Source: Candidatus Bathyarchaeota archaeon
GTDB taxonomy: Archaea > Thermoproteota > Bathyarchaeia > 40CM-2-53-6
Length of the DNA stretch: 64,000 nt
NCBI GenBank assembly: GCA_963833125.1
Contig: CAWHWX010000019.1
Coordinates: 64,001-128,000 of the forward strand
Direction of reading: 5' to 3'
The position numbers and the translations under genes were made by a program. This document shows, piece after piece, positions 1 through 64,000 of this stretch (position 1 is the stretch's first letter; each line of letters begins with the position of its first letter). The notes beneath the pieces are model-generated. The model made no database searches, had not been told where the DNA came from, and saw only the letters and a program-made list of their open reading frames with translations.

Positions 1-301
1 GGTTAAGAAGACTCTTGAGGGCTCAATTGCTTAACTTCGAGATTTCGATCGGTGGAACCACTTCAATTGACATTACGAGAAAGGGGGTAAACAAGACGCT
101 ATGCGTAAAGAAGCTGAAAGAGCGATTAGGTCTGAAACACAAAGACATGCTATTCGTCGGGGATGCCCTGTTCAGAGGCGGAAACGACTACATCATGAAG
201 AGCACAGGTATCCAGGTGCATACTCGGTCCCTGGCCCGAGGCAAACAAAGGAACTGATAACAAGAATAATTCATGGCCGCAATTCCGTACATCCTGTCTA
301 A
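1..301 (+). CDS. HAD-IIB family hydrolase / phosphomannomutase-like, 5'-truncated by the window edge, frameshift near 220
   Basis: GGTTSIDIT..GVNK and FVGDALFRGGNDY motifs (HAD motif IV of PMM-type enzymes). Confidence 0.75.
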
Positions 302-379
302 GATACGACGTTCGATAGGATGGAGAACGATGTTATGTGACAGCAGTTGCCCCAAACATTGAATCTTGGGGACTGTACT

Positions 380-1615
380 ATGAAGTACCAATTTGCAGAC
401 AGATCTGACCTGTTCTCTAGAATCCGACCACGTGTTGGTCCGCTAGGTGCGAGGGTTTTCTCTCCAGAGCCGACCGTTCGTACCCTGATCGTCTACAATC
501 TGCTGCAGGGCTTGTATCTTGGATACATCAGGGTCTTTTGGCAGCCGTGGTTGGTTTCCCTTGGAATCTCTATTGTGACAATCGGCGTCTTGGAGAGTGG
601 TGCGGGGAGATACGGGGCGATATCCGGTTTAATGCAAGTGGTGGGAGGGAGGTTCTCGGACCGCCGGGGACGCAGGAGGCTAATTCTTGTGGGGAGTGGT
701 TTTCTCATCGCGTGCTGGTTGACATCCGCGAGTGCGTTCTTCATCGGTTCCCGTTGGCTCGTATATCTCGCCTATCTCCTCTGGGGTCTCAGCCTTCTCT
801 CACTCCCCGTTATCGACGCGACGATGGCCGACTACATCAAGACGCCTGACCGCGCACGAGTGTACAGCACCATGCTCGTTGCGAACTTCATACCGGGCTC
901 AGTAACCGGATTCCTTGCGGGACAGTACGGAGCTTCCCTGAGTCCGCAGCTTCTCCTTGTGCTCGCGGCTGGCCTCGAGACGGTAGGCTTTGCTCTGATC
1001 TTCGCCAAAGTTCGCAACAAAGGGGGAGCGAATGGGATTCAAAGAGCTTCGCTCACTCTTAGGGCCACGTGGGATGGTATCCGTCAGTTTCGTGGGTTCT
1101 TCAGTATCTTCATGATGGACGCGATAGCTTGGTCGCTCGGAACTGGAATCTTGTATGCTCTTCTCTCAACTCGGGGCTTCACCCAGTTTGAATTCGGAGC
1201 TGTAGCTCTCACGCAGCCCATCGGCGTTGTGTTGGGCACCGTTCCTGGGGGGTGGTTGACGCATCGCATAGGTGCGAAAAGGTTGCTCCTGACATCGGAA
1301 ATCCTGGGAGGGGTAATGGTATTGGGATGGGCCTTCTACCTGGTTGAGCCTATGGTTCCTCTATACGGGATCGTGTGGGGTTTCACGATTTCAACTTGGG
1401 TGCCCGCACAGTTCCACTTGTCGGCGGCCATGTTCCCAGAAGAGAGGAGGGGAGAAATGCTCGGCGCCCTAGCAACCTCAGTTTACCTCGTCCGTATCGC
1501 AGGGCCCATCGCGGCGGCCGGGTTGTATCTCGCCTTCGGCTATCCAGCCCCGATGATCGTGGGCGGCATCGCAATATTTGCTAACATCGTTTTGATCAGG
1601 AAGTTCCTGCCTTAG
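380..1615 (+). CDS. MFS transporter
   Basis: About 12 hydrophobic segments; MFS motif A GRFSDRRGRR; start could be 347 or 380. Confidence 0.85.
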   Translation: MKYQFADRSDLFSRIRPRVGPLGARVFSPEPTVRTLIVYNLLQGLYLGYIRVFWQPWLVSLGISIVTIGVLESGAGRYGAISGLMQVVGGRFSDRRGRRRLILVGSGFLIACWLTSASAFFIGSRWLVYLAYLLWGLSLLSLPVIDATMADYIKTPDRARVYSTMLVANFIPGSVTGFLAGQYGASLSPQLLLVLAAGLETVGFALIFAKVRNKGGANGIQRASLTLRATWDGIRQFRGFFSIFMMDAIAWSLGTGILYALLSTRGFTQFEFGAVALTQPIGVVLGTVPGGWLTHRIGAKRLLLTSEILGGVMVLGWAFYLVEPMVPLYGIVWGFTISTWVPAQFHLSAAMFPEERRGEMLGALATSVYLVRIAGPIAAAGLYLAFGYPAPMIVGGIAIFANIVLIRKFLP

Positions 1616-1704
1616 AACGAAGTTCGTATTCCCAAGAGCCCTTCCTTCGATCAAACACGAAAACCAGAAATCTGCACCTTATTGTACGTACGAACGTGTG
1701 AATC

Positions 1705-2601
1705 ATGCTACATCGGTATGAGGACGGGTATGCGACTGTTTCAGGGTACAAACTGTACTACAAGATCTTCGGTCCCGATAACCCCGAGACGCTTCTATGC
1801 ATTCACGGCGGACCAGGACTAACGCACGACTACATTCTATCCATGGCAGACTTGGCTAAAGATGGTTTCAAGGTTGTATTTTATGATCAGTTAGGTTGCG
1901 GAAAGTCAGATGTGCCCAAGAACCTGAACATGTTCACTATCGAGAGGGCTGTTGAGGATCTAGAAGGGTTCAGAAGCGAGATGAACCTTGGGAAGGTGCA
2001 CTTGTTCGGCTCAAGCTACGGCGGACTCCTAGCTATTGCATACGCTCTGAAATATCAAAAGAATTTGAAATCGCTGATTAGCGCCGGCGGGCTTGCCAGT
2101 GTGCCTCATGCGACATTGTGCATGGAGGAGCTCAAGGCTCAGCTACCACGAGAGGTTCGCGAGGTCATGAGGAAGTATGAGGACGCGGGCGATTATGCGA
2201 ACCCGGAATATGTGAAGGCTGTGGATGTTTTCTACAAGAACTACTTTTGCCGACTTCCCGAATGGCCGAAGGAGGTCGTGTATTCCCTCGAACACGTAAG
2301 TCTACCCGTTTATGGGACTATGAATGGCCCAAACGAGTTCACGATAGTTGGAAACATTCGACACTGGGACGTAAGCGCTCAGCTTGGGAAGATTCGAGTT
2401 CCGACGCTGGTCACCGCGGGAAAGTTTGACGAGGTCTCTCCGAAAGAAGCGAGAAGCATACACAACGGAATAAAGGGCTCAAGGCTGGTTATCTTCCAGA
2501 AAAGCGCACACCTCACCATGTGGGAAGAACGCGACAAATACATGGAAGTCATGCGAGACTTCCTAAACAGCGTAACGAAGAAAAATCGACGGAAACCCTG
2601 A
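1705..2601 (+). CDS. pip: Proline iminopeptidase (tricorn-interacting factor F1-like alpha/beta hydrolase)
   Basis: HGGPG, YDQLGCGKS, GSSYGG nucleophile elbow, MNGPNEF, SAH catalytic His. Confidence 0.9.
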   Translation: MLHRYEDGYATVSGYKLYYKIFGPDNPETLLCIHGGPGLTHDYILSMADLAKDGFKVVFYDQLGCGKSDVPKNLNMFTIERAVEDLEGFRSEMNLGKVHLFGSSYGGLLAIAYALKYQKNLKSLISAGGLASVPHATLCMEELKAQLPREVREVMRKYEDAGDYANPEYVKAVDVFYKNYFCRLPEWPKEVVYSLEHVSLPVYGTMNGPNEFTIVGNIRHWDVSAQLGKIRVPTLVTAGKFDEVSPKEARSIHNGIKGSRLVIFQKSAHLTMWEERDKYMEVMRDFLNSVTKKNRRKP

Positions 2602-2766
2602 GATTTCGAAGACAGCGGATAAGGGATGCTCAGGCGTGGAGTTCAGATGAGTACCTTTTGACGCGAACGAATGGATTAGGGTAACGACTTTGAGCGGAAG
2701 GCCTTACTCAGATAGAATATCGAGAGAATATTCAGCTAACCTCTGATTATTTTCGTTAAGAGAGCC

Positions 2767-2772
2767 TTAATA
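2767..2772 (+). promoter_or_regulatory. Probable TATA box of the TRAM gene
   Basis: TTAATA about 25 nt upstream of a structured leader; RBS GAGGTG at 2888-2893. Confidence 0.5.
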
Positions 2773-2899
2773 GACACGGCTGCGTGGTTACTGGTGAGTT
2801 AGGTATACGGGCTGAAGCGAACGTCCTACCGTAATCATCCGTGTCGGCGTCCTATTTCTCCCGAGAAACTAGCTGAACCAAACTAACGAGGTGAAACGC

Positions 2900-3106
2900 A
2901 TGAGCTTTGAACGTTCGATGAACAAGCCAGTTGAGGAAGGCAAGGAATACGAACTCGAGATCAAAGAGACTAGCCGTCGCGGTGACGGAGTCGCAAGGAT
3001 CGAGGGTTTCGTAGTTTTCGTCCCCCAATCCAAACCTGGCGATAAGGTTAAGGTCAAAATTAATTCTGTTGGACCAAGATTCGCAACCGGCGAAATAGTC
3101 CCATAG
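2900..3106 (+). CDS. Single TRAM-domain RNA-binding protein (archaeal cold-shock-like)
   Basis: KPVEEGKEYELEI..SRRGDGVARIEGFVVFVP..KPGDKVKVKI; ATG at 2900 follows GAGGTG RBS. Confidence 0.9.
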   Translation: MSFERSMNKPVEEGKEYELEIKETSRRGDGVARIEGFVVFVPQSKPGDKVKVKINSVGPRFATGEIVP

Positions 3107-3111
3107 AAACC

Positions 3112-3131
3112 TGGGAGTTTTTTTTCTCCCA
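3112..3131 (+). terminator. U-tract terminator within a TGGGAG/CTCCCA inverted repeat
   Basis: TGGGAG-TTTTTTTT-CTCCCA immediately after the TRAM stop codon. Confidence 0.6.
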
Positions 3132-3219
3132 TACCCTATTTCTCTAAACCTGAGTATTACTGCTGACTAACGACAGAAACGTTAGAATTGTTTGATTCAG
3201 ATTTCGAAGAGAATGCCAG

Positions 3220-3915
3220 TCAGTTCATTTCAGTGGCCGCCAAAAACCTACTCAAGTATTCGCTGAGCAAACTTCGGTACTCCTCTGGGGTTATGTCTTC
3301 CTTCAAATTGATCATCGTGTTCAGAAAGTACTCGTACTGTGTCGAAATTTCTGGCGGTGCGAGGTGGAGGAATTTTTCATTCAGCGTCTCAGCTCTTCCA
3401 TCTATATCTTCTATCTCGTGCCTCGTCATTTGGCTGATTGCGCGGGCGTTGTTTGCCATTATCGAAGCGTTAAGCCACCGGTCTTTGATCGGATCACCGG
3501 TTTCGACGAGTTCGTCCTTGATCCAATCCTGAAGGAAACGGGTGAGTTGATCTTCGGAAACCAACCCATCCCGGATTACATTCACGGCAATGTCGTCCGC
3601 GTACAGGTCTTCAATATTGTTCACGAGCTCCCCAACGATTTTCTGCTGATAGTCGTAGCGTATCGCGTCTCCGAGACTGCCGATTACGGAATCAATGATG
3701 AGCGCATCATGTGACGGATGGTTTGTTCGCATACGGTAAATGTGCGACATTTCATGAACTAGCAACCCTTCCAGCATGCCAGAATCTATAGCGTTCCCGG
3801 AAACGGTTATCCTAAATTTCTTGCCTTGAGGTTTTGTATAACCCATGAACGGGAGCGTCGGATCTATGGTAACGTCCACTCCGTCTCCTATCTCAAAACC
3901 GTGTTGGGCCATCAT
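3220..3915 (-). CDS. HEXXH zinc-metalloprotease-like protein (DUF5781-like)
   Basis: LLVHEMSHIYR...HPSH...EDLYAD; 5' end may be affected by an indel. Confidence 0.65.
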   Translation of the reverse strand: MMAQHGFEIGDGVDVTIDPTLPFMGYTKPQGKKFRITVSGNAIDSGMLEGLLVHEMSHIYRMRTNHPSHDALIIDSVIGSLGDAIRYDYQQKIVGELVNNIEDLYADDIAVNVIRDGLVSEDQLTRFLQDWIKDELVETGDPIKDRWLNASIMANNARAISQMTRHEIEDIDGRAETLNEKFLHLAPPEISTQYEYFLNTMINLKEDITPEEYRSLLSEYLSRFLAATEMN

Positions 3916-4005
3916 CTCGAGGCTTCGCCGAACGCTTCCGCGACCTGTTGCTTCGCAGTTTCGCTAATTGTCCGTTTTTGAGAGTCCACTTTCATTTATG
4001 ACGGT

Positions 4006-4725
4006 TCACTGATCTTGGTTTGTGAATTCCATTAGTCCGTCTCTGAACTTGATGCTTGCGTGACTGCCGTTGCAAAACGGCATGTTGCTTGAGGCCCCAC
4101 AGCGGCAGAGCGTTACTCGGTTCCTCACTTCATAGGGTGTGCCGTTCTCTGATTCGATCCTTATGCCTCCTCGAACCCAAAGCGGGCCGCTGCAACCGAG
4201 TGCTGGATCTTCAACCACGCCGATGGAAGGGGGCAGCTTATGCTCAATCTCCTTACCTGTCTTCTTATCGTGTAAGACCAGTCGTCCCGCTGGGCAATGA
4301 TTCGCCTCCCTTATGACTAGCTCACGTGCCTCCGGATTGTCAGTTTGTCCAATCAGGCCCCAAATCTTGCCTCCAGGATCGCAGAATCGCGCGAAGGCAC
4401 AGAGTTGTTCAGCGTCGTCTAGAGTCATTGTTGGCCCGTCAAAAGTTTCTGATTGTCTTGCCAGGGGCGTTCGACTCGCTGTCTCTTTTCCGTGGAATCT
4501 AATTTTCTTATGAGTGCCATCACAGAACGGTTTGGTTTTTGAGCGCCCGCAACGACAGAGGCTGTATTCGGATTTTGTTTCGAAGGTCTTACCCTGCTTC
4601 CAGTCCCACGAGAAATCCTCCTCATTCGGTGTAATTATCTGTGTAGAGAGGGGAATGTTCCCTGAGACGAGATAGGGTCCATCCTCGGACACCAATATCT
4701 TTTTTCCGTCAGACAAACCGTTCAT
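4006..4725 (-). CDS. CDGSH-type iron-sulfur protein with two CDGSH domains and a central Cys-rich domain
   Basis: LCRCGRSKTKPFCDGTH and LCRCGASSNMPFCNGSH; central CAFARFC..CPAGRL. Confidence 0.9.
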   Translation of the reverse strand: MNGLSDGKKILVSEDGPYLVSGNIPLSTQIITPNEEDFSWDWKQGKTFETKSEYSLCRCGRSKTKPFCDGTHKKIRFHGKETASRTPLARQSETFDGPTMTLDDAEQLCAFARFCDPGGKIWGLIGQTDNPEARELVIREANHCPAGRLVLHDKKTGKEIEHKLPPSIGVVEDPALGCSGPLWVRGGIRIESENGTPYEVRNRVTLCRCGASSNMPFCNGSHASIKFRDGLMEFTNQDQ

Positions 4726-4931
4726 CTATTCTCCGGAAATGATCGCGTTTTAAGAAGTTGCCGCCTGCATACAGATATGCTGTCAACACAGATGAAAACC
4801 GCGTTCAGGCTGGAAGAATGGGTGGTTCAGAATGCGAAGACTCGCACAGTTTCCATCGATCCGATCAACGCCACAACCAGTGAAAGCCTGAGTCAGGTCA
4901 GGAAATTGAGTCGAGTTGGTTCAGTTAGTGT

Positions 4932-5282
4932 CTAATGGAGACTCTGAAGGATTTGAGGTGCAAAGATAATGAGCGCAAGTAAACCTACCGCGAGTCCCGT
5001 GAAAAATCCGGCTATGTGACGAAACGGTTGATGTGCCACGAAACCAATAACGGTCGCAGGCAAACCTGTGGATACAAAGTAGTCAGCTAAAGGTACAAGC
5101 AAAGACAACAGCACGATCCATAGCATGTACTGATGAATCTTCGACGCAACATTCGCTAGGTCGGGGCTAACGCTGTTAGCTCGACCGAGCCCGATTATGC
5201 CGATGACAAAACCGACAACTAAACCAATCACCGTTGCCGTAGAGACCTTCATTACCACAACATTTCCTCTCCGTCTCGCCAC
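4932..5282 (-). CDS. Hypothetical membrane protein (about 3 TM)
   Basis: Three hydrophobic segments in a 116-aa ORF. Confidence 0.55.
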   Translation of the reverse strand: MARRRGNVVVMKVSTATVIGLVVGFVIGIIGLGRANSVSPDLANVASKIHQYMLWIVLLSLLVPLADYFVSTGLPATVIGFVAHQPFRHIAGFFTGLAVGLLALIIFAPQILQSLH

Positions 5283-5499
5283 GTAGTCCTCTTGTTATCT
5301 TAAGGCTTGTTCTACCAATTCGACTCGACCGGCTAGATGTTTCGAAACAACACTCAGGTGATGTGACCTCTCTCTGAAGCAACGGCATACGAATGTTAAA
5401 GATCGATTCGACGATCAGTTTCGCAGGATTCCTGGGTCGCTCACACTTTAATGGCCGTTCATCGTTAAAGGGGATGGATTACGGGAAGCAACCGGACAA

Positions 5500-5930
5500 T
5501 CACTCGGTGCGACGCCTAGCCCAGCGGGCGATGCCGATGATCGCTGCCACTATGCCAATCAATAGTAGTACACCTATGGCAGCTGACCCGACTATCGCGA
5601 TGATAGCCGGTACGATGACACCAAACATCCAGAATGGAATTATGACCCCCAGACCAATACGCCTGAACAAAGCTATCCCAATACCTACGCCAGGTACGAT
5701 AGAGTCCGATCCAATCATTATCAAAGGCGCAAGGTACAAACCAAATTTGTCTACAACAAGGTCGAAGCCGAATATCAACCCGATAACAAAGTACCAGTCA
5801 AGGCCAGCAAAGTTCCATCCGCCAACCCCTTGTGTTCATTATCTCTGCCTGGAGCACCCTGGCCAGAAATGCCGTCCGCGGCTACACCAACAGTAACCGA
5901 AACCCATCCTCTATCGCCAAACTCCCACAT
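5500..5930 (-). CDS. Hypothetical membrane protein, probably frameshifted
   Basis: Hydrophobic ORF 5500-5778 ending RWARRRTE; the upstream part continues in a shifted frame to an ATG at 5930. Confidence 0.45.
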
Positions 5931-6198
5931 GTCAGACGCCCTCCATTACTAATCCGAACGGTATGACATGAGGAGCAATTAAGCCCCACGTACTCTTTGT
6001 AGCCACATGCGCCTGTTCATCTACTTGATTTTCTTAAACCCGAAAATGCTCTGGCTATTCTAGTTAAGAAAGAGGCAACAAACGATAGAACCCAAAGGGC
6101 TAGTCCGAAGATCAGATCGGAAAGTGATTCGACACTGATCTTGATTCTCGGCGTCTCGTTGTTTTCCACTTAAGGCAACTCGTTGTATTCTACGCTTT

Positions 6199-6882
6199 TC
6201 AGTCAGGTATCACGACAGGTTTTCGGTGTTGCGCTTTGTAAGAGATTATCCTTGCCGAGGCGGAGAAGATGACTATCGTAATTGCTGTTATGACCAGGGG
6301 ATTTGGGATCCATCGCACAAGTCCTTCGTATGAAGCCCAGAATACCAATGCTCCTACTAGGAGCCCTACCCCAGTACCTACCATAGCTGTGGAGACTTTC
6401 ACGTCGAGCAAGTAGGCTATCACGATCGTGACCCACCAGCCAATGAGGAAAGTGGAGACAGCGATGACGCCGATTATTCCAAATGCACCCGCGTGGGTGA
6501 CTAGGTAGGTGGATATGGGACCGTACTGTTTCCTTATCCGCGCTAGATGGGGCGCTACACGCTCATATTGATCAATTGAATGTAAGATTCTTAGGCCGGC
6601 GTAAGTCGTGAAGGCGAGAATCGGTACGACGAGTCCGATTGATACGTAGCTTGGAAGTCCTAATCTTGTTCCGAGGGCGATGGCGAAACCAAAACCGCCT
6701 AACAGTGCTAGGATTATGAATTGGGAAGGCCATGCGCTCAGGAGACCTCCAACAATAGCCCCGATTAAGAAGGTGAGTCCAATCGTGAGTAACGGATAGG
6801 CGTTCAGGAATCTGCGCAACGAACTGATTTCAGTAAAAAACGTCGAGTAAAACTGTTGCCTAGCGCTTCTAGCTCTCTCCAT
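6199..6882 (-). CDS. Multi-pass membrane protein
   Basis: 227-aa ORF with 6-7 hydrophobic helices. Confidence 0.65.
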   Translation of the reverse strand: MERARSARQQFYSTFFTEISSLRRFLNAYPLLTIGLTFLIGAIVGGLLSAWPSQFIILALLGGFGFAIALGTRLGLPSYVSIGLVVPILAFTTYAGLRILHSIDQYERVAPHLARIRKQYGPISTYLVTHAGAFGIIGVIAVSTFLIGWWVTIVIAYLLDVKVSTAMVGTGVGLLVGALVFWASYEGLVRWIPNPLVITAITIVIFSASARIISYKAQHRKPVVIPD

Positions 6883-7164
6883 GACACAGAGGCCTCTTTC
6901 ATCTCGCTTATGGCGATTCTTGATTTAAGTCACTACTTACAATTCTTCTTGATTTTCTCCCTCCTTTCCAATTACAATTAACTACAAACGACACGGCGCT
7001 TTTTAATAGAAGAAGGAATTGACGGTACACTGATGATCTTCCCGCTTGGGTTAAAATTCGTTTGAGATTAACGTAACCACCTTATGTCGGTCATTGGTCT
7101 GATAGTGATTGGAGCAGGTGTAATGTCAGTTGACTCTTTCCTTGAATTCTAGGGAGCGAAACAA

Positions 7165-7587
7165 TTGAGCCACGTTGCTATGAATGATTTGGAGCTTCGA
7201 GAGTTCCTCTCTCAACCCTTGATCGCTGATATCGTAACCCTGAAAAAGGATGGTTCTCCGCAGATCACGCCAGTCGATTATTATTTCGACGGTACCTACC
7301 TCTATTTCTCAACCACTACTGACCGGGCGAAAGGTAGGAATGTAAAACGTGACAACAGAATCGCCGTCTCCATCCGAAACGAGAACGCTCACAAAGTGGT
7401 ACTCTTCGCAGGCACCGCCGACATTTTGGATGACAAGGACCATGCTCTGATTCGTAGTATCGTTGCTAGATACTGGCCGTCAGACAAGGTCGACGGAATT
7501 CTAAGCGGTCTGGAGGCCAACCGAATCATACTCCGAATGAAGCCAACCAAGACGATTAGCTGGGACTACAGCAAGTCAGGGAACTAG
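7165..7587 (+). CDS. PPOX-class (pyridoxamine oxidase-like) putative F420-dependent oxidoreductase
   Basis: TLKKDGSPQITPV..YFST..RAKGRNVKRDNRIAVSI..ISWDY. Confidence 0.85.
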   Translation: MSHVAMNDLELREFLSQPLIADIVTLKKDGSPQITPVDYYFDGTYLYFSTTTDRAKGRNVKRDNRIAVSIRNENAHKVVLFAGTADILDDKDHALIRSIVARYWPSDKVDGILSGLEANRIILRMKPTKTISWDYSKSGN

Positions 7588-7677
7588 CAGATCATGGTCT
7601 CCGACGGATAGCTCGCGAGCAAGCTTCTTCTTGAAAGGGACGGATTAACAGCAATCTTCCTGATTCACAATCTGTGA

Positions 7678-8112
7678 TTGGGTGAATTTGATTTGCCAAA
7701 GAAATTTAGTCTCAAGCGTGACATTCCGGAGGAGCATTCTTGGGTGCTGCAGCAGCTCTCAAGCAACGCGCTGACACTTGCGGGGTTTTCATTCGCCTCT
7801 TTAGTGTTCATGATTGGTCTTCTTGGAAACTCCTTTCCGGTGTCGGCGGAGGTCGGTCTCCTGCTTTGCACAATCACTTTCGCTACTGCGGGAGAAATGG
7901 CGAGGACCTCATATAGTTTAGAGGAGTATATCGTTTCGGAAAGCGTATATTTCATCTCACTGATCTTGCTCTTTTACAACTTCATAACGCTAACCTACGA
8001 GTCGCTTCACGGCTGGGGAGTCATTCCCATCGTCGCCGCAATTGTCGGTCTTGTCTATGTTATCTGGAGAACGTTCGCTAACTTCAGGCTACTGAGAAGA
8101 ACTGGACCTTGA
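7678..8112 (+). CDS. Hypothetical membrane protein (4 TM)
   Basis: Four hydrophobic segments. Confidence 0.55.
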   Translation: MGEFDLPKKFSLKRDIPEEHSWVLQQLSSNALTLAGFSFASLVFMIGLLGNSFPVSAEVGLLLCTITFATAGEMARTSYSLEEYIVSESVYFISLILLFYNFITLTYESLHGWGVIPIVAAIVGLVYVIWRTFANFRLLRRTGP

Positions 8113-8245
8113 TAAGAATTGCAAACGCTAATGTGATAGCCGGCAGAAGTCCAATCAACAGTTCACATAATGCTGCCATCGCGCAGCACCAGCTATACAC
8201 ACGCTTTCTTGACCGCGACCGACGACGAGGCGCCACGAACCGAAA

Positions 8246-8668
8246 TTAAGGGGAAGACGGTTGTTTGGATGGGAGTTGTGTGAATTGCCAGAGCCCGACT
8301 AAGTTGCCTTCTGTATCCCGGAAGTAGGCGGCGAAGCCGAAGTTTCCCACGGGCGTTCTTGGTTGGATGATTTTGCCTCCGTTCTGCTCGATAGTTGTCG
8401 CTGCTTCGTCAATGTTCTTCACGCTGATGTAGATGACGGGGGACTTGACTGTGTCATGTCGCTCCACCATGCCACCGTTTATGGCGCCTGGTTCCTTTGG
8501 GGTTCCTAGTACTCCGAGCTTATCAGCCTCAACGGTTCCGATTTGTGTGTAATGCATCGATGGAATCTCGTTCATCTTCCAGTCAAAGACTGTACCGTAG
8601 AATTTCCTTGCTCGCGCGAGGTTGTCGGCGGGTATTTCGAAGAATATTACCTTGTCCAAATTCCTCAC
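8246..8668 (-). CDS. VOC/glyoxalase family protein
   Basis: FFEIPADNLARARKFYGTVFDW...PGAINGGM...YFRDTEGNLVGLWQ. Confidence 0.9.
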   Translation of the reverse strand: MRNLDKVIFFEIPADNLARARKFYGTVFDWKMNEIPSMHYTQIGTVEADKLGVLGTPKEPGAINGGMVERHDTVKSPVIYISVKNIDEAATTIEQNGGKIIQPRTPVGNFGFAAYFRDTEGNLVGLWQFTQLPSKQPSSP

Positions 8669-8918
8669 CTCCGACCGCTCTACTCAGATTAGTACAAAAG
8701 TGTTAGTCGCTCCGAAGCCGGAGGGAAGAGGATAAGGCCTCCGATGGGCTCTCGGCAAAAGAACGTAAGGTAGGGCCATCGATTTCTCCATGGTCAGGGT
8801 TCAACTCTGTAATCGTTAGGCTCACCCAATTTCGCGCCTGCAGGAACACTCGAAGACTTGCCATGAACTGATCGAATCGAAGGCCCCTGTTGCGACGGCG
8901 GTTGTGGGTGGACGGGGT

Positions 8919-9383
8919 TTAGTGTTGTTTGGTTTCCTCCAGTCTGAAGTTGCGTATTGCGAGGCGAACTAGATCGCTTCTCCTTACAGAGTAGGTTTTC
9001 GCCATTTCATTCAACTTGATGATGAGGGAGTCGTTGATGGCAAGTTTGACCTTATGTTTCTTGCATGTCCCGAAAACTGATGGGTTGGGAGAACCGAACA
9101 GGTGCTCCAATGCTATGTTGACGATGCTGCTTAAGGGGAAACCGCCGTAAGACTGGGTCAGGTCCCGCAATTCACCGAGCTCATATTCGCAGAACCGCAA
9201 GGCAACTCTCGGTTTAGGCGGATTAGTCAACCCGAACCAAACACCCCCGGTGCCCTTCCTGAAGCGTTCTGACAATACCCTGACGTGTTCAGTCAGGATG
9301 GGGGAGTCCGAAGTGAATTCAATCCGCCTAACAACGAGCCCTACAAGGCTACCACGAACGCCCGATGGCACAAAAGTACCCAC
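8919..9383 (-). CDS. Putative tandem ribbon-helix-helix (CopG/Arc-like) DNA-binding protein; true start uncertain
   Basis: Two RHH-like units: RVALRF..ELRDL..LSSIVNIALE and KVKLAI..LNEMAK..RRSDLVRLAI. Confidence 0.55.
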   Translation of the reverse strand: MGTFVPSGVRGSLVGLVVRRIEFTSDSPILTEHVRVLSERFRKGTGGVWFGLTNPPKPRVALRFCEYELGELRDLTQSYGGFPLSSIVNIALEHLFGSPNPSVFGTCKKHKVKLAINDSLIIKLNEMAKTYSVRRSDLVRLAIRNFRLEETKQH

Positions 9384-9396
9384 CCCCAGGGGGTAT
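9372..9396 (-). terminator. GC hairpin plus U-tract downstream of tRNA-Trp
   Basis: Minus strand ATACCCCCTGGGGGTGGGTACTTTT. Confidence 0.45.
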
Positions 9397-9416
9397 CCGC
9401 ATCAAGCATGTGCATT

Positions 9417-9649
9417 TGGTGGGGCCGAAGGGACTCTCATGGTTCGGGCCTCGAACCATTTTGAACCCTCGACTTCCGCCATACCGTCATGTCTACGGGT
9501 TTCTTCGCTCCTGAAGTTCGTCATTCCGTTCAGGTCCGCAAACCCGTTAAGGTTTGGTCTTCTGGAGCCCTTGGCGGGTCCGTATCCCTGTCGTCATCCC
9601 TGGCTAGACACCGCCACCCCTTCGGAATTCTCGGAGTGACTACGGCCCC
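9417..9649 (-). tRNA. tRNA-Trp(CCA) with five introns (10/11, 28/29, 37/38, 45/46, 59/60); 3' CCA encoded
   Basis: Exons 9649-9640, 9608-9590, 9570-9562, 9500-9493, 9473-9460, 9433-9417 join to GGGGCCG TA GTCT AGCCAGGGA TGAC G ACGGG CTCCAGA CCCGT AGGTC GAGGG TTCAAAT CCCTT CGGCCCC A CCA, a canonical cloverleaf; BHB or relaxed BHB motif at each junction. Confidence 0.9.
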
Positions 9650-9769
9650 ACATGGGTTGGACAGGGTCGGCCCCAGCACCCCACCCTCAGAGAGTTGCTA
9701 TAACGATTATGGCTGGCTCCAGGTCAACGCATATAATACTACGAACAGACGGAATCCTATCGAAGGTTC

Positions 9770-10995
9770 TTGCTCAAGATAGGCTTAATCGGTAAGACAA
9801 ACGCTGGCAAAACCACATTCTTCAACGCCGCAACCCTACTAACCGCCGAAGTCTCCAACTACCCCCTTCACCACCAAGAAACCAAACGTAGGCCAGGCCA
9901 ACGCCAAAACAATCTGCGTGTGTAAGGAACTGGGCGTCAAGGATAATCCGCGCAACTCTACCTGCATCGACGGCTCCCGCTTCATACCAGTACAACTAAT
10001 CGACCTCCCCGGCCTCATCAAAGGATCATGGGAGGGGAAAGGCTTGGGAACCCAGTTCCTGAGCGTCGCTTCCCAAGCAGACGCTCTCATACACATCGCA
10101 GACGCCTCAGGCAGCGTAGATGCTGAGGGAAAAATCACCAAACCAGGCATGGGAAACCCAGTCGCAGACGTCTACGACATCGAGGAGGAGATTGTGCGAT
10201 GGTTCTGAAAATCGATCGAGAAGACACTCCAAAAAGTGAAAAAACATTCAAAAAAAGGTTCGTCAGTGGACCACTTGTTCGCGCAGGATCTGGCGGGCAT
10301 GAAAATCACCGCAGCTCACATTGCACAAGCCCTCAACGCTACAGACCTAACGGACAAGGAGTTAGGCGAATGGACGCGGCAGGACATTTGGAAATTCTCA
10401 AAGAACGTGCGCAAATCTCGAAGCCCACATTGATCGTGGCAAATAAGATGGATATCGCACTCGGCGAGAAGAACTATGAGAAGTTGATCAAGGAGTTTGG
10501 ACAGGCGTTCGTGATCGCCGCGTCAAGCGATGCCGAGCTTGCTCTGCGGAGGGCTGAACAGACTGGATACGTTGAGTACGTTCCCGGCGAGGAAATTTTC
10601 AAGGTAAGGATAGAAGCAAGCTTACTCCCGAGCAGCGAGACGCACTCACCTACGTTGAACAACGTGTTTTCTCAAAATGGATACGGACGGGTGTGCAGTT
10701 CGCTCTGAACACCTGCATCTTCAAACTGCTCGGCATGAATGTTGTCTATCCGGTGAGATGCAACAAGTTCTCGGATAGGAAGGGGAGTGTGCTTCCGGAC
10801 GCTTTCCTAGTTCCATACAACGCCTCCGTCTCGGACCTGGCTGGTCAGATCCATAGTGAGTTGGCTAGGACGATGATTTATGCCGTTGACGCACGAACAA
10901 AAATTCGCCTACCAACCGATTACAAACTGAAAGACCGAGACGTCGTCAATATCGTCTCGGCCTCAAAAGGAAAATCCCAAGCTAAGGCCCGATAA
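9770..10995 (+). CDS. ychF: YchF/OLA1 Obg-family ATPase/GTPase (several indels)
   Basis: TTG start then LKIGLIGKTNAGKTT, NYPFTT, IDLPGL..GKGLGTQFL, ANKMD, C-terminal TGS domain (LPDAFL..IHSEL). Confidence 0.9.
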
Positions 10996-11549
10996 CTTTC
11001 AGCAAATCCGCCTTGGTTATGATTCCCAGCACGTGCCCACGCCGGACCACGAGCACTGCAGGCTCATACTGAAGCAACGCAGAAACCATCGACACTGGCG
11101 CAACCTCATTCACCAGTGGAAACGCCTCATCCATTATCGTCTCTATCTCTCCTCGACACAAGGTCGGGTTTCGGAGATAACACGAGCTTCGGAACAATCG
11201 TTTTCTCCGTTAAGCTTCCTACAACTTGATTTCCGTTGAAAACAGGGAACTGGGAGAAGCCGGTTTCCCGCATCAAATGCACCCCCCTCGAGATCGGTTC
11301 ATCAGACTGTACACTCACGACTTTGCCGTGGCAAATCTCCTTCGCCTTCATCTCGTCTCTTCGTTCCAAAGTCTCGAGGGTATCAAAGATGGCTTTGGTT
11401 TTCAGGTATGATGGACTAATGTTCTTGCTCTCAATCTTCGAGATCATTGATTGGCTTATGCCGGCGAGGTTAGCCAGCTTTTTCTGGCTTATCGCTAGGA
11501 GCCGACGCCGTCTTCCAATCTCCTCTAATCCTGGTAGCATGGGATCCAA
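10982..11549 (-). CDS. XRE-HTH plus CBS-domain transcriptional regulator (frameshift near 11150)
   Basis: ISQKKLANLAGISQSMISKIE HTH; CBS pair FSQFPV..VGSLTE / GIITKADLLK. Confidence 0.9.
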
Positions 11550-11689
11550 ACCCGTCTACGAAGGGTATTCTCCGGGGAATTTTTTCTTATCGCAAGGTTA
11601 TATTATAGGAATATCGGAATTTCGCCAATAAGTTTCAGTGAAATTACTTGAGCAAACTCTCCAGCGGATCAACCAATGTAGCGGTGGCT

Positions 11690-12835
11690 TTGAGCCAAAA
11701 GCCTCGAACTTACATGTTCACCTCCGAAAGCGTCACCGAAGGTCACCCCGACAAGGTAGCAGATCAAATCTCAGATACGATCCTCGACGCCATCATGCAG
11801 AAGGATCCGAAATCACACATAGACATCGAAACTCTCATAATGAAAGGAACCATCATTGTTACGGGTCAAATCTCCACAGCAGCCTGGTCCAGGTTCGCCA
11901 AATAGTCCGCAACGTACTTCAGATATCGGCTTCGACAATGCGAAGGTAGGCTTGGATTGGGAAGCCTGCGGAGTCCTCGTCTCATCGAAGGAGTCGCCAG
12001 ATATCGCCATGGGGGTCGATAAGGAAGACGTCGGCGCCGGCGATCAGGGAATCGTATTCGGATACACGACGAATGAAACTCCTGAACTAATGCCCCTACC
12101 GATCGTCCTAGCCCACAAACTTGTCAGACGTCTCGCAGAGGTAAGAAAACAGGAATTCTACCCTATCTGCGGCCTGATGGAAAGTCGCAAGTGACCGTTG
12201 AATATTCGGACGGCAAACCCAACCGTTAACGCAGTAGTCATCGCAGCCCAACACAACGAAGACGTGCCAAGGGAGCAAATGAGGAGGGATATCATCGAGA
12301 AGGTAATCGAAAACGTCATCCCCAAGAACATGCTCAACAAGAACCCTAAATTCTTCATAAACGAAACCGGCCGCTTCACAGTCGGGGGCACGCTCGCTGA
12401 TTCCGGCTTGACTGGAAGAAAGATAATCGTTGACACGTACGGCGGGATTGGAAGCCATGGCGGCGGTTGTTTTTCCGGGAAGGATCCGACGAAGGTCGAT
12501 CGATCCGGGAGTTACATGGCGAGGTACATTGCGAAGAACGTGTCACGGCAAGCCTCGCCGACAAGTGCGACGTGCAGATCGCCTATGCCATAGGCGTTTC
12601 AAAGCCGGTTTCGGTCATGGTCTACACCTACGGGACTGGTAAGGTGTCGGATGAGAGAATTACGGATGCAGTGAAAGCGGTTTTCGACATGACCCCCAAG
12701 GGAATAATCGAACGCCTAAATCTCCGAAGGCCTATTTACAGAAAGACAGCAACCTACGGACACTTCGGACGGGACGATCCCGACTTCACATGGGAACGCA
12801 CTGACAAAGTAGACGAACTGAAGAAACACGCATAG
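11690..12835 (+). CDS. metK: S-adenosylmethionine synthetase, bacterial/eukaryotic type (several indels)
   Basis: [60 protein letters not shown]. Confidence 0.95.
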
Positions 12836-12972
12836 TCAGTGTTGAAATGGGAACACGGTATCAATCGTAGATCCTTGAATGTCGTCCAATCAAGTCCATT
12901 GCGAGGATTAGCACCAGTATATTGATTCGGCCCATTCGAGCGGTTTCGTGGCTTAACGCTGGGCGGTTGTCA

Positions 12973-14054
12973 ATGGATGTAGGAAAGTCACTACAGCGCG
13001 TAGTTACAACGGGTAGAATGCTTGCCCTAATTCTCGCCATCTTCTCGGCCTTCACTTACGTAATTACCCTCATCTTAGGCCCAGTACTTTACTTCTCTAC
13101 CTCCGATGGCCTGAAGGACGCCGGGCACGTGATTCACCAGCTCCCATTGGACATTTTCATGCTGTACATAGTTACCTACTGGCGGAATGAGCCACGGAAC
13201 CTTATTAGCGATAATTTGGATCATTTTCGTGGTTTGCATCGTGGCAGCATTTCTTAGCGCTGGAGGTTTTCTGAAATCAGTAAAGGATGCCCTCTCTAAG
13301 CCGATTTCAGTCGCGAAAACAAACTTCCTTTACCTCATGCCGCTAGTGGCCACGGGTCTGCGTTACACGACAATTCTCATTTCAGAATTCCAAACGACGC
13401 AGGGCATTCAGACAGGCAGCTTGAACTTTCCCGCTCAAACAAGCCCATACTTAATCCTCCTCAATCTTGCCTACACTACCGATAAACGGAAGTCGCCTTC
13501 CGGATAACAACGATCGGAATCCCGTTCGCCGCATTCATTCTCATCATTTACCGATCGGATGCACGGATGAAGGGGGTGAAGAAACGCATGGGTTTATTTC
13601 TGCTCGCCCTATTCAGTCCCGAACTCGCCAAATCTAAGCTGGGTTACAGGACCGTGGCTGCAAACGGTTTCATCCCTGGCATTAGTCCCATGAAGTGGGC
13701 GCTTATACTGGTAAGCTCGGCGGTGTTCGGGATAGCCGCTACATTGGTGGAGGTGGCTGGGAGATCGGGAAGGTTTCGACGGCGGCCTTGGCAGGTTTCG
13801 TATTTGCTATCATGTACGTCAGCTACGGAGCCTACGCAGATATACTCATGCACTGGTTCTTCAACTATTATTTCACGGTCCTCGATATGGCGAGCACCGA
13901 CGTACGGTGGCATGTTTACGGGATTCGACCAGTTGAAATCAGGAACATTTTCGCAGGCCGAGTCGGACTTATCGTCATTATCCTAATCTCCGCCCTAAGG
14001 CTAGGCGACTATCTCGCGGTACGGGCCACGGGAATTCCCACGAAGACCACCTAA
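12973..14054 (+). CDS. CPBP (Abi/CAAX) family intramembrane metalloprotease-like protein (several indels)
   Basis: Multiple TM fragments; SSAVFG..(H)YIGGGGWEIGK, YGAYADILMHWFFN. Confidence 0.6.
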
Positions 14055-14187
14055 CCCATTCAACAATCTTATACGGCAAAACAACCCAACTCAGGCTGGT
14101 GCAGGGGCCTGTATCACCGCCAAGTCCACTAAGACCTGAAACAAGCCTCTCTTGGGCCTCAATGCATTTTCTAGCAAGTGACAACAC

Positions 14188-16565
14188 TTGGCAACTTCGG
14201 AGAAAACTGAAACCGCGAAGAAATTCCTGCCCAGATCACCGAGAAGAGATGGGACCATAATGTTGAGAGGACAATTTTCGATCAATGGCAGCAGGAAGGG
14301 ACATTTAGGTTCAAGACCGGTAACGCAAAGAAGCCTCCATCATCGATACTCCGCCGCCAACCACCTCAGGAACTTGGCACATAGGTGCAGTGGCAGCCTA
14401 CTCACAAATCGATATGATTGCCCGATCCCAACGGATGCAGGGAAAATCCGTTCTATTCCCAATAGGGGTCGACCGAAACGGAATCAATGTCGAGATCTAC
14501 GTAGAGAAGCAATCAAAGGTGCGGATGCGGGACACACCGAGGCAACAATTCATCGACCTATGCTCACACACACTAGACGAGCTCGAGGCTCAAATGTTGA
14601 ACATGATGAAGCGGGTCGGGTTGGGTGGGGAGTCCGATGGCAGATATCATACCGATCACGAAGACTACCGGAAGCGGACGCAGGCCACATTTATCGAACT
14701 CTGGAAAAGAGGGCTCATCTACGAAACAACACGCCCCAACAACTACTGCCACGTGTGCTGAACAACAATCGCCGACGCAGAAGTAAAATACGAAGATCTT
14801 CCCTCGAACCTGACGTATCTCAACTTCAAAATTGAAGAGACAGGCGAAACGCTAGTGATCGCAACAACCCGGCCTGAACTTGTTTGCGCATGTCAGTTGG
14901 TAATCGTGAACCCCACGGACGAGAGATACACGAAGTTTCATGGAATGCCGCCACCAATTGTACCCATCTACGGCCGTAAAGTCGAAGTTAAACCCCATCC
15001 GAGCGCAAAAGCCGAGTTCAGGATACTGGGGTCGTCATGATTGTGCAGCTACGGAGACTACACGGACGTACTACTCTTCAGGGAGTTGAGTCTCGAAAGA
15101 GGTCTTAGCCGTAGGGCCGGATGGCAGACTTACCGCTGCCGCAGGAGCATACCAAGGTTCTACGATGTTAGAGGGACGCTCGCGAATCCTAGAAGACTTG
15201 CGCTCTCAGGGCCTACTCGTCAAAACTCAAAAGATTAGGCACCGCACACCAGTATGCTCACGCAGCAACACCCCAATTGAAATCATACCGATGAAGGAAT
15301 ACTACCTAAAGCAAATAGACTTCATCCCGAAGCTCAAACAACTCGCTAAGCAAATCACCTTTCACCCCGAGGCGGGTAGGCAGATATTGCTCGACTGGAT
15401 AAACTCGATAACGATTGACTGGCCGATCTCCGGACAAGCACGTATACGCCACTGAGATTCCCCGTTTGGTACTGCAAGAGCTAGGGGACTACATTCCTCC
15501 CCTCCCCGGGCGAATATTACAGGCCATGGAGAAATCGACCCACCATCTGCAATATGTTCCAAATGCGGTCACGCTGAATTTGACGGGGAGACTGCGCACA
15601 TTCGACACCTGGATGGACTCAAGCATTTCCTGCGCTTTACATTTCCAAATACCAACTAGACCCCAAGTTCTTCAAGCGAGCATACCCTGCAAGCATTACG
15701 GCCTCAGGGCAAGGACATAGTGAGAACTTGGCTCCACTACTCCGTCCTGAGGTGCTACCAATTAACAGGCCGAGCGCCATTTACAGATGCGTGGATAAAC
15801 GGGCTTGGGATGGATGAACAAGGTCAGGCGATGCACAAGAGCAAGGGGAATGTTGTAGAGCCTGAGCCGGTTCTTGAAAAGTTCGGAGCAGACTCATTCA
15901 GGTTCTGGAACGCTTCCGAAGCCACCCTTGGGTTCCGATTTCCGTTGCTCCGAAATGAGAATCGCCGCAGCCCACAAGATTCATGACGAAACTCTGGAAT
16001 CTCTCCCGTTTCATCTCATCCTTCCCACAAGTCAAGACTGCCAAACTCCAGCCCAGCGACAAATGGATTCTCTCCGAACTCACCCTACTAATACAAAAAT
16101 CCATGAAGGGCTATCGCGATTACAATTTCTTTGTTCCCTCAACAGCAATTAGAGACTTCGTCTGGGAGACATTTGCCTCACATTACCTAGAGATGGTGAA
16201 ACCTCGCGCCTACGGCGAGGGCTTCACAAAGAGCTCAGCAGAAAGCTGCATGGTACACGCTCCACACGGTCTTGAAGAGCATACTCCTTCTACTTGCACC
16301 CATCGCCCCGTTCATGCCAGAGCACGTCTGGAAGCAATTGTACTCGAAAAGAAGCATCCACGCCCAGCAATTCCCAAAGCCGGCGTGGTCGAAAGCATCG
16401 AAACGCTATACCCAGAAGATGTTAGACTTCAACCGAGAAGTCTGGAAGATTAAGAAAGAGAAGAGCTTGGCTCTACGTGACCCAGTCGAGGTAAAGGTCC
16501 CGAAGGCTCTAGCGCCCTTCACAGACGACTTGGTTAGGATGCACTCATTGATCACGAAGCCATAA
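14188..16565 (+). CDS. valS: Valyl-tRNA synthetase (many indels and one in-frame TGA)
   Basis: DTPPP..SGTWHIGA (HIGH-like), IATTRPEL, MCSYGD, FDTWMDSS, MHKSKGNVV (KMSKS), anticodon-binding LAPIAPFMPEHVW. Confidence 0.95.
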
Positions 16566-16617
16566 TCGAAGTGCAATAGTTTAATATCGCAAGACTCGCT
16601 CTAGCGCCTTGATTTCG

Positions 16618-16911
16618 ATGAAGGTATCCGAACTCAAGCCTGGAATGCGGCGTGTGGACACGATAACCGCCAAGATTCAAGAAATCTCCCCAGCAAGGGA
16701 AGTAACGACAAGAAGGGGCGAACAATCCAGGGTTGCTACAGCAGTTGTCGCGGATGATTCTGGCACCGTCAAACTCAACCTCTGGAATGAACAAATCGAC
16801 CAGGTAAAGGCAAACGATACAGTGACGATTGAGAATGGATATGTGGATAGTTTCCGTGGCGAGACCCAGCTGAACGTAGGCCGATACGGTAAGCTCACTG
16901 TGCAGCCATAA
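16618..16911 (+). CDS. ssb: Single-stranded DNA-binding protein (single OB fold, crenarchaeal type)
   Basis: KVSELKPG..VADDSGTVKLNLW..IENGYVDSFRGETQLNVGRYGKL. Confidence 0.9.
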   Translation: MKVSELKPGMRRVDTITAKIQEISPAREVTTRRGEQSRVATAVVADDSGTVKLNLWNEQIDQVKANDTVTIENGYVDSFRGETQLNVGRYGKLTVQP

Positions 16912-16952
16912 CTGAAATCTTCGTTCCCCTTTCGCCGGTTAAGGCCCAAAAT

Positions 16953-17837
16953 TTGAGCACAGACGATCGCTTCGAAGAAATAAAACATCTACTTGACTCA
17001 ACGATAAACGAATTTCAAACACTCTTCGAATCGGCGGGTGGGTTCGAAGACTCAAGAGTCGGAAATGGTTGGGCTCCGGATAAGTTAACGCCTGAGGTCT
17101 ACTGCCTCGAGCCAAAACCCCTACCAGAACTGCTCAAGACGGCTGAGGACCGTAAGGCATCCTTGTTCAAAAACCGAGTCCTGTCTCTGCTCAAACCGAA
17201 GGACCAAGACGTTCACGCCGCGGAACCACCTAAACTAAAACTAATTCCATTCTGGAGAATTCATGGATACCATGAATGCTTCTACTTTAGGGGAAACACG
17301 TACAAAATCGATCTTCCCCCGGACGTCGTCGCTGTGGAAGTTGAGGGAAAGATCAGGGATCTCGTTGAACTGGGCTCTGCTGAAGGACAGGGAATATCGA
17401 ATTTAGCAAAACGGTTACTGGGGAGAAGGGAGGGGTCAGAATCAAAATCGTTTCGACTAAACGAAATCACGGAGCTAGCGCACATGTACGACGAGAATTC
17501 CCTCTTTCTCAATGCGCATGGAAGGGAAGACCTCGAGGCCGAGGCGTTCTTCGACCGTCCCCTACCTCTCAAGAAGACAACCTACGAAGAACTACTCCTA
17601 CAATACCCTGCCGTAGAATTCGAGACAAATTCGATGACCAAAGAGGAATTGGTCGCGAAGCTCCATGCTATGGTCGTTAAGCCACCCGCGGCATTCTCAA
17701 AGATACTTAGTAACCGATTCCAAGTGACTGGGTCCGCCCAATACCTAATGCCGGTCTACTCTTTCATCTTTGAATGGCACGGACAAAAAAGAGCGCTATC
17801 CGTGCATGGATACACCGGCGGAATTTTTCAACCCTGA
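16953..17837 (+). CDS. Hypothetical protein
   Basis: Uninterrupted 294-aa ORF; no recognisable motif. Confidence 0.6.
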   Translation: MSTDDRFEEIKHLLDSTINEFQTLFESAGGFEDSRVGNGWAPDKLTPEVYCLEPKPLPELLKTAEDRKASLFKNRVLSLLKPKDQDVHAAEPPKLKLIPFWRIHGYHECFYFRGNTYKIDLPPDVVAVEVEGKIRDLVELGSAEGQGISNLAKRLLGRREGSESKSFRLNEITELAHMYDENSLFLNAHGREDLEAEAFFDRPLPLKKTTYEELLLQYPAVEFETNSMTKEELVAKLHAMVVKPPAAFSKILSNRFQVTGSAQYLMPVYSFIFEWHGQKRALSVHGYTGGIFQP

Positions 17838-19283
17838 GAGAACTTGCGGTACCTCGGCCGCTTGAGAAGTCTCCTTAACCGGAAAATCGTAACTTTCCTT
17901 CCATAACGGGACACCGACCAACGAACAACAAACAGGACCCGCAACGACACCTACAATAACACTGATGAACAAATACGGCTGAGCTACCACCTCGTAAGTG
18001 GCCTTGCCCGAGTTCCCTAACGTGTCTCCTGCGCTAACATTCAACGTCCACGTCCCGCCACGAATCAAATCAAAGAGTGTGCTTGAGTACGAAGCCCGCC
18101 ATTCGCCAATGGAGGGGTCGTAGGTTGCCATCAACGGTGTGATCGATGATCCGGTGGAGACGACAAGGTTCACCGAGCCCGACGGTCAAAGGTGTTCCGT
18201 CCGGATATGTCACCTTTGATACTGTGCTGACTCGGGCCGAACGGAATTTGGATTCGTGTTCCGTTCAATTGACTGCTGATGATCAGGCTGGCATTCGTAA
18301 CTGTGAAGTAATTAGAGGCCGTGTCAACTGCCGCACCCTTGTTCCCGAATCCATCGTCAAAGGCCATTGCGGGCATGTCGAAGCGATATTTCCCGCTGGG
18401 CGTCGCAGTGGCGAAGAGTTTGACCCCAGCCGCCCAGATGCCGTTTGCGGGATCAACAAGGGTAAGATTGGCGGGGCCAAGTGTGGTCTGGTCTCGCATC
18501 AGGATGACGGGTTGTGAGGTAGGGTTTGAGGATTGACTACGGGGCTGCCGTCTGGGTATTGAATTGCCATCGTTACATTGGCAACTTGTGTCCTCTGGTA
18601 GGTTGAGTTTGGTTGGTTTACGATTCTGGTCGATAGTACTGCCTGCGTCACAGTAAATTTCGCCGTAGAGGAAAAGTCCTGTTGCGGATTATCGAATGTC
18701 CCCGTGCCATAGATCACGGCTGTAAATACATCTGTAATCGCGTCTGGCGGAATTCTCCAGGTATGATTGAAATCTCCCTCGGTCGTCGAAGCGAGTGTGG
18801 AGTGTACGATGTTGCCCGCCGGATCTTGAATAGTCAAACTGATGCTTGTGCCCGGAAAAATGCCCCCGCCTATGATGTTCACAGACTGAGTTCTTTGATA
18901 TACGGGCGCCGCTGAACCCCAGACACCGAAATGTGCGATCGCCTGCGCCAGTTATCGGTGGTTGATGACGTAGATAGGCTGATGAGGTACGTACCCAATT
19001 CTGCATTGGCTGAGAGAGGATAGGTTGTATCAGGAGGGATGAGTCCTCCAGAAACGGGCGTGAAGCTAACTCCGGTGTATCGTGTCTTGTTGGTGGCAGG
19101 TCCCCTTACCCAGAGGTAGTATTGTTGACTGGGCGTTAGCCCGGATCCGGCTAGGGTTACTTGCTTGTCTCTGATGGTGTACAAGTAATTGTCTGTGCTT
19201 AGCGAAGGTGATGCTTTGGCTGGAAGCGGGAGGGCTAGCAGGATCATTGCCAGGGCAAGAAGTATGATTTTGGTTTGCTTCAT
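17828..19283 (-). CDS. Secreted beta-rich (Ig-like) membrane-anchored protein, fragmented by indels
   Basis: Signal peptide MKQTKIILLALAMILLALPLPAKA; Thr/Gly-rich beta segments over four ORF pieces; C-terminal TM plus basic tail. Confidence 0.65.
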
Positions 19284-19330
19284 TCGGTTTTTCCCTCCGC
19301 TTTCGCACTTCTTACTAGTATGGTGTCATT

Positions 19331-19457
19331 TGGCGCCCAGGGAGAGGGATTCGAACCCCCGAGGCCCATAAGGGCCACGGGCTTGCATTGAAGTTGACAC
19401 TCAAGCCCGCGCCTTTGGACCATTTTCCATGATGTTAATCCACTCGGCCATACCGGC
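19331..19457 (-). tRNA. tRNA-Ser, probably (UGA), with two introns (21/22 at 19435-19415; 37/38 at about 19399-19384)
   Basis: GCC start, long variable arm GGCCC-TTAT-GGGCC, GGTTCGAATCC, G73-CCA; D-loop BHB with central helix GGAT/GTCC; acceptor and anticodon arms carry apparent indels, so the anticodon call is less sure. Confidence 0.75.
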
Positions 19458-19495
19458 TAAAGTATCCCTGAAGCCGATTCCTATTTAAGTTCCCG

Positions 19496-19969
19496 TTGGC
19501 TTGCGGGCGCGAAAATTCAGATAGGTCTTCGCTTTGGCAGCCCCCACGTTATGAGTTTCTTCCACATACAACAGACGCATACATTCAATCTGTTGGTCCC
19601 ACTTTTGAAGAGGCGCTTGAAAATGCGGGGCTAGCGCTGTTCGATACGATGTGTAACTTAGATTCAATTTCGAATAAAGAGGTCGACGATGTTGAGGCTG
19701 ACGGCGGTGACGAAGTAGAGCTTCTCTATGATTGGCTCGAAACGCTGCTGCTGAAGTTCGAGCTCGACAGTAAGGTCTACTCGAAATTTCATGTCACTCT
19801 CTTGAAGACAGCTCCCAACATCCTACAACTCAGAGCCAAGGCCTACGGCGAGACCTACAATCGTCAGCTTCATGGCTCTAAGGTTGAGGTAAAGGCGGTG
19901 ACCTTTCACAGAATGGAAGTCGTGAGAGAAGGAAATTTAGTCATTCTGAGGTTCATACTTGACCTCTAG
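19496..19969 (+). CDS. Archease (cofactor of the RtcB tRNA-splicing ligase)
   Basis: YEFLPHTTDAYI..TFEEALENAGLAL..LLYDWLETLL..EVKAVTFH..FILDL; start uncertain. Confidence 0.9.
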   Translation: MACGRENSDRSSLWQPPRYEFLPHTTDAYIQSVGPTFEEALENAGLALFDTMCNLDSISNKEVDDVEADGGDEVELLYDWLETLLLKFELDSKVYSKFHVTLLKTAPNILQLRAKAYGETYNRQLHGSKVEVKAVTFHRMEVVREGNLVILRFILDL

Positions 19970-19987
19970 CCGCCTTGAAGCTTGGTA

Positions 19988-20995
19988 TTAGGAAAAGTTT
20001 CCAGGGTCAACATCCCTCAGCACTGAAAGGTAAGTCGAAACATAATCACCGAAAGTTATAGCGCTAAGTAACCACCCCAATCTATTGTCGCCTGCCACTT
20101 CGAAACTAATGGCCCGCGCAAATCCGAGCTGCGAAAGCAACTCAACCAACCTTTTCTCCGTTCTTTCATCCCCTCCTGTTTGGTTTTGGTTACAAAGAAT
20201 AATTGGTTGAGTTCGAGACAGCTCCGTGAGCGTCTTCAACCCTTCAATGTCATTATGGTATGCTTCTGGGAGGGCGAGGTAGAATGCTGGAACTTTGCTG
20301 TTCTCGTTAAGCTCATTTTTGAATCGGCGAAGCACACTAATGTTGTCCTCGCTCCCTAACAGGACGGGGAGATGATCCTTGAGTGCGACAGCCATCTGCT
20401 TCGCCTGATTCTTGGTCAGCGGGACTGATGGCTTTACCGAAGTGATTATTTGCCGGACCGACCGTGAAGCCGTATCAAGCAGTTTCTGAGTATCCTTGAG
20501 AACGCCTCCTTGACCCAAGACATAGGCCAGTGCCGCTACGAGTTCAGGTAACGCCAATCTTGGAGGCATGCCTCCATCGACCTTCACGTAAGGGATTCCT
20601 TGGGATTGCGCAGTGGCGAGAAGTTTCCCACCGGAGCAAACTACAGCAACGTTTGCTCCGTTACGCTTTGCTTGCTCGAACAATCCAAGTGTTTCGGCGG
20701 TATCTCCGGAGTAACTAATCGCAATGAATAGGGTATTCTTTCCCACATAACGCGGCATTCCAACAGATCTACAAACCGCCACAGGAATACCGACTTCACT
20801 CCGCAAGTAGTCTGTGAGGATATCCCCAACAATTCCGGAACCTCCCACGCCCCCAAAGACGATGTTCATAGGGCTTTGAAAGCGAATTCGGCAGGTGGAA
20901 TCGGCATTTGATGGTGGAACCAGACGATCTGGAGTCCTCTCAATCGCCGCCAGCATATCCGATTGGTCCACCCCTTCGAATTTCAGTCGGCTCAT
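19988..20995 (-). CDS. Bifunctional phosphoglucose/phosphomannose isomerase
   Basis: GVGGSGIVGD, ISYSGDTAET, SGGKL, PPRLA, RFKNELNENSK, PEAYHNDIEG. Confidence 0.9.
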   Translation of the reverse strand: MSRLKFEGVDQSDMLAAIERTPDRLVPPSNADSTCRIRFQSPMNIVFGGVGGSGIVGDILTDYLRSEVGIPVAVCRSVGMPRYVGKNTLFIAISYSGDTAETLGLFEQAKRNGANVAVVCSGGKLLATAQSQGIPYVKVDGGMPPRLALPELVAALAYVLGQGGVLKDTQKLLDTASRSVRQIITSVKPSVPLTKNQAKQMAVALKDHLPVLLGSEDNISVLRRFKNELNENSKVPAFYLALPEAYHNDIEGLKTLTELSRTQPIILCNQNQTGGDERTEKRLVELLSQLGFARAISFEVAGDNRLGWLLSAITFGDYVSTYLSVLRDVDPGNFS

Positions 20996-21041
20996 CTAGG
21001 CTCATTTTCTCTCCCCTTGAGACCAACCTTCCCCAATAGAT

Positions 21042-21526
21042 TCATTCTTTCTTTGTAGTCTTTGGGGTGTCTCGTTCCTCGGCGTCCAATTCTTTGAATC
21101 GTGTTTCCACGAATTCAGCCACTCGTTCCTGACCATATTTCTTCAATTCGCTTTGTTTCTTCAATTGTTGTTCGATTGTGCGAAGCAGTTCAGTCATGTT
21201 GATTGGCTTGACCAAATAGCCGTTGGCGCCCTTGTTTACCGCGTCGATTGCATTCTGTAGTGCGGGGTATCCTGTGAGGATGATCTTGACCATCTCTGGG
21301 GTTGTTTGTTTCATGGAGGTTAGGACTTTCGTGCCTTCCATGTCTGGGAGGCGAATGTCTACGAGCGCAAGGTTATAGAAGTTGGTTTGAGATTTCGCAC
21401 GGCATCCTTGCCGTTGCTCGCGGTATCGACCACGTATCCTTCAGTCTTCAGAGCTTCAGCGACAACTTTGCGAATACCTTCATCGTCGTCTACGACGAGT
21501 ATTCTGCCTTCCGTGCCTTCACTCAT
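21042..21526 (-). CDS. Response regulator receiver protein (frameshift near 21395)
   Basis: RILVVDDDE, LVDIRLPDMEG, IILTG, YLVKP. Confidence 0.9.
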
Positions 21527-24500
21527 AATTGTTCACCTCCAGCCTGGTCTGTTGGATTGGAAGTTTCATCGTGAATGTCGTCCCCTTTCCGACTGTGCTC
21601 TGAAAGGAAATAGAGCCGCCATGGGCTTCTGTAATGCGTCTGCAGATTGGCAGCCCCAGCCCAATTCCCTTCGCCTTCGTCGTGTGTAATGGTGTCCAAA
21701 TCTTCTCGACCATGTCCTGGGAGATTCCAACCCCTGTGTCGCGAATGGATATCGATACCTCTTTTTGTGGTTTATGCTGGAGATGGACAGTTTTCCTCCT
21801 TCCGGCATTGCGTCAATAGCGTTTTGAATAAGGTTGGCAAGTACACGTTCAATCTTGGGAACGTCGACAAGAATCTCTGGGGTGTCCGTCGTCGTATCCT
21901 CTATCATAACGTTCTGTGGAACCTTGATGCCCTTGAACGTCTGTGCTACGATCGATTTCGGTGTGGCGGGTAGTAGTTGGAGTTGCATTTCTCTTGAAAA
22001 CTCCAACAGGTCGTTGACGATTCCATTTGCGTACTGAACTCCGTTGTCTATTACCTCTAGCATCTCGTTCGTGGAAGGATCGATGGAATCGCGGAAGTGC
22101 CTTCTTATGTTGTAAGCGGCTCCGGCTATACCTTGGAGAGGGTTACGTAGGTCATGACCAACCATACCCGCGGTTTCTCCAATCGCCGCGAACCGCTGCG
22201 ATTTAACAAGCTGCGCTTCCAACCGTTTCTGGGGAGTCAAATCGACTAGGCAGAACAGAACTTTACCGAGCGATTGCTCGTAACCCGGAACCACAGCAGA
22301 AATCAGGTTGCAATGCTTCGTTTCGCCGAGCAGCGTTCTGATTTCGACTTCTGCTTCAAAATACTGCTTGCCTTTGGCCAACGAAACTATATCGCCCAAA
22401 AATTCTTGATTCGAGCCTGGTGTGAAGATGCGGCTTACCCGTTCGCCTCCGATAATTTCATCGGCCGACTTCGCGCCGTAGAGATCTAGCGTAGCTTTGT
22501 TCACGTTGACAACTCGGATGAGTGTAGAGCATTTGGCGAGGTCCTTCGGATGGTTAGCGAAGTGATCGTCAAAATCGGAAACGCCTCTTTGTCGTAATTC
22601 ATCTAAGAATTGTTTGACTTCAGTGAGGTCGTCCTCCCACAGCGATACCGGAGAGGCTTCGAACAACTCACGGTACCTCTCCTCACTTCCTCGTAGTTCG
22701 GCCTCCAATCGTTTCTGGGGAGTCAAATCGACTATACAGATCAGGACCTTAGCGAGTGACTGCTCGTAACCAGGAATGACACAGCATATCACGTCACAAT
22801 GCTTCGTCTCGCCTTGCAGCGTTCTGTTGTCCATTTCTGCCTCATAGTACGTCTTGCCTTGAGCCAACGCAACAAGTTCGCCTGAGAATTGTTTCCGATT
22901 TGATTCCTCTGTCAAGACTCCGCTTAAACCTCCGACAATCTCATCTATTGACTTCGCCCCGTAGAGGTTTAAAGTAGCTTTATTCACGTTGACAACATTC
23001 ACCATTGCAAGACATTTGTCAACGTCGCCAGGGTTATTAGAGAAGTGGTCGCCAAAATCTGAAACTCCCTTTTGCCGTAATTCATTTAGGAATTGTCTCA
23101 CTGCCGAGAAGTCTTCCTCCCAGAGTGATATCGGGCAGGCATCAAACAGTTCACGATATTTTTCCTCGCTTTCCTGTAGTTTCCTGGTTCTCTCTGCAAT
23201 CAGATCCTCTAGATGCAGCGATTGTTGCCTCAACTTCTGTTCCAACCGTCACGTTCGGTGACATCAGGAGTATTCCTTCATGGTAAATGATGTTTCCTTG
23301 TTCGTCGTGAACATAACGGCCGTGGTCTTCTACCCAAATCTCTGAACCATCCTTCCGGCGCATACGGTATGCCTCCACTTCTTCTTGACCAGTATCCAGA
23401 ATGTGGCTTCCACGTTCTTCGGCCGAGAAATACAGTTCCTTCCTGATGTCCATAATGGACAACACTTCCTGTTTACTCGCGTACCCGAACATCTTCACAA
23501 AAGCAGGGTTGACGTCGACAAATCGCCCCTCGTGTGTGCTAAGATATACTCCATCCAGCATCTGATCAAAGAGAGAACGGTATCGTTCTTCCGATTGACG
23601 AAGCTTCTCTTCATTACCCTTGCGTTCAGTGATGTCAACAAAAGAAAATTGAATTGCCGGCTTTTCTTCGTAGGTGATTTTCGTAGCTCTAGTCAAGACT
23701 GGTATTTCCGAACCGTCCTTCCTGGTCAGGCTTATCTCATAAGGAGGGAGGTCCTCGCCACGCTGCCTCTTGACAGCGTTTTCCTTGAGCAAACTCCTAG
23801 ATTTCTGCGACACTACCTTCTCTATTGGGTCAATAGACGATACTAATTCTTCGTAAGTCCAACCCAACTTGAGGATTGCCGCACTGTTGATGTACCTCAG
23901 AACTCCATCCTGGAAAATACCGATTAGGTTGGGAGAATTCTCAACCATCGCACGATACTTCTCCTCACTCTCCTGCAGCGCCTTATCCATGCGTGCGCGT
24001 TCCGCTATGCCTTGATCGATCTCTGCGCCGATCCCAATGCTCAATCTCCCAGTAACCAAGATCACTACTGCGAGCCATCCCAACAGCTCCAACGACGTTA
24101 CGAGTGATTCAGGGTAGATACTTCCCAGCATTTCATCAATGACGAGAGAAGTCACCAATGTCAGTGCTGAGGCTGGAAGAAAAGCTCGCAGCAGCCTAGC
24201 CTGTACCGAATCCCCCGTTAAAGTCCGCATTGGCCAACATTCTCGCCCAGCTGCAGCCCAGATCTCTGTTCCCAAGAATAGGAAGGCGATCGCCGCTAGA
24301 ATTGAGACTGGTATTATTGGGCTGCCATAAAGCAGCGGGGCCTGGTACAAGTAGCCGATACTCGTCACGACTCCGCATGATAGGATAACTATCCCAAGCA
24401 AAGCGACACTAGCTCTCGTCCGCGTCCCTGAAGACGAGACGAGTAAGATCAGCGAAAGGCCCCCAAGGAGGAACATAACGCTCGTGACGATGGATATCCT

Positions 24501-24932
24501 GGCTAGCGGATATCCCTGAAGGGTAGCAGGATGAGGAAATATCACTGCCTCGATACTGAAACTTCCCGGAATCAGGGCGTCATAGATGGTTAATGAGGTC
24601 AACATTACAACGAGAACACCCACAAATCCGACTGGTATTCTAAACCGGGAATATTCAGGTCCCACACCGTACAGAAAGCACGATGCCCCCAGCAACACGA
24701 CGAGGACAATGGTCAATGGAGCAATTGGAACAAACAACGGGTTAATTTGTGCAATGTTAAGCTGGCCGGTCACCCAGGCTAGAGTTCCAAACGCACCAAT
24801 TGCTGCTAATGCGGTAAAGCATATTGAGATTATGAGCGGAAGTCTTGATCTATCCTCAGATATCGATGAGACCAATCCACTCTTCCTAAGCTTGAGTTTC
24901 TTTTCTTTTTTTCTTTCTTTTTCGATCAACAT
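21519..24932 (-). CDS. Membrane-bound multi-PAS sensor histidine kinase (frameshifts near 23250 and 21750)
   Basis: N-terminal TM region, four PAS-like domains, H-box GHDLRNPL, N-box NLIQNAIDA, G-box GIGLGL. Confidence 0.9.
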
Positions 24933-24946
24933 ATGCCTATGTAACT

Positions 24947-25274
24947 TTACTGACGGATTCTGCATTTCTTCTTCGCCTCATCAACATATTCCAGGAGAGT
25001 GCGATTAGGATTGAGTGTGAACTCGAGCCCCAATTTGAGGTAGAATGTTTTGGCGATAGCTTTAGTTATAGTTTCTGTGCCGAGCGCCAAAAATCTGCTC
25101 TAGCGCAGTTAGTAGACTGTCAAGACTGTCAGGGAGTTGATCTCTCGAAATAGCGTGAAATGTCTGGAGATGGACATATAGCGCATCAACCACAGCTCGG
25201 CTAAGAAGATCAGTGATGGTTTCGTCTATGGATTCGACCAATGCATCATTGAACTCCCGTTGTGGTTGTCGCAA
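24947..25274 (-). CDS. Small archaeal signalling-associated helical domain protein (NitrOD5-like), frameshifted
   Basis: LVESIDETITDLL..ALYVHL..LEQIFG; lies directly upstream of the kinase. Confidence 0.55.
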
Positions 25275-25321
25275 TTCAATTCAATTTTGAAGGTGCCCGA
25301 ACATTGTTGCGCCCTATCGAT

Positions 25322-25483
25322 TTACTCTTCGATCTTCACCGTGCCTCGCTTTACCAGAATCCTGTCGTGGTCTTTGACGAACACTATTAGATCGCCGTTG
25401 TCAGCCCTGAGGAATTCTCTTACGAATTTCGGGAGGGTTAATTGATATTTCCCCGTAATAGTCGACTTGCCTACGACTTCCAT
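25322..25483 (-). CDS. AbrB/MazE/SpoVT family DNA-binding protein
   Basis: STITGKYQLTLPKFVREFL..GDLIVF. Confidence 0.85.
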   Translation of the reverse strand: MEVVGKSTITGKYQLTLPKFVREFLRADNGDLIVFVKDHDRILVKRGTVKIEE

Positions 25484-25628
25484 GGAATCACACCTTAATG
25501 GAAGCATGGAATCCATGATCATAGACGTTCTGTCACCGTCGACAGTACCGTTGGGTGACACCCTGAAATCCTTCTATCTGCTGGTTAGATTCATCTTTTA
25601 AGAACCGAATCGATGCCTGGAGTCGGTC

Positions 25629-26498
25629 TTGATGACAAGAGGGGGGTATATGGGGAGGCGGTTCTCGGTTGCTATTCCAGGCTCAGTGGTCTCGGATACA
25701 CCACATCTACGTGAAAAAACTGCTAAGCTTGGAGCAATCGCAAGGGCGTGCTCAATCTTCGGAGTGACCGAGATCATTCTCTATCCCGATGATCCCAATC
25801 GCGATCAAGGAGCGGACCTGCAATTCTGTACCGACATTCTAACCTACATTGAGACGCCACAATATCTCCGCCGGAAATTGTTCAAGCTGAGCCCCACGTT
25901 CGAATTCACGGGCATCTTACCCCCACTACAGATCCCTCCACATAATGTACCAAGCTCTCTGTCGGAAGTCCAAGTGGGGGATTTTAGAGATGGCGTGGTT
26001 GCTGCGCGTAGCGGCTCAGATGTGGAGGTTGATGCTGGACTAAAGGAAACTGTCGAATGTCAAGGAAATTATCAGGTCGGCGAAAGAGTTACGCTTCAAC
26101 TCACTCAAGCGGGGATGGAGTTGCGTGGGAAAATCGTAGAAGCATCGAGTACGAACCTATATTGGGGCTACGGAGTAACCCGCTCAAAATTCAAGCTTGC
26201 ATGCCTGCTTGAGAGTGAACAATTCAATCTAAAGATCGGTACGTCACGATATGGGACGCCTGTAGAAGAGGTTTGGGCGGAGATCAGTCAATCGCTGAGT
26301 GATGTTGAATCAGTTCTAATCGCTTTCGGCTCACCTAAAAGGGGATTACTGGATATTCTCGGTCAAGAAGGCAAGAAACCAAAGGATCTCTTTCACTTCT
26401 TCGTAAACACGGTCCCCTCTCAGCAAGTCGCGACCGTTCGAACAGAAGAGGCTTTATTCATCACGTTGGGCATGCTTAACGAAATGAAACTTAAGTGA
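25629..26498 (+). CDS. SPOUT-family RNA methyltransferase (MTH1/C9orf114-like)
   Basis: IARACSIFGV, YIETPQYLRR, YWGY, FGSP..G, NTVPSQQVATVRTEEA; typical position at the head of the archaeal r-protein cluster. Confidence 0.9.
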   Translation: MMTRGGYMGRRFSVAIPGSVVSDTPHLREKTAKLGAIARACSIFGVTEIILYPDDPNRDQGADLQFCTDILTYIETPQYLRRKLFKLSPTFEFTGILPPLQIPPHNVPSSLSEVQVGDFRDGVVAARSGSDVEVDAGLKETVECQGNYQVGERVTLQLTQAGMELRGKIVEASSTNLYWGYGVTRSKFKLACLLESEQFNLKIGTSRYGTPVEEVWAEISQSLSDVESVLIAFGSPKRGLLDILGQEGKKPKDLFHFFVNTVPSQQVATVRTEEALFITLGMLNEMKLK

Positions 26499-26504
26499 CT
26501 ACCC

Positions 26505-27299
26505 TTGGCAAAAACGATTCCGCTTTATGGCGCAGATGGGAAATCTGCCGGAACGGTGTCTCTTCCACGATTTTTCGAAGCCCCCGTGCGCGCTGATCTC
26601 ATCAGACGCGCGGTCGTGGCCATACAAAGTCATTCCTTCCAACCCCAGGGCCGGAATCCGATGGCCGGCAAAAGAACGACGGCCGCATCTTTGGGAGTCG
26701 GGCACGGAATGTCTCGAATCCCACGGGTTAAAGGTGAACGATATGCGAGGGGTGGACTGGCCGGGTTTGCGCCGAGTACCGTTAAGGGGCGGTTAACGTT
26801 TCCACCTACATCAGCAAAGCGCTCTGGTAAGAAGATAAATCGAAAGGAGCTTAGGCTCGCAATGCTCTCCGCGGTTGCAGCCACTTCCTCCAATCCCTTG
26901 GTTCAAGCTCGTGGGCATAGAATCGCAGACGACTTAGAACTGCCCCTCGTCGTTTCGGACGATGCAGAGAAACTAACGAAGAGCTCTGAAGCGGAGAAGA
27001 TACTCAAGAACATTGGAGTGTGGGAGGATGTTGAGAGAGCCTCTGAGCGAAAGATTCGCAGCGGAAAAGGCAGCGTACGCGGACGTCCTCACAAAACACG
27101 CGTGAGCGCATTGATTGTTGTCTCGAAACGCCAAGGCGCGGAAAGAGCCTTTGGCAATTTCAGTGGTGTCGGCGTTGTAGACGTATCCAGCCTAAACGTT
27201 AGTGACCTAGCCCCCGGAACTCAACCAGGTCGACTAACTATATGGACCGAGTCAGCTATCAAAGGGCTTGAGACCCGCATGGGAGGAACTCCGGCTTGA
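26505..27299 (+). CDS. rpl4: 50S ribosomal protein uL4
   Basis: [41 protein letters not shown]. Confidence 0.97.
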
Positions 27300-27566
27300 C
27301 AAAGCTAGCAACAAACGACGTAGTCAGGTACCCCTTGCTCTCCGAAGACGCCGTGACGCTGCTCGAAGCGGAGAATAAAATCACGTTCATTGTCGATAGA
27401 CGCTCAGACAAACACGACATCAAACGGGCGGTTCAAGAACTCTACGAAGTCAAGGTTCTAGACGTAAGAACCCTAATCACACCAGAGGGCGACAAGAAGG
27501 CCTTCGTCAGACTCACGCACGGACTTCAAAGCTTCTGATCTAGCGGTCAGGTTAGGCATACTATAG
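27296..27566 (+). CDS. rpl23: 50S ribosomal protein uL23 (one inserted base near 27518)
   Basis: [22 protein letters not shown]; corrected frame ends [14 protein letters not shown]. Confidence 0.95.
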
Positions 27567-27645
27567 AAAATTGTGCTCATCATACGCACCTCGAAGCGGC
27601 AACATTATTTAGAACAGAACCGAACGATCGCTGATGTGCTAAGTC

Positions 27646-28047
27646 TTGCCTCGTGAATTCCTATACAGAGGTCATACCTTCGAAGCGTTGCAACAGATGT
27701 CTATGGACGAATTCATCAGAATACTCCCCTCGAGGCAAAGACGGTCCCTTACTCGGGGATTGACTGCTGAGCAACGAACATTGATGGAGCTCATCCGAAA
27801 TTACCGCAGGACCAAGTCGAAGGATGCTAAGCCGATTAAGACACATTGCAGGGACATGGTGGTTATCCCCGAAATGGTAGGGTTGAATCTCCTGATCCAC
27901 AGCGGTAAGGAATTTACCGCGCTCGACATCAAACCCGAAATGTTAGGCCACTACGTCGGAGAATTCGTAATCACAAACAAGAAAGTACAACACGGAACAC
28001 CAGGCATCGGAGCATCAAGAAGCTCAATGTACGTGCCACTTAAGTAG
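27646..28047 (+). CDS. rps19: 30S ribosomal protein uS19
   Basis: FLYRG, IKTHCRDMVVIPEMVG, GHYVGEF, GASRSSMYVPLK. Confidence 0.97.
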   Translation: MPREFLYRGHTFEALQQMSMDEFIRILPSRQRRSLTRGLTAEQRTLMELIRNYRRTKSKDAKPIKTHCRDMVVIPEMVGLNLLIHSGKEFTALDIKPEMLGHYVGEFVITNKKVQHGTPGIGASRSSMYVPLK

Positions 28048-28102
28048 GCATCATTCTGACCGGGGCTCCTCAACTCAAATAGCCTGACCTTCTCTGGTCC
28101 GG

Positions 28103-28381
28103 CTAGTGAACTCTACTAGATTCTAACTGCTCCGTCTTTTCGCGAACACAGAAACCTGGGATAGCGATTACTACGCCCAACACTAGTGCGATGAGAATTG
28201 ATAGAGCATCGCTTGAGGGCTGCGGGCTGGCTTGCGTTACGTTCGGCTGGGCAGTCTGTTGCATCAAGAGCTGCGCTCGCGGGGCGGTAGTTGGTGAAAC
28301 ATATGGAACGTATCCTACTGCTACGCCAATAAGAATGCCCAGCAGGGCGGCTAACCAGATTCTCTTCTCCATCTTCTTCAA
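28103..28381 (-). CDS. Small two-TM membrane protein
   Basis: Two hydrophobic helices joined by a Q/P-rich linker. Confidence 0.55.
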   Translation of the reverse strand: MKKMEKRIWLAALLGILIGVAVGYVPYVSPTTAPRAQLLMQQTAQPNVTQASPQPSSDALSILIALVLGVVIAIPGFCVREKTEQLESSRVH

Positions 28382-28882
28382 TTAGACTTCAGCCTCAATT
28401 TGGATAACTCTACGTTTTCGAACAACGATTTCCCCTAAAGAACGCTGGTCCTTCCACATACGCAGGCATTCATACCAAGAGATACCCGCGCCAGCAGCCC
28501 CCAGCACAATGCCAGCCGGCTCTACCGTGCCGGTTTGAAGGATTGCTTCAATGGAATACGCCAGTACGGCCGTCGTAAGGAAGATTGCGTAGAACAGGTA
28601 TCGGGGTAGTATAAGGTGGCCAACTTTGAGAAACGACTTCAAGGACCCTATCTGAACCTGCTGCTTCAGAAAATAGTCACCGCCAGAATCCTTGTCAACC
28701 ACCCCTAGCTCACGAAGCTTCTCGAGATGGTACAAGGCGATGCTCGGACTTGACATAGAAAGCGCCCTCTGGGTTTCGCGAACACCCACGGATCCGGAAC
28801 TCTTGAACAGGTACCAATACACCCTAAGTGTTGTACCATGAATCTCGCTTTCTCTCGTTGGTGGAGACTTGGTGGATTCCAA
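28382..28882 (-). CDS. Winged-helix transcription factor with two C-terminal TM helices
   Basis: GTTLRVYWYL..GVRETQRAL.MSSPSIALYHLEKL..GVV; TM helices follow LPRYLFY. Confidence 0.8.
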   Translation of the reverse strand: MESTKSPPTRESEIHGTTLRVYWYLFKSSGSVGVRETQRALSMSSPSIALYHLEKLRELGVVDKDSGGDYFLKQQVQIGSLKSFLKVGHLILPRYLFYAIFLTTAVLAYSIEAILQTGTVEPAGIVLGAAGAGISWYECLRMWKDQRSLGEIVVRKRRVIQIEAEV

Positions 28883-29054
28883 TGTTAGGTCAGTAAGAAA
28901 GTATGCTTGAGACTAGATAGAACTTACTTCAGGACGAAAAGCCGAGTCGGCATTGGAAAAGTTCTATTCACGCGTCAAGTCATTACAATTAGGGTCTGTC
29001 TTGGCTAGACGTGAATGGCAGAGGAGTCGGCGCAGAATGGTTCCCGGAAGGAGA

Positions 29055-29252
29055 ATGGAATCTGAGAAGATTTCGGACTTGAGTGAAGCTACTAGGCGTG
29101 CGGAGGTATTCGCTAGAACCGCGTGGCATCAGGCAGCGGTTACCGACAAGTACGAAGATGCGGAGTTCTATGTTGTCAAGGGCGTATCTCCCAGGGGCGA
29201 GTGGACAGTTATGTTCGATAAGAAAAGTGGCAAGAGAGTAATCCCTCCATAA
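29055..29252 (+). CDS. Small hypothetical protein
   Basis: ATG 29055 after GGAG; globular composition. Confidence 0.45.
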   Translation: MESEKISDLSEATRRAEVFARTAWHQAAVTDKYEDAEFYVVKGVSPRGEWTVMFDKKSGKRVIPP

Positions 29253-29384
29253 TACGGGTGACCTTAGGTCTGATGGTGCCGCACACAGATTCAAAGTTGC
29301 TCGGTGCACTCACATAGCCTGTCGGTGACAACCCCGCTAGTCCAGATAGGCTCTCCCTGTCTAGGAAAGCAAGCAGGGACTGAT

Positions 29385-30300
29385 TTAGAGCATTTTGCGG
29401 ATTTCTTCCATGTTCCGGAGGAAGTCCTTCTCGGTTTGCGTATCTGGTGAGAATGTAGGGTCTAGAATCAGCTCGTCAGGTCCGTGTGCTTTGATTGCTG
29501 CCACATCCTCCTTGATCTGTGCTAGCGTCCCCGAAAAGAACGCTCTATCTTTTCCTTGTGATTGTGGAGTAACGGCGAAGTTGTATCGAGCGATAACTCT
29601 TCAAATTGGCTGGATCGCGTCCCACCTCTTTCACCAGGCTTTTGAGTTGCGTTGTAGTCGATTTGAGTTGCTCGACTGTCATGCCTACCGGCATCCATCC
29701 GTCAGCCAGCTTGGCTGTTCGTTTCATTGCGGCTGGGGAGAATGCGGCTAGGTAAATCGGAGGGTGAGGTTTCTGGACTGGTTTCGGTTGGATTATGGAT
29801 TTTGGAAGTTGGAAGTATTTGCCGTGAAACTCTGCGGGGTCGGTGGTCCATATTGCACGAAGTACGCCTATGAACTCATCTGCGCGTTTGCCACGTGTTT
29901 TCACATTCGCTCCGGTGGCGTCATATTCATCTTTCGACCAACCGAGCCCGAAACCAACTCTTAGCCTGCCTCGGGATAAAACATCCAGCGTGGTTAAGCG
30001 ACGTGCTAGGGTCACTGGATTATAGAAGGGAATATCCAGTACGCTCGTTCCTAATGCTACCCGGCTGGTATGTGCAGCGGCGAACGTCAGCGTCTCCAAC
30101 GGGTCGAAAACACGTTTGTAAGGGTCAGGTAGGGGACCACCGAAGTATGGTGTCTGAGGATTCGTGGGGTAAAGTAATCGATCCGTCACCCAAACGCTAT
30201 CATACTTCAACTCCTCAGCCCGTTTCGCAACCGTAACAATCGAATCAGCGTTAGCAGCAGGGCCTATCTGCGGAAGGAAAAATCCGATTTTCATGAGCAA
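29385..30300 (-). CDS. LLM-class putative F420-dependent oxidoreductase (frameshift near 29600)
   Basis: AEELKYDSVWVTDRL, DPLETL..AAAHTSRVALGTSV, LDVLSRGRLRVG.GLGW, PKPVQKPHPPI. Confidence 0.9.
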
Positions 30301-30508
30301 TCCCGCGTGTGGAAGTAGCCGCGCTATAAATCGGTTGGCATTGTGGATTCAAATTGGTCATGCATGGCTCACGCTTCTACGACGAACATCGCAATAACAT
30401 CGCGGGAGTGACCTGAGAGACAATTCTTGCTATTTGTTTACACTATTCAGTTAACTCAACGTTTTTTAGGGGTACTGCGCACATGCGGCTGCGCACGGTG
30501 CAATCAGA

Positions 30509-30976
30509 ATGCCAAAGTGGGGATACTCGGTTAAGGAGTTCGATCCTGACCGAGCAGTCAAGTGTTCAGGAAGGGAGTTGAAAATATCCCCAAAGCACGC
30601 AACCGAAATCTGTCGAAAGCTCCGAGGAATGAGATTAGATTCCGCGAAAGATCTTCTGGAAGGAGTAACACTCAAGAAACGGGCGATAGCCTTCCGACGC
30701 TACCATAAGGAAGTACCGCACCGAAGTCTGGATGAGGGCTGGTATGCTGGCCGTTATCCAGTGAAAGCTGCGAAGACATTCCTCTTTCTGCTCGAGGAAC
30801 TCGAATCCAACGCAGAGTACAAAGGGTTGGATGTTGACCGATTAAGAATTGTCCACGCGGCTTCCCAGAGGGGAATGAAAACGCAACGTGTCATTTCGAG
30901 GGCGTATGGCAGAGCATCGCCGTACCGAAACACTCTCGTTCACATTGAGCTAATGGGCTATGAGGTAGCTGAGTGA
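30509..30976 (+). CDS. rpl22: 50S ribosomal protein uL22
   Basis: ISPKHATEICR, GRYPVKAA, NAEYKGLD, RAYGRA. Confidence 0.97.
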   Translation: MPKWGYSVKEFDPDRAVKCSGRELKISPKHATEICRKLRGMRLDSAKDLLEGVTLKKRAIAFRRYHKEVPHRSLDEGWYAGRYPVKAAKTFLFLLEELESNAEYKGLDVDRLRIVHAASQRGMKTQRVISRAYGRASPYRNTLVHIELMGYEVAE

Positions 30977-30977
30977 C

Positions 30978-31634
30978 TTGCCCCTTCACAATTATTTCGT
31001 AAAGGAAAACGCCCGTAGGGCTGAGATCGACGAATTCCTATCTCAGGAACTGAAACGGGCGGGTTACAGTAAGGTTGAGATGAGCAAGACACCTCTGGGA
31101 ACGAGAGTTGTAGTGTACGCGGCGAAACCAGGCCTAGTAATAGGCAGACGGGGCCAAAGTATTCGGGACTTAACCGCCGTCCTTGAGCAACAGTTCGGCG
31201 TTCAGAACCCGCAGATTTCGGTGGCGACACTGGAAGCGCCAGAACTTGATCCCAAGGTGGTGGCGTCTCAAATCGCAATGGCGCTTCAACGTGGAATTCA
31301 TTTTAGGCGTGCGTGCTATTGGGCCCTCCAGAGAACGATCGAGGCCGGAGCGCTAGGGGTTGAGATCTCAATTCGCGGGAAACTTACTACTGACAGAGCT
31401 CGTTATGAGAAATACAAAGCCGGTTACCTGCCTTCCGTCGGAGAGGCAATTGACAGGATCGTCCGGGTTGCAGTTGTTGACACGCAACTGAAACAGGGGC
31501 TTTTCGGGATTAGGGTTCGCCTTATGCCGCCGAATGTAAGTTTACCAGACAGACCCGTCATTCGGGATGTCCCAATGGGACCAGCTCCGTCGCCGAAGCC
31601 AGTGGTTGCTCAAGTCGCCGCGGAAGGCGGGTAG
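30978..31634 (+). CDS. rps3: 30S ribosomal protein uS3
   Basis: KTPLGTRV..KPGLVIGRRG, PELDPKVVA, GVEISIRGKL. Confidence 0.97.
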   Translation: MPLHNYFVKENARRAEIDEFLSQELKRAGYSKVEMSKTPLGTRVVVYAAKPGLVIGRRGQSIRDLTAVLEQQFGVQNPQISVATLEAPELDPKVVASQIAMALQRGIHFRRACYWALQRTIEAGALGVEISIRGKLTTDRARYEKYKAGYLPSVGEAIDRIVRVAVVDTQLKQGLFGIRVRLMPPNVSLPDRPVIRDVPMGPAPSPKPVVAQVAAEGG

Positions 31635-31643
31635 TACAGGAGG

Positions 31644-31871
31644 TTGCTGAAGTTGCCGATACTTCGGAAACGTGAAATTAGGCAGCTCCTTCCTGAGGAG
31701 AGGGAGAAGAGGCTAGCCGAGATGAGGACTGAATTGGTGAAGTTGCGTACGACCGTCAAGTCCGGTGGCAATATTGATAATGTCGGAAGGATTCGAGAAC
31801 TCAAACGGACCGTGGCAAGGTTGCTTACAATCGAACATGAGAAACCCATACCTGAGGCAACTCAATCATGA
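31644..31871 (+). CDS. rpl29: 50S ribosomal protein uL29
   Basis: EIRQL..LAEMRTELVKLR..RIRELKRTVARLLTI. Confidence 0.95.
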   Translation: MLKLPILRKREIRQLLPEEREKRLAEMRTELVKLRTTVKSGGNIDNVGRIRELKRTVARLLTIEHEKPIPEATQS

Positions 31872-32152
31872 TGCGCATTACGCCGCAGAATATTCTTAGG
31901 CACGAGTTAATTGGACTGACTGTCCGCGTGACCCAAGCGACAGACCCTTCCTTCAAGGGTATTCGAGGAACAGTTGTGGACGAGACCAAGAACATGCTCA
32001 AGATACTAGGCCCCGAGAAGGCCCTTATGATCCCGAAGGAGATTGCGACTTTTAGGTTCAACCTACCGAGCGGGATCCGGGTTGATGTCGACGGAGAACG
32101 GTTAGTGGCTCGACCCGAGAGCAGACTCAAGACTAGAGTTAGGCGATGGTAA
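31868..32152 (+). CDS. rnp1: Ribonuclease P protein component 1 (Rpp29)
   Basis: NILRHELIGL..GIRGTVVDETKNML..RPESRLK. Confidence 0.93.
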   Translation: MMRITPQNILRHELIGLTVRVTQATDPSFKGIRGTVVDETKNMLKILGPEKALMIPKEIATFRFNLPSGIRVDVDGERLVARPESRLKTRVRRW

Positions 32153-32481
32153 TGTCAGACCTCGGAATAGGTGCGATTGCACCAAAGAAAGCTTGCGATG
32201 ATCGTAACTGCCCGTTCCATGGCGGTCTATCGGTGCGAAGAAAATTCCTCGACGGGCGAGTAGTAAGCGCAAAGATGATGAAAACGGTAACAGTGGAAAG
32301 GGATTACCAACAATACGATCCGAAGTATATGCGGTATGAAAAACGTCGAAGCCGAATTTTGGCCCACAGTCCGCCGTGCCTAGAGGTGCGGGAAGGTGAC
32401 AGGGTTAAGGTTGCTGAATGCAGACCGATCAGCAAAGAAGTCGCCTTTGTAGTCGTAGAGAAATTAACAGGAATTTCTTGA
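32152..32481 (+). CDS. rps17: 30S ribosomal protein uS17
   Basis: CDDRNCPFHG, KYMRYEKRRS, AECRPISK. Confidence 0.97.
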   Translation: MSDLGIGAIAPKKACDDRNCPFHGGLSVRRKFLDGRVVSAKMMKTVTVERDYQQYDPKYMRYEKRRSRILAHSPPCLEVREGDRVKVAECRPISKEVAFVVVEKLTGIS

Positions 32482-32556
32482 CGTAACGACACAATTCTAA
32501 CAACATAACCTTAATTTGTTGCAGCAACGTTCAGCAGCGCCTTACGTGAAGGAAAA

Positions 32557-32994
32557 TTGCCAGCCCCCAAGACTAGAGCTGTCAGCGCCAAGGGAATGGT
32601 AGAGTATCGGCCGCGTATTGCACGGGGGCTACCAAACGGAAGCCGCATCAACTGCGCCGATAACACTGGCGCCAAGGAATTGAAAGTTATACAGGTTCTC
32701 GCTCACCACACCCGCCTTAGGCGAGTTCCCTCAGCCTGCGTTGGCGACATGATCATGGTTTCGGTATCGAAGGGAACGCCGGACTTGAGAAGGCAAATGT
32801 TCCCGGCAGTCGTCGTTCGCCAAGTTCGAATTTTCAGGCGCCCCGACGGAACTAGGCTCTCTTTTCATGACAATGCAGGAGTTATCATGACTCCCGAGGG
32901 CGAGTTGAAGGGCACCGAAATTCGTGGACCAGTGGCGAAAGAAGCAGCAGAACGATGGCCTAGAGTAGCCAACCTCGCAAGCATAATCATCTGA
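32557..32994 (+). CDS. rpl14: 50S ribosomal protein uL14
   Basis: CADNTGAK, FHDNAGVI, GTEIRGPVAKEAAERWPR. Confidence 0.97.
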   Translation: MPAPKTRAVSAKGMVEYRPRIARGLPNGSRINCADNTGAKELKVIQVLAHHTRLRRVPSACVGDMIMVSVSKGTPDLRRQMFPAVVVRQVRIFRRPDGTRLSFHDNAGVIMTPEGELKGTEIRGPVAKEAAERWPRVANLASIII

Positions 32995-33004
32995 GGGAAC
33001 ATGG

Positions 33005-33388
33005 ATGAACGTACGCCGACCCTCAAAGCAACGAAAGAAAAACTATAACGCCCAAGGCCAAGCCCTCAGAAAGCTACTTGCCGCATCACTTTCCGAAGAA
33101 TTGCAGACGACCCAAGGAAGAAGATCCTATCCTGTTCGGAAAGGGGACACCGTGAAAATCCTACGAGGGGATTACGCGGGAGTTGAAGGAAAGGTAAATG
33201 ACATCGACACCCGCGGCCAACGATTGTTCGTCGAAGGAGTCTCGCGGGAAATGACATCAGGCACCTCAACCAACGTATCAGTTCACAGTTCGAAGGTCAT
33301 GATTACCAAACTCAACCTCGACGACAAATGGCGAACAGAATCAATCAAACTAACGCAGACAAAACCAAGCAAGGAAGGCACTGAATAA
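33005..33388 (+). CDS. rpl24: 50S ribosomal protein uL24
   Basis: PSKQRK, RSYPVRKGDTVKILRG, VHSSKVMITKL. Confidence 0.97.
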   Translation: MNVRRPSKQRKKNYNAQGQALRKLLAASLSEELQTTQGRRSYPVRKGDTVKILRGDYAGVEGKVNDIDTRGQRLFVEGVSREMTSGTSTNVSVHSSKVMITKLNLDDKWRTESIKLTQTKPSKEGTE

Positions 33389-34131
33389 TGGCACGCAAAG
33401 GCGGACTCCGCCACCTAAAGAGACTAGCCTCCCCGGCCTTCTGGCCCATACATAGAAAGGAATCCCCATGGGTGCCGAAACCGAATCCTGGAGCGCACGG
33501 ATCCTCGCTCTGCCTCCCGCTAGAACTCATCGTCAGGGACGAACTGAAACTCGCGAAGGATCGCCGAGAAGTATCGAAGGTACTCGCTGGAGGAAAGGTA
33601 AAGGTAGATGGGAGATCGAGACTTGAGAAGAATCACCCCGCGGGCCTTATGGATGTAATCGAATTTACAGACACGAACCTAACATACCGAATGCTGCCGG
33701 TGAAGGGCAAGGGTCTTAGCCTCATTAAGATTTCAAAAGAAGAAGCCAAGTTCAAACTCTGCAAGATCCTACGAAAAAGAACAGCGCCGAAAGGGCTCAT
33801 ACAATATGGAACGCACGACGGGCGAAGTCTCAGCGTCCCACCGACGGACACGCAGGCAGCAGCGTACTCAACTAACGACACCTTGCGAATCAGTATACCC
33901 ACGCAACGAGTACTGAACCACATAAAATTTGAGAAGGGCAACTACGCTTTGGTCACAGCCGGCCGCAACCTTGGGAAGAGCGGCAAGATTGTGGAAACAC
34001 AACCCGGAACCGCTACCCGCCCTGCTATGGTGAGGATAGAAGACGACACTGGAAACAAGTTCGATACAGTACTCGCCTACACATTCGTGGTCGGCACCGA
34101 CAAACCAGCCATAAAATTGGAGGCAGCTTAG
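33388..34131 (+). CDS. rps4e: 30S ribosomal protein eS4
   Basis: HLKRLASP, PNPGAH, VKVDGR..PAGLMDVI. Confidence 0.97.
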   Translation: MARKGGLRHLKRLASPAFWPIHRKESPWVPKPNPGAHGSSLCLPLELIVRDELKLAKDRREVSKVLAGGKVKVDGRSRLEKNHPAGLMDVIEFTDTNLTYRMLPVKGKGLSLIKISKEEAKFKLCKILRKRTAPKGLIQYGTHDGRSLSVPPTDTQAAAYSTNDTLRISIPTQRVLNHIKFEKGNYALVTAGRNLGKSGKIVETQPGTATRPAMVRIEDDTGNKFDTVLAYTFVVGTDKPAIKLEAA

Positions 34132-34134
34132 GCC

Positions 34135-34674
34135 ATGCAAACCGTAACCGAAACGATACACGAAAATCCGATGCGAACCATCAAACTCGCGAAGGTCACA
34201 GTGCATATGGGAGTAGGGAAATCGGGCGAAATGCTCGAGAAAGCAAAGAAAATAATTACCGAGCTGACCGGTCAAAAACCCTGCACCAAACAAGCCAAGA
34301 TGACGATAAAGGAGTTTGGCATACGTGAAGGAGAACCAATCTCCTGCCTGACAACCCTGCGAGGTGAAAGGGCCGCCACATTTCTGAAACGAGCGCTCGA
34401 TGCAGTGAATAACTCAATTAAGCGATCAAGCTTCGACGAAAATGGAAACTTTGCTTTCGGCATAAAGGAACACATTGAGATTCCAGGCACTAAGTACGTG
34501 CCGGAGTTAGGCATCATCGGAATGGATGTTGTCGCAACCCTCGAACGCCCCGGTTTCCGGGTTAAGAGAAGAAGGATCAGGCCTTCCAAAATCGGCAAAT
34601 CTCAAAGAGTAACACGAGAAGACGCAATCAAATTCGTTACAGACAACTTTGGGGTACAAATTAGCGAGGCCTAG
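34135..34674 (+). CDS. rpl5: 50S ribosomal protein uL5
   Basis: [37 protein letters not shown]. Confidence 0.97.
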
Positions 34675-34679
34675 ATAGA

Positions 34680-34844
34680 ATGGCCAAGATAAAAGCGAAA
34701 AAGGTTCGAAAGTACGGAAAGGGCAGCAGGCCATGCAGACGATGCGGCCAATACGGCCCCGTCATCCGAAAGTACGACCTCTACCTCTGCCGACAATGCT
34801 TTCGGGAACTAGCGCCGGCCCTGGGCTTCAAGAAATACATGTAG
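34680..34844 (+). CDS. rps14: 30S ribosomal protein uS14 (missed by the ORF track, 54 aa)
   Basis: [54 protein letters not shown], with zinc-finger CxxC..CxxC. Confidence 0.97.
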
Positions 34845-34855
34845 GTTGGGAAATT

Positions 34856-35407
34856 TTGGTCATCGTCGAATTAATCGAAAGGAACCTTCCGATTCCCGAA
34901 GGAGTTCAACTCAGCGTCGAGGGACGGAGAATTAAAGCCACGGGACCAAAGGGAGAGCTGGAAGAAGACTTCGCACACCTACCCGTTCAGTTTGAATTAA
35001 AGGATCAGACACTAAGAATCTTTGCGCCATGGGCAAGAAAACGTGAAGTCGCGCTCGTTGGCACAGCCCTAGCTCACGTTAGAAATATGATCCGCGGCGT
35101 GACCTCAGGCTACACCTACAAACTCAAGATTGTGTACGCGCACTTCCCGGTGACTGTAAAGGTAATCGAGAAGGAAAAGAAACTTACAATAGACAACTTC
35201 ACGGGCGAGAAGACTTCACGTGTCATTAAAATCGTTGGAAATGCCAAGGTGAAGGTCGCAGGCGACGAACTACACGTCCAAGGAATCAGCCTCAGCGATG
35301 TAAGCCAAACCGCGGCGAACATTCAAGACGGAACCAGGATACCAGACAAAGACCAGCGCGTCTTCCTAGATGGAATATACATCTTCGAGAAGAATGAGGG
35401 AATGTAA
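34856..35407 (+). CDS. rpl6: 50S ribosomal protein uL6
   Basis: IPEGV..GPKGEL, NMIRGVT.GY.YKLKIVYAHFP, KDQRVFLDGIY; TTG start at 34856. Confidence 0.97.
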   Translation: MVIVELIERNLPIPEGVQLSVEGRRIKATGPKGELEEDFAHLPVQFELKDQTLRIFAPWARKREVALVGTALAHVRNMIRGVTSGYTYKLKIVYAHFPVTVKVIEKEKKLTIDNFTGEKTSRVIKIVGNAKVKVAGDELHVQGISLSDVSQTAANIQDGTRIPDKDQRVFLDGIYIFEKNEGM

Positions 35408-35962
35408 ATGTCATACAAAAGACCCCACTTCGTCCGAGAGGAGAGTTGGCGCTACAAGCGAGTTAAGCCACCCTGGCGAGCCCCGCACGGCAAGACAAGC
35501 AGAGTCAGACGCAGCAAAGAAGGATGGCCACCCGTAGTAAAGATAGGTTACTCGAGACCGAAGGCAACGCGCGGCCAACACCCGTCAGGCCTCAAAGAGG
35601 TCATGGTATGGCGACCAAAAGACCTGGAGGGGATCGATTCAAAGACTCAGGCCGCAAGAATAGCTCATACGGTAGGAGAAAACAAGCGGGTACAGATTCT
35701 GGAAGATGCAAAGAAGGCTAACATCAGAGTTCTAAACCCAGGGCTGAAGAAACCGGCGGAAGTCGTGCCCGAAACAGTTACAGAACCCACAGAAGCCACC
35801 GTTGAAACCGAAGCTCCACCTGAATTGGCTGCCGAAACTAAAACCGGCGTGACTGAAGAACCCGCACCAAAATCAGAGACGAAGGAAACAGAAAAGCCCG
35901 GAAAGAAAGAGTCTAAGAAACGCCGCACCGGTAAGAGTGGCAAGAAGAAGGGTAAGAAATGA
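35408..35962 (+). CDS. rpl32e: 50S ribosomal protein eL32 with a long E/T/K-rich C-terminal extension
   Basis: KRPHFVREESWRYKR..WRAPHG..KIGY..HPSG..RIAHTVG..RVLN. Confidence 0.95.
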   Translation: MSYKRPHFVREESWRYKRVKPPWRAPHGKTSRVRRSKEGWPPVVKIGYSRPKATRGQHPSGLKEVMVWRPKDLEGIDSKTQAARIAHTVGENKRVQILEDAKKANIRVLNPGLKKPAEVVPETVTEPTEATVETEAPPELAAETKTGVTEEPAPKSETKETEKPGKKESKKRRTGKSGKKKGKK

Positions 35963-36402
35963 GCGTCGTAAGCCAGAAACGATTGGCGGCTGAAATCCTA
36001 AAGGTCGGCCGCAGCAGAGTCTGGGTCGACCCAGAGGACACCGATAGAGTGTCATCAGCGATAACTCGCGAGGAAATCCGCAAACTCATTCACGAGGGCA
36101 GCATCAAGAAAGTACCCCAAATCGGAATCAGTCGAGGAAGAAAGCGGGCACGGCGAGAGGAACTGTTGGCTGGGCGCCACAAAGGCCCAGGTAGTGTCAA
36201 GGGAAGCACTACTCATCGTAAGAGGCGATGGGTGATTCGAATAAGGTCGATTCGGAACAGACTCCGGACATTGCGTGACAAACGATTCATAACTACACAG
36301 GTTTACAGGAAGCTTACACTCATGGCCAAGGGCGGAACCTTTCGGAGTGGGGCACATTTGGACGAGTACATAGAAACGCACAAGTTGTCGAGGAGACGCT
36401 AA
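35959..36402 (+). CDS. rpl19e: 50S ribosomal protein eL19
   Basis: QKRLAAEILKVGRSRVWVDP..AITREEIRKLI. Confidence 0.97.
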   Translation: MSVVSQKRLAAEILKVGRSRVWVDPEDTDRVSSAITREEIRKLIHEGSIKKVPQIGISRGRKRARREELLAGRHKGPGSVKGSTTHRKRRWVIRIRSIRNRLRTLRDKRFITTQVYRKLTLMAKGGTFRSGAHLDEYIETHKLSRRR

Positions 36403-36403
36403 A

Positions 36404-37042
36404 ATGCAAACCGCACAAACACAAAGAGCTGAGGCCGGCTGGGTTCCCAAGACCAAAGTCGGCAAAATGGTCCAGAGCGGAGAAATAGTCTCGCTCGAAG
36501 ACATCTTTACTCAAGGACTGAAGATGAAAGAACCCGAGATAGTCGACGTATTACTGCCAGGCTTAAGGCAGGAAGTTCTCGGCATTGGGTTCGTACAGAA
36601 ACAAACTGACGCAGGCGAGAAGTCACGATTCAAAGCAGTGGTTGCTGTTGGGAATGGAACCGGCTTCCTCGGTGTTGGTCAAGGTAAGGCTAGACAGGTG
36701 CGTAGTGCGATTGACAAAGCAACTCTAGCTGCTAAGCTAGGCGTCGTTCCAATACGACGCGGATGCGGAAGTTGGGAGTGTGGTTGCGGCCAAGCTCACT
36801 CGATCCCATTCAGGGTAAGAGGCAAGTGCGGCAGCGTGGCAATCGAGGTTCTACCCGGACCTAGAGGGCTCGGACTCGTTGGGGGAGAAACTCCAAAGAT
36901 CATTCTCACATTAGCTGGCATTAAGGACTGCTGGACTAGAAGCTTTGGATCGACGAGCACAGTGGGCTCAATGGCGTTCGCAGTTTACGAGGCGCTCCGG
37001 AGCACCTACGGCATCGTCGCACCGAAAGACTGGGTTGTTTAG
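36404..37042 (+). CDS. rps5: 30S ribosomal protein uS5
   Basis: WVPKTKVG, QKQTDAGEKSRF, RGCGSWEC, PGPRGLGLV. Confidence 0.97.
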   Translation: MQTAQTQRAEAGWVPKTKVGKMVQSGEIVSLEDIFTQGLKMKEPEIVDVLLPGLRQEVLGIGFVQKQTDAGEKSRFKAVVAVGNGTGFLGVGQGKARQVRSAIDKATLAAKLGVVPIRRGCGSWECGCGQAHSIPFRVRGKCGSVAIEVLPGPRGLGLVGGETPKIILTLAGIKDCWTRSFGSTSTVGSMAFAVYEALRSTYGIVAPKDWVV

Positions 37043-37047
37043 CCGAC

Positions 37048-38253
37048 CTAGATTACGCCCAACGCCTTACCGGTCTTCTCAAACGCTTGGAGCGCAATAT
37101 CCAAGTCAGCCTTCGAATGCCCAGCATTCATGATCGTCCGTATCCTTGCCTTATCGCGGGCGACCATAGGAAACACGATGGGTAGCGCAAAAACGTTCTC
37201 GTCGAAGAGCATCTCACTCATCTTGCGAGCCGTCGAACTCTGACCAACGATAACAGGGGTAATTGGTGTCTCGCTAGCACCTGTATCAAAGCCCAAACTG
37301 CGCAAACCAGTCTTGAAGTAACGTGTATTCTCCCAAAGCCTCTTCAAATGCTCAGGCTCGTGCTCAATGACCTCAATGCTCGCCTTACATGAAGCAACAA
37401 CACTCGCCGGGTGAGAACCACTCAGCAACCAAGTTCTCGACTTATTCAACGCATAATTTACCAAGTCTTTCGAGCCGGCAATGTAGCCACCCACGACGCC
37501 GAACGCCTTAGAGAAAGTGCCCATCTCCACGTCTACCTTTCCCTCGATGTGGAAGTGTGAAGTAATTCCTCGACCCGCATCTCCGAGAACTCCATCTCCA
37601 TGGGCGTCGTCGATGTACGTCATTGCACCATGTTGCGCTGCGAGCCTAACAATTGCGTCGGCAGGCGCGATATCGCCATCCATGCTGAAGACGCCGTCAG
37701 TAACAATCAAAATATGTTTGTAATTCTTCGTCTCAGCATCATCCAATACACGCTTAAGATCATCTGCGTCACGGTGTTTGTAGACGGTTCTCTCGGCACG
37801 GCTGAGACGAACACCATCAATTATGCTTCCATGGTTGAGTTCGTCACTGATTATCAGATCCCCTTCACTCGCGAGTTGTGGGATCAGACCTGCGTTCACT
37901 GCAAACCCCGTTGAATACGCTAGGGATGATTCAGTGCCCTTGTACTTGGCGAGGGCTTGTTCAAGCTCGATGTGTGCTTGCATTGTTCCGGCAATCGGCC
38001 GAACAGAACCAGAGCCAGCTCCGAACTTCTCTATTGCATCCAGAGCGGCTTTCTTCACTTTTGGATGGTTGGTTAGGTTAAGGTAGTTGTTCGAACACAG
38101 CATCAGAACTTTTCTGCCCGAAACGATAGTCCAAGGTCCGTTGCTGCTCGCGAGGATGCGTACTCGCCAATCAAGGTCCTCCGAAACCAACCTATCGTAT
38201 TCCTGGCGCAAAAAAGAACGCGGGTCTCTCTTGACACTTGACGGCAATGCCAT
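37048..38253 (-). CDS. kbl: Glycine C-acetyltransferase (2-amino-3-ketobutyrate CoA ligase) / 8-amino-7-oxononanoate synthase family
   Basis: CSNNYLNL, GAGSGSVR, SDELNHGSIIDG, TDGVFSMDGD, DDAHG, GTFSKAFG; paired with tdh. Confidence 0.88.
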   Translation of the reverse strand: MALPSSVKRDPRSFLRQEYDRLVSEDLDWRVRILASSNGPWTIVSGRKVLMLCSNNYLNLTNHPKVKKAALDAIEKFGAGSGSVRPIAGTMQAHIELEQALAKYKGTESSLAYSTGFAVNAGLIPQLASEGDLIISDELNHGSIIDGVRLSRAERTVYKHRDADDLKRVLDDAETKNYKHILIVTDGVFSMDGDIAPADAIVRLAAQHGAMTYIDDAHGDGVLGDAGRGITSHFHIEGKVDVEMGTFSKAFGVVGGYIAGSKDLVNYALNKSRTWLLSGSHPASVVASCKASIEVIEHEPEHLKRLWENTRYFKTGLRSLGFDTGASETPITPVIVGQSSTARKMSEMLFDENVFALPIVFPMVARDKARIRTIMNAGHSKADLDIALQAFEKTGKALGVI

Positions 38254-38363
38254 AAGATCTCAACTATTGCCTGAGTCCAGAGATGTTGCCAAAATAGGTT
38301 TGCCCGTGGAAGCTGCAGGCAAAACATAAAGGTTGAACGCGTCGTTAGAACGACGAACCGATT

Positions 38364-39392
38364 GTGAAGGCATTCGCGAAGATTCGCCCCGAACCTGGCT
38401 TAAAGGAAATTAAGGTGGATCAACCTCAGCCGGGCTATCGTGAGGTTCTCGTCAAGGTGAATGTGACCTCAGTTTGTGGGACGGATTATCACATTTACAG
38501 CTGGGACGAGTGGGCGCAAGCGCACATAAAACCTCCACGCATCATCGGGCACGAATTCGCAGGCGAAGTCGTAGAACTGGGACCGGACGTGACCACGCGA
38601 AAAGTCGGAGATATGGTCGCCGCGGAGAGCCACATCGCATGCGGCACCTGTTACCAATGCCGAACTGGCAACGCTCACATATGTGAGCGACTTCGGATAA
38701 TAGGAGTCGATGTCGACGGATCGTTTGCGGATTACGTCAAAATTCCCGAGCAAAACGCGTGGCCAATTCCAAAGGAAGTACCGACCGAAACCGCATCAAT
38801 TCTCGAACCTCTGGGAAACGCTGTGCACGCAGCCTTTGCGGCTGACATCGCAGGAAACGACGTCACAATTTTCGGCTGCGGCCCAGTAGGCCTCTCAGCA
38901 GTTGCTCTAACGAACGTTTCGGGCGCTCTTTCAGTTACAGCTGTTGATGTTAACGAGTACAGGTTGAAGCTTGCTGCTCGAATGGGAGCCTCGAAGACCA
39001 TCAACTCCAAGGAACGAGACGCCGTGGCGGAGATTCATGCCGATACCGAAGGACGCGGCGCTGGAGTAGTTCTAGAGATGTCAGGAAACGAAGTCGCCAT
39101 TGGAAATGCATTTCGCGCAGTGCGCAACGGCGGGACCGTGATACTGTTTGGGCTTCCATCGAGAGAGGTGAAGCTGAACGTTGGCGATGATCTGATCTTC
39201 AAAGAAGCTCATGTTCGCGGCATCGTGGGGCGCGAGATCTTCAGGACTTGGTATAAGGTCGAGGCTCTCCTAAAGTCGGGAAAGGTTGACCTGCGGCCGT
39301 TGATAACTCATCGAATGTCGCTCAACCAACTCGATGAAGCAATGAAACTAGTTGGTTCAGGAGATTGTGGTAAGATCGTGCTAACCCCGTGA
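38364..39392 (+). CDS. tdh: L-threonine 3-dehydrogenase
   Basis: CGTDYHIYSWDEWAQ, GHEFAG, ESHIACGTCYQC, EPLGNAVH, LEMSG, ITHR, CGKIVL. Confidence 0.92.
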   Translation: MKAFAKIRPEPGLKEIKVDQPQPGYREVLVKVNVTSVCGTDYHIYSWDEWAQAHIKPPRIIGHEFAGEVVELGPDVTTRKVGDMVAAESHIACGTCYQCRTGNAHICERLRIIGVDVDGSFADYVKIPEQNAWPIPKEVPTETASILEPLGNAVHAAFAADIAGNDVTIFGCGPVGLSAVALTNVSGALSVTAVDVNEYRLKLAARMGASKTINSKERDAVAEIHADTEGRGAGVVLEMSGNEVAIGNAFRAVRNGGTVILFGLPSREVKLNVGDDLIFKEAHVRGIVGREIFRTWYKVEALLKSGKVDLRPLITHRMSLNQLDEAMKLVGSGDCGKIVLTP

Positions 39393-39465
39393 TGCCGGAA
39401 ACATTTATCTTAGGCACTTCTGAACCTCGCGTGATTCAATTAACGATCGAGTGAAGGTTGTCCAG

Positions 39466-39927
39466 TTGGCCACAAGGTTGAGGAAAGGGCGTCGTCTAAG
39501 GGCTTCACGTACTCACGGTTGGGGTACATCTGGCCAACACAGAGGAACCGGAATGCAGGGAGGAGCCGGCATATCTGGAAGATACAGAGGCAAGCGGTCG
39601 CGCTTGATCAGAACCGGGGAATTCGCCCATATGCACTACAAGGGGAAGAAAGGCTTCACTCCTGTTTCTGCAAGCAAGGATCCCGGGCGGACTTTGGACC
39701 TGTGGCAACTATCAAGCTTGGTTGACAAACTAGTTGCTGAGAAGAAGACCCAAACAACGGGGGAAAAGATTGTGGTGGACCTAAAGGAACTTGGGTTCAG
39801 GAAACTGCTTGGGTCAGGTTCCATCTCGAGACCTGTTCAAGTGAAGGTGGACAAGTGTTCTGAAGGTGCCGCGAAGAAGTTGAAGGAAGCCGGCGGAGAA
39901 TTGATCAGCGCTACGGCCGCCAAGTGA
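39466..39927 (+). CDS. rpl15: 50S ribosomal protein uL15
   Basis: SRTHGWG..HRG.G..GGAG, KLLGSG, AAKKLKEAGG. Confidence 0.95.
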   Translation: MATRLRKGRRLRASRTHGWGTSGQHRGTGMQGGAGISGRYRGKRSRLIRTGEFAHMHYKGKKGFTPVSASKDPGRTLDLWQLSSLVDKLVAEKKTQTTGEKIVVDLKELGFRKLLGSGSISRPVQVKVDKCSEGAAKKLKEAGGELISATAAK

Positions 39928-39933
39928 ATTTGA

Positions 39934-41355
39934 ATGGTCCGTTTCATCGAGCTCTTCAAACCGATTGCTCGTTTCTTCCCTGACATTAAAGCGCCCGACA
40001 GGAAAGTTGCCTTTAATGAAAAGATTTTCTGGACCGCTATCGCGCTCATCATCTACTTCGTAATGTCGCAAACCCCTCTCTACGGAATCGGCAACGCGGG
40101 GCTAAACGACCCTCTAGGCTCGCTTAGAGTAATCTTCGCTTCAAACCGCGGCACGCTTATGGAACTTGGAATCGGACCCATAGTCACCGCCGGCCTGATT
40201 CTCCAAGTCTTGGCAGGCTCGAAGATGGTGAACATTGATATGAGCAACCCCGAGGACCGATCGCTATTCACCAGCGCGAGCAAGATTCTTTCAGTCGTCA
40301 TGACTATTTTTGAGGCTTCAGCATACATACTCGGAGGAACCTATGGCTCCATCCCCGTCACGACGGAAATGGTAATCATGCTTCAACTCGTCGCGGCAGG
40401 ACTTATCGTACTGTTGCTTGACGAGCTCCTTCAGAAAGGCTGGGGGCTGGGAAGCGGAATCAGCCTCTTCATCGCCGCCGGAGTGGCATCCACAATTTGG
40501 TGGGATTCAGTAGCACCGATGGGACCAATGTCAGACGGCAAGTACCTAGGCGCGTTAATCGCCTTCTCCCAGGGAGTCAGCGGTGGCCTCGTCGGGGTAC
40601 GAACGGTCCTCTCGCACACGGGAGGTCTCCCAGATATGGTCGCGTTCATGACGACGCTAGGCGTCTTCGCAATCATAATCTACTTCAACGGCATGCGTGT
40701 TGAAATCCCCGTCTCATATGCAAGGTACCGTGGCTTCCGTGGAAAATTCCCATTGAAGCTATTCTATGTCTCAAACATTCCAGTAATCTTCGCAGCCGCC
40801 CTCTTTGGTAACATCTACTTCATTTCACAACTGATCTGGCAGAGGTACAACAATCTCAACGCCAACTTCTGGCTAAACCTGGTTGGCACCTTCACCGTCC
40901 AGGGAACTCAATATCAACCGTCGGGTGGACTGGTCTATTACGTCGTTCCCCCTCAGAGCCTCCAGCTCACGCTTACCGATCCGTTGAGGGCGTTGGTGTA
41001 CTTGGGTCTGTTAATCATGGGCTGCGTATTTTTTGCGGTGACATGGGTGGAGGTTGGAGGCATGGATTCCCGAACTGTTGCCAGGCAGTTGCTGGATTCG
41101 GGGATGCAGATCGAGGGGTTCAGGCGATCTGAAGTCCCAATAAGACAGATCCTAGACCGGTACATTCCAGTTGTTACAATTCTGGGTGCTATCCTCATTG
41201 GCCTAATCGCTGGAGTGGCGAACTTCCTTGGAGCATTCGGTTCTGGAACTGGCATCCTTCTAACGGTGGGCATCATAGAGCAATACTATCAAATCTTCGT
41301 GCAAGAGAGGATCACGGAACTTTACCCAGCCGCCAGAGGGTTCCTGGGTGAATAG
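39934..41355 (+). CDS. secY: Preprotein translocase subunit SecY
   Basis: GTLMELGIGPIVTAGLILQ, KGWGLGSGISLFI, KLFYVSNIP, GTGILLTVGI. Confidence 0.98.
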   Translation: MVRFIELFKPIARFFPDIKAPDRKVAFNEKIFWTAIALIIYFVMSQTPLYGIGNAGLNDPLGSLRVIFASNRGTLMELGIGPIVTAGLILQVLAGSKMVNIDMSNPEDRSLFTSASKILSVVMTIFEASAYILGGTYGSIPVTTEMVIMLQLVAAGLIVLLLDELLQKGWGLGSGISLFIAAGVASTIWWDSVAPMGPMSDGKYLGALIAFSQGVSGGLVGVRTVLSHTGGLPDMVAFMTTLGVFAIIIYFNGMRVEIPVSYARYRGFRGKFPLKLFYVSNIPVIFAAALFGNIYFISQLIWQRYNNLNANFWLNLVGTFTVQGTQYQPSGGLVYYVVPPQSLQLTLTDPLRALVYLGLLIMGCVFFAVTWVEVGGMDSRTVARQLLDSGMQIEGFRRSEVPIRQILDRYIPVVTILGAILIGLIAGVANFLGAFGSGTGILLTVGIIEQYYQIFVQERITELYPAARGFLGE

Positions 41356-41358
41356 GCG

Positions 41359-41949
41359 CTGTCACGGACGGTCGTGGTGACCGGTATTCCCGGCGTGGGC
41401 AAAACCACCGTTCTCAGCGAGTTGCAGGACTTAGCGAAGCAAAATCGAGTAAACTTAACAGTCTTGAACTTCGGGACAATAATGAATGAGATAATGCGTG
41501 ATCTTGGCAAGGAAATGAATAGGGACGAGATGAGAGAGCAGGGGATCGACACTCAGCGGAAGGTTCAGGAGCTGGCAGCCAACGAAATATCAAACCGAGC
41601 TGGTCAAGGGACGATTGTAGTCGACACCCACATGTTCGTTAGGACAAACGTAGGCATGTGGGCAGGCCTTCCCCAGAACGTACTTCAGACGCTTGGCCCG
41701 CGACTATTTGTGCTCATCGAGGCTGATCCTGAACAGATTGTGGGGAGACGGAAGATTGACACTGATCGGAAGCGGGAGCAGTCATTGGTTGAGGATATTG
41801 CGTTCGACTTGCAATGGTCGAGGGCTACTGCAGCAGCCTCTGCGGTTGCGACGGGTGCTCCTGTTAAGGTTATAAGAAATGATGCAGGTAAGCAGAAGCA
41901 AGCGGCACAGGAGTTGTTCGAAGCTATCCGTAAATTAGTTGTGGCTTAA
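41359..41949 (+). CDS. adkA: Archaeal adenylate kinase (probable CTG start at 41359)
   Basis: VTGIPGVGKTT, NFGTIM, RDEMR, VDTH, GLP. Confidence 0.93.
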   Translation: MSRTVVVTGIPGVGKTTVLSELQDLAKQNRVNLTVLNFGTIMNEIMRDLGKEMNRDEMREQGIDTQRKVQELAANEISNRAGQGTIVVDTHMFVRTNVGMWAGLPQNVLQTLGPRLFVLIEADPEQIVGRRKIDTDRKREQSLVEDIAFDLQWSRATAAASAVATGAPVKVIRNDAGKQKQAAQELFEAIRKLVVA

Positions 41950-41951
41950 CC

Positions 41952-42665
41952 TTGAACACTTCAACCAGACCAGGAATCATCGTTCTAGCGTTTCTCATCG
42001 CTGTAGCAGTTACATTATTTCTAATGCAGCCCTCCGCGGCTCAACAGACCTCCATTACGAATTCAGGCTCAATTCACGTTTATCAGAGCGCGACGACGAA
42101 CAGCACGACAACGACGAGCACGAACTCAAGCGCTCCATTCGGTTTAGGATTCATTACTACTCCAGTTGTTGCGTGGGTTAAAGGCGCCCTGACACCCTAT
42201 ATCGGTAACCCTCCGCAAATCCCGCTCTCCACCCTGTTTACCATCGGAGTGGCCGCTTGCATGGCCCTAATTTCGTCTACGGCAGCCAAAGTACTAGTGG
42301 ATTACGACATGGTTCGGTCAACTATGAAAGAGGTTCAGGCTTGGCAGAAAGAGTTGAACGCCGCAAAGAAAGCGAAGGACGAGCAGACAACATCAAAGCT
42401 CATGAAGAAAAGCCAAGCAATGATGAAGCAGCAGTCTCGGGCAAGCATGGAGCAAATGAAGGTTACCGCCGTGACGTTCGTTCCTTTTCTTCTGATTTGG
42501 TATTTGCTAAACGCGGTGCTCGGAGCCAATACGGTTGCATTTGCACCGTTCCCTCTCCCGATTATGGGCACTTCCCTCAGGTTCTTTTACTGGTACTTAC
42601 TCTGCTCCTTCTCGGTAAACCTTCCACTGATGAGGATCTTCGGAATCGGAATGAGTGATAGCTAG
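41952..42665 (+). CDS. DUF106 (EMC3/TMCO1/Oxa1-superfamily) membrane protein
   Basis: TM - coiled coil - TM..WYLLCSF layout; canonical position after adk. Confidence 0.88.
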   Translation: MNTSTRPGIIVLAFLIAVAVTLFLMQPSAAQQTSITNSGSIHVYQSATTNSTTTTSTNSSAPFGLGFITTPVVAWVKGALTPYIGNPPQIPLSTLFTIGVAACMALISSTAAKVLVDYDMVRSTMKEVQAWQKELNAAKKAKDEQTTSKLMKKSQAMMKQQSRASMEQMKVTAVTFVPFLLIWYLLNAVLGANTVAFAPFPLPIMGTSLRFFYWYLLCSFSVNLPLMRIFGIGMSDS

Positions 42666-42926
42666 TTGCCAAGACGAGCCCTTCGTAACCGGAACATAAA
42701 GCGGAAGAACGTGAGACTCCCTGGTGGAAGGACTGCAATTCATTATCATAGAGTAGGCCCTGGCCGCGGCGCGTGCGCTTCATGCGGTATGCCACTACGC
42801 GGCACTGAACCAAAATCACTCAGAAGAGGAGCAAGATCCTCAAAACGACCGTCTAGGCCTTTTGGCGGTTCACTCTGCCACGCATGCGTTCGAGAAATGG
42901 TTCGACAAGCAACCAGAGTCGGGTAG
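42666..42926 (+). CDS. rpl34e: 50S ribosomal protein eL34
   Basis: VRLPGGRT..HY, CASCG, KRPSRPFGGSLCHAC. Confidence 0.95.
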   Translation: MPRRALRNRNIKRKNVRLPGGRTAIHYHRVGPGRGACASCGMPLRGTEPKSLRRGARSSKRPSRPFGGSLCHACVREMVRQATRVG

Positions 42927-42933
42927 AACACCA

Positions 42934-43500
42934 TTGCCGGGGCCGGTTATCACGGTGAGTGGCCCCCATGGGACGGGAAAGTCGACTTACGCGAAAGCCT
43001 TGGCTGAAGCGTTATACTTGCGTTATGTTTCTGCCGGCGAATTATTTAGGGATCTTGCGAAACAGCATAAACTCTCTCTAGAAGCCTTTAGCCACCGCGC
43101 CGCAAGTGACTCCAGCATAGATCAGATGTTAGATGAACGAACGAAGGCCGAAGCGAAGAAGGGGGGTGTTGTAATCGATGCTCAGTTGGGGGCGTGGATG
43201 GTGAGGGATCTTGCGGACGTAAAGGTACTATTGACCGCACCTGATGAAATAAGGTTCAAGAGGATCGCAGAACGCGACGGTAGCGACATGGCCAGTGCGA
43301 TGAGAGAAACTGAAAACAGAGAAACTATCCAAAAACAGCGCTACATGAAATATTACGCGATTGACGTAACCGATCTATCCATTTACGACCTTAAGATCGA
43401 CACAAGCCTATACCCCATCGAAAAAACGAAAGCGATTATCCTAGACGCCGTGCGCAATTTCCTCTTGAAAAGAGGGAAGCTGAAAGAGTCCACGCGTTAG
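42934..43500 (+). CDS. cmk: Cytidylate kinase (archaeal)
   Basis: ITVSGPHGTGKST, SAGELFR, RIAERD, RYMKYY.ID..DLSIYDL.IDT. Confidence 0.93.
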   Translation: MPGPVITVSGPHGTGKSTYAKALAEALYLRYVSAGELFRDLAKQHKLSLEAFSHRAASDSSIDQMLDERTKAEAKKGGVVIDAQLGAWMVRDLADVKVLLTAPDEIRFKRIAERDGSDMASAMRETENRETIQKQRYMKYYAIDVTDLSIYDLKIDTSLYPIEKTKAIILDAVRNFLLKRGKLKESTR

Positions 43501-43557
43501 GGTACCCTTATTTATTCCCACGCGTCTACTTCGCTAAATCAATCCGTGTGACAATCT

Positions 43558-43854
43558 ATGCCCGGAATGGAAGTAGGAAGAGTCTGCGTCAAACTCTCAG
43601 GCCGTGAAACAGGCAAGAAATGCGTAGTCGTGGATGTTGTCGACAAGAACTTTGTGCTCGTAACAGGACCAAAATCTGTTAGCGGTGTAAGACGGAGGAG
43701 AACGAACGTCGACCATCTCGAACCAACAGCTGAACTAGTCGAACTCAAGAAAGGCGCCGCGGACGAAGATGTGGAGAAGGCGATTACGAAGGGCAAGAAA
43801 ACGAAATACATGAAGGAAGACGTCATGCCTACGAGGCCGCAGGCAGCGAGCTAA
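43558..43854 (+). CDS. rpl14e: 50S ribosomal protein eL14
   Basis: EVGRVCVKLSGRETGKKCVVVD..FVLVTGP..GVRRRRTN..HLEP. Confidence 0.96.
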   Translation: MPGMEVGRVCVKLSGRETGKKCVVVDVVDKNFVLVTGPKSVSGVRRRRTNVDHLEPTAELVELKKGAADEDVEKAITKGKKTKYMKEDVMPTRPQAAS

Positions 43855-43952
43855 AGACACGAAATTCATACGCCTTGTAGGCCAACGTTCGCCAAAACAA
43901 TTCTCTTCCTTAATAGCGTCAAAACGCTACCTCCTACTGTGAGGTGAATTGT

Positions 43953-44962
43953 TTGCAAGTTGTCACGCCTTGGGCCGTGAGCAGGGAGATGATTACGAAG
44001 GTTGAGGAGACGACGAATGCAACCTATGGCTGCAGGCCCGAAGACAGGCCGATACAGCTCAGGATAAAATACGGCCTCGTAAATCTGGATAAACCCCCAG
44101 GCCCTTCCAGTCATGAAGTGGTGGCTTGGATTAAGCGTATGATGAAGCTTTCACATGCCGGTCACGGCGGAACCCTAGAGACCTCATAGTCGGGGCAATC
44201 CAAAGGTAACCGGCATCCTACCAGTCGCGCTGGAGGAAGCCACGAAAGTCGTTCAAGGTTTCCTCTACTCAGGCAAGGAGTACGTATGCGTAATGCAGGT
44301 GCATGCCGACATACCGGAAAGCACTGTCCGTGATCTTCTGAATGAGTTCGTTGGGGAGATGTGGCAGAAGCCTCCGTTGAGGGCTTCGGTGAAGAGGGAA
44401 CCGCGGAAGCGTTTCATCTACCAGCTTGACGTTTTCGAGATCGATGGAAGGAAGGTTCTCTTCAAATGCTCCTGCCAAGCCGGGACATACATGCGCAAAC
44501 TATGTTCGGACATAGGCGAGGTGCTGGGGTGCGGAGCGCATATGCAGGAGCTAAGGCGAACACGTGCGGGACCCTTCACTGAAGACACATCACTTGTCAC
44601 CTTACACCAGCTTAGCGCGGCTCAAACTGACTTCGAATCGGGTGACGAGCACGCCTTGATGAAAATCATACAACCAATGGAGGTCGGCGCTCACTTCTCT
44701 TCCTAAGGTTGTTATCCGCGACTCTGCAGTCGACTCCGTCTGTCATGGGGCTGACTTGGCGTTGCCAGGTCTTTTGCAATTGGATTCCGCTATTGAACGG
44801 AACCGGCTGGTTGCCATTTTCACTTTGAAGGGTGAGGCCGTGGGCTTGGGACGAGCGCTCCTCACTTCTAGAGAGATGCTGGATCAAGAGAGAGGCGAGG
44901 CGGTAAAGATTGTACGTGTCATTATGGAGCGGGGCACTTACCCTGCTTTGTGGAAACATTAG
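43953..44962 (+). CDS. cbf5: H/ACA pseudouridine synthase Cbf5, split by a 19-nt BHB intron (44179-44197); additional indel near 44690
   Basis: LDKPPGPSSHEV, GHGGTL[D]PKVTGILP after splicing, KEYVC, QKPPLRASVKR, AGTYMRKLC, PUA domain. Confidence 0.95.
44179..44197 (+). other. BHB mRNA intron in cbf5
   Basis: CCCT-AG^A-GAC-ctcata-GTC-GGGG-CA^A; removal restores GAT (Asp) and the reading frame. Confidence 0.92.
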
Positions 44963-45046
44963 GTCGGGAATCGACCTGCGGGGCTTGGTTTTCTATGGCT
45001 CGTTCGTGCATGCTTAAATTTGGCTTGGGGTTTTCAAACGGAAGGA

Positions 45047-45163
45047 GCCGGGGTTCCCTAGCCTGGTAAGGGGCAGATTCATGACGCCTAGGCCTGGAAT
45101 CATGGAACCGTAAGCCTGTGGTCCTTTGGGGCCTCGAGGGTTCAAATCCCTCTCCCGGCGCCA
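45047..45163 (+). tRNA. tRNA-Ser(GGA) with two introns (29/30 at 45077-45091; 37/38 at 45100-45112)
   Basis: GCCGGGG/TCCCGGC acceptor, CAGGC/GCCTG anticodon stem after splicing, loop CT-GGA-AA, long variable arm, GGTTCAAATCC, G73-CCA; BHB helix GGGC/GCCT for intron 1. Confidence 0.88.
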
Positions 45164-45326
45164 TACCTGTCAATACTTTGGATGCTTCTGAAGAGGGACG
45201 AGCTGGGAAATGGCGGAGAACTCGGGGTCTCTGTTAAGTGGATCATTGCTCTCGGCACTGTCGTTGGCGTGGTAGAGTTTCTCTATTTGACCGGCGGAGA
45301 ATTCTGGCTCATGCCCGTTGCTGGGG

Positions 45327-45720
45327 CTACTTCGTTTGCTGGGTTTGGAAAAATTGAAACAGTTCTATGAGGTTTCCGGATGGATCCTGGAGAAGAATCT
45401 GCTTGCCGCCGATGCCCGTAACAGTCTCATTGCGAAACCTGCAACCACCTTTCTTTAGCTTCTCAACGGTTGAGTCAAGATCGTCAACTGAGATTGAGAT
45501 TCGGTTCCAGCCTCCCGGAGATTGTGGTGTCCCGTCGAGCATTGATTGACCGCCGCCACCTCGTGCACTAGGTTTTGTGAGGAATAGCCGAAAATCGCCT
45601 CGTGACAAGATAGCAAACTCGGCTGCTGGGTATCTCCATCTCGAAATCTAGCATCCTCGTGTAGAACTCAATAGCTGCATCTACATCATTCACAATGTAC
45701 CTGACGCTCACCGATCCCAT
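45327..45720 (-). CDS. VOC/glyoxalase family protein (frameshift near 45635)
   Basis: SVRYIVNDVDAAIEFY, PGGWNRI..VDDL, GGKQILLQDPSGNLIELF. Confidence 0.88.
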
Positions 45721-45792
45721 ATTGCAAACCAAGCCCTTTGCATGCCGAACTTAATTCAGTACATATTTCACAGTCACGATGGCAAGCTCGTT

Positions 45793-46618
45793 TCAGTATT
45801 GAATTACTCCTTGCTCCGCCTTTATCGTTATGTTGGAAGTTAGGCCGCCGTCAATAACCAAGACCTGTCCAGTGACATAATCTGCCAGTGGTGAGGCCAG
45901 GAAAAGGGCGCCTCCTGCTATTTCTTCGGGTTTAGCCATGTACCCCAAAGGTATTCGGCTTCTTGAGTTCCTTCATCAACTCTTCGTTGAGATACGGTAC
46001 GGTCATGTCGGTTTCGACCCAACCTGGAGCGATCGAGTTAACGGTTATTTTGTGACTCGCTAGTTCTACGGCCATGCATTTAGTCATCATGATCAGTGAG
46101 GCTTTGCTCGAAGAGTAAGCAACGACGCCCTCCTCCGCCTCCATTCCGTCAACCGATGAGATTACGATGATTCTCCCACCAGAACCCTGTTTGATCATTT
46201 GTTTCGCAATCAGCTGGCTGCAGCTGAAGCAGCCCTTTATGTTTACATCAAAATGTTCCTGAAGATTCGCTTCGTCCATATCCATCAACGAACCCCCCTT
46301 CATTATCGCCGCGTTATTCACGAGCACATCAACCCTTCCGAACTTCTGGAGCGTCGTCTCAAGCATCTTCTCCACTTGAGTTCGGTCACTGACATCCAGC
46401 TGCAGGACGATAGCGTGACCGCCAGCCTTTGTGATCTCATCGGCAAGAGCTTCACACCTCTTGCGACCGTCAGGTCGCCTCATCCTGTCTGCTATGACCA
46501 CGTTACATCCGGAGTGTCCAAAAGCCCTGGCGATCGCTTCTCCGATACCACGAGCTGCGCCCGTTACAATCACTACTTTGCCCTCAAGCCCCAGACCAAA
46601 TTGAGAATTCGAACTCAT
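45793..46618 (-). CDS. SDR-family NAD(P)-dependent oxidoreductase (frameshift near 45960)
   Basis: TGAARGIG, LVNNAA, YSSSK, VNSIAPGWVET; corrected C-terminus YVTGQVLVIDGG. Confidence 0.92.
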
Positions 46619-46803
46619 TCAAACCAACTTCCTGCCTATCCTCAAGACCTCTGGAAATAAGATTTCTTAGGAGTAGCGTTACCCAGAATTGGCGGATCCG
46701 ATTTCTTTGTGAGCATAGATCAGGAACGTTTTGCCGGGGCTCGCAACGCTTAGTCTTAAATACATCTAGAAGGCCACCTGAGCTCTCACACAGGTTGAGA
46801 CTG

Positions 46804-48627
46804 ATGGGTTCTAGATTCCGACTCTTGATTGTGGCTGTTATCGTAAATTCGATCTTGCTGTCAGCAACTTTCATGCCTGCCTACGCGCAGATGATTCAGC
46901 ACGGCGGGACGCTTCACCTCGCGCTGCCGAACACGATTGATAATTTCTCCCAGTTTCTAACCTCTTCCTACCAAGCTTGGTACTTCAATCAGATGGATTA
47001 CCCGGACCCTGGCGTGCCAGTGAGTACGGGACTTATGCATGTTGCAGTGTCGAATTATTGGTCGAATACCCAGGCTACCACTTGGTATTTCATGGTCCGA
47101 CCTGGCATGACATGGTCCGATGGGATACCAGTCAATGCCACAGACTTGGCCTACTCACTCAAGCTTATGTTTTCGACCTTCACTTGGGGTGCTGGCAGCT
47201 TATCACTTTACGCAAGCTATCTGGCGGGCACGGTTGATAGTTCAATTAGACCGGTGAATGCGACCGTCGTCGAGGTTGATCTGAATCAACCATTCGGTAC
47301 ACTCGGCGACATCGTTGGATCTGAGAACACGCCTAATCTTGTGCCCTACCACGTTTGGAAGAACTACATCATGAACGGCACAGCGCCAGGCCCGAACTTC
47401 GGAACGCTTGTCAGCGCAGGCGCATATTATGTCTCGAATTACACGCAGGGTGATTCCCAGATAGTTCTTCTTCCCAACCCATACGGATCTCCGTTCGGTG
47501 GCGACGAGAAAGGCATCCCGTACTTGGACAAAGTGATCGTTCTGCTTGTCCCGACTACGGCGGACTTATCGTTGATGTTGAAGGGCGGCCAGATTGATGC
47601 GGCCCCCGTATCGCCATCTGACGTTGCAGGCCTTACCTCCAATCCCAATTTCAAAGCCACATACGGCCCGACTCCGGACACATGGAACCTCGAATACCCC
47701 GTCTGGAATTATCCGTACAACATGAGCGACTTCCGGAAGGCCATGGCCTATTCGATCAATAAGACTGACCTAGTGCAGACCGCCTTAGCGGGTTACGGCT
47801 CGCCCGGTAACTCAGGATACATTCCGTGGGAGAATGCACCTGAATTCAACTCAAGCGTACCTCAGTACAATTACAACCCTCAAATGGCGCAGCAACTTCT
47901 AGGATCACTACCCGGTTGGACTAAGGGCAGTGACGGATACTGGAAGTTGCCAGATGGAACAACCTTCACACCAACGATTTACGCTCCCGCGGAAGCCCAG
48001 CCAATCGTCACAGCCGGTAACAGGATTGTTCAGTACTTCAGAGCAGTAGGAATTGATGCCCAGGTTCAGTCGATTGCGACCACCTCCATGTCGACGATTT
48101 GGGCTAAAGGGACGAACATGTACTTCCACGAACAGAACTACGGCTACCCGAACTCGGAATTACTCTTCGACTACTCTTTCGACGGTTTCGGCACAGGGCC
48201 CCCTCTGACGCAGCCAGTATTTTGGCCCACTAGCGTCGGAACCGAATACAACAACACATTGAAGCAACTGATCTCTGAAGGAACTGCGACTGGAAGGGCG
48301 CAGCTTATGCAAAACCTACAGGGCATCGTCGCCGAGAACCTACCATCATTAACCCTCTTCTACGTTGACTCAGTCTGGGTGTACAACACCGCGAACTTCG
48401 GCGGATGGCCATCACCCCCGAGCACGATGGATTGGCCGGGCGGAATGTTCAACATGACAGCACTTGCGAGCATATACAGCCTAAGCGCTCAGTCAACAAC
48501 CATGAGCTCCACGTCAAGCACCACCCCATCGGGAGGCGCTGATATGACTCCCTACATCGCCGGCGGGGTAATCGTTGTGATCGCGCTGATCGCTGTTGGG
48601 CTGTATGCGCGAAGAAAACGCGCCTAA
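46804..48627 (+). CDS. ABC transporter substrate-binding protein (family 5, Opp/Dpp-like), C-terminally membrane anchored
   Basis: Signal peptide, TWSDG.PV.A.D, FRKAMAYSINK, S/T linker, TM and RRKRA tail. Confidence 0.9.
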   Translation: MGSRFRLLIVAVIVNSILLSATFMPAYAQMIQHGGTLHLALPNTIDNFSQFLTSSYQAWYFNQMDYPDPGVPVSTGLMHVAVSNYWSNTQATTWYFMVRPGMTWSDGIPVNATDLAYSLKLMFSTFTWGAGSLSLYASYLAGTVDSSIRPVNATVVEVDLNQPFGTLGDIVGSENTPNLVPYHVWKNYIMNGTAPGPNFGTLVSAGAYYVSNYTQGDSQIVLLPNPYGSPFGGDEKGIPYLDKVIVLLVPTTADLSLMLKGGQIDAAPVSPSDVAGLTSNPNFKATYGPTPDTWNLEYPVWNYPYNMSDFRKAMAYSINKTDLVQTALAGYGSPGNSGYIPWENAPEFNSSVPQYNYNPQMAQQLLGSLPGWTKGSDGYWKLPDGTTFTPTIYAPAEAQPIVTAGNRIVQYFRAVGIDAQVQSIATTSMSTIWAKGTNMYFHEQNYGYPNSELLFDYSFDGFGTGPPLTQPVFWPTSVGTEYNNTLKQLISEGTATGRAQLMQNLQGIVAENLPSLTLFYVDSVWVYNTANFGGWPSPPSTMDWPGGMFNMTALASIYSLSAQSTTMSSTSSTTPSGGADMTPYIAGGVIVVIALIAVGLYARRKRA

Positions 48628-48637
48628 GCGAACCTAG

Positions 48638-49631
48638 TTGCGAGTCAGCGGCCAGTACGTGTTACGGCGTACGATCTACGCCGCACTCACACTTTTCGCT
48701 GTAGTCTGCATCAACTTTCTAATTCCTCGCATGATGCCTGGCAGTCCGCTAATCTACTTCGCCAATCCACACATAATTTCATCGCCACAGGCCATGGCGG
48801 CCCTGACCCGAAGGTTCGGGCTGGATCGCCCAGTCTGGGTTCAATTCACATTATATGTCGCAAATACTCTCTCATGGCCGCCGAACTTTGGAATCTCCTA
48901 TCTCTTCTACCCAACTCCAGTTTTCACAACGATAATGCAATACCTTCCGTGGACGCTTTTCCTAGTAGGAGTTTCCACAATAATCACTGCCATCATCGGC
49001 ATCTTACTGGGAGTATGGAGCGGCTCTCGTCCCGGAAGCAAGTTTGACACCGCCACGATGTCAGTCTCCATGTTACTATGGACTATGCCATTTTTCTGGT
49101 TAGGAATAATCCTCTTGTGGATCTTCGCAATTACACTTCACTGGTTTCCCGTCGCCGGAGCGGCTTCAGCGGGCATAACTGCCAGCAACCCCCTCGATTT
49201 CGCGGATTCGGGCGACATCCTGTGGCACGCATTCTTGCCCATGATGACTTTGATTATCGCGTCATATGCGGGGTACTCGCTGATTATGCGAAACACAATG
49301 GTTGGCGAGCTATCGCAGGATTACATCTTAATGGCTCGAGCAAAGGGTCTGCGTGAAAGAGCGATTCTGTTTGGGCACGCGGCTGAAAAACGCGATGCTG
49401 CCCATGATAACCCTGATTGGATTAAATCTGGGGTACGTCGTCAGCGGTGCATTGTTGGTTGAAATAGTCTTCTCCTATCCCGGAGTAGGCTACCTAACCT
49501 ATAGAGCCGTCTTGGCTCACGACTATCCATTGCTTCAAGGCCTCTTCTTTATTCTGTCTCTCACGGTTGTCGCCGCTAACTATCTGGCTGACCTTTTCTA
49601 CGCTTTCCTGGATCCGCGGATAAAGTATTAG
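48638..49631 (+). CDS. ABC transporter permease (DppB/OppB-like; frameshift near 49380)
   Basis: INFLIPRMMPG.P, FGLDRP, QDYILMARAKGL, VEIVFSYPGVG, LDPRIKY. Confidence 0.92.
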
Positions 49632-49645
49632 CGTGAGGTCTGGCC

Positions 49646-50533
49646 ATGCAGCAAGACACGATACAGCAACGACTCCGAGGTCTAACTTCACATTGGCCGT
49701 CGATGCTTTCCGAGGTATTACGTCATCGACGAGCCCAAGTTGGGTTTGGAATAATTGTTTTCTTCACAATCTTGGCTTTAGCCGCGCCCGTCATAGCACC
49801 TTATTCTCCTTACGCCTTCCCGGCCCCCGGTCAGCCTTACGCTCCTCCCAGTCAGCATTTTCTCCTAGGCACAGACTACGTAGGGGAGGATATATTGAGC
49901 GAAATCATTTACGGAGGGAGAGTATCTATCGCGGTGGGTCTGGTCGTAGCCGCCCTTTCTTCGCTGGTCGGGACCGTTGTTGGTGTGATAGCGGGCTATT
50001 ACAAGCAGACGATCGACGAAGTCCTAATGAGAGGAACAGATATCGTTCTCATCCTGCCCTCGTTGCCCCTCATGATCATACTTGCCGCTTATCTGGGTCC
50101 TAGTCTTCAGACCGTCATCATAGTTTTGACCGTTACTTCGTGGCCTGCAGTGGCGAGAGTGGTCCGCTCCCAGACATTATCTCTTCGCGAGCGACCCTTC
50201 ACGGACTCGGCAAGAGTAGTTGGTGCAAGTGACTTCAGAATAATCACAAAACTCATGCTCCCGAACCTAGCAAGCATCATAGCGGCCAACGCAGTTCTCA
50301 TGGTAACCACCGCGATAGTAGGCGAGGCCGCGCTTGACTTCATAGGGTTAGGCGACATTACGGTAGTAAGTTGGGGAACAATGCTTTACTGGGCACAGGC
50401 TTACGCTCTCTTCAATGGCGCTTGGTGGTGGGTTATCGCGCCAGGTCTATGCATAATCTTAGTAGGACTTGCGTTCGTCCTCATCAGCGTTTCAATTGAA
50501 GATGTTTTCAACCCGAAGTTGAGAAGCCTTTGA
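49646..50533 (+). CDS. ABC transporter permease (DppC/OppC-like)
   Basis: PPSQHFLLGTD..GEDILS, ARVVRSQTLSLRERPF, SWGTML, FNPKLR. Confidence 0.93.
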   Translation: MQQDTIQQRLRGLTSHWPSMLSEVLRHRRAQVGFGIIVFFTILALAAPVIAPYSPYAFPAPGQPYAPPSQHFLLGTDYVGEDILSEIIYGGRVSIAVGLVVAALSSLVGTVVGVIAGYYKQTIDEVLMRGTDIVLILPSLPLMIILAAYLGPSLQTVIIVLTVTSWPAVARVVRSQTLSLRERPFTDSARVVGASDFRIITKLMLPNLASIIAANAVLMVTTAIVGEAALDFIGLGDITVVSWGTMLYWAQAYALFNGAWWWVIAPGLCIILVGLAFVLISVSIEDVFNPKLRSL

Positions 50534-51531
50534 CGCCTCAAGCAGTCCTCAACCATGAAACTGCACCTACCGAAGGTGCATTAATTGAAGTGAAGAATCT
50601 CTCTGTAACGTACCAAACCCGCGCTGGCTACACGAAAGCCGTCGACGATATCTCCTTCACCATAAACAAAGGCGAGGTTCTAGGGCTAGCCGGAGAATCA
50701 GCGTGCGGAAAAACCACAACAGCTCTTTCACTAATTCGCCTTCTAGGCTCAAACGCCAAGACCGAGGGCGAGGTTCTCATAAATGGTCAGAACATCTTGA
50801 CGATGAGTCAAGAAGAGCTCCGGAATCTAAGATGGAAGCAAGTGTCTTTGATCCCTCAAGGGTCAATGAATTCGCTTGATCCCGTGATACCTATTGGCAA
50901 ACAAATAGTCGAAGCGATTTCTGCACATACGCGAGTTCCGAGAAGGCAAGCGTGGGAAATGGCAACCCAACTACTGTCATCAGTAGCCATCCACCCCTCA
51001 AGGGCAAGAAACTACCCCCACGAATTCAGCGGAGGAATGAAGCAGCGAACCGTGATCGCTATGGCTCTCGCGCTTAATCCGTTGCTCGTTATCGCAGACG
51101 AACCCACCACAGCGTTAGATGTCGTTGTTCAGAAGCAACTCCTCAACCTTTTGAAGGGGCTGCAGGCAAAACTCGGGGTCTCCTTTCTCTTCGTCACCCA
51201 TGACCTCTCGGTGATCGCCGAAATCGCAGATAGAATCGCAATAATGTATGCTGGCAGAATCGTTGAGATCGGCAAGAAAGACGATGTCTTGAAACATCCA
51301 TCGCATCCGTACACGGAAGCTCTTGTAAACTCAGTTCCGAAAGTCTTCGGTGATCGGCAGACTCTCAATTCGATTCCCGGAAATCCACCCACTGGAGTGT
51401 GGCCTACCGGCTGCAGATTCCATCCTCGATGCAAGTATGCCTGGGACCTGTGCAAGGAAAAAGAACCACAATTAATGAAATCAAAGACAGGATCCCAAGC
51501 CGCTTGCCATCTCATCTCGGCAAACGCTTAA
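50530..51531 (+). CDS. ABC transporter ATP-binding protein (DppD-like)
   Basis: GESACGKT, YPHEFSGGMKQR, IADEPTTALD, GCRFHPRC. Confidence 0.95.
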   Translation: MTPQAVLNHETAPTEGALIEVKNLSVTYQTRAGYTKAVDDISFTINKGEVLGLAGESACGKTTTALSLIRLLGSNAKTEGEVLINGQNILTMSQEELRNLRWKQVSLIPQGSMNSLDPVIPIGKQIVEAISAHTRVPRRQAWEMATQLLSSVAIHPSRARNYPHEFSGGMKQRTVIAMALALNPLLVIADEPTTALDVVVQKQLLNLLKGLQAKLGVSFLFVTHDLSVIAEIADRIAIMYAGRIVEIGKKDDVLKHPSHPYTEALVNSVPKVFGDRQTLNSIPGNPPTGVWPTGCRFHPRCKYAWDLCKEKEPQLMKSKTGSQAACHLISANA

Positions 51532-51584
51532 TGCGAGCCTGCACGCACGCTAAGGAACGCTAGCTGCCACCGAGTCAGAGCCAC

Positions 51585-52601
51585 TTGTCTAACGAACCAC
51601 ATCAAGAAACGGTAAGCAGAACCGAGACGCCTCCGATTCTAGAAGTTCGCGGTCTCAAGGTGTACTTTCAAAAGAGACAAGGCATTATTGGAAGAAGGAC
51701 AACAATCCATGCCGTTGACGACGTCACCTTAACTATCGCTCCAGGCGAAATCCTTTCACTTGTCGGCGAAAGCGGAAGCGGCAAATCAACCCTAGCCCGA
51801 ACAATAGTCAAATTGAACCAACCGACAAGCGGACAAATCCTCTACCACGGGCAAGACGTCTTCAAACAAACAAGAAAAGAAACTAAACAATTGCGAAGAC
51901 GAGTTCAAATGATATTTCAAGACCCATACGAGTCTCTCAATCCACATTCAACCGTATTCGACGCTATCGTTGAACCGAGTGTGATCCACGGCCTGGTATC
52001 ACGAAACAAGCGAGACCGTGGCGTTATCGTGGAGAGAATGCTCAAGCTAGTGGGACTAGACGCCGCAACAAAGATGGACCGATACCCACACCAACTAAGT
52101 GGAGGCGAGAGGCAGAGGGTCGCAATTGCCCGCGCCCTATCTCTCGAACCCGACCTGTTGATTGCTGACGAACCTGTTTCGATGTTGGATGTTTCGATAA
52201 GACTCGGCATTCTGCATCTATTGCAAACCCTCAAGAAAGAACTGAACCTGACCTACCTATTCATTACGCATGATCTTGGAGTGGCAAGATACATCAGTGC
52301 CAGAATCGCGGTAATGTATTTCGGTAAAATCGTTGAGGTGGCTGAGACAGACGAGCTCATCAACCATCCCCTCCATCACTACACAAATCTTCTCCTAGCC
52401 TCCGTTCCGGGTTCAGACAATTCTGTGGTAGACGCGAAGCTTGATGTTGAGTACGCCTCGAATTTGGCGGATCCACCGTCAGGTTGCAGATTTCATCCTC
52501 GCTGCCCTTATGCGAAAGAGAAATGCGCTGTCGAGGAGCCTAAGCTTGTTGAACTAAGGAATGGACATTATGCTGCTTGCCATTATCCACTGCAAGAATA
52601 G
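51585..52601 (+). CDS. ABC transporter ATP-binding protein (DppF-like)
   Basis: GESGSGKST, YPHQLSGGERQR, ADEPVSMLD, GCRFHPRC. Confidence 0.95.
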   Translation: MSNEPHQETVSRTETPPILEVRGLKVYFQKRQGIIGRRTTIHAVDDVTLTIAPGEILSLVGESGSGKSTLARTIVKLNQPTSGQILYHGQDVFKQTRKETKQLRRRVQMIFQDPYESLNPHSTVFDAIVEPSVIHGLVSRNKRDRGVIVERMLKLVGLDAATKMDRYPHQLSGGERQRVAIARALSLEPDLLIADEPVSMLDVSIRLGILHLLQTLKKELNLTYLFITHDLGVARYISARIAVMYFGKIVEVAETDELINHPLHHYTNLLLASVPGSDNSVVDAKLDVEYASNLADPPSGCRFHPRCPYAKEKCAVEEPKLVELRNGHYAACHYPLQE

Positions 52602-52633
52602 TGACGATAAATGGTCCGTGTGAGTACTAGACC

Positions 52634-53612
52634 ATGAACCGTGAGACGGTGGTTGTAAACGAAGACTGGAGTTACAGGGGCATTCGGTCCGTTGTGCTCG
52701 AAAACGAATTTGTTCGTTTGCTCGTTTTTCCTGAACTAGGCGCCAAGATATACGACCTGATCTACAAACCCTTTCAAAAGAACGTGCTGTGGCATAACCC
52801 TCGAATCAACCCAGCCAAAGTTCCATTGGGAACGGCGTTCGATGATGTCTGGTGTGGGGGATGGGATGAGATCTTTCCGAATGATGCTCCATGCAATGTC
52901 AATGGAGAACGATACCCTGACATGGGTGAGGCATGGTCAACAACTTGGAGTTACTCGATAATCAGGCCAGAGGGCCATCCTGAAACAGCCACCTTGATAA
53001 CCTCCGCAACGACACCAATTACGCCGTGCAGACTCACACGCTTTCTAACAATCCGTGCAGGCGAACCCAAAATACACCTACGATACTTGCTGGAGAACGT
53101 TGGCCAAGATGCCCTGAAATTCTTATGGAAGATTCATCCCTGCGTTTCAAATCAATGAAACCTGCAGTATCGAGATATTCTGCGAAGACAGGAATCGTTG
53201 ACCCACGTTACATCATCTGTACGCAAAGTCCAGCCACAGATATTCATGGCCCAATGCCGAAAGCAAGGAAGGACAGCGAATTGATTTGAGCAAGGTGCCG
53301 TCTCCGACCGCGCATACCTGTAGCCTTCACTACGTGACCGACCTCGAAGACGGGGCAGTCAAGCTGATGAATCCGAAGGATAATGTGGACGTGAAAATCA
53401 GTTTCCCTAAACAGGTTCTGAATAACATTTGGCTATTCCTAGCCTACGGAGGGTACAGATCATTGTACACTGCAGTAATCGAACCCAGCACAAGCTACCC
53501 TTACGACTTAGCGCAGGCGATAAGTGAAGGACGCACGTCACATCTCGACCCCGGCAAGAGCATGAATTGCGACATAGACGTCGAATTGTCACCACATTCA
53601 AAACCGATCTAA
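52634..53612 (+). CDS. Galactose-mutarotase-like (aldose 1-epimerase superfamily) protein, frameshifted
   Basis: LENE..PELGAKI, GGWDEIFPN, FLWKIHP, WLFLAYGGYR..IEP. Confidence 0.8.
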
Positions 53613-53628
53613 CTAGAGCCGGAGTAGA

Positions 53629-55023
53629 CTAGTTAGCCGAAGCGGGTGCGGGCGCCTTACCCGAACTTGCCACCGCTAATACCTGCTCGAGACTCTCGCT
53701 AAATCTGGTCATCATAGTATCGATTTCATTGTTCTCGATGATTAGAGGTGGCGCGAAAGCAATCCAGTTGGGATCGTGCCTCAGAATCACCCCGTTCTTC
53801 AGGGCCGTCCTCCCTACTCGAGTACCGAAACGGAAGCTTTCGTCAAATTGGGCTTTGGTTTTCCGATCTTGCACGAACTCAGCGCCGATCATGAGCCCCT
53901 TTCCGTGAATATCACCGATAACGCCTAGTCCATCCAATTCTTGTAATCGCTTGATGACTCTCGTGCCGCTCTCCCGGGCTTTGTGTGGGAGGTCTCTTTC
54001 CTTGATTTCGTTAATGCTCGCAATTGCAGCTGCGCATGACACTGGATTGCCGCCGAATGTGTGCCCGTGGTTGAATTGAACCTGTTCCTCTTCGCTTCCA
54101 AGGAAGGAGTCAGCAATTTTATCGCTGAAGGCTATCCCACCGATTGGAGCGTAGCCGCTGGCCATTCCCTTGCCCATGCAGATAATGTCAGGAGTTGTTC
54201 CGAAGGTTTGTGCGGCAAACATTTCTCCTGTCCTGCCAAAGCCTGTGATTACCTCATCAAAGATTAGGAGAATGCCGAACTTGTCACATATCTCCCGCAA
54301 AATTCTGAAATACGAATCCGGCGGTGTTACGATTCCACCTGTATTGCTGATCGGTTCTATGATGAAGGCGGAGACCGTGGAAGGATCTTCTTTCTTCACT
54401 ATTTGCTCGACGATTGTGGCGCATAAAACGTCACAGTCGGGGTAGTTCAATCCATACGGGCACCGGTAGCAGGTCGGTGGAAAGACGTGAATGTACCCGG
54501 GGCCAATTGGCTCAAACGCTGTCTTCCTCCGGGTTACGCCGGATGCACCGAGCGCGCCCATAGTGGCTCCATGGTACCCGTCATAGAGGGAGATCACTTT
54601 GTACTTGCCGGGATTTCCGGTCTGTTCGTGATATTGTCTTGCAAGCTTCATCGCGCCCTCAGTTGCTTCCGAACCTCCGCTGAAGAACTTGACCGTGCGT
54701 AGATCTCCTGGGGTTAGAGTGGCGATTAATTCTGCCAGTTGAAGTGCTCTTAGATTTGTTGATTGGAGTGGGGGATTGAATGCAAGTTGATCGAGCTGTT
54801 CCTTCATGGCGTGGATTATTCGCGAATTGCCGTGGCCAGCGTTCACGACGAAAATTCCTGATATGCCGTCCAAGTACTTATTCCCGTTCACATCCTCATA
54901 CCAGACTCCTTTGGCGCTCTTCATAATGAGAGGATGTTTCGAGAATTCCTTCATCTGCATGAAATCGAGGAAAAGATGTTCGTACGTTGAGTTGCCGAAA
55001 GTTTCTTTTTGAGGCGAGGCCAT
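53629..55023 (-). CDS. Class III (omega-amino acid/amine) PLP aminotransferase
   Basis: YLDGISG..VNAGHG, SGGSEATE, YHGAT, FIIEPI, FDEVITGFGRTG, GKGMASGY, HGHTFGGNP; likely start ATG 55023. Confidence 0.93.
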   Translation of the reverse strand: MASPQKETFGNSTYEHLFLDFMQMKEFSKHPLIMKSAKGVWYEDVNGNKYLDGISGIFVVNAGHGNSRIIHAMKEQLDQLAFNPPLQSTNLRALQLAELIATLTPGDLRTVKFFSGGSEATEGAMKLARQYHEQTGNPGKYKVISLYDGYHGATMGALGASGVTRRKTAFEPIGPGYIHVFPPTCYRCPYGLNYPDCDVLCATIVEQIVKKEDPSTVSAFIIEPISNTGGIVTPPDSYFRILREICDKFGILLIFDEVITGFGRTGEMFAAQTFGTTPDIICMGKGMASGYAPIGGIAFSDKIADSFLGSEEEQVQFNHGHTFGGNPVSCAAAIASINEIKERDLPHKARESGTRVIKRLQELDGLGVIGDIHGKGLMIGAEFVQDRKTKAQFDESFRFGTRVGRTALKNGVILRHDPNWIAFAPPLIIENNEIDTMMTRFSESLEQVLAVASSGKAPAPASAN

Positions 55024-55160
55024 CTCAGGCATATCCCAAGTTGTTCTGCGTAAGGACGGATTTATTTCTGCTTGCTGAAAACTCCAAGACGACGGAGCTG
55101 TACCGGAATCGGGAAATGTTTCACTTTCGAAGTCTGATTGCACGAGAAACCGCTTAATAT

Positions 55161-55785
55161 GTGACGAACCAATCGCCACGAGCGGTTAACATGGACGAAA
55201 CCAAGCTGAGAGAAGATCTTCTAACGGTAACGAAAAAAGTCGCAGAGCGCGGCTGGGCGCCCGGCAGCAGCGGAAACACCAGCGTAAGAATACCCGACAC
55301 CAATAGTTTTCTGATAAAAGCCTCTGGAGAGGCCATGACGTGGACTACTTCAGAGGCGCTTCTCAAGATTGATCCTGCTGGCAAGATTCTTACAGGCGAG
55401 GGTCGACCCTCGAAAGAGGTAGGTTTCCATCTGGGTATCTACTCCAAACGACCTGATGTCGGGGGTATAGTGCACGCACATCCCCCATACGCCACATCTT
55501 GGGCGATAGCCGGCACAGTCTTTCCACTTGTAACCGCTCCCTCCAAGGTTTGGTTGAAGAGAATTCCTATGGTCGAACGGGCGCCATCGGGCTCTGCCGA
55601 ATTGGCTGGGATGGTTACCGAGGCGTTTCAGGATGAATCGGTGCGAGTGGTCCTGATGAAAGGGCATGGGGTTGTAGCCGCAGGCAAAACGATCTTCGAA
55701 GCCTTCAATTTTGTTGACTGGGCGGAGGACTGTGGCGAGGGCCGCAGTGTTCACCGGTCTCATCGCTAACCTGCCGAAGAGCTAG
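55161..55785 (+). CDS. Class II aldolase/epimerase (FucA/AraD-like)
   Basis: SGNTSVR, IKASG, PSKE..FH..IY..RPDV..IVHAHP, LMKGHGVV; C-terminal indel. Confidence 0.9.
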
Positions 55786-55787
55786 CT

Positions 55788-57309
55788 ATGCCTGCAGATC
55801 TCCTGCTGGGGGTCGATGTCGGTTCAACCCGAATGAAAGCAGCCCTATTCGATACGGAAGGGCGGCAAGTTGCATTAACTTACGATGAATACCCCATCCT
55901 ACATAACGAACCGTTAGCCGGGGAACACGGCGCGGCGAATTGGTTATCATCATTCAAGAGTGTAGTTCGTAGAGTAATTCGCAAAGGACTGCGTTCCTGC
56001 GAAGCAAATCGTGGCGGTGTCAGTCGACTGCCTATGCCCGTCCCTGATCCCAGTAAACCGGAATGGCAACCCACTCATGAATTCGATTTTCTTCATGGAC
56101 CGCAGAAGCATAGCTCAAGCAAACTGGATGGAGAGAGAAATCGGAAGTCAGAAGTTCTTCGGGACCACAGGAAACAGGATTTCTCACTCAGCCTACTCCG
56201 CGCCAATAATGCTGTGGATAAAAAGAACCCGTCCACGGGTCTATGCGAAGACGTTCAAGTTCCTGCACGGAAACGGATTCCTGGAGGCGTATCTGACGAA
56301 TGAATTCACAATGGATTGGTCGAACGCCTCCTTTACTCTCCTTTTCGAAACGAGAGATCGGAAGCGATGGTCGTCCAAACTTTGCGAAGAAGTCGGCATT
56401 CCTCTCGATAAGCTACCCGATCTGAAGGCGCCGTGGGATGTGATAGGAGAAGTAACTCAGACTGCAGCCCGGGAAACAGGTCTAGCAAGAGGCACGCCGG
56501 TAATTGCGGGCGGTGCAGATACCGCTTGTGCAGCCCTAGGGGTCGGAGCGGTCGACGGCGGCGATGCGATGGAGGATGGTGGAACAGCTACAAAACTCGC
56601 GGTTTGTTTGAGCAAACCAAACTTTCCAACGGGAACACTAAACAGATGTCATGTTACCCCGGACCGTTGGTTGGCCGTTGCCGCATCGAGCACTACGGGC
56701 GGGTTGCTCAGGTGGGTTAAGGATTTGCTGGGAGGATACCGTGCATCGGCCCGTGGTAACGTTTACGCGTTAATGGACGCAGATGCGGAGAAGTCACCGC
56801 CAGGGGCCAATGGTCTGATCGTATTACCGTATTTTGCTCCTGGAGGAGAACGCTCTCCGATATGGGACCCATACGCGCATGGCGTTATCTTTGGGCTGAA
56901 TCTCTCCCATCAGAGGCGAGATCTTGTGCGAGCGGTTCTTGAAGCTTCAGCCTACGCGACGAGACATAACCTCGAGATGATAGAGCGACAAGGAATCAAG
57001 GTGCGCAAAATCCGACTCTCAGGCGGCCAAGCGAGAAGCGAACTTTGGAGAAGAATCAAGGCAGATGTGACAAGGAAAACGGTGGAGCTCACCTCACACG
57101 TCGAAGCTACCGTCTTCGGCACAGCACTGTTAGCAGGATACGGTTCCGGCGTATTCTCTAACCTTCCTGGCACGACCAAAGGCCTTGTACGCATAAGAGA
57201 TACGAAGCGGCCTGATCCTAGAACCGCTCAAGTCTATGGAAACGCTTTCTCGACATACAAGAACGTATACGATAGACTCAGACCCGAGTTCGAAAGAGCC
57301 TATTCGTAA
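55788..57309 (+). CDS. FGGY-family carbohydrate kinase (xylulokinase-like; frameshift near 55990)
   Basis: LGVDVGST, GGADTACAALG, LPYF..GERSPIWD, RAVLE, SGGQARSELW. Confidence 0.92.
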
Positions 57310-57355
57310 CCTAGATTGAAGCATCTCTAAATTGGGGAATAGCGAAGTAGACCCC

Positions 57356-57853
57356 ATGGCAAGTAATGATAGTGTTGTTTTTCGACCTGTAGGCATCGTT
57401 CGAACCAGTGGTTCCGACGACGATGTGAGGTTTCGAAGCAAGGAAACTGAGTCAACAATCGAGATATTCCCCGAATTTCGGGACGCGATAGATGGTTTGC
57501 AGGGATTCTCACATATTTTCGTCCTGAGTTACTTGAACAAATTAAGACCTGATCAGACGGGGGTCTTGAAGGTTAAACCCAGAAGGTTACTAGCGAAAGG
57601 CTTCAAGCTTGAAGAATTGCCGCTGGTGGGCGTATTCGCTATTGATTCCCCCACTCGTCCTAACCCAATCGGGCTGACACTAGCTAAGCTCGTGAAGATT
57701 GATGGAGGGAAGCTAGTGGTCCGTGGCTTGGATTTCTTTGACGGAACACCTGTACTGGATATCAAACCGTACCGAGGGGACTACAGGGCTGAAGATTACA
57801 AACTGGCGGATTGGTACAGCAAGCTACGGGCGAAAGCAGGAGAAGACGTCTAA
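57356..57853 (+). CDS. tsaA: TsaA/TrmO-family tRNA m6t6A methyltransferase
   Basis: FRPVG, GLQGFSHI, GVFA..SP.RPNPIGLT, GLD..DGTPVLDIKPY. Confidence 0.9.
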   Translation: MASNDSVVFRPVGIVRTSGSDDDVRFRSKETESTIEIFPEFRDAIDGLQGFSHIFVLSYLNKLRPDQTGVLKVKPRRLLAKGFKLEELPLVGVFAIDSPTRPNPIGLTLAKLVKIDGGKLVVRGLDFFDGTPVLDIKPYRGDYRAEDYKLADWYSKLRAKAGEDV

Positions 57854-58124
57854 CCTTCTGCCACTAAGCGAATCTAACACTCCCTTGATCGATCGAGTTT
57901 GAACCGTGAGAACCCGGACAGGTTGATGCGTGGGCTCGTTGCCACAGAGCCTGGCTTCGGTAGGAAATGGGGTTCAACGGATGTTAAAGGATGTCTTGTC
58001 AATTTACTGACTGACCCTCCACTCTGAATCATCGAACCTGGCAATGATTGATAGGTCTGGATGATTCGTACGCAATTTCTTTTATCAAGAAAATACACGT
58101 TGCGCGTTGAAGGTGAAGAAAAAA

Positions 58125-58268
58125 ATGCCTGCTATAATTGGCCTACTCTTTGTGGGCTTAGTGATTAGAGCAATCCTAGGTGCGGCCATTGTTGTGGCAG
58201 TGGTGTTGCTCGCGTGGAAGCTCGGGAAATTGGCCGACGCCTATACACACAAACTGACAACCAAATAA
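58125..58268 (+). CDS. Small 47-aa membrane protein (missed by the ORF track)
   Basis: MPAIIGLLFVGLVIRAILGAAIVVAVVLLAWKLGKLADAYTHKLTTK; RBS AGGTGA at 58111-58116; T-tract near 58312. Confidence 0.7.
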   Translation: MPAIIGLLFVGLVIRAILGAAIVVAVVLLAWKLGKLADAYTHKLTTK

Positions 58269-58435
58269 TCACACAAACCAGAACTTGGAAAACTGCTCTC
58301 AAAAGCCCCAGTTTTTTTGGGCAAGAATTTTCGTATATGCTTACGTACTATCATTCGGAAATTGAGAGGCGGGATTTCATCATGAATCCAAAGGAATTAG
58401 CGTAAAATATGCCTCTTTTCCGGTAATTACATTAC

Positions 58436-58549
58436 ATCATATGCCGGCATATGATTTCATGTAACTCGGCAATGATGCTTCTGGGTTTCGACTGTTCATT
58501 TAATAAAGCACTAGCTCGCCCTAGCGATTTTTTGCGTAACAATTACGCA
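58436..58549. promoter_or_regulatory. Palindromic operator-like sites and TATA box upstream of the large surface-protein gene
   Basis: Perfect 20-bp palindrome ATCATATGCCGGCATATGAT (58436-58455); TTTAATAA at about 58499-58506; inverted repeat TGCGTAA-caa-TTACGCA (58533-58549). Confidence 0.55.
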
Positions 58550-58577
58550 TAAATGAGAATAAAGGAGATATGAAAAT

Positions 58578-61500
58578 TTGCGTAAGAAATTAGTTGCAAC
58601 GCTAACAATCGCTATTTTCCTAATTAGCACATTAGCGGTGATTGTTCCAACTCAAGCGCATTTCACGTTGGGTAATCTGTCGGGAACTTCCCCGTACGAC
58701 ATTAACAACTTTGATCCGCACGTCGCTGGGCCTATTGGTTATGTTTGGCCTGGCAGCGGTCAATGTGCGTATCAGGGTATCCCGAACCAGGCAAACAGTA
58801 ACTGTTCGCCTGGTTATCAGTCACCTTACCCGAACGGTAATCCTCCGGGTGCACCGAGCAATTCTTGGTATCAGCTTCAAGGGGACACGTATGCCCCATT
58901 CGGAGCGGTACTAACGAGCTCGACGGGTGACCTGATCTTCGCAATAAACGCTACCTGCACACCGTCACAATGGAAGTCCGGATGCAATGGTAATACTAAG
59001 ACTGAAATTCAGTCAACGCTAAAAGACAATTACGGTTGGGACACGTTAAGCATAATGATCCCACCGGAATTCACGGTCAAGGATGCATCCCAAATCGTAT
59101 CCACCCTGACGAACAATTACGCCAACGTATGGGTGGGCAGGCTCTCACCAGACGATAGATATGCGCCAGGCTGGACCCTAGTCCTGATACAAGCAGACGC
59201 TATCATAAACCCCGGATACAACCATCAATTCCTGAACTTTACAAGCGCTGGTGAATGGTACTACGTAAGAATCAACGGAGTAACAGCACCAGCAACAGCT
59301 GGAAGATACTTCTTCAAAATGTTCCTTTACTCAAACCTAGCTTCAGGTTCTAACCAGTACGGTGTCGGCCCAACCCTAGCAGCATCTGGCGGAGCCAGTG
59401 GCGGAGAGAATCCAGACGTTTGGGTACCGCCCCAAAACTGGCCAGTCATGCTGGTCAAGGGTGAGACCGACCCAGCCATTGTAACCGGAACTATCCGGTA
59501 TGCTGGCTACAACTCAACCCTATACGGGCAACCGATCGCTGAGGCTGGAACGGTTTGGGCGAACATGACTATGCGAATCGACCCATACACCGGCCAAAAC
59601 CGACCCGACCTACCAACCATTAACGCACAAGCATTCATCAACAACACCTCGAACGGCCACTATGAACTAGAAGGCATGGCACCAGGCGTTTACGATATCT
59701 ACGCTTCCGCAGCTGGATACCCACAAGCGCTTTGCGAGAGTGGAATAACGGTCCTGAAGGGACAGTCCCTTCACTTCGACTGTTACCTCCAACCAGGGCC
59801 AGTGATTCACGGCAACGTGTTCACGAAGCACCAATTCGGTGACGAACCGTGGCCATCATCGACGGATTCTGGAGTCGGTGTCAGCTCCGCGACTGTGGGT
59901 CAATACATCAAGATTGAACTCTACTCAGCCGCGACTCTAAGCAACCTAGTTGACCCAAGCGCCGGCAGCCCAGTCTCATGGTCCCCGCTACCATGCACCG
60001 GCGGGAGGCCAAGAGAAGTACTATGGCCGCCGCGCAGCAGGACTCTGCGGCGACCCGCGCCTTGGAAGTTTAATTGCGTTTCCATGGCATGAGTATGCCC
60101 CGAACAGCCTCGGCCCAGCATACAACGACGTACCAAACCCATTCACCGGAACAACGAACGGCTACACACGCGACGTTTCGTGGAGCAACAAGTGTGCACC
60201 AGGCAGTAACCCTGGAAACCTCGGAAATGCCGCTACCTGCACCTTCCTAACCTCAGACCCTGAAGGTGTCGGTCCACCACAACAATGGTATGTGGCTGGC
60301 GGTACTACGACTCCGTTCCACTTTGAGTTTGGTTTGAAGGGTGAGTACGGTGCTCCCCAAGGCCTGTCCGGCGAGGTGCCGCAGGTTTACGCTACTTGGA
60401 TCAACGGTCTCACAGCAGGCAGGTACTATGTACGTGCTTGGGTCTTCCGTTACGTTCAGACAGCCCTGGACGGTTCTACCTTCCAGGAGTACTACTTTGA
60501 CGTAACACCTAACGAGTGGGCGGGTGACGTTACATTGCCTCTTGACCTACGCTTAAGCAGCTGGGTTAACAAGACAGTGTACTTCCACGACACACCAAAC
60601 ACGATCACAACCAGTCCAATCCACAGTGGCGCAGGTTACCTTTGGGGTAACTTGATAGGCGCTGACGGGCACGTATACGCTCACAATGTAACCAACCTAG
60701 GATACAACGACAAATACTACCAAAACTGCGCCTACGATGTTAACTCCAACGGGAGACAATCCGATAACCTGGGAACTTTCGTGAGCTACAATGGGTTCCT
60801 CGGCTCCGGCGAAACAGGCGCACCGACGCAAGCCTGTCCAGGCGCAACTGACCAACTCGACAGAGCTCACCTCAACAAAGATGCCATTGCGACCGGTAGA
60901 GCTGTTATACAATTCTGGGGCCTCAACGATACATGGGGTGGCGAGAACTACGGCATCCCATCTGGGACATACACTCCGAACGTGGCCACAAATGGCTACT
61001 ACAGCCCAACGCCGTTAGAACAGGTATCGGTAACGCTAAGCGGTAACCCAACACTCGTCAGCGACCACCTCTTCCTAGCGCCAGGCTTCAACGTATCAGT
61101 ATACAGCATTGACTGGGAACGACCCGGGTCAGCAGGAACTGGGTATGGTCCGGATGCCAAGACGGAATGGCGTTCGGCCTCGCAACTGGTAAGGGCAACA
61201 TCGGCAGCGGCAACGCCGGCAAAGATAACGGCTGTCTAGGGTCAGAGATCGACCTAGGCTTCTACCCGGTAGTGAACGGCACTGCGGGCAAGGTCTGGGA
61301 CACGGCCGGTGACGTCTCTAGTGTCTTCTACCTACCACCAAGCATCTTCACCACACATCTGTACCAAGGTCCAGAAGGAATAGACTGCTTTAACCCATCA
61401 CAGACCGACGGCTTCAAGGATCCTCTGGGACCACAGCCCTACTCCTTCAATTGCAGTGAAATGGATGGCGGTGGACGCAACGTACTACAAGGATTCAGTA

Positions 61501-62978
61501 ACTCCCATGATGTCTTCTACGGTGAATCAGCACGCTACGCATTCGTCGGCGGATACACCGCTGGCAAGAATGGATTCACTACACAGGCGAAACTCTTGGT
61601 GGACCTTATGTTCACTCAAAATAGAGTCGTCTGGCCACTTCACTTCAATGAAGGTCCATACAACCTCGCAGCCTACACGTACGGCTACATACAAGACAAA
61701 GACTTCACAGCCTACGCACAGAACGGCCAAGTGGCCGACATGAAAGTCAACCTAATCATCGGCGTGAACATAACACTTGATATTCTCTTCAAGAAAGAGA
61801 GCATCATAACACCAACCGCCGAGAACATGTCTGCACGAGTTCGCTTCTTCAATGACCAAAGCCAGTTGGTAGCTGAATGGATGTCCAGTGAAGGCGTCTA
61901 CGTAAACACTCCTGGCCACGCCATAGCAGCCAACGGTGCAACGGTAGCAAGTGGGTTCGTGAACCCAACTTCTCCACAATACCCATTCAGCGACCAGGCG
62001 GGTCTACAGAAGCCCGCATCTGGCCTACAAGCATACAACTTCCTACCTGCAGGAACAACGCTACTTCACATGCTTACCGCAGGCTTACCACAGCAGCCGC
62101 CAGCAGGATTCCTCCTAACCAACCCGTCATACTTCAGCGATCCGCTGCAGGGCGGTGGCGGTGCCTTCGGTGACTGCGACTTCAATCTCTGGTGCTTCCC
62201 AGCCCCGTATGCTCAGTACCCGTTCCCCTACACGGGAATAGCGGGTGCTCCAGACTACACGGGTGGGTGGACAGCTGAAGCCGACTTCGTCCCATGGTAC
62301 TCCGCCAACGCGGCCTCGATGGAAGCTGCAAGCGGTGGACTACAAACAGCATCCGCACCAGGCTCATTCGCGCAGTACTATCCGCCAGTCAACGGTCTGC
62401 TGATGGGTGAATCGTATCACATCATCCCAGGCACGACCGCACTCTCAGGCATCAGCCTAACCGAAGACACAGCATTGAACGAGTACGTATCGCCACCAGG
62501 CAGCGCTTTCGTCGGCCATACGATGGCGGCGAATCACTTAGGTCCGTACTCGCAAGAAGGAGTCTGGCAAATCGCAGGAACTCACAACAGTGGTGAAGCT
62601 AGTGCGATCTTTGAAGTTGATCTGAACGGGTTCGTCTCAGGCAACGTTCTCGCCTTCACGTGGAGCAACGAGTTCCGCACACTCAGCTGGGGTACAGTCA
62701 GCGTGACTGGCGCTTGCGGAGCAACGTGGAACTTCTACACGTACGATGGCGTTTACCAAGCCTTCCTGCCCACAGGCAACTACAAGTTCACCCTAAGCCA
62801 ACCAGGATATGCGCCTCAAACCTGGTCCGTCTCGGTCTCACCAGGCCAATCCGGATCCGGACAGAACGTATACCTGGAGCAAAGCAACATCCCTGTCCCA
62901 GAGTTCAGTGCAGTAGCGGTTGTCGCCTTTTCAGCGTTAGCAGCATCTCTATACCTACTCAGACGAAGACGCAACTAA
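58578..62978 (+). CDS. Very large (~1,460 aa) secreted cell-surface / S-layer-like glycoprotein with a PEF-CTERM sorting signal; two single-base indels (near 60000 and 61125)
   Basis: Signal peptide, carboxypeptidase-regulatory-like beta repeats (GHYELEGMAPGVYDIYASAAGY; YQAFLPTGNYKFTLSQPGY), many N-x-S/T sequons, C-terminal VPEF + TM + RRRRN. Confidence 0.85.
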
Positions 62979-62986
62979 GCGTCCGA

Positions 62987-63025
62987 GCGCCCCTCAAAGG
63001 CGCCCGTATCCCTTTTCCTTTTTTC
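62987..63025 (+). terminator. Hairpin plus pyrimidine/T-tract terminator
   Basis: GCGCC-cctcaaa-GGCGC followed by CCCTTTTCCTTTTTT. Confidence 0.6.
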
Positions 63026-63288
63026 CGATAATATACTAGAATACTAATCAGAGGAGAGTTTTCCGATTTATCATAGGTAAAGAAGAAACGATATTCGTGT
63101 CTCGGGCTAAGCGTGCGCCGGAAAGGCGAGCGCCAGCTGCATCGAGAGGTCTTCCCTTTTTGTCGCGGGCAGGCTAAATCGTTGGGTTGTTTTCGTGGTA
63201 GCGGAAGGTTGGGTTCTCAAGTTGCTTCGAGGCTAGCTTCCAATCGACCTTCCCATTGGCTGCATTCCATTCGACGAAGGCTGCGCCC

Positions 63289-63588
63289 TCACCCGCCCAT
63301 GCCGGAAACTTCGATACCGTCGGTGTGTGGGTGCATTTTCAAGAAATTCTGCATCGCATCTCTATCTCGCCACACAGACATCGTCCAAAACCGTTTGTGC
63401 GGTAAATCGGTTTTCAGACCATATCTGATCAAACCTTTCGACTGTTCCAGCTGCTTCTGCACCTTTCCACTCATCAAAAAGAATGGAATGATGTGCCTCC
63501 AACTTCGGATGGGTAGTACGGTTGCGACGCAGAGGAATTCACTGGAACCCCGATCCCCTTCCACCTCAACCGTTCTTTGCGGCGACAT
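63289..63588 (-). CDS. DUF3291 / ABM-like dimeric alpha-beta barrel protein (C-terminus probably frameshifted)
   Basis: QLEQSKGLIRY..FWTMSVWRDRDAMQNF..HPH. Confidence 0.7.
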   Translation of the reverse strand: MSPQRTVEVEGDRGSSEFLCVATVLPIRSWRHIIPFFLMSGKVQKQLEQSKGLIRYGLKTDLPHKRFWTMSVWRDRDAMQNFLKMHPHTDGIEVSGMGG

Positions 63589-63792
63589 GGCAAATCAAAC
63601 GCTTCTGGGAGCTGATCCTACTTAACAAATTTCGGAAAGAGGCGTTGGTTGCAGGTTCTTCATTTGCCTATATAACGGAATAGCAGCAATTCACATAGAG
63701 ATATGCGAAGAAGTTTCTGGCTTACGAACTTTTGATAAGGCAAGACGTCACGCATATTGATTCCCCTTTAAGGTGCAACGGAGGTTCAAAGT

Positions 63793-64000
63793 ATGCCCAA
63801 GCTTGCCGCAATCGATGTTGGTTCCAACGCTATGCGGCTCGCTATTGCATCAGCTGACGACGATGGCAGAATCCACATAATCCACACAGACCGCGAGGCC
63901 GTGCGCTTAGGAGAGGACGTATTCGCGACTGGCGAAATATCTGACGCTCGCCTTGTTGAAGCAATGAATGCATTCCTCAAGTTTCGGAAATTGATTAATC
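63793..64000 (+). CDS. ppx: Ppx/GppA exopolyphosphatase family, runs off the window
   Basis: MPKLAAIDVGSNAMRLAIA..REAVRLGEDVFATGEIS. Confidence 0.9.
   Translation, partial: MPKLAAIDVGSNAMRLAIASADDDGRIHIIHTDREAVRLGEDVFATGEISDARLVEAMNAFLKFRKLIN

What the first reader, a model, noticed from the sequence alone, without database searches (positions are those of the whole stretch)
9417..9649. Hidden tRNA-Trp(CCA) gene split into six exons by five BHB introns
Seen: the minus strand of this apparently non-coding stretch splices by hand into a 77-nt cloverleaf. Introns are 10/11 (31 nt, 9639-9609), 28/29 (19 nt, 9589-9571), 37/38 (61 nt, 9561-9501), 45/46 (19 nt, 9492-9474) and 59/60 (26 nt, 9459-9434), so 156 of 233 nt are intron and two exons are only 9 and 8 nt. 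Introns 1 and 5 have strict hBHBh' motifs (helix CCGT/GCGG with bulges AG^T and TG^T; helix TTCA/TGAG with bulges AA^A and AG^T). Intron 4 has helix CCGT/GCGG plus inner CATG/TATG. Introns 2 and 3 are relaxed, each with one A.C mismatch. Cutting after the second bulge nucleotide gives canonical GTCT/TGAC, AGGTC and TTCAAAT elements. Known: EndA cleaves BHB motifs, and the multi-intron tRNAs I know of (Thermoproteales such as Thermofilum) carry up to three introns. Inference: five introns, including one at 10/11 in the D-stem, would be an extreme case that standard tRNA finders would probably miss, making tRNA-Trp look absent from such genomes.
Basis: partly seen in the sequence, partly recalled or inferred. 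Interest (0 to 1): 0.92.

Follow-up and report, generated by a model that had tools for sequence, protein, structure and literature searches.

The report
Five-intron tRNA-Trp gene in Bathyarchaeia
A stretch that looks non-coding is a real tryptophan tRNA gene cut into six pieces by five short introns; it is conserved across an order of uncultured soil and sediment archaea, and two common tRNA search methods fail to find it.

Summary
Joining the six proposed exons (window 9649-9417, minus strand) gives a 77-nt product that ARAGORN calls tRNA-Trp(CCA). ARAGORN and the Rfam tRNA model find nothing in the unspliced DNA. The main evidence is comparative. I recovered 87 distinct orthologous genes, nearly all from Candidatus Bathyarchaeia MAGs. 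Their exons are almost invariant and they carry 2-5 introns. Each of the four non-canonical introns is missing in some relatives, with the exons joined exactly at the predicted junction. The 61-nt intron at 37/38 is the known tRNA-Trp guide-RNA type: a K-turn plus antisense elements against positions 39 and 34. The genome encodes a two-subunit EndA, RtcB and fibrillarin. No other tRNA-Trp was found. In a partial census, this genome's tRNA genes average about 2.2 introns, and Trp has the most. Five is no longer unprecedented, because a 2026 preprint reports up to five in Asgard archaea. Splicing itself is not shown by RNA data.

The parts
9640..9649 (-). Exon 1, tRNA positions 1-10 (5' acceptor strand, U8, A9, G10)
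   Evidence: Invariant in 27 of 27 aligned five-intron orthologs.
9609..9639 (-). Intron 1 (31 nt) at 10/11, strict hBHBh'
   Evidence: central helix 4/4, h' 6 bp, h 2 bp. Central helix 4/4 in 35 of 35 orthologs that have this intron. Absent, with exons joined exactly, in L022, L026, L029, L030, L065, L075. All 6 h' pairs show changes on both sides.
9590..9608 (-). Exon 2 (19 nt), positions 11-28 (rest of D arm, G26, A27, C28)
9571..9589 (-). Intron 2 (19 nt) at 28/29, relaxed BHB (central helix 3/4, A.C)
   Evidence: present in 66 of 87 distinct orthologs; central helix 4/4 in 29 and 3/4 in 37. Absent with exact read-through in L044, L087, L056, L057, L104, L118 and others. One h' pair occurs as GC 16, CG 5, UA 3, AU 1, UG 1.
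9562..9570 (-). Exon 3 (9 nt), positions 29-37, including anticodon CCA (34-36)
   Evidence: Invariant.
9501..9561 (-). Intron 3 (61 nt) at the canonical 37/38 site; relaxed BHB (3/4, C34.A); carries a guide-RNA-like module
   Evidence: 87 of 87 orthologs have it, but the search pattern required it; the C.A mismatch is kept in all 87..
9540..9547 (-). Antisense element 1 inside intron 3 (8 nt), complementary to the last two intron nucleotides plus tRNA 38-43. The fifth nucleotide upstream of the D'-like box pairs with C39.
   Evidence: 8/8 matches in 47 and 7/8 in 35 of 86 orthologs, at fixed spacing; 95.3% of cells paired; the duplex forms in the MFE fold.
9535..9538 (-). D'-like box (C-N-G-A) of the internal K-turn
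   Evidence: matched in 86 of 87. Its position 2 covaries with position 5 of the C'-like box.
9518..9524 (-). C'-like box (R-U-G-A-N-G-A) of the internal K-turn
   Evidence: The CC/GG stem between the two boxes is present in 82 of 86.
9507..9516 (-). Antisense element 2 inside intron 3 (10 nt), complementary to tRNA 31-37 plus the first three intron nucleotides (one A.A mismatch here)
   Evidence: 89.3% of cells paired; always 11 nt from the end of the C'-like box to the end of GGAGC (86 of 86).
9493..9500 (-). Exon 4 (8 nt), positions 38-45
9474..9492 (-). Intron 4 (19 nt) at 45/46, HBh' type
   Evidence: central helix 4/4, h' 4 bp, h 0; central helix 4/4 in 43 of 43 orthologs with this intron. 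Absent with exact read-through in L042, L101, L072, L051.
9460..9473 (-). Exon 5 (14 nt), positions 46-59 (variable loop, 5' T stem, most of the T loop)
9434..9459 (-). Intron 5 (26 nt) at 59/60 in the T loop, strict hBHBh'
   Evidence: central helix 4/4, h' 7 bp, h 5 bp; h' of 3 bp or more in 43 of 43. Absent with exact read-through in L053, L076. 5 of 7 h' pairs show changes on both sides.
9417..9433 (-). Exon 6 (17 nt), positions 60-76, including discriminator A73 and a genome-encoded CCA
   Evidence: 17 of 18 Rfam tRNA hits in this genome are followed by CCA.

Best explanation
Window 9649-9417 (minus strand) is the tRNA-Trp(CCA) gene of a Candidatus Bathyarchaeia genome, and the only one found in it. 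Five short introns at 10/11, 28/29, 37/38, 45/46 and 59/60 cut it into six collinear exons. Shown: the exon and intron layout, the BHB motifs, conservation across relatives, natural intron-less alleles, and the presence of the enzymes. Inferred: the gene is transcribed as one precursor with a leader of roughly 25 nt. Each intron folds with its flanking exon into a bulge-helix-bulge. A heterotetramer-type (alpha-beta) EndA with broad specificity cuts in both 3-nt bulges, and RtcB joins the exons and circularises the introns. The motifs are partly mutually exclusive with the cloverleaf and with each other. The central helix of intron 4 uses C40-U43, which the anticodon stem, the outer helix of intron 3, also needs. 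A27 and C28 join the anticodon stem only after intron 2 is removed. Splicing is therefore probably ordered, with the strict or local motifs (introns 1, 5 and 4) cut first and intron 3 last. Intron 3 is the lineage's version of the known tRNA-Trp intron guide RNA. It has an internal C'/D'-type K-turn flanked by two antisense elements, one placing C39 and the other probably C34 for fibrillarin-dependent 2'-O-methylation.
For: ARAGORN calls the script-joined exons tRNA-Trp(cca) over the full 77 nt. Orthologous loci were found in 18 genus relatives of 22 searched and in other families of the order. Their matches end at the predicted CCA end and their exon blocks are near-invariant. A pattern scan of named genomes gave 89 stretches, almost all titled Bathyarchaeia or Bathyarchaeota. 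Of 119 pattern hits, 105 genes were full length and 87 were distinct, with 5 introns in 34, 4 in 28, 3 in 20 and 2 in 5. Among the 87 distinct orthologs, intron 1 is present in 35, intron 2 in 66, intron 4 in 43 and intron 5 in 43-45; the others read straight through at the predicted junction. BHB motifs sit at all five junctions and are kept in orthologs, against a chance rate of 0.083% for the class met by introns 1, 4 and 5. For the BHB and hairpin structure, 87.9% of cells pair against 35-47% when the partners are slid; 15 pairs change on both sides; 0 of 500 shuffles reach the covariation score. No contiguous or second tRNA-Trp was found. ARAGORN and Rfam list none, and exon-sized matches in the right order occur only here and on C21, which is a roughly 95%-identical collinear strain copy. 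Enzymes: two PF01974 paralogs. One is closest to catalytic chains of what I recall, without checking, to be crenarchaeal heterotetrameric EndA structures (3p1z_B at 7.8e-40). The other is divergent, and reading its sequence I see no catalytic His. RtcB and fibrillarin are present. The MFE fold of the precursor forms the intron 1 and intron 5 hairpins and the antisense-1 duplex, z = -2.5. One metatranscriptome contig from a close relative joins exon 1 to exon 2 exactly while keeping introns 2-4.
Against: There is no direct RNA evidence of the mature, fully spliced tRNA. The four RNA-library runs laid were contigs only; they covered unspliced parts of the locus and showed no listed joints. The one contig lacking intron 1 could come from an allele that lacks intron 1, not from a splicing intermediate. 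Introns 2 and 3 have only relaxed motifs (3/4 central helix) in this genome, a class reached by 5.7% of arbitrary boundaries. The D-stem pair 13:22 is a U.U mismatch. I could not run tRNAscan-SE, SPLITS or an Infernal score of the spliced product; ARAGORN gives a call but no score. For the guide function, no terminal box C was found, the D-like GA lies at the exact N+5 offset for C34 in only 48 of 86 orthologs, and Rfam has no match in the intron.
Confidence: 0.9

Rival explanations
1. The gene is real, but one or more of the weakly supported 'introns' (2 or 3, relaxed BHB) is not removed by EndA as drawn. The boundaries could differ by a few nucleotides, or that part could be processed by another route.
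For: The central helices of introns 2 and 3 pair at only 3 of 4 positions here, and the relaxed class arises at 5.7% of arbitrary boundaries. Intron 3 has no h' helix.
Against: Read-through alleles fix the intron 2 junction exactly. In 29 of 66 orthologs intron 2 has a 4/4 central helix. Intron 3 sits at the canonical 37/38 site with the anticodon stem as outer helix. Any other junction breaks the anticodon stem-loop that ARAGORN accepts.
Confidence: 0.05
2. The locus is a decaying tRNA pseudogene that has accumulated insertions, and tryptophan decoding relies on another, undetected gene.
For: No RNA evidence of the mature product. The genome is 88% complete, so another gene could lie in the missing part.
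Against: Exons are invariant or nearly so across an order while the introns diverge. The inserts keep BHB geometry with compensatory changes. The same layout is found in 34 distinct orthologs. Relatives with 96-100% completeness estimates (e.g. G013, G014, G016) carry this locus. No other candidate was found.
Confidence: 0.03
3. The inserts are assembly or binning artefacts of this MAG.
For: The bin has about 7% contamination and holds a second strain copy of the region.
Against: The same five inserts, at the same sites, occur in independently assembled genomes, including contigs of 0.6-2.4 Mb (L070, L078, L079, L080, L104), and in metatranscriptome contigs from three studies.
Confidence: 0.01

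Closest known systems
Multi-intron tRNA genes of Thermoproteales (e.g. Pyrobaculum calidifontis), as summarised in the tRNAscan-SE 2.0 paper (PMC8450103, passages read)
   Same: Non-canonical BHB introns at many tRNA positions. Several introns per gene, some so close that one must be removed before the next motif can form. A broad-specificity EndA.
   Different: That paper gives a ceiling of three introns per gene and 1.54 per gene in the richest genome. Here there are five in one gene, in a different class (Bathyarchaeia), with exons of only 8 and 9 nt.
[quoted passage not shown]
   Same: Most tRNA genes are interrupted, averaging about 2.2 intervening sequences per gene with up to five in one gene. 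Many were missed by standard annotation and were found by comparison with compact relatives, the approach I used here.
   Different: A different phylum. The preprint does not mention Bathyarchaeia (0 occurrences). The case here is one specific gene whose four- and five-intron forms are kept across a whole order.
Box C/D guide RNA nested in the tRNA-Trp intron (Haloferax volcanii: PMC7714728 and PMC4090602, passages read; the primary paper PMC92551 is not held) and the 65-nt tRNA-Trp intron of Sulfolobus solfataricus (PMC3326292, passages read)
   Same: An intron of about 60-65 nt at 37/38 of tRNA-Trp, with two complementarities covering positions 34 and 39. As in Sulfolobus, consensus terminal C and D boxes are not evident.
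   Different: Here an internal C'/D'-type K-turn is clear and shows covariation. The element placing position 39 lies upstream of D'. The target at 39 is C, not U. The host gene carries four further introns.
Split and permuted tRNA genes (Nanoarchaeum, Caldivirga, Thermofilum; recalled, and titles and abstracts listed)
   Same: tRNA genes disrupted at BHB-forming sites and hidden from standard finders.
   Different: Here all six exons are collinear on one strand within 233 nt, so no trans-splicing or permutation is needed.

Membership tests
Archaeal BHB-intron-containing tRNA gene | The spliced product folds into a canonical cloverleaf with the expected anticodon | tested here: met
   ARAGORN calls tRNA-Trp(cca), positions 1-77, with a 7/7 acceptor stem, 5-bp anticodon and T stems, and T loop TTCAAAT. 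No covariance score could be computed.
Archaeal BHB-intron-containing tRNA gene | Each intron boundary lies in a 3-nt bulge, and the two bulges are separated by a 4-bp helix (hBHBh', HBh' or hBH) | tested here: met
   introns 1 and 5 are strict; intron 4 is HBh'; introns 2 and 3 have 3 of 4 central pairs (relaxed). The motifs are kept in orthologs.
Archaeal BHB-intron-containing tRNA gene | A splicing endonuclease able to cut non-canonical motifs, and an RNA ligase, are encoded | tested here: met
   Two EndA paralogs, one catalytic-like and one lacking His; RtcB. Subunit assembly and specificity are inferred, not tested.
Archaeal BHB-intron-containing tRNA gene | The introns are removed in vivo (junction reads, circular introns) | tested here: inconclusive
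   only contigs of RNA libraries were available. No joints were listed. One contig joins exon 1 to exon 2 but could come from an allele that lacks intron 1.
Rfam tRNA (RF00005), on unspliced DNA | A match at or above the gathering score | tested here: not met
   No tRNA hit in 9200-9900 even at E up to 10, and none at this locus genome-wide. This is expected for a gene that is two-thirds intron.
Intron-encoded box C/D guide of tRNA-Trp | Located in the 37/38 intron of tRNA-Trp, with antisense elements to the regions of positions 34 and 39 | tested here: met
Intron-encoded box C/D guide of tRNA-Trp | Internal C'/D' motif forming a K-turn | tested here: met
   CNGA, then a CC-loop-GG stem, then RTGANGA, in 86 of 87 orthologs. 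The D' position 2 / C' position 5 pair occurs as GC 15, UA 4, AU 1, UG 1, other 6 among 27 genes.
Intron-encoded box C/D guide of tRNA-Trp | Terminal consensus box C (RUGAUGA) and box D (CUGA) | tested here: not met
   No box C lies 5' of antisense element 1. The 3' end is an invariant GARGAA after a spacer of 0-5 nt. The S. solfataricus intron has the same shortfall (PMC3326292).
Intron-encoded box C/D guide of tRNA-Trp | The target lies opposite the fifth nucleotide upstream of the D or D' box | tested here: inconclusive
   Met for position 39 via D' (82 of 86 with at least 7 of 8 matches at fixed spacing). For position 34 a GA lies at the required offset in only 48 of 86.
Split or permuted tRNA | Exons on separate loci or in permuted order | tested here: not met
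   All exons are collinear within 233 nt.

The most novel reading that the evidence does not exclude
This order of Bathyarchaeia is a third, independent hot-spot of tRNA intron proliferation, beside Thermoproteales and two Asgard classes. Its tRNA genes average at least 2.2 introns. A four- to five-intron tRNA-Trp has been kept since the order's ancestor. At least some introns spread by copying into sites that offer the same exon half-motif: introns 1 and 4 both follow CCGUAG and are 16/17 identical in one lineage. A consequence would be that tRNA-Trp, and probably several other tRNAs, go un-annotated in Bathyarchaeia genomes as a matter of course.
Probability: 0.55. Interest if true: 0.72.

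Novelty: new member of a known kind. Interest (0 to 1): 0.62.

Why it matters
The gene ties the highest intron count reported for any tRNA gene, and it does so in a lineage where I found no such report. It shows that a tRNA can stay functional under purifying selection when two-thirds of its gene is intron and two of its exons are only 8-9 nt long. Practically, ARAGORN and the Rfam model miss it, so Bathyarchaeia genomes will appear to lack tRNA-Trp and other tRNAs. That distorts tRNA-based quality measures for MAGs and inferences about decoding. Scientifically, the many natural alleles with and without each intron, across 87 distinct orthologs, form a ready-made series for studying intron gain and loss, the order of splicing when BHB motifs compete with each other and with the cloverleaf, and the substrate range of two-subunit EndA. 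The near-identical introns 1 and 4 in one lineage bear on the open question of how such introns arrive.

Tried and rejected
Rfam scan of 9200-9900 at E up to 10: only two chance microRNA-family matches (E 6 and 9), no tRNA and no C/D family.

ARAGORN with intron mode on the whole genome: 35 calls, many of them mis-parsed multi-intron genes (for example 'Phe aaa' and 'Val aac' with odd introns). I did not use them as identities.

Anticodon-arm scan for YUCCAR loops: 4,481 hits, 31 of them without an intron. This is too unspecific to prove that no second tRNA-Trp exists. I rely instead on the ARAGORN, Rfam and exon-match searches.

RNA evidence: 20 RNA runs hold part of the stretch, all with a share of 0.38 or less. 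The four laid (X1, X2, X5, X6; three studies) were contigs that cover unspliced parts (9453-9665 at most). No joints were listed, and parts without cover say nothing. The X2 loose end looks like a sequencing adapter (recalled). The X5 loose ends are divergent intron sequence from relatives.

I asked whether the upstream copy of the first seven tRNA nucleotides could mark a sixth intron. By hand, no BHB fits, so I dropped the idea.

I looked for a terminal C/D pair in intron 3, including across the circularisation junction and using the ATGACGA motif in exon 2. No consistent spacing emerged, so nothing is claimed.

The spliced-alignment census produced 91 clustered hits with score 66 or above. 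59 gave an ARAGORN-valid product. I then dropped 25 as artefacts (terminal exon under 12 nt, an exon under 3 nt, or an intron over 100 nt; mostly re-hits of the same gene with a displaced tail) and merged identical products, leaving 28. Junctions in that census are approximate, so its BHB classes (18 canonical, 19 relaxed, 25 none) are lower bounds. Four G041 tRNAs that ARAGORN mis-parsed and two with no call were not used as queries.

Literature searches: 'Bathyarchae' plus 'tRNA intron' gave 3 papers, none on this. Terms for four or five introns gave nothing on archaeal tRNAs beyond a red-alga paper. A 2019-onward search found the Asgard papers. PMC92551 (Clouet d'Orval 2001) is not held.

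tRNAscan-SE, SPLITS and an Infernal score of the spliced product could not be run with these tools.
Full report
WHAT IS THERE. ARAGORN finds no tRNA anywhere in the unspliced 64-kb window. An Rfam scan of 9200-9900 at E up to 10 returns no tRNA match. A genome-wide search with the Rfam tRNA model gives 29 matches, 18 above the cut-off, none at this locus and none typed as Trp. When a script joins the six proposed exons by coordinate (10 + 19 + 9 + 8 + 14 + 17 = 77 nt), ARAGORN calls the product tRNA-Trp(cca) over its full length. It has a 7/7 acceptor stem, 5-bp anticodon and T stems, T loop TTCAAAT, discriminator A73 and an encoded CCA. CCA is genome-encoded after 17 of 18 tRNA hits in this genome.

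WHY THIS IS NOT A HAND-PICKED ARTEFACT. Five freely chosen deletions give a lot of freedom, so I looked for evidence that does not depend on the cloverleaf. A DNA search in 40 relatives found the locus in 18 of 22 genomes of the same genus and in other families of the order. Most matches end at query position 284-285, which is the predicted CCA end. In an alignment of 30 loci the six exon blocks are almost invariant while the intervening blocks vary in sequence and length. A pattern built from exon 3, the end of intron 3 and exon 4 found 89 stretches in named genomes. Nearly all are titled Candidatus Bathyarchaeia or Bathyarchaeota MAGs; three are titled as bacterial MAGs and two as marine group I thaumarchaeote single-cell genomes. 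From 119 pattern hits I extracted 105 full-length genes, 87 of them distinct, and aligned the window's 77-mer to each with a spliced dynamic programme that knows nothing about BHB motifs. The orthologs carry 5 introns (34 genes), 4 (28), 3 (20) or 2 (5). Intron 1 (10/11) is present in 35 of 87, intron 2 (28/29) in 66, intron 4 (45/46) in 43 and intron 5 (59/60) in 43-45. In the rest, the sequence reads straight through at exactly the predicted junction. Examples: L022, L026, L029 and L030 for intron 1; L044, L087 and L104 for intron 2; L042 and L101 for intron 4; L053 and L076 for intron 5. Intron 3 is present in all 87, but the search pattern required it. Relatives also have introns at other sites (D loop 15-20, 26/27, 43/44, about 50). 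All 18 genus relatives' loci carry intron 1.

THE SPLICING MOTIFS. With the junctions fixed by these read-through alleles, I scored the bulge-helix-bulge geometry. Intron 1 has central helix CCGT/GCGG 4/4, bulges AG^T and TG^T, an inner helix of 6 bp and an outer helix of 2 bp. Intron 5 has TTCA/TGAG 4/4, bulges AA^A and AG^T, an inner helix of 7 bp, and the T stem as outer helix. Intron 4 has CCGT/GCGG 4/4 with an inner 4-bp helix and no outer helix. Introns 2 and 3 pair at 3 of 4 central positions (A.C and C.A). Across orthologs the central helix is 4/4 in 35 of 35 copies of intron 1, 43 of 43 of intron 4, 31 of 43 of intron 5 (11 more at 3/4) and 29 of 66 of intron 2 (37 at 3/4). It is 3/4 in 87 of 87 copies of intron 3. 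In a control over 45,725 arbitrary boundary pairs in the surrounding 833 nt, 0.083% reach '4/4 plus an inner helix of 4 bp or more', 0.017% are strict, and 5.7% reach the relaxed class. Introns 1, 4 and 5 are thus strongly non-random on the motif alone; introns 2 and 3 rest on the comparative evidence. On a MAFFT alignment of 27 distinct genes with the window's configuration, the BHB and hairpin structure pairs 87.9% of cells against 35-47% when partners are slid by 1-3 columns. 15 pairs change on both sides, and none of 500 shuffles reaches the observed covariation score. The compensatory changes lie in the inner helices of introns 1, 2 and 5. These sequences are related, so the shuffle figure is not a probability. 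The minimum-free-energy fold of the 233-nt precursor forms the intron 1 and intron 5 hairpins without any constraint (z = -2.5; 3 of 200 shuffles fold as well).

INTRON 3 IS THE KNOWN tRNA-Trp GUIDE INTRON. The 61-nt intron is far more conserved than the other four. In 86 of 87 orthologs it contains, in this order: a C-N-G-A box, a CC-loop-GG stem (82 of 86), an R-U-G-A-N-G-A box, and exactly 11 nt ending in GGAGC. That is the layout of an internal D'/C' K-turn. The variable second base of the first box and the fifth base of the second box co-vary: GC 19, TA 22, AT 6, CG 3 and TG 1, against GA 30 and 5 others, of 86. The 8 nt that precede the nucleotide next to the D'-like box complement the last two intron nucleotides plus tRNA 38-43, with 8/8 matches in 47 and 7/8 in 35 of 86. 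This puts the fifth nucleotide upstream of D' opposite C39. The element after the C'-like box complements tRNA 31-37 plus the first intron nucleotides; the two duplexes together pair 92% of cells, against 26-51% when slid. A D-like GA stands at the offset that would select C34 in only 48 of 86, and I found no terminal box C. This matches what is in print. Archaeal tRNA-Trp introns have a median length of 65 nt and nest a box C/D RNA that selects C34 and U39 (PMC4090602 and PMC7714728, passages read). The 65-nt S. solfataricus intron is a stable circle without consensus C and D boxes but with two complementarities to 34 and 39 (PMC3326292, passages read). Fibrillarin is encoded. The guide function here is inferred, not shown.

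THE MACHINERY. The genome has two tRNA-intron endonuclease paralogs, both with the N- and C-terminal Pfam domains. The 185-aa protein is closest to chains 3p1z_B, 3ajv_B, 2cv8_A and 2zyz_B (E 8e-40 to 4e-28). I recall these as crenarchaeal enzymes; the table itself gives no organism. Reading the 190-aa paralog's sequence, I see the Tyr and Lys but not the His of the catalytic triad, and its PDB matches are weak. This fits the two-subunit (alpha-beta)2 type, which is known to cut non-canonical motifs (PMC5829648, abstract only). RtcB is present (574 bits).

IS IT THE ONLY tRNA-Trp? ARAGORN (with and without introns) and Rfam report none. Matching the 77-mer against the genome gives exon-sized hits in the right order only at this locus and on contig C21. 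C21 is collinear with C19:70096-87612 at 92-95% identity over 17.4 kb, so it is a second strain in a bin with about 7% contamination, not a paralog. The genome is 88% complete, so absence elsewhere is not proven.

RNA EVIDENCE. Twenty public RNA runs hold part of the stretch. The four I laid, from three studies, are stored as contigs. They cover unspliced parts of the locus, show no listed joints, and cannot show mature tRNA. One contig (X6, 154 nt, depth 4.2, 3 other letters over 126 nt) continues beyond 9609 into sequence that, reverse-complemented, is a relative's 5' leader followed by the end of exon 1. Exon 1 is therefore joined to exon 2 at the predicted junction while introns 2, 3 and part of 4 are retained. 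This is either an early splicing intermediate or an allele without intron 1. No such allele is seen among the 18 genus relatives, but I cannot decide between the two.

CONTEXT IN THE GENOME. To see whether the Trp gene stands alone, I took 32 compact tRNAs from a Bathyarchaeia genome whose Trp gene has only two introns (G041). I aligned them to the whole genome with a vectorised spliced alignment; shuffled queries reached at most 52-56. After ARAGORN validation, removal of artefacts and merging of identical products, 28 tRNAs remain. They have 0 introns (1), 1 (6), 2 (11), 3 (6) or 4 (4), a mean of 2.2. The four-intron genes are Gly-GCC, Met-CAT, Pro-GGG and Glu-UUC. The census is partial and its junctions are approximate. 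It still shows that multi-intron tRNAs are the rule here and that Trp, with five, is the extreme.

NOVELTY. The tRNAscan-SE 2.0 paper (2021) states that archaeal tRNA genes contain up to three introns. Since then, Asgard genomes with 92-95% intron-containing tRNA genes have been described (PMC11291895). A preprint of October 2026 reports 2.2 intervening sequences per gene and 'up to five in a single gene' in two Asgard classes, 30% of them missed by tRNAscan-SE. Five introns is therefore a tie, not a record. I found nothing on Bathyarchaeia tRNA introns (supplements not seen). I file this as a new member of a known kind. It is notable for being conserved across an order, for its 8-9-nt exons, and for combining the guide-RNA intron with four others.

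VERDICT. Splicing, its order and the methylation-guide role remain inferred.

Noticed in passing
window 9668-9674 (minus strand), 18 nt upstream of tRNA position 1: A copy of the first seven tRNA nucleotides (GGGGCCG) sits in the 5' leader. It is conserved in the genus and in some other families (only 5 nt upstream in L020). It does not fit a BHB as a sixth intron. It might be a leader element that pairs with the 3' acceptor strand.
   Followed up: partly
G000 contig C21:1611-19443 versus C19:70096-87612 (window about 6096-23612): A 17.4-kb collinear duplicate at 92-95% identity includes a second copy of the Trp gene. It is most likely a second strain in the bin. Several other tRNA genes are likewise duplicated across contigs (C12/C17, C18/C29/C6, C2/C3/C16).
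   Followed up: partly
L024:240-447 and L020:1483-1686: Introns 1 and 4, which both follow the exon motif CCGTAG and end in GGCGG, are 16/17 identical in L024 and 75% identical in L020. Over 27 genes the mean is 0.54, against 0.43-0.50 for other intron pairs. This suggests an intron was copied between two sites that offer the same half-motif.
   Followed up: partly
window about 19331-19471 (minus) and 45047-45163 (plus); genome-wide list in the notes: Two more intron-containing tRNA genes lie in the window (a Ser-type gene and a gene of unclear type, each with two inserts). ARAGORN misses them without intron mode and mistypes them as Val with it. Genome-wide, 27 of 28 tRNAs recovered carry introns, and four have four introns.
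   Followed up: partly
window 9770-10995 (plus strand): The neighbouring YchF/Obg-like GTPase (YGR210-like G4 domain in ORF 10199-10708) seems to be spread over several short overlapping ORFs. This suggests frameshifts or assembly indels in this contig.
   Followed up: no
L043, L046, L111 (contigs titled Methylomirabilota, Acidoferrum, Acidiferrales MAGs): These contigs in bacterial bins carry the archaeal multi-intron tRNA-Trp gene. They are probably mis-binned Bathyarchaeia contigs.
   Followed up: no
L052, L098 (marine group I thaumarchaeote single-cell genomes): Their tRNA-Trp has two introns (28/29 and 37/38). The 37/38 intron has the same kind of D'/C' boxes and the same GGAGC...GAAGAA end, so this intron type predates the split between Bathyarchaeia and Nitrososphaeria.
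   Followed up: no
all 87 orthologs, intron 3 3' end: The C34.A mismatch in the central BHB helix and the terminal GARGAA are invariant, although the spacer before them varies by 0-5 nt. The reason for keeping a mismatch opposite the wobble base is unexplained.
   Followed up: partly
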